From: Fidelibacterota bacterium | GTDB taxonomy: Bacteria; Fidelibacterota; Marinisomatia; SCGC-AAA003-L08; D37C17 | DNA: 40,177 nucleotides | Assembly: GCA_002704685.1 (NCBI GenBank) | Contig: PAHD01000013.1 | Span: 39,988 to 80,164 of the forward strand | Direction of reading: 5' to 3' | Shown here: piece after piece, positions 1-40,177 of the stretch | Numbering within the stretch: the first letter of the stretch is position 1 | Layout: every line of letters begins with the position of its first letter | Translations under genes and position numbers: made by a program | The notes under the pieces: model-generated | The model's database searches: none | The model's input: only the letters and a program-made list of their open reading frames with translations | Told to the model about the DNA's origin: nothing

Positions 1-1863
1 AAATATTATTTTGAAAGAATATTCAATGAATATAGTCAAAATGAATATTACACAAAATCAATAATAATGTTATCAAAATTATCATTAAAAATGAATGATT
101 TCGAAAATTTTAATTATTTTTCTTCAAAAGTAAATGAAAATGAACTTAAAAAAGAAGAAAAAGTACTGTATTATTTAACATTAGTTGATTATTTTGATTA
201 TAAAGAAAATATTGAGAAGGTAATAAGTAATTCTTTATTAGCAATTGAATCAATAGATATAAAAACTCAGAAAATTCCTATTTATAATAGTTTGCTCATG
301 ATATCGGAAAAGAAAGATAATTATGAAGATGCTATTAGCTACATTAATGAGATTGAAAAGTGTCTAGATGATGAAAAAATTAAAGATGAATTACTTGATA
401 AATGGATTAATTATAATACTATATTAGAAAATTATGATTTAATTGAAAGTAAATTAAATGAATATGTTCAATCAGAGTTAAATGAAAAAAATAAACTATC
501 TATTTCCTTAAAGCTTATAAACAATTATTTTAAATCAAATAATTTATCAGAAGCAGATATTATGCTTAATGATTTATTAGAAAAACATAAAGATAACCGC
601 TCTTTAAAATCAGAGGTTAGTGAAATATATTATTTGTTGGGTAAAATAGAGCTTGAGCTATACAATGATTTTGAAAAATCAAAGTTTTTCTTTCAAGAAT
701 CTTTAGATATTTCTAGGTCTTCAGAGCACGGACAGAAGTCAAACGAAAAAATTAAAATTATTAATGAATTTTTAGATATTCAGGATTTGATTGAAAATTA
801 CAATGCAGATTCTTCCATTTCGAAAATTAAAGTTGACAACAACAAAAAAGATAATTTAAATATTCAAATGAATTTTGATTCTTTAAATTATTTATCTGCC
901 CAAATACTATTTTATGATTTGAATTTAAAAGATACTGGAAAACAAAGATTCGACTTTATAATTAATAATCATAGTGATCCAAATTATAAATATAAATCAA
1001 TGATGATATTAGATTCTTCAGCTGTTAATAATTTACTTATATCTGACGATATTAATATGGAAAATCAGCTTACAAAATTAGATACTTTAATAGATGAAGC
1101 TTGGTATTTACTATTAAAATCAAGAAAAAAATCAATTGATAAGTTTAAAACTATATATAAAAATTACAATGATGAGAAATCACTTTTTATAATTGGAACT
1201 ATATATGATCAATATGAAAATAATATCGATAGTACTGTATTTTATTTTGATAAATATTTAAATGAATATCCAAATGGTAATTTTAGTATTGATGTAAACG
1301 ATAGACTCCAAGAAATTAAGGATATGATCGACTATAATATTAGTTTTTTAAATCAAAGAATTCATTATAATAAAGCAATGAAATTTTTTAAAGATAATTA
1401 TGATTCTAGTATTTACTATTTTGATTTAGGTATGCAAGGACGTGATAGAGAAATTAAAAATATTAGTAAAAATTCTTTAGACATTCTAAAAGAATATCAT
1501 ACTAATGATAGTTTGAAAAATACAAATCACAGCAATGTAGATTCATTAAGAGTTAATATAGCTTCAATCCTCTATAAAAATTTGGGTCAGGATTCTTTAG
1601 CAGTATTAGTTTTTGAAGATATTATAAATAATAGTGAAAATATGATAAATATTAATAATTCTCTTGCTAGCATGTTCATAATTGATAGTAGTAGTAAATG
1701 GGACTCACTTTTATTTGAAAATATTCAAGATAGTAATTTATTTAAATTATTGATTGATAAGGCAAAAAAAAATAATAATTTTTTAATCAATAATAGTTTA
1801 GATAAAGATATTTTAGATATTGAGTTTTACAATAATAAATATAGATTATTTGATAAAGATTAA
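1..1863 (+). CDS. TPR-like repeat protein of unknown function, probably 5'-truncated by the window edge
   Basis: The frame of the 67..1863 ORF has no stop back to nt 1 (KYYFERIFNEYSQNEYYTKSII precedes the first ATG at 67). Repeated helical motifs of the form Y..A..Y...I resemble TPR/Sel1 repeats. Composition is N/K/I/D-rich and low in complexity. No catalytic motif was recognised. Confidence 0.6.
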   Translation, partial: KYYFERIFNEYSQNEYYTKSIIMLSKLSLKMNDFENFNYFSSKVNENELKKEEKVLYYLTLVDYFDYKENIEKVISNSLLAIESIDIKTQKIPIYNSLLMISEKKDNYEDAISYINEIEKCLDDEKIKDELLDKWINYNTILENYDLIESKLNEYVQSELNEKNKLSISLKLINNYFKSNNLSEADIMLNDLLEKHKDNRSLKSEVSEIYYLLGKIELELYNDFEKSKFFFQESLDISRSSEHGQKSNEKIKIINEFLDIQDLIENYNADSSISKIKVDNNKKDNLNIQMNFDSLNYLSAQILFYDLNLKDTGKQRFDFIINNHSDPNYKYKSMMILDSSAVNNLLISDDINMENQLTKLDTLIDEAWYLLLKSRKKSIDKFKTIYKNYNDEKSLFIIGTIYDQYENNIDSTVFYFDKYLNEYPNGNFSIDVNDRLQEIKDMIDYNISFLNQRIHYNKAMKFFKDNYDSSIYYFDLGMQGRDREIKNISKNSLDILKEYHTNDSLKNTNHSNVDSLRVNIASILYKNLGQDSLAVLVFEDIINNSENMININNSLASMFIIDSSSKWDSLLFENIQDSNLFKLLIDKAKKNNNFLINNSLDKDILDIEFYNNKYRLFDKD

Positions 1864-1958
1864 ATTTTTTAAAGAAATTAATTAATTTATTATTTTATAT
1901 TTTAGTACTTGTTTAAGGAGCAAATAAAGTTAGATCAAAGTTATATATATTATGGTCA

Positions 1959-2108
1959 ATGAGAAAATGGTCATTCAAATATGTTAATTGGAGATTAACC
2001 ACAGCTTATCCAGGAGGTTGGAAATATGCTCTCTTTCATCCTATCGAATTAGTAAGAGATATCTATAAATATTTATTATGGTGCCAAGAAATAGATAAAG
2101 ACTTATAG
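1959..2108 (+). CDS. Candidate 49-aa small protein (MRKWSFKYVNWRLTTAYPGGWKYALFHPIELVRDIYKYLLWCQEIDKDL), below the ORF-track cutoff
   Basis: Hand translation gives 49 sense codons. The TAG stop (2106-2108) directly abuts the pyrD ATG (2109). The peptide is W/Y/G/P-containing and locally less AT-rich than the flanking spacer. No clear SD lies just upstream and no family was recognised. Confidence 0.35.
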   Translation: MRKWSFKYVNWRLTTAYPGGWKYALFHPIELVRDIYKYLLWCQEIDKDL

Positions 2109-3020
2109 ATGCTTAAAGTAAAAATCAAAGATATTAAATTTAATTCTCCTATAATAGCAGCTAGTGGAACATATGGTTATGGTGATGAATTTGATAGTTT
2201 TGTTGATTTAAATAAAATTGGATGTATCATAACAAAATCTATCACATTAGAAGAGCGCAAAGGAAATGCAAGTCCAAGAATTCACGAATCTGGTTCTGGG
2301 ATGATCAATTCAATTGGTTTAGCCAATATGGGTGTTAAGAAATTTTGTAAATTAAAACTTGATAAGTTGAATAAAATCAAAACTAAATTTATTATTAGTA
2401 TTGCAGGTTCAAAAATCCAGGATTACATTGATGTTGTAAGTGAGATTGAAAAGTGTAACGGTTTTCATGTAGGATATGAAATTAATATATCGTGCCCAAA
2501 TGTTAAAAAGGGTGGCATGGAATTTGGGGTAAATAAAGAAATATCTGAAAAACTAACTTCAGAATTAAGAAAATTAACAAGCAAACTATTAATTATTAAG
2601 CTAAGCCCAAATGTTACAAACATAGAAGAAATAGGTCTATTTGTACAAAAAGGAGGTGCTGATGTGATAAGTGCTGTTAATACATTTTCTGGATTAGCAA
2701 TTGATTATAAAACAGGTAAAATGATGTTAAGTACTACATTCGGAGGTGTATCAGGACCGCCAATTAAGCCTTTGGCTTTAGCTAAAGTTCACAAATTATA
2801 TAACAATATAAAAATTCCTATTTTTGGTATGGGTGGCATTATTAATTACAAGGATATTATAGAATTTTTGAGAGTTGGTTCAAGTATGGTTCAAGTAGGA
2901 ACAATTAATTATAGAGATCCATCAAGCATTAATAGTTTGTATGATAATTTAAAACTATATTTAGATAAAAATAAGATTACTTCAGTTTCAAAATTAATTG
3001 GTGATTATAATGATAGCTAA
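2109..3020 (+). CDS. pyrD: Dihydroorotate dehydrogenase, class 1 (PyrD catalytic subunit)
   Basis: N-terminus FNSPIIAASGTYGYG, active-site region EINISCPNV (Cys base of class 1 enzymes), GGVSGPPIKPLAL, and FGMGGI near the C-terminus. Length is 303 aa. No pyrK-like partner is adjacent. Confidence 0.9.
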   Translation: MLKVKIKDIKFNSPIIAASGTYGYGDEFDSFVDLNKIGCIITKSITLEERKGNASPRIHESGSGMINSIGLANMGVKKFCKLKLDKLNKIKTKFIISIAGSKIQDYIDVVSEIEKCNGFHVGYEINISCPNVKKGGMEFGVNKEISEKLTSELRKLTSKLLIIKLSPNVTNIEEIGLFVQKGGADVISAVNTFSGLAIDYKTGKMMLSTTFGGVSGPPIKPLALAKVHKLYNNIKIPIFGMGGIINYKDIIEFLRVGSSMVQVGTINYRDPSSINSLYDNLKLYLDKNKITSVSKLIGDYNDS

Positions 3021-3464
3021 AATTTCTATAATTTTATTATTATTTTTATCGTGTACTGTATCACCAAGATATGGTGTTCAATCAAATGACTCTACAAAAA
3101 AAACTAAGAAAAATATTAAATATTCAAAAAAAATAAAAAAAGTAGTGAATTAATAGGGGTATCATCTTGGTATGGTCCAAATTTTCATGGTAAACTAACA
3201 GCTAATGGGGAAGTATATGATATGTATGGAGTAACTGCTGCTCATAAAACTTTAACTTTAGGTACCGTAGTTAGAGTTACAAATCTTGATAATGGGAAAT
3301 CATTAATTTTAAGAATAAATGATAGGGGCCCATATGTTGATGGACGTATATTGGATTGTTCATTTGGTGCTGCAAAAAAATTAGGTTTTCATGAGCAAGG
3401 AACAGCTAATGTTGAAATTAAAATAATTGAGGAAGGAGATGGTGTTTATATGCACCATAACTAG
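3010..3464 (+). pseudogene. rlpA: RlpA-family (DPBB domain) lipoprotein, reading frame broken in a poly-A tract
   Basis: Frame 1 (ATG 3010 to TAA 3151-3153) encodes the signal peptide and lipobox MIAKISIILLLFLSC plus a K-rich linker. Frame 0 (open from 3120) encodes the complete DPBB core GVSSWYGPNFHGKLTANGEVYDMYGVTAAHKTLTLGTVVRVTNLDNGKSLILRINDRGPYVDGRILDCSFGAAKKLG. The two frames overlap at 3120-3153 across A8 (3126-3133) and A7 (3135-3141) runs. The ORF-track entry 3222..3464 starts at an internal Met. Confidence 0.7.
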
Positions 3465-3467
3465 TGT

Positions 3468-4283
3468 ATGGTAGATAATAAAAAACCTAGAACTTTAGTT
3501 AACTTAATTGGTGCACCTTTGCTTTTAAGTATTATTTATTTAGGAGGACCATTATTTACACTGTTTATTTTTGTTGTAATCTTTATAAGCACTTATGAAT
3601 TTGATAATATGATTAAAATTAAATCATTCTCTTTAAATCTATATTTTTTCTTTTTCATTTATTTGATTTCTTTAATTAATCATCTATTTCAGATATTTTC
3701 TTATGAACAATATATTTATTTTATTTTATTTATATTTTTTTCAATTTCAATATCATGTTTAAACATAAAAAATAAATTGAAAAATTTTTATTATAGAATT
3801 TTAGCTTTTATTTGGATTGGCTTTTTATTCCAAGAAGCCATTTATTTAAGAAGTCTACCTGAAATTGGTTTTAAAATTGTCCTTTGTATGTTTCTATCTG
3901 TATGGGTAACTGATTCTTTTGCTTTTATTTTTGGATCTAAGTTTGGTAAATCTAAAATATTACCTTCTATTAGTCCAAAAAAAACATGGGTAGGTTTTTT
4001 AGCAGGATATATTGCTTGTTCATTATTTATTTACTGTTTATTTAGTTATAATTATTTTAATAACTCAGTATTTACATTTAATTTATTTGATATAATAGTT
4101 CTGGGATTTATATCAGGTATTCTTGGTCAGTGTGGTGATTTTTTTGAATCTTATTACAAAAGATTTTTTTCTGTAAAAGATTCAGGCACTCTTTTACAGG
4201 GCCATGGAGGATTCTTGGATAGATTTGATTCATTATTATTTGTTGTTCCATTATTCTCGTTTTATTTAAGAGTTATCTTATGA
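3468..4283 (+). CDS. cdsA: Phosphatidate cytidylyltransferase (CDP-diglyceride synthase)
   Basis: Polytopic membrane protein with the CdsA signature near the C-terminus: SYYKRFFSVKDSGTLLQGHGGFLDRFDSLLF. Confidence 0.9.
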   Translation: MVDNKKPRTLVNLIGAPLLLSIIYLGGPLFTLFIFVVIFISTYEFDNMIKIKSFSLNLYFFFFIYLISLINHLFQIFSYEQYIYFILFIFFSISISCLNIKNKLKNFYYRILAFIWIGFLFQEAIYLRSLPEIGFKIVLCMFLSVWVTDSFAFIFGSKFGKSKILPSISPKKTWVGFLAGYIACSLFIYCLFSYNYFNNSVFTFNLFDIIVLGFISGILGQCGDFFESYYKRFFSVKDSGTLLQGHGGFLDRFDSLLFVVPLFSFYLRVIL

Positions 4284-6064
4284 ATCAAAATTTAAAAAAT
4301 ATAAAAGTTATCTTGGCAACAGACTGTGGTTCTACAACAACCAAAGCTATTTTAATTGAATATATTAATAATGAATATAGATTAACTTTTCGTGGTGAAG
4401 CTCCTACTACTGTTGAAGCTCCTTTTGAAGATGTAACATGTGGTGTGATTAATGCTATTATTGAGCTTGAGGAATTATCTGGGAGAAAAATTTTAGATAA
4501 TGATAAGATTATTTCACCTCAATCAAATAATAGAGGGGTAGACCTATATATATCTACAAGCTCTGCTGGAGGGGGCCTTCAAATGATGGTTGGAGGTGTT
4601 GTTAAAAATATGACTGGAGAAAGCGCACAAAGAGCTGCTTTGGGTGCAGGTTCAATAGTTATGGATATCATAGCATCTAATGATGGTAGAAAATATCATG
4701 AGAGAGTACAAAAAATCAGACAATTACGTCCTGATATGATATTATTATCAGGAGGAGTTGATGGTGGTACCAAGTCTCATGTAGTTGAACTTGCTGAAAT
4801 CATTAAAACAGCGAATCCTAATCCTAGATTAGGTAATAATTTTAAAATTCCGATTATTTATGCCGGCAATAAAGATGCAGTTTCTGATATTGACAAAAGG
4901 TTAGGTGATATAACAGATTTAAAAATTGTTGATAACATAAGACCAACGCTTGATAGAGAAAATTTAAAACCAAGTAGAGATAAAATTCATGATTTATTTA
5001 TGGAACATGTTATGGCTCAGGCTCCAGGTTACAATAAGCTATTAACTTGGACAGATTATCCAATTATACCAACTCCTGGTGCTGTAGGAAAAATAATAAA
5101 AAAAATTGCTTATAATGAAAATATTTCTGTTGTTGGGGTAGATATTGGAGGTGCAACTACCGATGTCTTTTCAGTTTTTGATAAAAAATTTAATAGGACA
5201 GTAAGCGCAAATTATGGTATGAGTTATTCAATTTGTAATGTTCTTGCTGAAACGGGTATTGAAAATATATCAAGGTGGCTTTCTTCAGATCTAGAAGAAA
5301 AAGATTTAACCAATAGAATTGCTAATAAAATGATTAGACCTACTACTATTCCTCAAACTCTTGAAGAATTAATAATTGAACAATCAATTGCAAGAGAAGC
5401 TCTAAGATTATCTTTCGTTCAGCATAAAGAATTTGCAGTCTCATTAAAAGGTATTCAACAAGAAAGAACAATTTCAGATACTTTTGATCAAACAATGTCA
5501 GGTGAAACATTGGTTAATATGAATAAGTTGGATATGATTGTTGGTTCAGGAGGAGTTTTATCACATGCTCCAAGAAGAGAGCAAGCATATAGAATGTTAG
5601 TTGACGCTTTTTTACCTGAGGGTATAACTCAAATAGCTGTTGATTCAATTTTTATGATGCCTCAATTAGGTGTTTTATCTGAGATTCATGAGAAAGCAGC
5701 AGTTGAAGTTTTTAATAAAGATTGTTTAGTTAGATTGGGAACATGTATTTCTCCAACTCAAGTAGATGCTGATAATAAAGAAGTTATGGAATATTGCTTT
5801 GAATATGATAATAAAAAAATTGAAGGCATCCTTGAATTTGGTGAGATAAAAATGATTAAAATTGGTTTTGAATCAATTAAAACAAAATTAATTATGAAAA
5901 ATAATTCTAAAATTAATGGATTAGATGAATTTTCTGGTAATGTTTATGGAGGAGAAGTTGGTATTATGCTTGATGGAAGAGGTAGGCCTCTTGATTTTGA
6001 TTTATTTGGAAAAACATTTATTAATAATTGGTCAAAACAAACAAACGAGTACCCACTAAAATAA
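4280..6064 (+). CDS. MutL/EutA-like ASKHA-fold ATPase ('glutamate mutase L' family), function unknown here
   Basis: Two actin-like phosphate motifs, ILATDCGSTTTKAILIE and VVGVDIGGATTDVFSV, plus MIVGSGGVLSHAP. Length is 594 aa. The ATG overlaps the cdsA stop (ATGA at 4280-4283). Confidence 0.75.
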   Translation: MNQNLKNIKVILATDCGSTTTKAILIEYINNEYRLTFRGEAPTTVEAPFEDVTCGVINAIIELEELSGRKILDNDKIISPQSNNRGVDLYISTSSAGGGLQMMVGGVVKNMTGESAQRAALGAGSIVMDIIASNDGRKYHERVQKIRQLRPDMILLSGGVDGGTKSHVVELAEIIKTANPNPRLGNNFKIPIIYAGNKDAVSDIDKRLGDITDLKIVDNIRPTLDRENLKPSRDKIHDLFMEHVMAQAPGYNKLLTWTDYPIIPTPGAVGKIIKKIAYNENISVVGVDIGGATTDVFSVFDKKFNRTVSANYGMSYSICNVLAETGIENISRWLSSDLEEKDLTNRIANKMIRPTTIPQTLEELIIEQSIAREALRLSFVQHKEFAVSLKGIQQERTISDTFDQTMSGETLVNMNKLDMIVGSGGVLSHAPRREQAYRMLVDAFLPEGITQIAVDSIFMMPQLGVLSEIHEKAAVEVFNKDCLVRLGTCISPTQVDADNKEVMEYCFEYDNKKIEGILEFGEIKMIKIGFESIKTKLIMKNNSKINGLDEFSGNVYGGEVGIMLDGRGRPLDFDLFGKTFINNWSKQTNEYPLK

Positions 6065-7176
6065 TGTCAAAGTCGTATACACCAGGATTAAAAATATTAG
6101 AAAATACTTTAATAAAAAAGAAACGTATTTTACCTCTTTCAGGAAAATTGCATGTTAAGAAAGATGATTTAGTTAAATCTGATCAGATAGTTGCTTCAGC
6201 AAATATTCCTGGTAACGTACAAATGTTAAATGTTTCCAATAAATTAAATATAGATCCAAATCAAATATTAGACTGTATGTTGTGTAAAGTAGATGAAGAA
6301 GTAAAAAAAGGTCAAATTATAGCTAAAACTAATGGGATATTTGGTTTTTTTAAATCAGAGTTAGAATCTCCAATGGATGGAGTTCTTATAAATATTTCGG
6401 ATGTAACTGGGCAGATTATAATATCTGAAAAACCTATTCCAATTGAAGTAGATGCTTATATTGATGGAAGAATTGTCGAAACTTATGAAAAAGAAGGTGT
6501 CTTAGTGTCGTCAAAGGGAGTACTTGTCCAAGGAATTATGGGAATTGGAGGAGAAAAAAAAGGTACTCTAAGTGTCTTAGATAAAACAGCAGATTTAGAT
6601 GGAATTGATATAAATAATGATGTTATTGCTGTAATTAATTCGCACTTAGACTTTGAAACATATAAAAAAATGAGCGATTTAGGATTAAAAGGTATAATAT
6701 GTGGTGGAATTGATTATGAATCTTTAACGAAAATTTTAGGTTATCCTCTGGGTGTAGCAATTACAGGTTCTGAAAATGTAACTACAGTTGTAGTAACAGA
6801 GGGTTTTGGAGATATAAATATGTCAGATCGAACATATAACCTATTTAAAAAATATGAAAATTCTTATTGTTCTATTAATGGTGCTACTCAAATAAGAGCT
6901 GGAGTTATGAGGCCAGAGGTTATTATTAGTACTATTGAATCAGAGCTAGATTCTAAAGATAATAATAATGATAATGAATCTTTAATAATGGTTGGCTCAA
7001 AAGTTAGAATTATTCGTGAACCATTTTTTGGTTTAACAGGCTCTGTGTCAAATCTTCCAAAAGACTTAGTCGAAATGAAAACAGAGACATTGGTTAGAGT
7101 GGCTGAGATTACCCTTGATGATGGAACTGAAAAAATTATCCCAAGAGCTAATTTAGAAGTTATTTTATCAGATTAA
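6064..7176 (+). CDS. Soluble protein of unknown function with barrel-sandwich-hybrid (lipoyl/RnfC-N-like) looking segments
   Basis: ATG 6064 overlaps the upstream TAA (TAATG), so it is preferred over the track's TTG at 6028. Segments VKKDDLVKSDQIVASANIPGNVQMLNV and VDEEVKKGQIIAKTNG...ELESPMDGVLINIS resemble hybrid-barrel motifs. No lipoyl or biotinyl Lys motif (MKM) is present. Confidence 0.65.
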   Translation: MSKSYTPGLKILENTLIKKKRILPLSGKLHVKKDDLVKSDQIVASANIPGNVQMLNVSNKLNIDPNQILDCMLCKVDEEVKKGQIIAKTNGIFGFFKSELESPMDGVLINISDVTGQIIISEKPIPIEVDAYIDGRIVETYEKEGVLVSSKGVLVQGIMGIGGEKKGTLSVLDKTADLDGIDINNDVIAVINSHLDFETYKKMSDLGLKGIICGGIDYESLTKILGYPLGVAITGSENVTTVVVTEGFGDINMSDRTYNLFKKYENSYCSINGATQIRAGVMRPEVIISTIESELDSKDNNNDNESLIMVGSKVRIIREPFFGLTGSVSNLPKDLVEMKTETLVRVAEITLDDGTEKIIPRANLEVILSD

Positions 7177-7193
7177 TTGTATTAATTTATGGT

Positions 7194-7457
7194 ATGAGTG
7201 ATGCAAAAAAAATTATATCTGATTTAGCTAAAGATATAGTCCAAAGAGGTTTGTCAGTTCCAGCGATATTCTTTTTAGAAAGTTCAAAGTATGTTTCTTT
7301 TATTGGAAGTCAGTTTCTAGTATTTTTAGGCCCAATAGCTACATGTTTTATTAATAATAAAAAATTTTACAATTTTACATCTATTTTAGAAAAAAAATCT
7401 AATATTGAATTTTTGATTAGTGAAATTGAAAGAATAAATTTAATCACTAAATCATGA
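7194..7457 (+). CDS. Small (87 aa) membrane-associated protein, unknown function
   Basis: Hydrophobic hairpin-like stretch LSVPAIFFLESSKYVSFIGSQFLVFLGPIATCFI. The stop overlaps the next start (ATGA at 7454-7457). Confidence 0.55.
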   Translation: MSDAKKIISDLAKDIVQRGLSVPAIFFLESSKYVSFIGSQFLVFLGPIATCFINNKKFYNFTSILEKKSNIEFLISEIERINLITKS

Positions 7458-8320
7458 ATTATTATACTAAATATATTTTTTTACCTTTTCTAATCTTAAT
7501 CTTTTACTTTTTTATTCCATTTCCAATTTTTTTATCTGGCAATGAAACAACTTTTGTATGCGTGATTCTTTTATGTTTTGTTGTTGAATATTTTATAGAA
7601 AAAGCTAAAAAAGGTGATGATATATACATGCGACCAATTGCTGCAATTAAAGCTATGGAAGAAGCAGTTGGAAGAGCTACTGAAATGGGGAAACCAGTTC
7701 TTTATGTACCTGGTATTTCAAGTCTTGATCAAATTGATACAATCTCTGGATTAACTATACTTGGGCATGTTGCTGGAATGACAGCTGAATATGATGCACA
7801 TTTACATGTTCCAGTTTGTGTCCCGATTGTTATGGAAACTGCAAAAGAAGCATGTAAAGAATCTTATTTAAAAAAAGGAAGACCAGATTTATATAGAGAA
7901 GATATGGTTCATTATGTTACAGATGATCAGTTTGCATATGCTGCAGGTGTAAATGGTATTATGTTAAGAGATAAGCCAGCAGCTGTTTTTTTCCAAGGTA
8001 AGTTTTATGCTGAATCATTAATTTTGGCTGAGACCGGCAATTCTATTGGGGCAATTCAAATTGCAGGTACAGGTTCTTCATCGCAAATTCCATTTTTTGT
8101 TACTGCATGTGATTACACATTAATTGGAGAAGAGTTTTATGCAGCAAGTGCATATCTATCTGGTAGTCCAGAAATGCTTGGTAGTATAAAAGGTCAAGAT
8201 TATGTAAAAGTTGGGTGTATGATTTTTATTTTATTTGTATTTATATGTTCTGTTTTAAATGGTTATAGCATAATTAATTTTGATGTATCTTCATTATTTA
8301 GGATTAATATTTTAAGATGA
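7454..8320 (+). CDS. Membrane-anchored protein with a conserved-looking soluble domain of about 190 aa, unknown function
   Basis: Two N-terminal TM helices and one C-terminal TM helix. The central domain (RPIAAIKAMEEAVGRATEMGKPVLYVPG...HVPVCVPIVMETAKEACK...IQIAGTGSSSQIPFFVTACDYTLIGEE) is much less N/K/I-biased than neighbouring genes. Coupled by ATGA at both ends. Confidence 0.7.
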   Translation: MNYYTKYIFLPFLILIFYFFIPFPIFLSGNETTFVCVILLCFVVEYFIEKAKKGDDIYMRPIAAIKAMEEAVGRATEMGKPVLYVPGISSLDQIDTISGLTILGHVAGMTAEYDAHLHVPVCVPIVMETAKEACKESYLKKGRPDLYREDMVHYVTDDQFAYAAGVNGIMLRDKPAAVFFQGKFYAESLILAETGNSIGAIQIAGTGSSSQIPFFVTACDYTLIGEEFYAASAYLSGSPEMLGSIKGQDYVKVGCMIFILFVFICSVLNGYSIINFDVSSLFRINILR

Positions 8321-9120
8321 AAAGACAAATAGCATATTTCCTTGTAATATTTATTGGTTTCTTAACTTTGTTTGGTCATTTTATAAACTATTCACCTTTA
8401 AATAATTTTATTGATAATGATGCAACTCAATGGTTTGATATTATATCTGGATTTGCAGCATTTTTAGGTGTAATAAATTTGCTACAATTACATTTAAATA
8501 AAATTTCCAGAAAAAAGGATAATTGGAGATATAGTTTTATTACTTTATTTGGTTTTTTAATAATGATTTTTTTCGGATTTATTTATAATGGTTCTGATGT
8601 TTCTATGGGTCCTCATTTGAAAAAAGAAGGATCAGCATTCTATTGGATGTTTCAAAATATTTATTTGCCACTTGGTGCAACAATGTTTGCATTACTTGCT
8701 TTTTTTGTAGCATCTGCTTCATATAGAGCATTCAAAATTAGAAATTTTGAAGCAACATTACTTCTGGTTTCTGGAGTTTTTCTTATGATAGGAAGAGTTC
8801 CTATTGGTCAGTTAATACCATGGTGGATGTCACTTGAAATTTATATTTGTTTATTTTTTGCATTTATAGCAAATAGATTTAATGATAGAAAGAAACTATT
8901 AATTTCTCTACTATTGTCTTTGATTTTATTACCGTTTATTGTTTTTAATTTAGATTTAACTAGTTTAGCAGTTTTTAAGATTACTGAACTGCAAGAATGG
9001 ATAATGGATGTACCAGCTACGGCTGGTTCAAGAGCTATTATGATTGGTATTGCTTTGGGAACTATTGCTCAGTCATATAGAATTATTACCGGAAGAGAAA
9101 AATCAATTCTTGGAGATTAA
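8317..9120 (+). CDS. Polytopic integral membrane protein (about 7-8 TM), unknown function
   Basis: Repeated hydrophobic segments of about 20 aa throughout. ATGA overlap lies upstream, and the stop TAA (9118-9120) is followed directly by the next start (TTG 9121). Confidence 0.7.
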   Translation: MKRQIAYFLVIFIGFLTLFGHFINYSPLNNFIDNDATQWFDIISGFAAFLGVINLLQLHLNKISRKKDNWRYSFITLFGFLIMIFFGFIYNGSDVSMGPHLKKEGSAFYWMFQNIYLPLGATMFALLAFFVASASYRAFKIRNFEATLLLVSGVFLMIGRVPIGQLIPWWMSLEIYICLFFAFIANRFNDRKKLLISLLLSLILLPFIVFNLDLTSLAVFKITELQEWIMDVPATAGSRAIMIGIALGTIAQSYRIITGREKSILGD

Positions 9121-9999
9121 TTGGATTTAATAAAAAATATATTAATTAAATTAGGACAAATTGATAGAAGATTTATTTTTCTTTTAATTGGATTATCAGT
9201 TCTAGTACCTCTTTTAAAACCAGGATGGGTAAATATTCCTATTAAAATAACTTCTAATTCTAAAATAGTTTTTGATGAATTAAATAATTTAAAAGCTGGG
9301 GATAAAGTTTTGGTTTCATTTGAGTATGGAGCAAGCACAAAACCTGAAATTCATCCAATGTCAGTAGCTGTTTTACAGCATCTTTTTGCTAATGAGGTCA
9401 AAGTATATACTGTCCCGCTTTGGCCAGAAGGATTAATGATGGCTAAATTTGCTTTAGAAGAAGTTTTATCTTCAAATTTATTCCAGGTGGAAGAGCATAT
9501 TGATTATGTGAGTTTACCATACAAAGCAGGTGGTGAAATAATTATAAGAGGTATCGCTACAGATATGAGATCAATTTTTACTCAAGATGTTAATAACATA
9601 TTATTAAAAGATATACCAATGATGAATAATGTTAATAATATTACAGATTTTGATTTTGTTTTTGATTTGTCAGCTGGTGTTCCTGGTAATGCTGAATGGG
9701 TTCAGTTTGCATGTGACGAATACAATATACCTTTGTCTTCCGGATGTACCTCCATAATGGTAACAGATGCTATACCTTATGTTGAATCAGGGCAGATAAG
9801 AGGAATTTTAGCAGGAATGCCTGGAGCTGCAGAGTATGAACAGATGGTTTTTAAATATTTAAATGAGAGTAAAAATATTCCAGTTAATCCTGGAAAAGCA
9901 ACATCAAGAATGTCTGCTCAATCAATTGCTCATTTATTAATGGTAATTTTTATACTATTTGGAAATATATCATATTACTTAATAAGGAGAAAAAAATAA
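9121..9999 (+). CDS. Membrane-anchored protein (N- and C-terminal TM, soluble core of about 230 aa), unknown function
   Basis: TTG start directly follows the previous stop, and there is no in-frame ATG before the first TM (FIFLLIGLSVLVPLL). The core contains LVSFEYGASTKPEIHPM and FDLSAGVPGNAEWVQFACDEY. The C-terminal TM is IAHLLMVIFILFGNISYYLI. The layout matches the 7454..8320 product. Confidence 0.65.
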   Translation: MDLIKNILIKLGQIDRRFIFLLIGLSVLVPLLKPGWVNIPIKITSNSKIVFDELNNLKAGDKVLVSFEYGASTKPEIHPMSVAVLQHLFANEVKVYTVPLWPEGLMMAKFALEEVLSSNLFQVEEHIDYVSLPYKAGGEIIIRGIATDMRSIFTQDVNNILLKDIPMMNNVNNITDFDFVFDLSAGVPGNAEWVQFACDEYNIPLSSGCTSIMVTDAIPYVESGQIRGILAGMPGAAEYEQMVFKYLNESKNIPVNPGKATSRMSAQSIAHLLMVIFILFGNISYYLIRRKK

Positions 10000-10721
10000 T
10001 GTTAGAATTATTTGGTGTATGGTGTATAGTATTATTAACTCTTAGTATTTTTAGTTATCTGTATGGTGATAATCCTTTTTATAAAGCAGCTGAACATATT
10101 TTTGTTGGAGTATCAGCTGGTTATATTTTTACAATTACGTTTTGGGATACAATATGGCCGAATTTATTCGGAAGATTAATACCATCATATGTGCAAGCAG
10201 GTTTTGAATTTGATATATCTTATCTTTTCCCTCTATTTTTAGGTATCTTTATGTTATTTAGATTATCAAAAAAATATGATTGGCTATCACGAATATCAAT
10301 TGCATATATTGTAGGTATGATGGCTGGTTTGAAATTTTATGTATTTTTAAATTCAAATTTACTTAATCAAATAAAATCATCCACGGTTAATATATCTGGA
10401 TCATATTTTAGTATAATTAATGAAGTAATTATTTTAATAGGAGTAATAAGTGGATTGGTTTATTTCTTTTTTTCAAAAGAGCATACAGGAATTATTGGTA
10501 AAGTTAGTAGAGTTGGAGTTTATTTTTTGATGATTAAATTTGGTGCTTCATTTGGTTTTGCAGTCATGGGTAGAATTTCATTATTGATTGGTAGGTTTGA
10601 AGAACTTATAGATTATAGTAATGTCGAATATTTTTATGCTACACCAATTATTTTAATTTTCATGATAATAGTTTTAACTTATTGGTCATTTACAAATAAA
10701 GATTTAAAAGAAAATAATTAA
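9999..10721 (+). CDS. Polytopic integral membrane protein (about 6 TM), unknown function
   Basis: TAATG overlap with the previous gene. Hydrophobic helices run throughout the 240 aa. Confidence 0.7.
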   Translation: MLELFGVWCIVLLTLSIFSYLYGDNPFYKAAEHIFVGVSAGYIFTITFWDTIWPNLFGRLIPSYVQAGFEFDISYLFPLFLGIFMLFRLSKKYDWLSRISIAYIVGMMAGLKFYVFLNSNLLNQIKSSTVNISGSYFSIINEVIILIGVISGLVYFFFSKEHTGIIGKVSRVGVYFLMIKFGASFGFAVMGRISLLIGRFEELIDYSNVEYFYATPIILIFMIIVLTYWSFTNKDLKENN

Positions 10722-10730
10722 GGGCAGAAA

Positions 10731-12251
10731 ATGGATGATATATTAAAAAAGCTTTCAATAAAAGAAAAAAACTATGGTTCATGCGTTGGAGGAGAAAATT
10801 GGATGTCAACTTCAACTGAAGGAGTTATCGAATCTGTTAATCCTTCAAATGGTAAAGTTATAGCGCGTGTTTTGAAATGTTCTGAGGCAGATTATGATAA
10901 AGTTTTATCTGAATCTAATAAAGCGTTCAATAAATGGAGAAAAGTTCCAGCTCCTGTAAGAGGTCAATTGATTTTTGAAATGGGTAATGAACTACGTAGA
11001 AATAAAGATGCATTGGGTAGTTTAGTATCTTTAGAAATGGGTAAAATAAAAGCTGAAGGTGATGGAGAGGTTCAAGAAATGATTGATATAGCAGACTTTG
11101 CTGTTGGTTTATCTAGACAGCTTTATGGTCTTACTATGCATTCAGAACGTCCTGATCATCGTATGTATGAGCAATGGCACCCTTTGGGTAATGTTGGTAT
11201 TATTTCTGCATTTAATTTCCCTGTTGCTGTTTGGGCATGGAATTCATTTATTGCTGCTGTATGTGGTAATATATCAATATGGAAACCTTCTTCAAAAACT
11301 CCATTGACTGCTATAGCTGTCCAAAATATTTGTAATAAGGTTTTAGAAAGAAATGGATATAAAGGAATTTTTAATGTAATTATTGGAAGTGGTGCAACTA
11401 TTGGAAATAAACTAGTAAATGATAAGAAAGTTCCATTAATATCAGCTACGGGTTCAACTAGGATGGGAATTGATATTGCAAAAAAAGTTGCAGGTAGATT
11501 AGGAAAAACAATTTTAGAGCTTGGTGGAAATAATGCAATAATAGTAGATGAAACTGCTTCAATGGATCTAGTTGTTCCAGCTATTGTATTTGGTGCAGTT
11601 GGAACTGCTGGTCAAAGATGTACTTCTACTAGACGAATTATTGTTCACAAATCATTAATTGATAGCCTATCAACTAAGTTAGTTAATGCTTATAATCAGG
11701 TAAAAATTGGAAATCCATTAGACGATAATACTCTTATGGGTCCTCTAATTGATCAAGCTGCTACTAACGATTATTTAAATGCAATAAAATTAGCAATTGA
11801 TGAAGGTGGAGAGTTGTTGTGTGGTGGTAATGTTTTAGATAAAGATGGTTTTTATGTTGAGCCTACAATAATTAAGGTGAAAAGTGATTTTAAAATTATA
11901 AAGGAAGAAACTTTTGCTCCTATTTTATATATAATGGAATATGATAGTTTAAATGAAGCTATTGAAATTCACAATAATGTTCCTCAGGGATTATCATCAG
12001 CAATCTTTACAAATAGTATAAAAAATTCTGAGAGATTTTTATCAGCAAGAGGAAGTGATTGTGGAATTGCTAATGTAAATATAGGAACTTCTGGTGCAGA
12101 AATAGGAGGCGCTTTTGGAGGAGAGAAAGAAACTGGAGGCGGTAGAGAGTCAGGTTCAGATGCATGGAAAGCATATATGAGAAGACAAACAAATACTATC
12201 AATTGGAGTAGTGATTTACCACTCGCACAAGGTATTAAATTTGAATTATAA
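10731..12251 (+). CDS. ALDH7-type aldehyde dehydrogenase (2-aminoadipate-6-semialdehyde / piperideine-6-carboxylate dehydrogenase)
   Basis: ALDH motifs LELGGNNA (catalytic Glu) and [12 protein letters not shown] (catalytic Cys). The C-terminal block [39 protein letters not shown] is characteristic of antiquitin-like ALDH7 enzymes. It starts 9 nt after the previous gene, and lat lies two genes downstream. Confidence 0.85.
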
Positions 12252-12266
12252 AATAAGGAGAAAAGT

Positions 12267-12818
12267 ATGAAAAAATATTTTTTACTAGTTTTATTATTAT
12301 CTTTGTGTTTTACACAAAGAGGGGAAAGATGGAAGAATAGATTTAAAAATGATTTTAACAAAGGCAATAGAAATAAGCTAGAATTACAACAAATTAGTGA
12401 TGAGGCAAAAATGCTATTTTACCAAATAGAAAAAATAAGCCCAGAAAAAGCAGCTTTGTATCAGTTTGCTTTACCTGTACCTTTTGTAAATCTTGGATTC
12501 GCATATTCAGATAGCTGGAACAAGGGTTTAAAATGGGATATTTTACTTCTTGCATGTTTAGTAAAAGGGAATGATATTGATTGGGGAGAGAAAACAGCTG
12601 GCAGTCCAGTAAATCCAGATAAAGATTTGGGGCAAAATCTGAAAAGCGTTGTAGTGGGGATTGCTTTTTTAAAGATGTTTGATGCATATCAGTCAGCTGA
12701 GAAATATAACAATCAACTTTTTAAACGAGTTTTTAAAAGGAAAAGGCCAAACTTTTCAATGAATCATTCAAAAAAAGATAATCTTACCCAATTAACAATG
12801 TCTTATCCGTTAAATTAA
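12267..12818 (+). CDS. Secreted or lipoprotein-like protein, unknown function
   Basis: N-terminal signal peptide MKKYFLLVLLLSLCFTQ with a lipobox-like LSLC. SD aaggag lies upstream. No family was recognised. Confidence 0.55.
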   Translation: MKKYFLLVLLLSLCFTQRGERWKNRFKNDFNKGNRNKLELQQISDEAKMLFYQIEKISPEKAALYQFALPVPFVNLGFAYSDSWNKGLKWDILLLACLVKGNDIDWGEKTAGSPVNPDKDLGQNLKSVVVGIAFLKMFDAYQSAEKYNNQLFKRVFKRKRPNFSMNHSKKDNLTQLTMSYPLN

Positions 12819-12845
12819 ATATATTAACTTATTAGAAAGAAAAAT

Positions 12846-14198
12846 ATGAGTGTAAATCCAAAAAAAGTAAGAGAGATTTTAGATAAAAATATTTTAGCAG
12901 ATGGTTTTGAGCCAATAATCGATTTAGAAAAAAGTCATGGTTCGTGGATTGTTGATCAGAGAAATGGAAATGAGTTATTAGATATGTTTTCGATGTATGC
13001 TTCTGGCTCTGTTGGATATAATCATCCTAAAATAGTTGCCTCAAAAGATAAATTAGGCTCAATAGCTGTAAATAAAACTACTCTTTCAGATATTTATAAT
13101 GTTTATTATGCTGAATTTATGCAAACTTTTAGCAAACATGCTGTTCCTTCATATTTAAATAATGTTTTTTTTATCGATGGAGGTTCACTTGCTGTTGAGA
13201 ATGCTTTGAAAGTTGCTTTTGATTGGAAAATTCGAAAGAATTTATCAAAAGGAATTAAGAATAAAGGAAGTAAAATTTTATATTTCAAAGATGCTTTTCA
13301 CGGAAGAAGCGGTTATACATTATCTTTAACTAATACTGATCCTGTAAAGACTAAGTATTTTCCAAAATTTGATTGGATTAAAATTGATAATCCCTTTATG
13401 ACTTTTCCTGAAACTGAAGAGCTGATGGATAAAGTTTTGGAAAAAGAAAAAATAGCAATTTCTCAAATTAAAAAGGCATTAAAAGAAAATATTGATGATA
13501 TTGCTGCACTAATTATTGAACCAATACAAGGAGAAGGAGGAGATAATCATTTTAGATGTCAGTTTTTTCAGATGTTGAGAGATTTAGCAGATGAAAATGA
13601 GTTTCTTCTTATTTATGATGAAGTTCAAACAGGAATAGGTATAACAGGTAAGATGTGGGCACATGAAAATTTTACTCCAAAGTTATGTCAATGTAATCCA
13701 CCAATTATTAAAGCACCTGTTCCTGACATTATTTCATTTGGTAAAAAAACCCAGGTATGTGGAATATTAGTCGGAGATAGGATAAATGATGTAGAAAATA
13801 ATGTATTTAAAAAGTCTAGTAGAATAAATTCAACTTTTGGTGGAAATTTAGTTGATATGTACAGATTCAAGTTAATTTTAGAAATTATTAATGAAGAATC
13901 TTTACTAGAAAATGCAAATAAAATGGGTGAGTATCTATTAAAGCTAATTAATGATTTATCAGTTGATTTTCCTGGTTATGTAACAAATCCTAGGGGTTCT
14001 GGTTTATTTTGTTCTTTTGATATGCCTTCATCTTTAGAGAGAGATAAATTGGTAAGTTTATTAATAAATAAGCGTGTAATGATCCTTGGATCAGGAACAA
14101 AAAGTATTAGGTTTAGACCACATTTAAATGTTTTAAAAAGTGATATTGATTTTTGTATTAATGCAATCAATTCATGTTTAAAACAAATGTTAAACTAG
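12846..14198 (+). CDS. lat: L-lysine 6-(epsilon)-aminotransferase, class III PLP aminotransferase
   Basis: N-terminal LADGFEPIIDLEKSHGSWIVDQRNGNELLDMFSMYASGSVGYNHPK and the PLP-Lys region DIISFGKKTQVCG match the LAT subfamily pattern, along with IEPIQGEGG and YDEVQTG. Confidence 0.85.
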   Translation: MSVNPKKVREILDKNILADGFEPIIDLEKSHGSWIVDQRNGNELLDMFSMYASGSVGYNHPKIVASKDKLGSIAVNKTTLSDIYNVYYAEFMQTFSKHAVPSYLNNVFFIDGGSLAVENALKVAFDWKIRKNLSKGIKNKGSKILYFKDAFHGRSGYTLSLTNTDPVKTKYFPKFDWIKIDNPFMTFPETEELMDKVLEKEKIAISQIKKALKENIDDIAALIIEPIQGEGGDNHFRCQFFQMLRDLADENEFLLIYDEVQTGIGITGKMWAHENFTPKLCQCNPPIIKAPVPDIISFGKKTQVCGILVGDRINDVENNVFKKSSRINSTFGGNLVDMYRFKLILEIINEESLLENANKMGEYLLKLINDLSVDFPGYVTNPRGSGLFCSFDMPSSLERDKLVSLLINKRVMILGSGTKSIRFRPHLNVLKSDIDFCINAINSCLKQMLN

Positions 14199-14893
14199 TT
14201 TTGTTGGGAAAACTATATACTATTTCTACTCCAATAGGTAATTTATCTGATATAACATTCAGAGCTATAGAAGTTTTGGGTAAATTAGATTATATTATTT
14301 GTGAAGATACTAGAGTGACAAAAAAAATATTGACTCATTATAAAATTAGAAATCATGTCAAGTTATTACCATATAATGTGTTTAATGATAACAAATTAAC
14401 AGATAAATATGTTAAGTATTTAATTGATGGAAAAAATATGGGATTTGTTTCTGATGCAGGAACACCATGTATAAGTGATCCAGGTTATAAAATAGTTAAT
14501 AAATGTAGACAGTTGAATATCGAAGTATTAACTATACCAGGACCTAGTTCTTTAACATCTGCTTTATCGATTAGTGGTTTACCAAGTGATAGTTTTTATT
14601 TTGAAGGTTTTCTACCAAAAAAAAAAGGAAGACAGACAAAATTTAAATTTTTAAGTTCACTGCCATCAACAATTGTTATTTTTGAATCGCCATATAGAAT
14701 ACTTAAAACAATAAATGATATTTTATTATTTATGGGAAATAGGCAGATTTGTATTTGTAAAGAATTAACTAAAGTTTATGAAAAAGTAATTTTTGGTACT
14801 GTTGAGGATGTTAAGAAAAATTTGAGTAAACAAGGTAAATTAAAAGGAGAATATGTTATTATTATAGCTAAGGAGGGATATAAATTAAAATGA
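14174..14893 (+). CDS. rsmI: 16S rRNA (cytidine1402-2'-O)-methyltransferase
   Basis: GKLYTISTPIGNLSDITFRAIEVL, ICEDTR and SDAGTPCISDPG (tetrapyrrole-methylase fold, RsmI pattern). The start is uncertain: ATG 14174 overlaps lat by 25 nt, while TTG 14201 or 14204 lies just after the lat stop. Confidence 0.85.
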   Translation: MFKTNVKLVLLGKLYTISTPIGNLSDITFRAIEVLGKLDYIICEDTRVTKKILTHYKIRNHVKLLPYNVFNDNKLTDKYVKYLIDGKNMGFVSDAGTPCISDPGYKIVNKCRQLNIEVLTIPGPSSLTSALSISGLPSDSFYFEGFLPKKKGRQTKFKFLSSLPSTIVIFESPYRILKTINDILLFMGNRQICICKELTKVYEKVIFGTVEDVKKNLSKQGKLKGEYVIIIAKEGYKLK

Positions 14894-15501
14894 GTTTTTT
14901 AATTTCATTTGAAGGTATTGATGGTTGTGGTAAGTCTACTCAAATTAATCTTTTAAAAAATGAATTGGAAAATAGAGATATTAGCAATTGTATTTTAAGA
15001 GAACCTGGAGATACAAGTATCTCTGATAAAATTAGAGAAATCTTACTTAATAATGAAAATAATATTTGTTCCGAGTCAGAAACGTTACTTTTTCTAGCTG
15101 CCAGAGCTCAATTAGTAAGAGAAAAAATTTTACCTGAGCTAGAAAAAGGTAGTCTGGTCATTTGTGATAGATATTATGATAGTACTTTAGCTTATCAGGG
15201 TTATGGAAGAAATCTTGATAGAGATTTAATAAATAGTCTTAATCAATTTGCTGTAAATAAAATGATTCCACTAATAACATTTATTTTAAAACTTGATCCT
15301 GAAATTGCATATAGAAGAATATCTAAAAATGAAGTTGATAGAATGGAGTCAGGAGGATTAAAATTTTTACAGAAAGTTCAAAAAGGATATAGTTTTATTG
15401 CAAAATCTTTTCCTAATAGATGCTATGTTATTAATTGTAAAAATAAAGATAAACTTACTATCCATAGTGAAATTATGGAGACTGTAAATAAATATATATA
15501 A
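14890..15501 (+). CDS. tmk: Thymidylate kinase
   Basis: P-loop FEGIDGCGKSTQ and DRYYDSTLAYQG. ATGA overlap with rsmI. Confidence 0.9.
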   Translation: MSFLISFEGIDGCGKSTQINLLKNELENRDISNCILREPGDTSISDKIREILLNNENNICSESETLLFLAARAQLVREKILPELEKGSLVICDRYYDSTLAYQGYGRNLDRDLINSLNQFAVNKMIPLITFILKLDPEIAYRRISKNEVDRMESGGLKFLQKVQKGYSFIAKSFPNRCYVINCKNKDKLTIHSEIMETVNKYI

Positions 15502-15512
15502 AGAGAGATATT

Positions 15513-17195
15513 ATGAATAAAAAAATAATTAGTCTGCTTATTGTATTATCGTTTGTATTAGGTAATGACAAAAAGAAAGTAGAGTTTAATAATAACGAAG
15601 ATTACAAAGAGTATATTGATTTATTTGAAAGCTCGTTTAATAAATTAAAAATTAATTTTGTTGATTCAGTTAATGAATCTGAAATGATAAAAGCTGGAAT
15701 AAAAGGTATGTTGAAAAACTTGGATCCTTACACAAAGTTGTTGGAAGACAATAGCCTCGAAAGCTTTGAAATTTTAAGAAAAGGAAAATATGGTGGAGTC
15801 GGAATACAGATTGGGTTAAGGAGGGATACTCTAACTGTATTATCTCCTATGGAAGATAGTCCTGCTTATTCTGAAGGTATAATAGCTGGTGATAAAATTA
15901 TGAAGATAGATAGTACTTTCACAAAAGGTATGACAGTATCAGATGCATCAAAATTAATCAAAGGTGAGGTAGGCTCAACAGTTATTCTTAATATTTTAAG
16001 ACCATCTACAAAAGAAAAAATAGATTTTGAATTAGAAAGAAGTAGTATTGTTGTAAAGCATGTCCCTTATTGGGGTGTTAATCAAAATAATATTGGTTAT
16101 ATACGCATAACTAGATTTTCTAGAAACGCATCTAAAGATTTTAAAAAAGGTCTTGAAGAATTACAAGCTAAAAATATTAAAGGCTTAGTTATTGATTTAA
16201 GAGGGAATTCTGGAGGTTTGCTAAGTAATGCTATTAATATTTTAGATTATTTATGTGAAAGAGGTGAAGTATTATTAACATCTAAGGGTAAAACAAATAG
16301 ATCTAACAAAGAATGGAAGTCAAGAAGAAAACCAATACTTGATATTGATACACCAATAGTTGTTTTAGTAAATAGAGGTTCTGCATCAGCTAGTGAAATT
16401 GTTGCTGGAGCAATACAAGACCTTGATAGAGGCGTTGTAGTTGGGCAAAATACATTTGGGAAGGGGTTAGTTCAACATATGTATGATTTAAATGATACTA
16501 TTACTTTAAAGATAACTACTTCAAAATATTATCTACCTTCTGGAAGATTAATCCAGAAGCAAGACTATTTGGATAATGGATTTTTGACAGATGGTCTTGA
16601 TAAAGTTGATAGTTTGTTTACTACTAAAGGAGGTAGGCAAGTCAAAGGTGGAAATGGAATTGTGCCAGATATTAAAACAAAAAGAAATATTTTGTCCCCT
16701 TATGTTCAAGAGTTATGGAGGCAAGGAGTTTTCTTAAGTTTTGCTGCTTCTTATGTTCCATTTAATAAAGATTTAAAAACTCCCGTAGTTGTTGATACCA
16801 AAATAATAAAGGCTTTTAAATTATTTATAAATGACTATACTTTAGAATATAAATTAAAAGGTGAAGATGAATATTTGAAATTTTTAGATAAAGTAAACAT
16901 GTCCCCTATAACAATAAATAAATTTTCTAGAAATATTTATTTTAAAAATTCTTCTAGCAATCAACAAAATAATACAATTCCAGTAGAAAATTATTTTAAT
17001 GAAATTAAAAAAGTTCAATTTTCTCTTGAGGATAATCAGAGATGGATTAAGAATGGTCTTGAAAGAGAAATTTCAAAAGTTATTGGCGGTGAAAAAGAAA
17101 GAATTAAGGCAAGTTTAAATGAAGATTTAGATTATAGAAAAGCTATTGATCTTATTTTAAATTTAAAAGATTATTATTCTATTCTTGAGTTTTAA
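15513..17195 (+). CDS. C-terminal processing peptidase, family S41
   Basis: Signal peptide; PDZ region YGGVGIQIG...GDKIMKID; DLRGNSGGLL; nucleophile region NRGSASASEIVAGAIQD; TFGKGLVQ (catalytic Lys). Confidence 0.9.
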   Translation: MNKKIISLLIVLSFVLGNDKKKVEFNNNEDYKEYIDLFESSFNKLKINFVDSVNESEMIKAGIKGMLKNLDPYTKLLEDNSLESFEILRKGKYGGVGIQIGLRRDTLTVLSPMEDSPAYSEGIIAGDKIMKIDSTFTKGMTVSDASKLIKGEVGSTVILNILRPSTKEKIDFELERSSIVVKHVPYWGVNQNNIGYIRITRFSRNASKDFKKGLEELQAKNIKGLVIDLRGNSGGLLSNAINILDYLCERGEVLLTSKGKTNRSNKEWKSRRKPILDIDTPIVVLVNRGSASASEIVAGAIQDLDRGVVVGQNTFGKGLVQHMYDLNDTITLKITTSKYYLPSGRLIQKQDYLDNGFLTDGLDKVDSLFTTKGGRQVKGGNGIVPDIKTKRNILSPYVQELWRQGVFLSFAASYVPFNKDLKTPVVVDTKIIKAFKLFINDYTLEYKLKGEDEYLKFLDKVNMSPITINKFSRNIYFKNSSSNQQNNTIPVENYFNEIKKVQFSLEDNQRWIKNGLEREISKVIGGEKERIKASLNEDLDYRKAIDLILNLKDYYSILEF

Positions 17196-17260
17196 TAAAA
17201 AAATAGTGATTTTATATAGTTTAATCATTAAATTTGCTAGCTTTATTTATGTTATATATG

Positions 17261-17334
<74 letters not shown>

Positions 17335-17360
17335 CATAATTGAAAATTAAGGAGTAAAAA

Positions 17361-17885
17361 ATAGCTAAAAAAAATAATAGAAATAAATACAGAGTGAATA
17401 GTCAAATTGTTTGTAATGAAGTAAGACTTATTGATAATAATAATGAGCAAAGGGGCTTGTTGAATTTAGAAAAAGCACAAGAAATAGCTAATAATGTTGG
17501 TTTAGATTTAGTAGAAATATCACCTAATTCTAACCCTCCAGTATGTAAAATTCTTGATTACGGTAAATTTCTTTATGAAATTGAAAAGCAAGATAAGTTA
17601 AACAAGAAAAAACAACATGTTGTTCAAGTTAAAGAAATTAGAATTAGACCGAACACTGGTGATCATGATTTAGTGACCAAACTTAAAAGAGGTCAAAAAT
17701 TTTTAGAAAATGGTGATAAATTGAAAATTACTGTTATGTACAGAGGAAGAGAATTTTATAGTAGAAAAGAAGATGGTATTGAAACTTTAAATAAAGTAGT
17801 TGAAGTTTTGAAGGATATATCATTCATAGATAAACCTGTAGATTTACAAGGACGAAGAGTTTCAATAGTTCTAAGTCCTAAATAA
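17361..17885 (+). CDS. infC: Translation initiation factor IF-3, probably starting at a non-canonical ATA
   Basis: IF-3 N-domain NEVRLIDNNNEQRGLL and C-domain KEIRIRPNTGDHDLVTKLKRGQKFLENGDKLKITVMYRGRE. The frame is open from 17358. ATA at 17361 sits 6 nt after SD AAGGAG (17349-17354). The track's GTG at 17394 has no SD. Confidence 0.85.
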   Translation: MAKKNNRNKYRVNSQIVCNEVRLIDNNNEQRGLLNLEKAQEIANNVGLDLVEISPNSNPPVCKILDYGKFLYEIEKQDKLNKKKQHVVQVKEIRIRPNTGDHDLVTKLKRGQKFLENGDKLKITVMYRGREFYSRKEDGIETLNKVVEVLKDISFIDKPVDLQGRRVSIVLSPK

Positions 17886-17897
17886 AGGAGAAAAAAA

Positions 17898-18086
17898 ATG
17901 CCAAAAATGAAAACAAAAAAAAGTGCTGCAAAAAGGTTCAAAAAAACTGGTACAGGTAAATTGGTATACAACCAATGTGGTAATCGGCATTTATCAACAA
18001 AAAAAAGTAGTAAAAGAAAAAGACAACTAAGAAAAAGTAAAACATTAAGTTCTGCAATGACTAAAAGAACTAATAATATGCTTTAA
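17898..18086 (+). CDS. rpmI: 50S ribosomal protein L35
   Basis: [21 protein letters not shown]; 62 aa and highly basic; SD aaaggag upstream; canonical infC-rpmI-rplT order. Confidence 0.95.
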
Positions 18087-18105
18087 ACTATGAAAGGATA
18101 AAATT

Positions 18106-18453
18106 ATGCCAAGAGCTAATAGTAGTGTCCCAAGGCATAGAAGACACAGAAAAATAGTTAAACTAGCTAAGGGTTACAGGGGAGCTAGAAATTCAAACTT
18201 TAAGACTGCGAAAGATGCGGTTGAAAAAAGTTTATTATATGCATATAGAGATAGAAGGCAGAAAAAAAGAATGTTTAGAAAGCTTTGGATTATGAGAATA
18301 AATGCTGCAGTTAGAAATAGTGGTTTGACTTATTCGAGGTTTATTGCTCTTTTAAAAGATAAAAATATAGAATTAAATAGAAAATCATTAGCGCACATGG
18401 CAGTTAATGATCCTGATGGATTTTCAAGTATTATTGATTCAGTAACCAAATAA
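18106..18453 (+). CDS. rplT: 50S ribosomal protein L20
   Basis: MPRANSSVPRHRRHRKIVKLAKGYRGAR...YAYRDRRQKKRMFRKLWIMRINAA. Confidence 0.95.
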   Translation: MPRANSSVPRHRRHRKIVKLAKGYRGARNSNFKTAKDAVEKSLLYAYRDRRQKKRMFRKLWIMRINAAVRNSGLTYSRFIALLKDKNIELNRKSLAHMAVNDPDGFSSIIDSVTK

Positions 18454-18455
18454 TT

Positions 18456-19475
18456 GTGTCTTTAATTGATGAAATCAGTAAAATTAAATCAATTTTCAAA
18501 TCTGATTTAGATTTACTTAAAGAAAATAAGTTAAATCAAGATGAGGTTAAGTATAAGTATTTAGGAAGAAAAGGGTTAGTATCTAAACTATATTCAAAAT
18601 TATCATCAATTGATAATAAAGAAAAGCCCAAAGCAGGAAAAATAATTAATGAGCTAAAATTAGATATTTCCAATAAGTTAAATACTTTATTTTCAGAAAA
18701 TAATGTTTCTCAAAATCATGCCACTAAATTAGATCACTCTTTACCAGGTTTAAGGTTAAATAATGGAAGTATTCATCCATTAACCTTAATTATAAATGAA
18801 ATTAAGGACATTTTTAGTAAAATTGGTTTTTCAAATGTCTATGGTTCAGAAATTGATACTGATTATTATAATTTTGAAGCTTTAAATATTCCAAAACACC
18901 ATCCAGCAAGAGATATGCAAGATACATTTTACATAGAAAAAGATATCTTGCTTAGAACTCATACTTCAAGTAGTCAGGTTCATTTTATGGAGAATAATAA
19001 TCCTCCTATTCGAGTATTGAGTCCAGGGAGAGTATATAGGAATGAAGATATAAGCGTAAGGAGTTATTGTCTTTTTCATCAAATAGAGGGCCTATATGTT
19101 GATAAAAATGTTACTTTTTCTGATCTTAAAGGTACTTTAGAGTATTTTGCTAAAGAATTTTTTGGTCCAAAAATAAAGATAAGATTTAGACCGAGTTATT
19201 TTCCATTCACTGAACCAAGTGCTGAAATGGATGTATATTGGGGGTTAAATAGTGAATCTGATTATAGAATTACTAAAGGAACTGGTTGGTTAGAAATATT
19301 AGGTTGTGGTATGGTTAATCCAAAAGTATTCAAATCAGTAAACTATGATGTTAAAAAGTGGAATGGATATGCATTTGGATTAGGAATCGAAAGAATTGCT
19401 ATGCTTAAATATGGTATAGATGATATACGTTTGCTTTATGAAGGAGATATTAATTTTTTAGGGCAGTTCAAATGA
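18456..19475 (+). CDS. pheS: Phenylalanine--tRNA ligase alpha subunit
   Basis: HPLTLIINEI, HPARDMQDTFY, LRTHTSSSQV, class II motif 3 region GYAFGLGIERIAMLKYGIDDIR. GTG start lies 2 nt after the rplT stop. Confidence 0.95.
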   Translation: MSLIDEISKIKSIFKSDLDLLKENKLNQDEVKYKYLGRKGLVSKLYSKLSSIDNKEKPKAGKIINELKLDISNKLNTLFSENNVSQNHATKLDHSLPGLRLNNGSIHPLTLIINEIKDIFSKIGFSNVYGSEIDTDYYNFEALNIPKHHPARDMQDTFYIEKDILLRTHTSSSQVHFMENNNPPIRVLSPGRVYRNEDISVRSYCLFHQIEGLYVDKNVTFSDLKGTLEYFAKEFFGPKIKIRFRPSYFPFTEPSAEMDVYWGLNSESDYRITKGTGWLEILGCGMVNPKVFKSVNYDVKKWNGYAFGLGIERIAMLKYGIDDIRLLYEGDINFLGQFK

Positions 19476-21820
19476 AAATTTCACGAAATTGGTTGAATGA
19501 TTATATCATTTCTAATAAAACGGATAATGAGTTAGTTGATTTTTTTACTCAACTTGGCCTTGAATGCACTGTTTCTCAATATAAATTCAATTTTTCTAAT
19601 GTTACAGTTGGTAAGGTTGTAAAGTGTGTTAACCACCCAAATGCTGATAAATTAAAATTATGTGAAATTGACTTAGGAAATAAAACCGAAGAAATAGTTT
19701 GTGGCGCACCAAATATTAAAGATGGTTTAACTGTTCCAGTTGCAAGAGTTGGTTCAAAGGTTGGAGAATTAAAAATTAAAAAAGTTAAGATTAGAGATGT
19801 TTATTCAAATGGTATGATTTGTTCAGGAAAAGAATTGGGAATTAATGATGATCATAATGGTATTATGGTTTTAGATAGTAGTTTAAATTCTGGAGACAAT
19901 TTTATAGATGCATTGAATCTTAAAGAAGATAGTATTTTTGATTTTGATATTACTCCAAATAGAGGTGATTGTTTTAGTCATTTAGGTATTGCAAGAGAAC
20001 TTGCAATAATTGAAAATAAGAAAATTAATTTTAAAAAATATAAATTAAAATTATCTAATTTTAAAACATCTGATTTAATTGATGTAAAAATTCATGAAAA
20101 AGATATATGCTCAAGATATTCCTGTAGAATTATTAAAAATATTAGTGTTAATGAAAGCGCTGATTGGTTAAAAAATAAGTTAAGTTTAATAAACCAGAAA
20201 TCAATTAATAATATTGTAGATTTATCAAATTTTATAATGTTTGATACTGGACAACCATTACATGTTTTTGATCTTGATAAATTAAAAGGAAAAATTAATA
20301 TTAGGCTTGCTAAAAAAAATGAAGAATTTATTACACTTGATAATATTAAACTGAAGCTATCTGAAGAAGATATTGTAATTGCAGATGATGAGAAACCAAT
20401 AGCCTTGGCTGGTGTTATAGGCGGAATTAATAGTAATGTTGATTCTTCAACAAAAAATATATTAATAGAAAGTGCGGTTTTTGATGAAGTTAGAATAAGA
20501 AAAACTTCAAAAAAATATGATTATTCTAAAGAAGCGTCAAAAAGATTTGAGAGAGGTATAGATTTAAATAATACTGTAGATTCAATGAATAAATTTTCAA
20601 ATTTATTGGTAGACACAACCAAAGCAGATATTGCTTCTGATTATATAGATGTTTATAGCACTAAAAATGCTAGATTGATTGCTTTTGATGTTATGAAGTG
20701 TAATAATTTTTTAGGCACGTCACTCAATAGTAAAAAAATAAAAGATATTTTCAGTTTATTAAATATAGATTGCTCAAAAGAAATTAATTCATTTAATTGT
20801 AAAATTCCTTTATATAGAAATGATATAAAGTTTGAAGAAGATCTTTTCGAAGAAGTTGCAAGAGTGTATGGTTATAATAATATTCCTTCAAATAATAATT
20901 TTTATGTACCATCTAATTCATTTATTAATGATCAGGAATTATTAGATGATAAAATTAGAAATTTTTTATCATCTAATGGTTTTAATGAACATTATTCTAA
21001 TAGTTTATATTCAAAAAAAGATTGTGATTTAAATAGTGATCTAAAGCCCGTAAAATTAATCAATCCCCTCAGTATTGAAATGGAATATGTAAGAAATTCA
21101 TTATATCCTGGTTTAATGAGGGCAGTCTCATTTAATCAGCGTAGAGGGAAAAATTTTATAAAATTGTTTGAAATTGGTAATATATCATTTTTATGTCCTA
21201 AGTCATCTAGAAAGACCTCTCAAATCAAGAAAGTGATGTTAGTTTGGTTCGGTGATAAAATTAAACACTGGAATAATCCTTTGCATCAAGATTTATTCTC
21301 CATTAAAGGTGAATTAAAATCTTTATTTAATATGCTAAATATTTTAAACGTTAATTTTAAATTAAATGATAAAAAATTAGATATTCTTGTAGGCAAGAAA
21401 GTTATTGGGTATTTAAAGTCTGTAGAGAGAAATAGTCTTAAAAGTTTTGGTATATCAAGTGATATTTTTGTTTGTTCAATTGATTTGCATCATCTTTTGA
21501 AATATTTTAATAATAAAATAGTTTATAATAAAATATATTCCTTCCCATCGATAGAAAGAGATATTTCAATTTTAATTAATAAAAAATATACTAATGAAGA
21601 AATTATGAATTCTATTTTTCAAAATGGTGGAGAATATTTAAATGATGTTGAGTTATTTGATATTTACGATGGAAATGAGATTCCAAAAAATTCTAAAAGT
21701 TTAGCTTACTCATTAAAATTTAAATCTAATTCTAAAACTTTAACTGATAAAGAAGTCGATATATTTTTTAATAAAATTTTAAATGTTCTAAAATCATCTT
21801 TTAAAGCTAAACAAAGATAA
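19472..21820 (+). CDS. pheT: Phenylalanine--tRNA ligase beta subunit
   Basis: MKISRNWLNDYI; tRNA-binding domain VGKVVKCVNHPNADKLKLCEIDLG; B3/4 and B5 regions; C-terminal FDIYDG...KSLAYSLKF. ATGA overlap with pheS. Confidence 0.95.
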   Translation: MKISRNWLNDYIISNKTDNELVDFFTQLGLECTVSQYKFNFSNVTVGKVVKCVNHPNADKLKLCEIDLGNKTEEIVCGAPNIKDGLTVPVARVGSKVGELKIKKVKIRDVYSNGMICSGKELGINDDHNGIMVLDSSLNSGDNFIDALNLKEDSIFDFDITPNRGDCFSHLGIARELAIIENKKINFKKYKLKLSNFKTSDLIDVKIHEKDICSRYSCRIIKNISVNESADWLKNKLSLINQKSINNIVDLSNFIMFDTGQPLHVFDLDKLKGKINIRLAKKNEEFITLDNIKLKLSEEDIVIADDEKPIALAGVIGGINSNVDSSTKNILIESAVFDEVRIRKTSKKYDYSKEASKRFERGIDLNNTVDSMNKFSNLLVDTTKADIASDYIDVYSTKNARLIAFDVMKCNNFLGTSLNSKKIKDIFSLLNIDCSKEINSFNCKIPLYRNDIKFEEDLFEEVARVYGYNNIPSNNNFYVPSNSFINDQELLDDKIRNFLSSNGFNEHYSNSLYSKKDCDLNSDLKPVKLINPLSIEMEYVRNSLYPGLMRAVSFNQRRGKNFIKLFEIGNISFLCPKSSRKTSQIKKVMLVWFGDKIKHWNNPLHQDLFSIKGELKSLFNMLNILNVNFKLNDKKLDILVGKKVIGYLKSVERNSLKSFGISSDIFVCSIDLHHLLKYFNNKIVYNKIYSFPSIERDISILINKKYTNEEIMNSIFQNGGEYLNDVELFDIYDGNEIPKNSKSLAYSLKFKSNSKTLTDKEVDIFFNKILNVLKSSFKAKQR

Positions 21821-21834
21821 ATTAGGAGAATTAA

Positions 21835-22131
21835 ATGAAGAATAAATTAAAAGTTTCAAAAGTAAATATTCTTGGTCAAGATTATTTCATTCGTTCATCT
21901 GCAAAACAATCTTATTTTGAACAGGTTGAGTCTTACATAAATGAAAAAACAAATGAATTAATAGAAAATGGTTTGAATCCTGAGACTGAACAGCTTAAAA
22001 TTGCCGTCTTAGCATGTATGAATATAACAGATGAGTTGTTTTTGTACAAAACTCAAAAAAAAGAGGTTTTATCAAAAATTGAATCAAAATCAAATGCATT
22101 GCTTGAATTCATAGATGAGAAGCTGACTTAG
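21835..22131 (+). CDS. zapA: Cell division protein ZapA-like
   Basis: 98 aa. VNILGQDYFIRSS is followed by a helical coiled-coil tail, and the position after pheT is the usual one. The call rests on size, pattern and context, so confidence is moderate. Confidence 0.6.
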   Translation: MKNKLKVSKVNILGQDYFIRSSAKQSYFEQVESYINEKTNELIENGLNPETEQLKIAVLACMNITDELFLYKTQKKEVLSKIESKSNALLEFIDEKLT

Positions 22132-22133
22132 TT

Positions 22134-23012
22134 ATGAGTTCTAATCTTTTATTAGGTAAACCAGTTGCTGAAAAGCATTATTCTGTTATGAAAAAAAGAA
22201 TTTTAGAATTAAAAAATAAAGGTATAGTTCCAAAGTTGGTAGTTATCTTAATTGGAAATAATCCTGCTTCAAGAATTTATGTCAATTCAAAAGCTAAGAT
22301 GTTTAAAAATCTAAACTGTTTATCAGAAATCAAAAAGTTAAATAAAGATGTTTCAAAAAATAATCTTTTAAAATTAATTTAGGATTTGAATAATGATAAA
22401 AATATTCATGGGATACTATTACAATTACCCCTACCTAAGCATTTAGATTCAAATGATTTTCTATCAAAAATAAATCCTATGAAAGATGTGGATGGATTTC
22501 ATCCAGAAAATTCAGGTCTTTTATTTCAAGGAAAACCTAGGTTCATCCCTTGTACTCCTTTGGGTTGTGTTAAAATTTTAGAGTATTATAAAATTAATAT
22601 AAAGTCTAAATATATTGTGGTCATTGGAAGAAGTAATATTGTAGGAAAGCCAATAACCTCTCTTCTTTCACAACCATTTGAGATAGGAAATGCAACTGTT
22701 ACTTTGTGTCATTCACATACTACTAATTTATCTGATTATACAAAATTAGCAGACATTATTATTGCTGCAGTAGGAAAGCCTAATTTGATTAAAAAAGATA
22801 TGGTAAAAGATGGATGTATTATTTTAGATATTGGAATAAATAGAATAAATGATCATTCAGATAAAGGATATCATATTGTTGGCGATGTTGATTTTTCAAG
22901 TCTTGTAGAAAAAGCAAGCTATATTACTCCTGTACCTGGTGGAGTTGGACCGATGACAATCTCAATGCTAATGCATAATACAATTCTAGCTGCAGAACTA
23001 TCTATTAAATAA
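22134..23012 (+). pseudogene. folD: Bifunctional methylenetetrahydrofolate dehydrogenase/cyclohydrolase FolD, interrupted by one in-frame TAG (22380-22382)
   Basis: ORFs 22134..22382 and 22386..23012 are in the same frame. Read through, they give ...NNLLKLI*DLNNDKNIHGILLQLPLPKHLD...PCTPLGC...VIGRSNIVGKP...PVPGGVGPMT, a full-length FolD with the stop at a single residue position. Confidence 0.85.
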
Positions 23013-24528
23013 AGTAATTTATACTAACCGTTGGGTTTGTTTCAGGAAATATATATTCATTTTTTGAAGTATTGTGTATGCCTGCATTTTTAAAACAATT
23101 CATATAACAATCATATTCAATTAAATATTGGTCAGTATATCCATGGGTAGTATCATAGGAGCATGAAAGAGTTTTTCCAGAGTTTATTCGAGTTATTTCA
23201 GGGTCAAGAGTATGTAGTTCTATTATTATAAGACCATATTTTTTTATATAAGGTTTCCATTTATGTAAATGTTCAATAAAATTAGCTATTAAATTTCTTG
23301 AATTAATTAACTTACCTTTGAAAGCAAAGCTTCCTTTTGATATAATATCATGTTTGAGAAATTCTTTTGAAGGTTTTTTATAAATTCGGTTATGATCTAA
23401 GAATGTTCTACAATTTAAAAGATTTTTTAGTTTTAAATCGTATTTTTTAATTAAGTCATTATTTAATTTTTTAGGGTTTGAAATATCTCCACTCAGAATA
23501 TAATGATTAATTTTTTTTAAAGTTGATTTTGTTGCAATTCTAGCTTTTTTATTAATATCTGTTCCAACGATTATTAAAGGTTTCTTATTTAAATTTTCTC
23601 CTCTTATGGTATTATTCGTTATAATTTTATATAGATGTTTAAGAAATGTTCCATCACCACAGCCTATATCAATAATACCATCAGGTTGTTCATATAGAGG
23701 TTTATTAAAAATATCTAAAATAATGTTGTCTATTTTTTTAAAATAATTTTTATGAGCTCCTCCACTTCCCCATACATTTAGAGGCCTGTCAACATGAATT
23801 TCAGTATTATCTTCCGTTCTTTGCCAAATAAAGTCAGGTTTACTAGTTAAAAGTTTATTGATATTATTTAATGTATTTAAGTAAGATACTGTAACCCCGT
23901 ATGCTGATGCTTTTGAAATAAAGTATAATCCCTTTTTAGTTAATTTATTATTATTAATTAAACCAAAATAAATGAATAATTTAAAAATTGCTTTTTTAAA
24001 ATTTTTATCAATATCATTTAATATGATTTTACTGTTATGAATTTTTAATTTTCTATTAAAAGATAGTTTTGACAAGATTGGTCCTAGTAAAAATCCTTCA
24101 AAATAATCTGCTAGAAAACTATTTTTTTTATAATTACTACTAATTAAATCATTTATATAATTTAAATAATTTTTAATATCTCTGTTTTTTAAATTGTTTA
24201 TTTTTAAATAAAAAGAAATTAGGAAGTCAATGTTTTTTATTAAATCAATATTTCTTGTTAGTTTGTATAATTTTTTATTTGAATTGAATTTATAATCATT
24301 TATATCATTTTTTTCAATGAGATTGATTAGATTGCAATTCATTAAGGTCCTCAAGCTAACATTTAAATATCCCAAATTAATATTGTTATTTTTATTTAGG
24401 TCATTTATTGTAAAAGATTCTTTTTTATTAATTAATTGAATTATATTTACTTTTTTAAGAGCTAATATTGTAGGCATTAAGACAATACCATCAAGATGTT
24501 TAAATAAAGTTTCTCTAAAATTTTTCAT
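23005..24528 (-). CDS. Class I SAM-dependent methyltransferase-like protein with a long N-terminal domain, substrate unknown
   Basis: Motif I GIIDIGCGDGTFLKHL is followed by IVGTDIN (motif II-like). An N-terminal domain of about 280 aa begins LFKHLDGIVLMPTILAL, which looks like a winged-helix or dimerisation domain. The conserved-looking block HVDRPLNVWGSGGAHKNYF is also present. This is the only minus-strand gene in the first 37 kb. Confidence 0.7.
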   Translation of the reverse strand: MKNFRETLFKHLDGIVLMPTILALKKVNIIQLINKKESFTINDLNKNNNINLGYLNVSLRTLMNCNLINLIEKNDINDYKFNSNKKLYKLTRNIDLIKNIDFLISFYLKINNLKNRDIKNYLNYINDLISSNYKKNSFLADYFEGFLLGPILSKLSFNRKLKIHNSKIILNDIDKNFKKAIFKLFIYFGLINNNKLTKKGLYFISKASAYGVTVSYLNTLNNINKLLTSKPDFIWQRTEDNTEIHVDRPLNVWGSGGAHKNYFKKIDNIILDIFNKPLYEQPDGIIDIGCGDGTFLKHLYKIITNNTIRGENLNKKPLIIVGTDINKKARIATKSTLKKINHYILSGDISNPKKLNNDLIKKYDLKLKNLLNCRTFLDHNRIYKKPSKEFLKHDIISKGSFAFKGKLINSRNLIANFIEHLHKWKPYIKKYGLIIIELHTLDPEITRINSGKTLSCSYDTTHGYTDQYLIEYDCYMNCFKNAGIHNTSKNEYIFPETNPTVSINYFI

Positions 24529-24596
24529 AAATAATTTATTTTAACTAAAAAATATTTAATCTTACTATAATAAGTAATAAATTTATATGCAATATA

Positions 24597-25685
24597 ATGA
24601 GATTAGTACCTAAATATATAAAGAATTTATCACCTTACGTACCAGGTAAGCGTATTGAAGATATTAAAATAAATTCAAATTTAGGTAAAATAATAAAGCT
24701 TTCGTCAAATGAAAATCCTTATGGTCCTTCAAAAAAAGCAATTAAAATAATAAATACTTGTTTCAAAAATCTACATAGATATCCAGATTCATCTGGATTT
24801 TTACTTAGAAAAAAAATATCTAAAATTTATAAAGTTAATATTGACAACGTAATTTTAGGAAATGGTAGTGAAGGTATAATGTCTGCTATAATTAGAACTT
24901 TTCTTAATGAAACTGATGAAATGATTAGTTCAGAAAATTCATTTATTGGTTTTAGAGTACTTGCAAATGCTTCAGGAAAAAAAATAAATTGGGTTAAGGC
25001 AAAAAATTATAAGTATAATTTGCATGCAATTTCTGATAAAATAAATGAAAATACAAAAATTATTTATCTAGCTAATCCTGATAATCCAACTGGAACATAT
25101 TTCAATAAGCTTAATTTTGAAAAATTTATGAACAATGTTCCTGAGCGAACATTGGTTATATTAGATGAAGCTTATTTTGAATTTGCAAGTCATTTAAAAG
25201 ATTATCCTGACTCAATGTCCTATAGATTTGATAATGTAATAACACTTAGGACTTTTTCAAAGGGTTATGGGCTTGCAGGACTAAGAATAGGTTATGGTTT
25301 AGCTCATCGAGAGCTAATTTCAAATTTAATGAAAGTTAAGTTACCCTTTGAACCTTCTACTCCTGCTCAACTAGCTGCACTTGAGGCTTTAAATGATTCT
25401 GAGCATTTAAGAAAAACAATAAAATTTAATATTATTGGTATTGATATGTTGATAAAACAATTTGATTTGCTTGGACTTAGTTATATTGATACTTCAGCTA
25501 ATTTTATAACTTTGATTTTTGATAATTATAAAAAAGCAAGTTATTTTACTAGCTTTATGTTGGAAAATGGAATAATTCTAAGATCTTTAAAAGGATTTGG
25601 GTTAGATAATTGTGTTAGAATATCTATAGGAACAATAAATGAAATAAAGATATTTATTAAAATCTTAAAAAAATATGAATCATAA
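24597..25685 (+). CDS. hisC: Histidinol-phosphate aminotransferase
   Basis: LSSNENPYGPS, ANPDNPTG, LDEAYFEF, and the PLP-Lys motif LRTFSKGYGLAGLRIGY. Confidence 0.9.
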   Translation: MRLVPKYIKNLSPYVPGKRIEDIKINSNLGKIIKLSSNENPYGPSKKAIKIINTCFKNLHRYPDSSGFLLRKKISKIYKVNIDNVILGNGSEGIMSAIIRTFLNETDEMISSENSFIGFRVLANASGKKINWVKAKNYKYNLHAISDKINENTKIIYLANPDNPTGTYFNKLNFEKFMNNVPERTLVILDEAYFEFASHLKDYPDSMSYRFDNVITLRTFSKGYGLAGLRIGYGLAHRELISNLMKVKLPFEPSTPAQLAALEALNDSEHLRKTIKFNIIGIDMLIKQFDLLGLSYIDTSANFITLIFDNYKKASYFTSFMLENGIILRSLKGFGLDNCVRISIGTINEIKIFIKILKKYES

Positions 25686-26523
25686 AAAAATAGACCCAAA
25701 ATCAAATAGTTTAAGAGAGAATTATCATTTATTGATTTCTGGTATTGCGCCAAGACCTATAGCCTTAGTTGGTTCAAAAGATTCTTCAAATAACTTTAAT
25801 CTTGCACCTTTTTCATATTTTAATGCATTTGGTGCAAATCCTCCTGTTGTTGGTTTTTCTCCTGCATTAAGTGGAAGAACAGGATTACCCAAGGATACAT
25901 TGGCAAACATAGAATCGACTAAAGAGTTTACTGTTTCAATCGTTACCTCTGAAATAGTTTATCAGACTAGTTTAGCTTCATGTGAATATGAAAAAAATAT
26001 CGATGAATTTGATAAATCTGGTTTAGGTAAATATAACTCTAATGTTATATCAACTCCAGGAGTTCTAGAATCACCTTTCATTATGGAGTGTAAATTAATT
26101 GATATAATTAAACTTGGTAATAAACCTGGTAGTGGTAATTTGATTTTGGGTGAGGTTGTTTTTTTTCATATAAATGAAGATTTATTTAAAGATGATGGTA
26201 GTATTGATGCATTTAAAATTGATCAGATTGGAAGAAGTGGTGGTGGATGGTATACAAAAGTAAAAGAATCACTATTTAAGCTATCTAAGCCTAGAGGGAT
26301 TGGTGTAGGATTTGATTCTATTCCATATAAATTTTTAAATACTTCATTGACAGGAAATCAATTAGCTAAGTTAGCAGCTATAGAAAAAATACCTAAATAT
26401 GTCGATATAAATATTCCTTTAAATTTTAATAATCTAGTAAAAAAACTTTCAGAATATATAAATAAAGATGAAATTGAAACAGCTTGGAAATATATTTTAA
26501 AATGGAAATATTTAAATGAATGA
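25675..26523 (+). CDS. Flavin reductase-like (FMN-binding split-barrel) domain protein
   Basis: LISGIAPRPIALVGSKDSSNNFNLAPFSYFNAFGANPPVVGFS is typical of the flavin-reductase/DIM6-NTAB family. It overlaps hisC by 11 nt. Confidence 0.75.
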   Translation: MNHKKIDPKSNSLRENYHLLISGIAPRPIALVGSKDSSNNFNLAPFSYFNAFGANPPVVGFSPALSGRTGLPKDTLANIESTKEFTVSIVTSEIVYQTSLASCEYEKNIDEFDKSGLGKYNSNVISTPGVLESPFIMECKLIDIIKLGNKPGSGNLILGEVVFFHINEDLFKDDGSIDAFKIDQIGRSGGGWYTKVKESLFKLSKPRGIGVGFDSIPYKFLNTSLTGNQLAKLAAIEKIPKYVDINIPLNFNNLVKKLSEYINKDEIETAWKYILKWKYLNE

Positions 26524-28456
26524 TATTCTCTGGACTCCGAGTAAAAATCAAATACAAAAATATTACATGTCCAATCTTCAGAAAAAAATTAGCAATAAAT
26601 ATAATTTAGATTTAAAAACATATTCTGATTTATATGATTGGTCAGTTAATAATACTAGTCTATTTTGGGGTTTTTTATGGTACGATTTAGATATTATTTC
26701 TTCAAAAAAATTTAAATATGTTGTTGATGATGAGAGTAAAATGCCAGGAGCAAAGTGGTTTCATGAATCAAGATTAAATTATGCGGAAAATTTATTAAGA
26801 TTTAAAGATAGTAAAAGTATAGCGCTTAAGTTTCTAAGTGAAAATGGACATAAAGAAGAAATATCTTATAAAAATTTGTATGGTTTGGTAAGTAAAGTTG
26901 CATTTTCATTCAAAAGTTTAGGTTTAGAGAAAGGTGATAGGGTTTGTGCTCTTGTGCCTAATAAAATTGAAACAGTTGTAGCAATGTTGGCAGCTTCAAG
27001 TATTGGAGCAATTTGGTCTTCGTGTTCACCCGATTTTGGCATTGAAGCAATTTTAGATAGATTTAAGCAAGTAAAACCAAAATTACTCATTTCTACAAAT
27101 GGCTATTACTTTAAAGGTAAAAGTTTTGATATATCGAATAAACTATCTACGGTTGCAAAATCGATTGATTCAATAGAAAATATTATTGTAATTAATTACT
27201 TGAATAATATTAGTATTAATAAAAAATTTCATACATGGGATAAAATCATTGATAACGATTCAAGTAAAATTACATTTAATCAATTGCCTTTTGACCACCC
27301 TTTATTTATAATGTATTCTTCAGGCACTACAGGAAAACCAAAAAGCATTGTTCACTCTGCTGGAGGAACATTGATTCAGCACTTGAAAGAATTCAAATAT
27401 CATATTGATTTAAGACCTGATGATAATATCTTTTATTATACAACATGTGGTTGGATGATGTGGAATTGGCTTATAAGTTCATTATCTTTTGGCTCAACTG
27501 TTTTACTTTATGATGGAAGTCCTTTTTTCCCAAATAAAAATAGTCTATTGAAAAAAATGAATCATTCAAATATTAGTATTTTTGGTACTAGTGCAAAATA
27601 TATATCTTATCTTCGAGAAAGTAATATCAAGCCTAGCAGATTTTCTTTTAAAAATTTGAGATTAATATTGTCAACTGGCTCTCCATTAAATGATAATTCA
27701 TTTGAGTTTGTTTATAAGTCTTGGAAAAAAAATGTTCAATTATCTTCAATATCAGGAGGTACTGATATTATATCTTGTTTTGCATTAGCTAATCCGAATC
27801 TTCCAGTTATCAAAGGCGAATTGCAATGTTTGGGTTTAGGTATGAGTGTAAAAAGTTATAATTCTAATGGAGAACATCAGTTTGGTATAAAAGGAGAATT
27901 AGTTTGCGATAAAGCTTTCCCTTCAATGCCAATTTATTTTTGGAATGATAACAATAACAAGAAGTATAACAATGCTTATTTTGATGAATTTCCAAATAAA
28001 TGGAAACATGGCGATTTTATAAAAATTAGCAATGAATATAGAGTTAAAATTTATGGAAGATCTGATACTACCTTAAATCCAGGTGGAATAAGAATTGGAA
28101 CATCAGAGATTTATCAAGCTTTAAGCGATTTTAAATTAATTAAAGATTCTTTGGTAGTTGGAAAATTGAAAGATAATGACGAGGTAATAGTTTTATTTGT
28201 TGTACTAGAAGATACTTTAAAATTAAATAATGAATTAATTGAAAAAATAAAGTTCAGAATTAAAAAATATTGTTCTCCAAAACATGTGCCATCTTCAATT
28301 ATTTCTGTTAAAGATATTCCCTATACTATTAATGGTAAAAAAGTAGAAATGGCAGTTAAAAATATTATTAATGGTTTAAAAATAAACAATAAAGATTCTA
28401 TAGCCAATCCTGAATCATTAGATTACTTTAAAAAAATTATAGATTTACATTTATGA
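26516..28456 (+). CDS. Acetoacetyl-CoA synthetase (acetoacetate--CoA ligase)
   Basis: Length 646 aa. N-terminal LWTPS...L..Y..L..WSV...FW pattern; AMP-binding motif MYSSGTTGKPKSIVHS; YGRSDTTLNPGGIRIGTSEIY; PYTINGKKVE (catalytic Lys). Confidence 0.85.
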   Translation: MNDILWTPSKNQIQKYYMSNLQKKISNKYNLDLKTYSDLYDWSVNNTSLFWGFLWYDLDIISSKKFKYVVDDESKMPGAKWFHESRLNYAENLLRFKDSKSIALKFLSENGHKEEISYKNLYGLVSKVAFSFKSLGLEKGDRVCALVPNKIETVVAMLAASSIGAIWSSCSPDFGIEAILDRFKQVKPKLLISTNGYYFKGKSFDISNKLSTVAKSIDSIENIIVINYLNNISINKKFHTWDKIIDNDSSKITFNQLPFDHPLFIMYSSGTTGKPKSIVHSAGGTLIQHLKEFKYHIDLRPDDNIFYYTTCGWMMWNWLISSLSFGSTVLLYDGSPFFPNKNSLLKKMNHSNISIFGTSAKYISYLRESNIKPSRFSFKNLRLILSTGSPLNDNSFEFVYKSWKKNVQLSSISGGTDIISCFALANPNLPVIKGELQCLGLGMSVKSYNSNGEHQFGIKGELVCDKAFPSMPIYFWNDNNNKKYNNAYFDEFPNKWKHGDFIKISNEYRVKIYGRSDTTLNPGGIRIGTSEIYQALSDFKLIKDSLVVGKLKDNDEVIVLFVVLEDTLKLNNELIEKIKFRIKKYCSPKHVPSSIISVKDIPYTINGKKVEMAVKNIINGLKINNKDSIANPESLDYFKKIIDLHL

Positions 28457-29319
28457 AACCCTATTTACAATTAATTAAGATGAATATTACAATTTTGGTT
28501 GTTATTACTTCCTACTTAGGATATTATTTAGGTTTGAGATATGAAAACTTGATGATGATTGAGTATGAAAGTTGGATTGTTTTTTTATATTTAGTTGTAG
28601 GTACTTTTATTAGCTCTAGCGGAGCATGTATTTTAAACCAATATTTTGAAGTTGAATATGATAAAAAAATGGAAAGAACTAAGCTTAGGCCATTGCCAAC
28701 TAAAGAAATTGATTTAAATGTTGCTCTTATACTTGGCGTTTTACTTTCTTTTTTAGGACCATATATATTGCTTCAAATTAATCCTTTGACATCATTGATT
28801 TCATTTCTTACAATTTTCATTTATATAGTTATTTATACTCCACTAAAACGATTTTCATCAATCAATACAATTGTCGGAGCTGTTCCTGGTGCACTACCAC
28901 CGCTTGGAGGATGGGTTGCAGCTACAAATCAAATAAATTTAGAAGGAATGCTGCTTTTTGGGATTTTATTTTGTTGGCAGATTCCACATTTTTTATCTTT
29001 AGCAATAATTTATAAAAGAGATTATGAGAGAGGTGGGTTTAAAATGCTTCCAGTAATTGCAAAAAATTCTAATACTGTTAATTTCCAAATTATTTTTTTT
29101 ACAATGGCATTGATTTATTCATCAATCGGAATATACATATTAAATTTAACTTCCTTTATTTATGTATTTGGAGCTGTTGTTCTTGGGTTGATATTTTTAG
29201 TTTATTCATCTATGATAATTTTTGATCAATCAAGTAAAACTGTTAAAAATATTTTTATTTTTTCAATAATCTATTTACCGAGTTTATTAGTTTTAATACT
29301 AATTGATTCATTTTTTTAA
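28453..29319 (+). CDS. ctaB: Protohaem IX farnesyltransferase (haem O synthase)
   Basis: UbiA-family polytopic protein with ILNQYFEVEYDKKMERTKLRPLP, plus GAVPGALPPLGGW and WQIPHFLSLA. ATGA overlap with the upstream gene. Confidence 0.9.
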   Translation: MKPYLQLIKMNITILVVITSYLGYYLGLRYENLMMIEYESWIVFLYLVVGTFISSSGACILNQYFEVEYDKKMERTKLRPLPTKEIDLNVALILGVLLSFLGPYILLQINPLTSLISFLTIFIYIVIYTPLKRFSSINTIVGAVPGALPPLGGWVAATNQINLEGMLLFGILFCWQIPHFLSLAIIYKRDYERGGFKMLPVIAKNSNTVNFQIIFFTMALIYSSIGIYILNLTSFIYVFGAVVLGLIFLVYSSMIIFDQSSKTVKNIFIFSIIYLPSLLVLILIDSFF

Positions 29320-29321
29320 TT

Positions 29322-30338
29322 ATGAATATTGATAAAAAAATAATTATATGGATGAATATTAGTATAGGTGTTTTGTTTTTAATGATATTTATTGGTGGAA
29401 TGACTCGATTAACTGATTCTGGATTATCTATGGTTACATGGAAGCCATTAACTGGTGTTATTCCTCCTATTGGTAATGATGAGTGGGAATTTTCATTTAG
29501 TCAATATAAAGCATATCCTGAATATAAAATTATAAATTATAACATAACTTTAAGTCAATATAAATATATTTATTATTGGGAGTATATTCATAGAATGTTA
29601 GGTAGGTTGATCGGGTTTTTGTTCATAATACCATTTGGATACTTTTTGTATAAAAAATCTTTAAGTAATCAATTAATTAAAAGATTAATTATTGTTTTTA
29701 TTATGGGTGGATTTCAGGGTTTTTTAGGTTGGTATATGGTTAAAAGTGGGTTAGTAGATATTCCCCATGTTAGTCATTATAGGCTTGCTATTCATTTAAC
29801 AATGGCGTTTTTAATTCTTTCATATATATATAAGCTTAAATTGTCGATTTTGTTTACAAAGAATATTAAAAGAATTAAAGATGATGCATTTTATGGTAAA
29901 TTATTAACGCTTATACTAGTCTTGTTATTTATTCAGGTTGTATATGGAGCGTTTAATGCTGGTATAAAAACTGTAAATATTGTTAATGTATTCCCTTTTT
30001 ATAATGGAGGTTTTAAGTCTGCTTTTTTTGGTTTAGAAAAATCATTTTTTCTATTTTTTTTAGATAATGATTATGGAGTTCAATTCATCCATAGATCTTT
30101 AGCTTTTGCTCTAGTAGGTTTAATTTCTTTTTTTATTATTAAAATAAACAAGGTAACTGAAAGAATAAAGTTAGAAAATCAATACCTAGTGGTTTTAATT
30201 TCATTTCAATGTATTATTGGTATTTTGACTTTAGTTACAAAGGCTGCAGTTGTTTTTGCTATTCTACACCAATTTTTAGCTATTGTAACTATTCTTTTTG
30301 TAATTAAGATAAAACATAAATTGAGGTATGAAAATTAA
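29322..30338 (+). CDS. ctaA: Haem A synthase (COX15/CtaA family)
   Basis: IFIGGMTRLTDSGLSMVTWKP, EYIHRMLGR, HL and IHR histidine-bearing helices, 8 TM layout, and position immediately after ctaB. Confidence 0.85.
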   Translation: MNIDKKIIIWMNISIGVLFLMIFIGGMTRLTDSGLSMVTWKPLTGVIPPIGNDEWEFSFSQYKAYPEYKIINYNITLSQYKYIYYWEYIHRMLGRLIGFLFIIPFGYFLYKKSLSNQLIKRLIIVFIMGGFQGFLGWYMVKSGLVDIPHVSHYRLAIHLTMAFLILSYIYKLKLSILFTKNIKRIKDDAFYGKLLTLILVLLFIQVVYGAFNAGIKTVNIVNVFPFYNGGFKSAFFGLEKSFFLFFLDNDYGVQFIHRSLAFALVGLISFFIIKINKVTERIKLENQYLVVLISFQCIIGILTLVTKAAVVFAILHQFLAIVTILFVIKIKHKLRYEN

Positions 30339-30436
30339 TGAAGTCTGAAAATAAAAAAATTAGAGGATTGTATGCGATGATAATTTGCACAATTTTGACT
30401 TTAGCTTATTATATTATAGCTTTATACTATATCTAA
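30338..30436 (+). CDS. Candidate 32-aa single-TM mini-protein (MKSENKKIRGLYAMIICTILTLAYYIIALYYI)
   Basis: Hand-translated. The ATG overlaps the ctaA stop (TAATG) and its stop overlaps the next ATG (TAATG at 30434-30438). One clear hydrophobic helix follows a basic N-terminus. Confidence 0.4.
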   Translation: MKSENKKIRGLYAMIICTILTLAYYIIALYYI

Positions 30437-30774
30437 TGAAGAAAAAAAATCCTCAACATCCAAGGTTGTATTTAAGTTCAAAAATATCCTTTTCCTCAAA
30501 TAAAAAAATTTATAAATACTTATCGAATGAATTTATTGAACAAAATAGAGTTGTGAAGGAGGAGCATTGTTTCGATTGCAATCTATCTATTTTTGACAAA
30601 AACCGCTTTGAATACAATAAGTTGGAAAAATTTATTAAAATACAAAAAATTGTTTTAAAGAAGCATAAAAAAGATGGAAATTACGATGCAGAAAATATTG
30701 TAAAGTCAAGTATTATGTTAATGGAAGATTTTAGAAATGAATTTAATCAGTGGTTTAGCAAAAATCAGAATTAG
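30436..30774 (+). CDS. Hypothetical 112-aa soluble basic protein
   Basis: Same frame as track ORF 30385..30774. ATG 30436 is preferred because of the TAATG coupling. Only one CxxC (CFDC) is present and no family was recognised. Confidence 0.5.
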   Translation: MKKKNPQHPRLYLSSKISFSSNKKIYKYLSNEFIEQNRVVKEEHCFDCNLSIFDKNRFEYNKLEKFIKIQKIVLKKHKKDGNYDAENIVKSSIMLMEDFRNEFNQWFSKNQN

Positions 30775-30776
30775 TT

Positions 30777-30935
30777 ATGGAGTTTGAATGGCTTACAATA
30801 GAATGGTTGATGCGAAATCTTGACTGGATAGCAATAATTTTAGTAATCGCAATGTTGATTCTATTTTTATTCCCAGTTCTATTAGGTTATGATTTAAAAG
30901 AAAAAGCAGATAAAATGAAAAATAAGTATGATTAA
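30777..30935 (+). CDS. Candidate 52-aa single-TM mini-protein (MEFEWLTIEWLMRNLDWIAIILVIAMLILFLFPVLLGYDLKEKADKMKNKYD)
   Basis: Hand-translated. The ATG lies 2 nt after the previous stop. W-rich N-terminus, one TM helix, basic tail. Confidence 0.45.
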   Translation: MEFEWLTIEWLMRNLDWIAIILVIAMLILFLFPVLLGYDLKEKADKMKNKYD

Positions 30936-31074
30936 TTTAAATATAATAGTTTTCCTTTTATTTGTTTTTTTTATGATATCCATGAGTAAAATAATGTCTT
31001 TATCAAGGCAGGTAAGAAAAATAGAAAGAACATTGAATCACTTAAAAAAGAAAAAGAAAGTTGAAAAGAAATAA
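30928..31074 (+). CDS. Candidate 48-aa single-TM mini-protein (MINLNIIVFLLFVFFMISMSKIMSLSRQVRKIERTLNHLKKKKKVEKK)
   Basis: Hand-translated. It overlaps the previous ORF by 8 nt (ATGATTAA). N-terminal TM helix with a strongly basic tail. Confidence 0.4.
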   Translation: MINLNIIVFLLFVFFMISMSKIMSLSRQVRKIERTLNHLKKKKKVEKK

Positions 31075-31201
31075 ATTGAACTACTTTGTCTTAACTTCAT
31101 TTTACTCTAAAAAGTTTTATTTGTTGTATAATTTTAATATTATTAATAGATTAAATCGTGCAAAACGTGCAAATTATATTAATTAAAATATAAGTAAAAT
31201 A

Positions 31202-32071
31202 ATGAAAGAAAAGTCCAGTATTAATGAAGAAATGACTAATTCAAGTAAAGTTTATGCTTTATTTTATTCATTTTTTTTAATTCCTTTAATGATAACCATT
31301 TTTGGTATTCTTTTTTTCTTTCTGTTTGAAATACTAACATACGAAGAGCAAGATCCGCAGCATTTGCTAAACAATATTAAATCAGGATCACTTACTAAGA
31401 GATGGCAATCTGCGTATGAATTATCAAATTTAATGAAAGATCCTGAGAAAGTACCTCTAAGTGATATGTTTGTTAATCAAATGATTTCAATGTACGAAAA
31501 ATCAGTTTATGATGATGATCGAGTTAGAACCTACTTAGCTCTTGCGATGGGTCAAACAAACAACATTAAATTTGGTAACACATTATTGAATGGTTTAGAC
31601 GATCAGGTTCTAGAGAATAGAATAGCTGCAATAAAATCATTAGGTATGATCAAGTTTAGTCCATCTGTTGATAAATTAAATAAAATTTCAATATCTGATG
31701 CTGATATTCAAGAAAGATTAGCAGCTGTTATTTCTTTAGGGGAAATTGGAAATAAGAGTTCAGAAAATTTTTTAGTTTCATTGCTAGACGATGAAGAGCC
31801 AAATATTAGATGGGATTCTGCTGTTGCATTAATAAAGATGAATAATTTATCTGGAGTTGAAGTTCTTGAAAAGCTGTTAGATAGAAATTATTACACTAAT
31901 TATTCTAATATTGATATTAATGAAATTAATAATACAATGCTTACTATTTTAGCTCTTGTATCAAAATACCCTAATAAAGCTTTTGAAGATGAGGTGAGAA
32001 TATTAGCTGAAGATGATGAAAATGTAAAAATAAAAGAATTTTCTATGAAAATTATTAGTGAACATTACTAG
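31202..32071 (+). CDS. Membrane-anchored HEAT/PBS-lyase-type repeat protein
   Basis: N-terminal TM (VYALFYSFFLIPLMITIFGILFFFLF) followed by repeated HEAT-like units (RWQSAYELSNL; VRTYLALAMGQ; NRIAAIKSLGMI; ERLAAVISLGEIG; LLDDEEPNIRWDSAVALIKM). Confidence 0.75.
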   Translation: MKEKSSINEEMTNSSKVYALFYSFFLIPLMITIFGILFFFLFEILTYEEQDPQHLLNNIKSGSLTKRWQSAYELSNLMKDPEKVPLSDMFVNQMISMYEKSVYDDDRVRTYLALAMGQTNNIKFGNTLLNGLDDQVLENRIAAIKSLGMIKFSPSVDKLNKISISDADIQERLAAVISLGEIGNKSSENFLVSLLDDEEPNIRWDSAVALIKMNNLSGVEVLEKLLDRNYYTNYSNIDINEINNTMLTILALVSKYPNKAFEDEVRILAEDDENVKIKEFSMKIISEHY

Positions 32072-32117
32072 AACATTATTAAATTAAAACTCTGGCATAT
32101 ACAACTTTTTAATATAA

Positions 32118-32798
32118 ATGAACTTAACACAAGAAGAAAAGAACAAATTAATTAGTGCAAAAGATGAATCTCAATGGTTTAAAATCATTGATGAAATAAA
32201 ACTTGTAAGAAATGGCTTGTATCCTAATAATCTAGCGAGGGAAGTACTTGCTATTTACGACAACAAGTTTCCAGTTAATAATTATCCAGAATTTAAAGAA
32301 GCTAAACAGTCAAAAATGAATAGAAAATCATTTTTGTCAACATTGAGTGTTGCTTGGTTAGCATTTGCTGCAGCAACTGGTGGTTTTTTAACTGTTTTAG
32401 TTAGATTCTTATTTCCTAATGTTTTATTTGAACCACCTCAATCCTTCAAAATTGGATTTCCTGAGGATTTTGAACCTGGTAAAGTAGACTTAAGATTCAA
32501 AAAAGAATATAATGTTTGGATAGTAAGAGATGATGAAAAAATTACAGCCTTATCAACTGTCTGTACTCATTTGGGTTGTACCCCTAATTGGCAGGAAACT
32601 GATCGTAAGTTCAAATGTCCTTGTCATGGTAGTGGCTTTAGGTCAACTGGTATCAATTTTGAAGGTCCAGCTCCAAGACCATTAGAAAGATTCAAGATTG
32701 GTTTAGCTAACGATGGTCAAATTATTGTTGATAAAACAAAATTATTTAAATATGAAAAAGGCGAATGGAATAGATCTGAGTCTTTTTTAAAGGTTTAA
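32118..32798 (+). CDS. Rieske [2Fe-2S] subunit of a cytochrome bc-type complex
   Basis: Cluster-binding boxes CTHLGCTPNW and CPCHGSGF. A TM anchor (LSVAWLAFAAATGGFLTVLV) is preceded by NRKSFL. There is an unusual N-terminal extension of about 66 aa; the alternative start is ATG 32316. Confidence 0.9.
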   Translation: MNLTQEEKNKLISAKDESQWFKIIDEIKLVRNGLYPNNLAREVLAIYDNKFPVNNYPEFKEAKQSKMNRKSFLSTLSVAWLAFAAATGGFLTVLVRFLFPNVLFEPPQSFKIGFPEDFEPGKVDLRFKKEYNVWIVRDDEKITALSTVCTHLGCTPNWQETDRKFKCPCHGSGFRSTGINFEGPAPRPLERFKIGLANDGQIIVDKTKLFKYEKGEWNRSESFLKV

Positions 32799-32810
32799 CG
32801 GAGATTAATT

Positions 32811-33599
32811 ATGTCAGATAAGAAAAAATCAATATTAGATTATTTAAATGAGTCAATGGTTTGGAAGTCGATTTTTAGATCTGGTGTTCCAAGAACTAGA
32901 AGGCAAAGAATGTATGCAGTTTTAGGTAATGTTTTTTTACATCTTCATCCAGCAAGGCTTCCAAAGCATGCTGTTAAGGTTGGCTATACTTGGTGTATGG
33001 GAGGATTGTCTTTTTTCTTATTTGTTGTACTGACAATCACTGGCATTTTACTGATGTTTTATTACAGGCCAACTGTTGAGTATGCATTTACTGACATTAT
33101 AGATTTAGGAGAACAAGTACCTCTTGGAATTATGAGAGAAATTCATAGATGGGGTGCCCATTCAATGGTTTTAACAACATGGTTACATATGCTAAGAGTA
33201 TTTATGACAGGTTCATATAAACCTCCAAGAGAGTTTAATTGGGCTGTAGGTGTTATTTTAATGACACTAACTTTATTATTGAGTTTCACTGGATATCTTC
33301 TTCCTTGGGATCAGTTAGCTATATGGGCTGTGACTGTTGGTTCAAACATGGCAAGAGCAACACCATTTTTGGGACATGAGGGTCCAGGTGCTTCACTTCT
33401 TGCTATTGGAGATGTGAATTTAGTCCATTCAGGGTCAGATGTTAGATTTGCTCTTTTAGGTGGTAGATTTGTTGGTGAAGCAACATTATTAAGATTTTAT
33501 GTTCTACATTGTATCGCTGTTCCATTTGTTGCTATGATATTTATGGCAGTTCATTTTTGGAGAATTAGAAAAGATGGAGGTATATCAGGTCCTTTATAA
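32811..33599 (+). CDS. Cytochrome b, N-terminal (b6-like, haem-binding) subunit
   Basis: 262 aa with 4 TM. Conserved His-bearing helices (FLHLHPARL..., REIHRWGAHSMVLTTWLHMLRVF, and HC/HFWRIRKDGGISGP at the end), as in split cytochrome b6. Confidence 0.9.
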   Translation: MSDKKKSILDYLNESMVWKSIFRSGVPRTRRQRMYAVLGNVFLHLHPARLPKHAVKVGYTWCMGGLSFFLFVVLTITGILLMFYYRPTVEYAFTDIIDLGEQVPLGIMREIHRWGAHSMVLTTWLHMLRVFMTGSYKPPREFNWAVGVILMTLTLLLSFTGYLLPWDQLAIWAVTVGSNMARATPFLGHEGPGASLLAIGDVNLVHSGSDVRFALLGGRFVGEATLLRFYVLHCIAVPFVAMIFMAVHFWRIRKDGGISGPL

Positions 33600-34717
33600 T
33601 GATTGAGAATATTAAAAATACTATTGATTATCTTTCTACTCCGACCATCTCTTTTACAATATTGACTGTAATATTTCCTTTTTTATTTCCTCCAACTGAT
33701 TGGTTTGATAAAGTAAGTAGAAAGTTTGGAATCTGGAGAATATGGACTAACCCAGGTGGAGTAGTAATATTTGTAGTTACAACTGCCTTTTTTTATTTAG
33801 GATTCAAGGATGAAAATTTTAGTATTATTTTAAATAAGCCTGATAATTTTCCAATTATTATGATGATTTATACCATGTTTTTCTATACTTGGTATGGTAT
33901 GAAAAAATCTTATATAAATGATCGACGTTTAGAAAGAGGAAAAAAACCCAATGAGTACAATGACCCTGAAGATAAAGTATTAGTATGGCCAGACCTTGTT
34001 TATATCGAATTTATTGCATTATTACTTTTTTCAGTTTTTTTAATTGTTTGGTCTATACTTGTCGCTGCTCCTTTAGAAGAACCAGCTAATCCATCTGTTA
34101 CTCCTAATCCTTCAAAAGCACCTTGGTATTTCTTAGGTTTACAAGAAATGTTAGTATATTTTGATCCATGGTTAGCTGGAGTTTTATTTCCTACATTTAT
34201 TATTTTAGGTATGTGTGCAATACCGTATATGGATATAAATAAAAAAGGTGATGGATATTATTCTTTTAAAGAAAGAAGAGTTGGTTATTTTATTTTTATG
34301 TACGGTTGGTTAGCTTTATGGACATATTTGATTGTTATTGGTACTTTCTTTAGAGGACCCAACTGGAATTTTTATGGTCCGTTTGAATGGTGGGACCCTC
34401 ACAAACTTGAAGTTTTGAATAATGTTAATTTATCTGAATATTTTTGGGTCATACTTTTAAATCAACCATTACCCTCAAATGTTTTACTTAGAGAGTCAAT
34501 TGGTTTTATTGTAACAGGACTTTATTTGTTTGTTTTACCTATATTCCTTGCAAAGACTTATCTTAAAAATATGCTTAAAGAGTATGGTCCTGTTAGGTAT
34601 GTTTTTTTAATGTTGATGGGACTGTCAATGCTTGCGCTTCCAATTAAGATGTATTTAAGATGGTTTTTTAATTTGAAATACATTGTAGCAATTCCTGAAT
34701 ACTTTTTCAATATCTAA
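33599..34717 (+). CDS. Cytochrome b C-terminal (subunit IV-like) subunit with extra TM helices
   Basis: PNPSKAPWYFLGLQEMLVYF is the PEWY-type Qo-site motif region of cytochrome b C-terminal domains. At 372 aa it is much longer than the roughly 160-aa subunit IV of b6f. TAATG overlap with the b6-like gene. Confidence 0.85.
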   Translation: MIENIKNTIDYLSTPTISFTILTVIFPFLFPPTDWFDKVSRKFGIWRIWTNPGGVVIFVVTTAFFYLGFKDENFSIILNKPDNFPIIMMIYTMFFYTWYGMKKSYINDRRLERGKKPNEYNDPEDKVLVWPDLVYIEFIALLLFSVFLIVWSILVAAPLEEPANPSVTPNPSKAPWYFLGLQEMLVYFDPWLAGVLFPTFIILGMCAIPYMDINKKGDGYYSFKERRVGYFIFMYGWLALWTYLIVIGTFFRGPNWNFYGPFEWWDPHKLEVLNNVNLSEYFWVILLNQPLPSNVLLRESIGFIVTGLYLFVLPIFLAKTYLKNMLKEYGPVRYVFLMLMGLSMLALPIKMYLRWFFNLKYIVAIPEYFFNI

Positions 34718-34719
34718 TT

Positions 34720-37700
34720 ATGGATTATAAAAACGACGAAAGATATTGGAATATAAACTTACTAAATAAATGGTTTGCCATTGCTAGTATTCTTACACTT
34801 ATTTCAGTTGGATGGATGTTCTTACATGATAATGATGATGAATTCAAAGAATATCAAAGAGAATTTAGAAAGTTAGGAGCAGAGGTTGCAGAAACTAAAT
34901 TACTTGAAGAATTGAGTTTAGTCGAAGATGAAAGAGATATATATCAAGAAGCTTATGATGAAGAAAAAAATAAATTTGATGCAAACGGAGATAAATTAGA
35001 TTCTCTTAATAATCTACTTGTAGATGTAAAAGGAATTTTTTATAAATCTAATATGGATTATTTATTTTTTAAAGCAGAGTCTGATCAAAAAAAATATTTA
35101 TATGAAACAGAGCTAGCTCATTCACATGATGAGGACCATCATAATCATGAGGAATATAAATATAAAAATGAATATGAAACATCGCTTGTAACCCTGCAAG
35201 AATTAAAGTTAATTAAAGAAAAAGATGAAAAATTAGTTCTTGAAACTGAGGAAGAAATTAAAAATTTAAGTTCTAATTTAAAAGTTAAGGAAGATGAATT
35301 AAATAAATATTTAAAACAGGTTAGTTTACTTGAAATGAAAATTCAAAAATTAGATCGTTCAAAGATGTCTTTTGTAAATCAAATTGGAGATATTGTAAGA
35401 GATTTACCAATAATTGATTTTTTGGATCCTTATTATAAAGTTCACCAAATAGTAGCTCATGATGTTAAATATGATGTTAATTTTGCCTCCGTTCCAAGTG
35501 TTGATAGATGCACAAGTTGTCACTTAGGTATTGATAATCCAGATTTTGTTGATGCTCCTCAACCTTATACAACTCATCCAAGGCTTGACTTATACGTTTC
35601 TTCATCTTCGCCTCATACTATGGACCAATTTGGGTGTACAAGTTGTCATGCAGGAAGAGCAAGAGGAACATCTTTTATTTCATCATCTCATACTCCAGGA
35701 TCAAAAGAACAAGAAGATGAGTGGAAAGAAAAGTATGATTGGGAAAAAATACATCACTGGTTACAACCGATGTTACCTACTAAATATACCCAGGCAAGTT
35801 GTTTTAATTGTCATCAGAGTCAGCCTATAGTTGATGGTGGTGATAAATTAGCTTTAGGTTTGGGGTTAATAAGTACTTCTGGGTGCAATAATTGTCACCA
35901 TATTGAAACTTATCAGAAAGAATATAATGCAGGGCCCCCTCTTACTCATTTAGATCAAAAATTAGATAAAGAATGGGTTGCTAAATGGATTAAAAATCCT
36001 CAAAGTTTTAGGTACAATACATGGATGCCTCATTTTTTTGAGCAAGAAAATAATTCTAGTCCAGAAATGGTCAGAAGAAATAATTCTGAAATTTATGCTA
36101 TGACAGAGTATTTTTTCCCAGATGGCGGTCATGTCATGAATAATTCATCAGAGTTCATAGGAAATTATGAATCTGGTGAGAAATTATTTAACGCTGTTGG
36201 TTGCATGGGATGTCATCAGGTTAAAGATGAAAAAGTAGATATGACATTCGATGATTTACCATACGAAATGTTTATGTCAAAGTTTGGATACGAATCAGAA
36301 GAGATGACTCGATATGAGTTACTTAAAAACCAAGGTCCAAATTTGATTGGAGTTGGATCAAAATCTGATGCAGAATGGATATATAATTGGATTAAAAATC
36401 CTTCTGAATATTACCCTGAAACTAGAATGCCTGATATGAGATTAACTCATGAAGAAGCTGCTGATATTACTGCTTATTTATTAACTTTGAAAAATGAAGA
36501 GTTTGCAAAATTACCTAGTTCTTACTATGACCAAGAAGAAATGAATAATATAGCTAAAGGATGGATGGTTAAAGCTTTTGCTGAAGAAGAGGCTATTGAA
36601 AAACTAAACAGGATGTCTGAAAAAGAAGTCATTAATTATGTTGGTACAAAAAGTATTAACTATTATGGATGTTATACATGCCACAGTATTAAAGGTTTTG
36701 AAAATGGTAAGCCCATTGGTGCAGAGTTAACATATGAGGGTTCGAAGCCTCTAAATACATTAGATTTTGGCCATATACATTTTATTGGTCATAATAACTA
36801 TTCTTGGTTTGAACAGAAATTAGCAAATCCAAGAATTTTTGATCGAGATAAAATAGTTGCTCCTGAAGATAAATCTAGAATGCCTAATTATTACTTTAAA
36901 CCAGAAGAAATTGAAGCAATTACAACTGCAATATTAGGTTTTAATAATAATAAGTTTTCAGATAATATGCTTATTGAAAATCTTGTAGATGATAAAAATG
37001 TTTTTAAAGGTTACTCTTTAATTCAGCAGTATAATTGTCAAGGTTGTCATATGATTGATGATTTTGGTGGTCAAATTGTTGATTTGCTTGGTCAAGATTA
37101 TGGTCCACCTAATCTAAATACTCAAGGTATCAAAACTCAACCAGATTGGTTATATAAATTTTTCAAAAATCCAATTACAATAAGACCAAGTTTACAAGTA
37201 AGAATGCCATCGTTTACTATGCTTTCAGATGATGATTGGAATTCTTTAATAGGTTCTTTGCAACATTTAGAAAATCATAAGCTGGCATTTGAAAGCGATT
37301 TAATTGTAGATAAACATAGTATAGAATTTAAAGCAGGTGAAAAGCTTCATGAATTTGGTGCATGTAATAATTGTCATTTTTATGGTGAGATTAAGCCTGT
37401 TCAAGGTCCAGCATCTTGGGCTCCTAATTTAGCAATGACTAAAGAAAGGTTAAGACCTGAGTGGGTTATTGAATGGTTGAGAAATCCGCAGGCAATTATG
37501 CCTGGTACAAAAATGCCAGCAGTTTATTTACCAACTTCTGATATCTTAGAAGCTGATGGTGCAGAACAAGTCTGGGGTTCTGAGTTAGTTGAGCTTAAAG
37601 GAAATAATGATTTAATGCTTAAAGGAATTACTGATTACATCTATACTATACCTGGAAAAACAGATATAACCAAAATAGTTAAAGAATATTTCAAAACAAA

Positions 37701-37767
37701 TGGTTACGATTTTGATTCAAATGAAGAGGATGAAGATGACGATGATTGGGAAGATGAGGATTGGTAA
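34720..37767 (+). CDS. Membrane-anchored octahaem c-type cytochrome (1015 aa)
   Basis: Eight CxxCH motifs: CTSCH, CTSCH, CFNCH, CNNCH, CMGCH, CYTCH, CQGCH, CNNCH. N-terminal TM (WFAIASILTLISVGWMF), a charged helical region of about 200 aa, repeated monohaem-domain signatures (W-I-K/R-N-P ... M-P), and the acidic tail NEEDEDDDDWEDEDW. Confidence 0.9.
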   Translation: MDYKNDERYWNINLLNKWFAIASILTLISVGWMFLHDNDDEFKEYQREFRKLGAEVAETKLLEELSLVEDERDIYQEAYDEEKNKFDANGDKLDSLNNLLVDVKGIFYKSNMDYLFFKAESDQKKYLYETELAHSHDEDHHNHEEYKYKNEYETSLVTLQELKLIKEKDEKLVLETEEEIKNLSSNLKVKEDELNKYLKQVSLLEMKIQKLDRSKMSFVNQIGDIVRDLPIIDFLDPYYKVHQIVAHDVKYDVNFASVPSVDRCTSCHLGIDNPDFVDAPQPYTTHPRLDLYVSSSSPHTMDQFGCTSCHAGRARGTSFISSSHTPGSKEQEDEWKEKYDWEKIHHWLQPMLPTKYTQASCFNCHQSQPIVDGGDKLALGLGLISTSGCNNCHHIETYQKEYNAGPPLTHLDQKLDKEWVAKWIKNPQSFRYNTWMPHFFEQENNSSPEMVRRNNSEIYAMTEYFFPDGGHVMNNSSEFIGNYESGEKLFNAVGCMGCHQVKDEKVDMTFDDLPYEMFMSKFGYESEEMTRYELLKNQGPNLIGVGSKSDAEWIYNWIKNPSEYYPETRMPDMRLTHEEAADITAYLLTLKNEEFAKLPSSYYDQEEMNNIAKGWMVKAFAEEEAIEKLNRMSEKEVINYVGTKSINYYGCYTCHSIKGFENGKPIGAELTYEGSKPLNTLDFGHIHFIGHNNYSWFEQKLANPRIFDRDKIVAPEDKSRMPNYYFKPEEIEAITTAILGFNNNKFSDNMLIENLVDDKNVFKGYSLIQQYNCQGCHMIDDFGGQIVDLLGQDYGPPNLNTQGIKTQPDWLYKFFKNPITIRPSLQVRMPSFTMLSDDDWNSLIGSLQHLENHKLAFESDLIVDKHSIEFKAGEKLHEFGACNNCHFYGEIKPVQGPASWAPNLAMTKERLRPEWVIEWLRNPQAIMPGTKMPAVYLPTSDILEADGAEQVWGSELVELKGNNDLMLKGITDYIYTIPGKTDITKIVKEYFKTNGYDFDSNEEDEDDDDWEDEDW

Positions 37768-37771
37768 AATT

Positions 37772-38617
37772 TTAATAATATATTTTAATTAAATTTTCAA
37801 TATCTTTTTTAGCTTCACTAGGTCTCCAATCCATTCCATCATAAGTATTAACTAATTTTAAGTCCTTGTCAATTAATAAAGTTCTCATAGTATGGCCAAT
37901 ATTATTTTCTTCAACACCCCAGTATGCTACGCCAGCTTGTTGACTTAATGTAAATATATCATTTATGTGTTTGTAGCTTGAAAGAAAGTGTAGATTTTCT
38001 TTTTTAAGACCACCATACATACTTTTTAAAACTTCAGGTGTATCAAATAAATAATCAAAACTAATTAGTAGAAAATCGATATTTGCGTTTTTAAAATGAT
38101 TAGATAAATATTGATTTTTCACGATTGCTGCTGGACACATATTTGGCATAGGACATTTACTAAATATAAAAGAAATCAATAAGAAATCAGATTTAAAATC
38201 AGATAAAGAAATCTGTTTATTATTCACATCTAAAAAAGTTGCATTATCAATTGAATCACCTGCTTCTTTAAGAGAATATTTTGAATCTTCATCATCTTCC
38301 CAAAAATTATCTTGTGAAGATATTTTAGACTTTCCAACAATATCGTAGTTTAAAGAGTAGCTGTTTTTATCTTTTACAATTAGATTAAACTTAACGCTAT
38401 CGTTAATGCTAAATTGATTAATATCCACTGAGTTATGTAAATTAAAAAACATCACCATTTTAACCATAAAACCTGGTATTTCATCATGATCAATTAGAAG
38501 TTTATTTTTATCTTTATCAATTTCTTTAATTACACCAATTACATTATACTTCTTCGGTGTATCACATGTAAAAAATAAGATTGAAAGACAAACTATAAAA
38601 AAAGACTTAATATTCAT
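37772..38617 (-). CDS. SCO1/SenC-like thioredoxin-fold copper chaperone with an N-terminal CusF-like Met-rich domain
   Basis: Signal/lipoprotein N-terminus (CLSILFFTC). CusF-like segment LLIDHDEIPGFMVKMVMFFNL...DSVKFNL. Thioredoxin-fold part has FSKCPMPNMCP (C-x5-C-P instead of the canonical C-x3-C-P) and a downstream conserved His (IGHTMRTLLID). Confidence 0.7.
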   Translation of the reverse strand: MNIKSFFIVCLSILFFTCDTPKKYNVIGVIKEIDKDKNKLLIDHDEIPGFMVKMVMFFNLHNSVDINQFSINDSVKFNLIVKDKNSYSLNYDIVGKSKISSQDNFWEDDEDSKYSLKEAGDSIDNATFLDVNNKQISLSDFKSDFLLISFIFSKCPMPNMCPAAIVKNQYLSNHFKNANIDFLLISFDYLFDTPEVLKSMYGGLKKENLHFLSSYKHINDIFTLSQQAGVAYWGVEENNIGHTMRTLLIDKDLKLVNTYDGMDWRPSEAKKDIENLIKIYY

Positions 38618-38722
38618 AAAATAATTTAAAAAAAACTTTAATTAAATACATAAATCATTTTAATTTATAGTATAAAAAATTAGTAAAATTTAAGTACAAT
38701 TAAATTAAAGGAAATTACAAAA

Positions 38723-39241
38723 ATGAAGATTGGTATTTTTTTCGGAAGTTCAACAGATAATACAACAACAGCAACTGAATTCATGAAAGAGTATTTAGAA
38801 ATGAATGATCATGAAGTTGAAATGCATAATATAGCTGATGCTGATGTTGATAAAATTCTTGAGTTTGATAATATAATTATTGGCTGTCCTACTTGGCACA
38901 TTGGTGAATTACAAGAAGATTGGGATTCAGTATTTTTAGATTATGAAAAGCTAGATTTTAATGGCAAGACAGCGGCCTTTTTTGGCTGTGGTGATCAAAT
39001 TGGTTATCCTGCAAACTTTTTAGATGCTATAGGTATGTTAGCTGATCCTTTTATGAAAAAAGGTGGAAAGTTAATTGGGCGAATTCCAAGAGATAATTAT
39101 CAATTTGAGGGTTCTAGAGCTTTAGATAAAGATGATAAATTAATGGGTTTAGGTCTAGATTATGACAATGATGATGAACAAACGTGTGAAGATTACATGA
39201 TTGAATGGTTAGAAGATATCTTAGATGAATTCCCAGGTTAG
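38723..39241 (+). CDS. fldA: Flavodoxin (long-chain type)
   Basis: MKIGIFFGSSTDNTTTATE (FMN phosphate-binding loop), CPTWHIGELQEDWD, FFGCGDQIGYPANF; 172 aa and acidic. Confidence 0.9.
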   Translation: MKIGIFFGSSTDNTTTATEFMKEYLEMNDHEVEMHNIADADVDKILEFDNIIIGCPTWHIGELQEDWDSVFLDYEKLDFNGKTAAFFGCGDQIGYPANFLDAIGMLADPFMKKGGKLIGRIPRDNYQFEGSRALDKDDKLMGLGLDYDNDDEQTCEDYMIEWLEDILDEFPG

Positions 39242-39256
39242 TATATAATTTATGCT

Positions 39257-39291
39257 AAAAAAAAAGGGCTGATAATCAGCCCTTTTTTTTT
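39257..39291. terminator. Bidirectional intrinsic terminator between convergent genes
   Basis: A9 run (39257-39265), GC-containing palindrome GGGCTGAT-A-ATCAGCCC (39266-39282), then T9 run (39283-39291). It can act as hairpin plus U-tract on either strand. Confidence 0.8.
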
Positions 39292-39309
39292 ATAATAAAT
39301 TTAAATTTA

Positions 39310-40056
39310 TTATTTCTTTGATGGTTTTACAAAAGTGAAATCTTGCTTAGTATCAATAGAATCTTCAATTGTTACTGTCTTAACAATAGATCTTTTCATT
39401 TTAAACTTTTCTTGCCAAGCTATAACTTCATACGTTCCTGGTGGTATATCATCGATTCTAAAATTTCCTTTTTCATCGGTAACAGCAAAGTATGGATGGT
39501 CCTGCACTAAAACCCATGCTTTCATCCATGGATGAACATCGCATTTGATATAAAAAGGTTCTTCAACTTTACCAAATGATGTCTTTTTTTCTTTAACAAC
39601 TTTTGGCATAGCAAAATTAAATTGTTCATTTTCTTTTGCCATAGAATGAATGTTATGAAGAGTCGCATCACTATTTTTAATCAAAACGTTTTGATTTTTC
39701 ATTACAGCCATAACATGAGGCGTATATACACATCCCTGTTGATCTAAAACAGCAGTCTCAGCTTTTACTGGTCCATCATATTTAACGTCTTTTAACCAAA
39801 CTAAAACATTTTTAAGATTCATATCCTCATCAACCATAAAGCTTTCTGATAATACTTTTTTATCATGTGATGAACCACAAACTGGGTCTGCATCCATTTT
39901 TAAAGCTTTCCTACTAGGTACTTTACCATCATACTTTATATTTCCAACAAGACTTCCATGCTTGTGTGTATCGCTTGTTCCACAACCATCGCAATGAGCC
40001 GAAAGATTTGATGTGATGAAAAAGATTGAAATGATAAATGCTACATATTTTTTCAT
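39310..40056 (-). CDS. Secreted cupredoxin-like copper protein fused to a carboxypeptidase-regulatory-like beta-sandwich domain
   Basis: Signal peptide followed by the Cys/His cluster HCDGCGTSDTHKH. Putative type-1 Cu ligand pattern ATLHNIH ... CDVHPWM. C-terminal TDEKGNFRIDDIPPGTYEVIAWQEKF (CarboxypepD_reg-like). SD aaaggag lies upstream. Confidence 0.65.
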   Translation of the reverse strand: MKKYVAFIISIFFITSNLSAHCDGCGTSDTHKHGSLVGNIKYDGKVPSRKALKMDADPVCGSSHDKKVLSESFMVDEDMNLKNVLVWLKDVKYDGPVKAETAVLDQQGCVYTPHVMAVMKNQNVLIKNSDATLHNIHSMAKENEQFNFAMPKVVKEKKTSFGKVEEPFYIKCDVHPWMKAWVLVQDHPYFAVTDEKGNFRIDDIPPGTYEVIAWQEKFKMKRSIVKTVTIEDSIDTKQDFTFVKPSKK

Positions 40057-40177
40057 TTTTTATTTATTCTCCTTTAATGTGATACCTAAATTTAAACCAT
40101 AAGTTGAATTTACTGCAACTATTGTTTACATATTTACATATTGAAACAATTATAAAATATATTTTATTTGTTTGATT

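Follow-up and report, generated by a model that had tools for sequence, protein, structure and literature searches.

A very strongly conserved, previously uncharacterised gene set joining a MutL/GlmL-family ATPase to membrane proteins in little-studied bacterial phyla

Relation to described systems

The described systems that come closest to the seven-gene cluster considered here (g1 to g7) include: (i) GlmL/MutL, accessory to B12-dependent glutamate (methylaspartate) mutase, and Or-4 of ornithine degradation, (ii) DdrAB/GdrAB and EutA, (iii) Rnf and Na+-NQR, (iv) ECF/ABC systems, and (v) PilM-PilN-PilO of the type IV pilus, GspL-GspM and MreB-MreC-MreD. The sole role described for the MutL/GlmL family is that of a reactivating chaperone of glutamate mutase, thought to be ATP-dependent (PMC4682846). 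GlmL/MutL and Or-4 have PF13941 and intact phosphate motifs in common with g1; by contrast, identity is low, the scores of g1 fall below the family cut-offs, GlmL/MutL is missing the C-terminal domain of ~110 aa, and neither glmS/glmE nor any other mutase gene is found near g1, which is instead partnered by g2 and membrane proteins. The diol/glycerol dehydratase reactivases DdrAB/GdrAB, like EutA, are ATPases with the ASKHA fold whose nucleotide-dependent action remodels a Rossmann-like partner subunit. The cytoplasmic domain of g4 is likewise Rossmann/flavodoxin-like and g2 has a weak structural match to GdrA; however, sequence and profile similarity to these proteins is lacking, the dehydratase/lyase client is absent, and the g1-g7 system is membrane-embedded.

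Rnf and Na+-NQR resemble the cluster in having a peripheral subunit whose N-terminal domain is of the barrel-sandwich type (g2 here), bitopic subunits with a cytoplasmic or periplasmic domain, and at least two polytopic subunits. They differ in that their modules are redox-based, whereas the g1-g7 system has an ATPase; none of g1-g7 matches the RnfA/D/E/G, FMN-binding or Fe-S families, and NqrA and RnfC are not among the top Foldseek matches. With ECF/ABC systems the cluster shares a single conserved cytoplasmic ATPase module that accompanies several paralogous membrane modules (one to three per locus here), the energiser being conserved more strongly than the membrane parts, yet it lacks a P-loop nucleotide-binding domain, none of the ABC, ECF or permease families is matched, its ATPase fold is actin-like, and transport is only proposed. 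The PilM, GspL and MreB systems similarly combine an actin-fold cytoplasmic protein with bitopic/polytopic inner-membrane partners, and a short invariant N-terminal peptide of g2 may, like that of PilN, be a docking element. Sequence and profile similarity to these systems is nevertheless absent, g1 belongs to the hydantoinase/MutL branch, and pilus, secretin and peptidoglycan-synthesis families do not occur among the widely shared neighbour families of the cluster.

Locus, distribution and synteny

The cluster occupies positions 4280-10721 of the plus strand of the window (the whole 40,177-nt stretch of DNA analysed), in the streamlined, ~27% GC genome of a marine Marinimicrobia (SAR406). The seven tightly packed plus-strand ORFs proposed by a sequence-only reading were all recovered, as were their junctions: ATGA at 4280, 7454 and 8317, TAATG at 6064 and 9999, TAA-TTG at 9118-9123, and a 17-nt spacer at 7177-7193. 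Homologue N-termini agree with ATG at 6064 as the start codon of g2 and with TTG as that of g6, and g1 to g7 are real genes, as orthologues of each occur in many phyla. To call the translational coupling a hallmark of stoichiometric co-production is an overstatement, since overlaps and abutments are common across the compact window, where at least seven further same-strand gene pairs overlap (e.g., at 14174, 14890, 19472, 25675, 26516, 28453 and 33599). Coupling by itself is thus weak evidence; the strong evidence for the gene set is its conserved synteny. The proposed lower N/K/I bias holds only in part, with N+K+I fractions of 0.18 (g4), 0.21 (g5), 0.22 (g7), 0.23 (g6), 0.24 (g1) and 0.27 (g2) against a window range of 0.11-0.38.

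The gene set recurs in at least 596 species-level genomes, where it is organised in two parts: an engine module (g3, g1 and g2) and a membrane module (g4, g5, g6 and g7). Carriers include Zixibacteria, WOR-3, Ignavibacteria, Fermentibacteria, Latescibacteria, Eisenbacteria, Planctomycetota and Lentisphaeria. The seven genes are found together across phyla, the outcome that, as set out in advance, tells against incidental adjacency. Of 80 genome loci spanning more than 10 phyla, 70-77 have g4-g5-g6-g7 as an unbroken run, with g1 and g2 within 10 kb of the membrane module in 48/80 and g3 in 43/80; reciprocally, when well-flanked loci are scanned from g1, 14 of 20 contain the g4 module, the two modules being unlinked in ~30% of such loci. 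Gene orders include 1234567 (Marinimicrobia), 3124567, 4567312 and 312(4567)x3. ORF clustering of the loci revealed no further family as widely shared, the top addition being g0 (14 loci). The cluster is retained despite the streamlined genome.

Two to three tandem membrane modules lie beside a single engine in 16/78 loci, with tandem triplication in Zixibacteria and Ignavibacteria. Among triplicated loci, these lineages included, identity is 57-70% for c1-c1 versus 37-59% for c1-c2 comparisons. Judged by sequence, positional copies are orthologous across these loci, and g4-g7 therefore appear to duplicate and evolve as a unit. Outside Marinimicrobia, identity to the window proteins is ~60% for g1, 57% for g4, 43% for g2 and ~35-45% for g5-g7, a gradient that resembles, by analogy, energiser-versus-permease patterns.

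The gene set is very strongly conserved among little-studied bacterial phyla and previously uncharacterised. A Pfam scan assigned no family to five of the seven proteins, none exceeded an NCBIfam cut-off, neither PDB profile searches nor Foldseek with the g2 and g4 AlphaFold2 models as queries retrieved a characterised complex, and the searchable literature does not mention the family. The earlier view that no characterised system could be assigned is therefore upheld by the Pfam, NCBIfam, PADLOC, PDB profile and Foldseek searches. Overall, the family calls, the missing mutase partner and the co-localisation in that first interpretation stand, while its lysine link and coupling hallmark do not. 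It had also overlooked the two-module organisation, the triplicated membrane modules of other lineages and the trimmed state of the Marinimicrobia g4.

The engine module

The g1 protein (4280-6064, plus strand; 594 aa) is an ASKHA (actin-fold) ATPase of the MutL/GlmL Pfam family, as had been predicted, matching PF13941 over residues 11-482 (E 2.4e-124), with a weak Hydantoinase_A match at residues 276-311. The two anticipated phosphate motifs are present and invariant across phyla: DCGSTTTK (phosphate-1; 4322-4345, plus strand; residues 15-22) in 18 orthologues from several phyla, and DIGGATTD (phosphate-2; 5141-5164, plus strand; residues 288-295). SGGVLSH is likewise invariant in the orthologue alignment. 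The nucleotide-binding motifs are thus intact, and ATPase competence is predicted from their invariance. Aligned orthologues from other phyla are 57-69% identical to g1 (mean column identity 66%), and identities within the system span 57-74%, compared to 26-31% with genuine GlmL. NCBIfam scores are 219-224 bits versus equivalog cut-offs of 475-600, and 159 versus 204 for the subfamily model (the models missed being GlmL, Or-4 and TIGR01319). With an extra C-terminal domain of ~110 aa and, in agreement with the sequence-only reading, no B12 mutase partner in the Pfam-scanned window genes or the families shared across related loci, g1 is rejected as a bona fide GlmL and by these comparisons forms a distinct subfamily within the MutL/GlmL Pfam family.

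The g2 protein (6064-7176, plus strand; 370 aa from ATG 6064) is the soluble partner of g1 and has three domains: an N-terminal part of the barrel-sandwich-hybrid type, an alpha/beta domain in the middle and, at the C-terminus, a KOW/SH3-like barrel (AlphaFold2 pLDDT 81). The barrel-sandwich segment noted earlier is consistent with a weak Pfam RnfC_N match (E 4e-4; score 20.9, below the gathering threshold of 25.6) and with biotinyl-domain-like fold matches. Foldseek matches are at the domain level only (NusG/Spt5 KOW, BCCP and PetP), and that to GdrA, large subunit of the glycerol dehydratase reactivase (1nbw_A; E 0.045, TM 0.21), is not significant. The N-terminal peptide YTPGL is invariant and is disordered in the model. 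Among metagenome loci with enough downstream sequence, g2 follows g1 in 57 of 61; the few g1 genes that do not adjoin a g2 are at loci L118, L121, L148 and L157. The small membrane protein g3 (7194-7457, plus strand; 87 aa) has one hydrophobic stretch by hydropathy, matched no family in the Pfam scan, and outside Marinimicrobia is located upstream of g1 (g3-g1-g2) or at the head of the membrane module.

The membrane module

Hydropathy agrees with the layouts first described: g4 and g6 have a ~200-aa domain between TM segments, and g5 and g7 have ~6-8 segments each. The g4 protein (7454-8320, plus strand; 288 aa) is a short-form DUF6754 protein (PF20539, E 3e-112), in which a pair of TM helices at the N-terminus leads into a Rossmann/flavodoxin-like domain in the cytoplasm, followed by one TM helix at the C-terminus. 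Its AlphaFold2 model (pLDDT 75.5) has helices at 5-20, 31-52 and 239-270, and positive-inside counts (2.8 vs 1.4 K+R) are consistent with the topology. The cytoplasmic alpha/beta domain (7640-8161, plus strand; residues ~63-236) is conserved more strongly than the rest of the membrane module, with 68 invariant columns in 48 sequences; residues 160-198 contain many of these, yet form a low-confidence stretch of the model. Foldseek matched no PDB fold at E<0.01, its hits being generic Rossmann folds only (TM-score <0.3), and a plasmid collection searched with g4 had no match. In Marinimicrobia, g4 has been trimmed: most homologues are arranged as signal peptide, FN3-like ectodomain, TM helix, DUF6754 domain and last TM helix, while BamB-like beta-propeller ectodomains are also found besides FN3, and in one homologue the extra domain is C-terminal instead.

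The polytopic g5 (8317-9120, plus strand; 267 aa) adjoins g4 in 77/80 genome loci and carries the signature PL(S/G)ATMFALLAFFVASASYRAF; Pfam and PDB profiles gave nothing significant. The g6 protein (9121-9999, plus strand; 292 aa, TTG start) has a soluble domain of ~225 aa between TM helices, which a modest charge bias suggests is periplasmic, and an RR pair that is invariant before TM1, inside a near-invariant DRR motif. It has no Pfam or PDB match, and homology to g4 was ruled out by hhalign. The polytopic g7 (9999-10721, plus strand; 240 aa) has invariant D24, N25, E32, R98, H162 and R192 and no Pfam or PDB match; it is not homologous to g5.

Proposed machine and alternative readings

The seven genes may encode one putative ATP-dependent inner-membrane machine of two modules, a reading to which an even chance is given and whose physical assembly, energy coupling and type of work we infer. 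In the engine, the actin-fold ATPase g1 would act with g2 as its constant soluble partner, both tethered to the membrane by g3. The membrane core would be made of g5 and g7, with g4 setting its Rossmann-like domain in the cytoplasm between TM helices (and in most lineages displaying a further domain, FN3-like or beta-propeller, on the outer side of the membrane) and g6 placing its ~225-aa domain in the periplasm. ATP binding and hydrolysis would drive opening and closure of the cleft in g1, g2 would relay the movement to the g4 cytoplasmic domain, and the g4-g7 bundle would rearrange to perform work across the membrane, either translocating a substrate or moving periplasmic domains. A single engine could work with one, two or three paralogous membrane modules, like shared ECF/ABC energisers. 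Conserved co-occurrence, modularity, invariant ATPase motifs, topology, the conservation gradient and retention in a streamlined genome speak for this reading. Against it, we know of no ASKHA ATPase that powers membrane transport, g4-g7 have no sequence or fold match to transporters or motors in Pfam, PDB or Foldseek searches, and some loci have unlinked modules or a g1 that does not adjoin a g2.

The cluster may instead encode a membrane-bound enzyme and not a translocase, in which g1 (with g2) serves as an ATP-dependent reactivase or assembly chaperone like GlmL, DdrA and EutA, its client being either the Rossmann-like g4 domain or a cofactor that this domain binds. The family membership of g1, with its described role in glutamate mutase reactivation, fits such a function, as do the extreme conservation of the g4 domain, with invariant E, D, Q and C as expected of an active site, and the weak match of the g2 model to 1nbw_A (E 0.045). 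Real GlmL is, however, just 26-31% identical to g1, all equivalog cut-offs are missed, Pfam and NCBIfam detect no B12-binding, radical-SAM or other cofactor family in the seven proteins, and the g4 fold search yields generic Rossmann matches (TM-score <0.3); why g5, g7, g6 and the variable g4 ectodomains duplicate together is also left unexplained. This explanation is considered unlikely, if worth keeping in view. Somewhat less probable still is a nucleotide-dependent scaffold or morphogenetic platform, with g1 an actin-like organiser that binds partners in the membrane, after the manner of MreB-MreC-MreD, FtsA or PilM-PilN-PilO, and that places envelope or surface structures and is not a pump. 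The N-terminal peptide of PilN docks into PilM, and the invariant yet disordered YTPGL of g2 is reminiscent of this; the actin fold of g1, a bitopic g6 with polytopic g5/g7 (loosely recalling MreC and MreD), FN3 and BamB-like g4 ectodomains as protein/glycan-interaction modules, and cross-phylum conservation as high as in cytoskeletal proteins point the same way. Against a scaffold, Pfam and NCBIfam reveal no similarity to the MreB, FtsA, PilM, MreC or MreD families, we know of no polymerisation in the MutL/hydantoinase branch, and three ancient paralogous modules per engine suit multiple specificities better than one scaffold.

The flanking genes had suggested a lysine or aminoadipate uptake or processing system: ALDH7 (piperideine-6-carboxylate dehydrogenase) starts 9 nt past g7 with lat 2.1 kb beyond, both pass NCBIfam equivalog cut-offs (NF050084 and TIGR03251), and the arrangement is repeated in a number of Marinimicrobia contigs. 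This role is not borne out, as ALDH7 accompanies the cluster in 12/80 and lat in 14/80 genome loci, all of the Marinimicrobia lineage; both are missing from many Marinimicrobia loci and from all other carrier phyla, and outside Marinimicrobia other neighbours flank the cluster. Unrelated genes are packed tightly in this genome, and cdsA, functionally unrelated to lysine and near the cluster in 18/80 genome loci, is joined just as tightly upstream. Because cdsA, ALDH7 and lat are linked to the cluster within Marinimicrobia only, the lysine link is unsupported; the idea is largely refuted by synteny and is held to be very improbable. Chance proximity of unrelated genes in so compact a genome would accord with the frequent overlaps across the window and with uninformative consensus promoter and terminator scans, yet its probability is close to nil: it is already refuted by the synteny data, in which the same families keep their order across more than 10 phyla and 160 independently fetched loci and the four membrane genes co-duplicate.

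Gene layout of the cluster

The seven plus-strand genes of the cluster, g1 (4280-6064), g2 (6064-7176), g3 (7194-7457), g4 (7454-8320), g5 (8317-9120), g6 (9121-9999) and g7 (9999-10721), sit precisely where a sequence-only reading of the window had put them, and the junctions described there are confirmed: ATGA at 4280 (cdsA/g1), 7454 (g3/g4) and 8317 (g4/g5), TAATG at 6064 (g1/g2) and 9999 (g6/g7), TAA followed directly by TTG at 9118-9123 (g5/g6), and a lone spacer of 17 nt (7177-7193). The g2 start is assigned to ATG 6064, and not to the TTG at 6028 of the mechanical ORF list, because g2 homologues begin with MxxAYTPGLK; the TTG start of g6 is consistent with a conserved N-terminus containing a near-invariant DRR motif. 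The translational coupling, which had been taken as a hallmark of co-production, is weak evidence by itself, as at least seven further gene pairs overlap in the window and tight junctions are commonplace in this genome. The low N/K/I bias claimed for the soluble domains holds for g4 (N+K+I 0.18) and fails for g1 (0.24) and g2 (0.27), which are near the window norm. The window is ~27% GC with nearly all genes on the plus strand, and promoter and terminator consensus scans gave matches at or below chance expectation. The cumulative GC skew climbs almost monotonically across positions 1-40177, and the sole tRNA of the window is tRNA-Val(GAC) (17261-17335).

The g1 ATPase and its partner g2

ATPases of the ASKHA (actin/Hsp70/sugar-kinase) superfamily are recognized by a phosphate-1 motif (DxGxT), a phosphate-2 motif (DxGGxT) and an adenosine-binding glycine motif, all of which are found in g1. 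The g1 motifs DCGSTTTK (residues 15-22), DIGGATTD (288-295) and SGGVLSH (423-429) do not vary among 18 orthologues, which places g1 with the ASKHA ATPases, its motifs looking catalytically intact. The protein matches the Pfam MutL family (PF13941) along the full model (positions 1-450 of 450; 416 bits, cut-off 27, E 2e-124) and carries ~110 additional C-terminal residues. Assignment as a bona fide GlmL, the methylaspartate mutase accessory protein, is rejected: g1 scores below the GlmL equivalog cut-off (NF040745, 218.9 vs 475), the Or-4 cut-off (NF040744, 224.4 vs 600) and the cut-off of the broad glmL_fam model (TIGR01319, 158.8 vs 204), and the glmS/glmE/aminomutase context is absent. Identity of g1 to genuine glmL genes adjoining glmS/glmE is 26-31%, and a plasmid collection searched with g1 returned only distant genuine glmL genes. 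Mutase, B12-binding and radical-SAM families are missing from the seven proteins, from the other scanned ORFs of the window and from the gene families common to 80 homologous genome loci; metagenome loci were screened for cluster genes and flanks only, so the mutase negative applies to the 80 genome loci and the window.

The g2 gene is the constant partner of g1, located directly downstream of it in 57 of the 61 metagenome loci with enough sequence. In an AlphaFold2 (AF2) model of g2 (pLDDT 81), an all-beta region at the N-terminus is followed by an alpha/beta domain (~187-290) and, at the C-terminus, a small barrel. Foldseek matches to the PDB are at the domain level only (NusG/Spt5 KOW, the SH3-like PetP of cytochrome b6f and biotinyl carrier domains), with a whole-protein TM score of ~0.15, and Pfam and NCBIfam signals are confined to sub-threshold RnfC_N and NusG-KOW. 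Two candidate identities for g2 were rejected. NusG proteins have an NGN followed by a KOW domain, whereas the KOW likeness of g2 is restricted to the C-terminal barrel (TIGR01956, 15.6 vs 150). Biotinyl/lipoyl carriers need a lysine that can be modified, set at the tip of the hairpin in a motif of the E-A-M-K-M type; the g2 fold is BCCP-like, but its hairpin consensus, by eye, is K-S-F-F-G-L-F with no MKM-type lysine. The model leaves the first seven residues of g2 disordered, even though Y5-T6-P7-G8-L9 never vary, which suggests that this N-terminal YTPGL may serve as a docking peptide. Source annotation names several g2 homologues (P0278, P0281, P0289 and others) "transcription antitermination factor NusG". 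This name, as well as the "MutL/glutamate mutase L" label on g1-type proteins, is suggested to be misleading for this system, as are many such labels in the genomes that carry it. In four metagenome loci (L118, L121, L148 and L157) a g1 orthologue is found with no g2 detected in the 1.3 kb or more of sequence that follows it, and in L148 (10001-13765) two paralogous secreted proteins of 280 aa follow g1.

The membrane proteins and their variable ectodomains

Pfam families are matched by two of the seven proteins, with five lacking any. Aside from g1, the match is g4, which scores 374 bits (cut-off 27, E 3e-112) against DUF6754 (PF20539), a family without an assigned function. In the g4 AF2 model (pLDDT 75.5), two TM helices at the N-terminus lead into a Rossmann/flavodoxin-like domain, and a long TM helix closes the chain; a Foldseek search of the PDB with this model found no entry at E<0.01 or TM>0.3, only generic Rossmann or flavodoxin-fusion matches. 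Residues 160-198 are heavily conserved, yet modelled with the lowest confidence, as would be expected of a partner-dependent interface. DUF6754 proteins mostly run to 400-1100 aa, and the DUF forms their C-terminal part, preceded by a signal peptide, an FN3-like domain of ~120 aa, and then a QWF motif and TM helix; in some extensions the FN3-like domain gives way to multiple FN3 domains or to a beta-propeller of the BamB-like PQQ_2 type. In Marinimicrobia, g4 is shortened, with an N-terminal TM hairpin in the place of the signal peptide and ectodomain. On the basis of the extension architecture and positive-inside counts, the DUF6754 domain is predicted to be cytoplasmic and both g4 termini to be outside. 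One close g4 homologue (P0121) has its extra domain at the C-terminal rather than the N-terminal end; considered as a natural g4-g5 fusion, it proves to be g4 plus a C-terminal extra domain. No match to g4 was detected in the plasmid collection.

The g3, g5, g6 and g7 proteins have no Pfam or NCBIfam family, and when 24-25 diverse orthologues of each of the last three were scanned against Pfam, the matches were scattered and all sub-threshold. Sequence and profile searches of the PDB with g1, g2, g4, g5, g6 and g7 found nothing significant, hhalign detected no relation between g4 and g6 or between g5 and g7, and none of the seven proteins matches the PADLOC anti-phage defence models. An invariant RR (of the DRR motif) ahead of TM1 and a basic tail past the last TM of g6 place its soluble domain (~225 aa), with moderate confidence, in the periplasm.

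Synteny and modularity

When the window proteins were compared by tblastn to the 80 genome loci, g5, g6 and g7 were found to adjoin g4 in 77, 74 and 70 loci, respectively, with gaps mostly at contig ends. Within 10 kb of g4, g1 and g2 are each present in 48 of the 80 loci and g3 in 43, and ORF clustering of the loci revealed no further family equally widespread, the other large clusters being antisense shadow ORFs. The gene order is 1-2-3-4-5-6-7 in Marinimicrobia, and in other phyla 3-1-2-4-5-6-7, 4-5-6-7-3-1-2 or 1-2 divergent from 4-5-6-7. These strings resolve into two modules, an engine (g3, g1 and g2) and a membrane module (g4 to g7). The modules can be unlinked: in a reciprocal scan of metagenome contigs from g1, 14 of the 20 well-flanked loci have a 4-5-6-7 module no more than 10 kb away; in three loci (L014, L017 and L019) g3 is with the membrane module and g1-g2 are elsewhere. 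One metagenome contig (L158) has two engine modules in the order 1-2-3-1-2.

The four-gene membrane unit duplicates as a block, and its g4 ectodomains are variable. Three tandem 4-5-6-7 modules lie beside a single engine in twelve loci (Zixibacteria, Ignavibacteria), and two modules in four loci. Where triplicated, the positional copies are orthologous across genomes and phyla (g6 of first copies is 57% identical, compared to 37% between first and second copies), and the triplication is therefore judged from sequence to be ancient, with the four genes evolving as a unit. Conservation follows a gradient from g1 (~60% identity between phyla, mean column identity 66%) to g4 (57%) and g5-g7 (~35-45%).

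An eighth conserved gene, g0, immediately precedes g3 in L081 and in 14 loci from outside Marinimicrobia (e.g., L030:2558-3010, L033:5679-6152, L075:5598-6131 and L081:5575-6039) and is absent from the window and every Marinimicrobia locus. Its product, ~150 aa long, combines a bacterial PH-like (bPH_6) domain with two TM helices. An ExbB-ExbD-TonB set is found in 10 of the 80 loci (L055, at 16156-18894, L029, L033, L040, L041, L057, L059, L066, L043 and L062), either ~3 kb downstream of g7 (WOR-3, Fermentibacteria) or beside g2 (two Zixibacteria-type loci); its proximity could reflect synteny within the lineages or point to an envelope-energy link.

Distribution

Proteins from marine metagenomes are the nearest relatives of g4, and those with a name belong to Candidatus Marinimicrobia, which places the window in SAR406. 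At 50% identity, an exhaustive HMMER search with g4/DUF6754 yielded 2016 representative clusters with E<=1e-3, of which 746 reach E<=1e-30, and a scan of one genome per GTDB species found the DUF6754 marker in at least 596 genomes. Phyla among the matches listed include Marinimicrobia/Fidelibacterota, Zixibacteria, WOR-3, Eisenbacteria, Ignavibacteria, Fermentibacteria/Aegiribacteria, Coatesbacteria, Stahlbacteria, Lentisphaeria, Planctomycetota and Rifleibacteria, together with single MAGs labelled Bacillota and Deltaproteobacteria; Latescibacteria and Gemmatimonadetes were found in the protein search. The system is widespread and very strongly constrained.

Relation to known systems and proposed mechanism

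The closest named relatives of the system are partial. It shares a Pfam family with GlmL/MutL through g1 and, unlike GlmL, falls short of the equivalog thresholds and lacks the mutase context. In the DdrAB, GdrAB and EutA reactivases, an ASKHA ATPase remodels a Rossmann-like partner; the analogy to the present system is mechanistic, its sole backing being one non-significant structural match of g2 to the glycerol dehydratase reactivase large subunit (Foldseek, E 0.045). The Rnf/Nqr complexes have a similar subunit layout, and g2 gives a sub-threshold signal to RnfC_N/NqrA (20.9 bits vs a gathering threshold of 25.6; TIGR01945 rnfC, 17 vs 246), but their defining membrane and cofactor subunits are missing here, with no Pfam match to RnfD/NqrB, RnfA/E or FMN-binding RnfG/NqrC in g4-g7 or in the 24-25 orthologues each of g5, g6 and g7. 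The ABC/ECF systems have the logic of a shared energiser in common with the cluster and a different fold. Cofactor, redox, P-loop and permease families are absent from all seven proteins. No ABC_tran or permease family was matched above threshold, and sub-threshold transporter matches amount to TMD0_ABC in 7 of 25 g5 orthologues (best E 2e-4) and a single ABC2_membrane_5. Within the literature library searched, DUF6754, PF20539 and PF13941 go unmentioned and the cluster undescribed.

The earlier proposal of an ATP-dependent multi-subunit membrane machine without a characterised counterpart stands, strengthened by sequence, synteny and two predicted structures, from which we infer assembly, energy coupling and function. 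As a general model, the cluster could well encode an ATP-dependent inner-membrane machine. The g1 and g2 proteins would dock on the cytoplasmic domain of g4, tethered by g3 (and by g0 where present), and nucleotide would drive the opening and closing of the actin-fold cleft in g1. This motion would pass via the TM helices flanking the g4 domain to g5/g7 and the periplasmic domain of g6, resulting in work across the inner membrane. One engine with several modules, along with the conservation gradient, appears to parallel the shared energisers of ECF/ABC systems. The output may be translocation of a solute, lipid or polymer, or mechanical action on the envelope, and the FN3 and propeller ectodomains of g4 incline toward macromolecular or envelope targets.

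Other readings of the cluster are less probable to differing degrees. A membrane-anchored enzyme maintained by a GlmL-like chaperone would fit the MutL family membership of g1 and is unlikely. A role for g1 as an actin-like scaffold, comparable to MreBCD or PilMNO, where an actin-fold protein is likewise paired with membrane partners, is slightly less likely still, and PilM, FtsA, MreB, MreC and MreD are not among the Pfam or NCBIfam matches. The lysine/aminoadipate role raised in the sequence-only reading derives from the downstream ALDH7 and lat genes and is contradicted by synteny: ALDH7 is present in 12 and lat in 14 of the 80 genome loci, all in the Marinimicrobia lineage. Such a link is very improbable, chance adjacency of the seven genes is extremely improbable given the recurrence of the gene families across the loci, and both are essentially excluded. 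A functional link to cdsA is rejected on similar grounds (18 of 80 loci, Marinimicrobia lineage only).

The system as a whole has no characterised counterpart, though its parts use known folds. Possibly, though tentatively, it is the first of a new class of primary membrane machines with an ASKHA MutL-type engine in place of a P-loop (ABC, AAA+, F/V-type) or P-type one. A single cytoplasmic engine (g1-g2-g3, with g0 in some phyla) would plug into interchangeable g4-g7 modules, whose variable ectodomains would select the target to be moved or manipulated in the envelope of FCB, PVC and many candidate-phylum bacteria. The breadth of the system, its constraint (~60% g1 identity) and its retention even in a streamlined SAR406 genome argue for an important role in the cell. 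Should it prove to be an ATP-driven membrane machine, coupling of an actin-fold ATPase to a membrane module would represent a new energising principle, and a large set of genes now called "hypothetical" would gain a function in lineages that are abundant in ocean, sediment and soil (Marinimicrobia, Zixibacteria, Latescibacteria, Ignavibacteria, Planctomycetota and others).

Other features of the window

The cdsA-g1 adjacency is kept in nearly all Marinimicrobia contigs and in no other phylum. Upstream of cdsA (3468-4283, plus strand) by 3 nt is an ORF of 80 aa (3222-3464, plus strand) that may, by eye, be RlpA/DPBB-like. Between ALDH7 and lat is an ORF of 183 aa (12267-12818, plus strand) with a signal-peptide-like N-terminus and no Pfam family. 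A Pfam-scanned respiratory set at 32118-37767, on the plus strand, comprises a Rieske protein (32118-32798), a split cytochrome b (32811-33599 and 33599-34717) and a protein of 1015 aa with several cytochrome c domains (34720-37767), and resembles a bc-type complex of an unusual kind, in which the multihaem subunit is large and fused. A stand-alone protein of 507 aa (23005-24528, minus strand) contains all three AprA domains (AprA_N, WH_AprA and the AprA MT2-like methyltransferase); it is among only three large minus-strand ORFs of the window and has the highest N+K+I (0.38).
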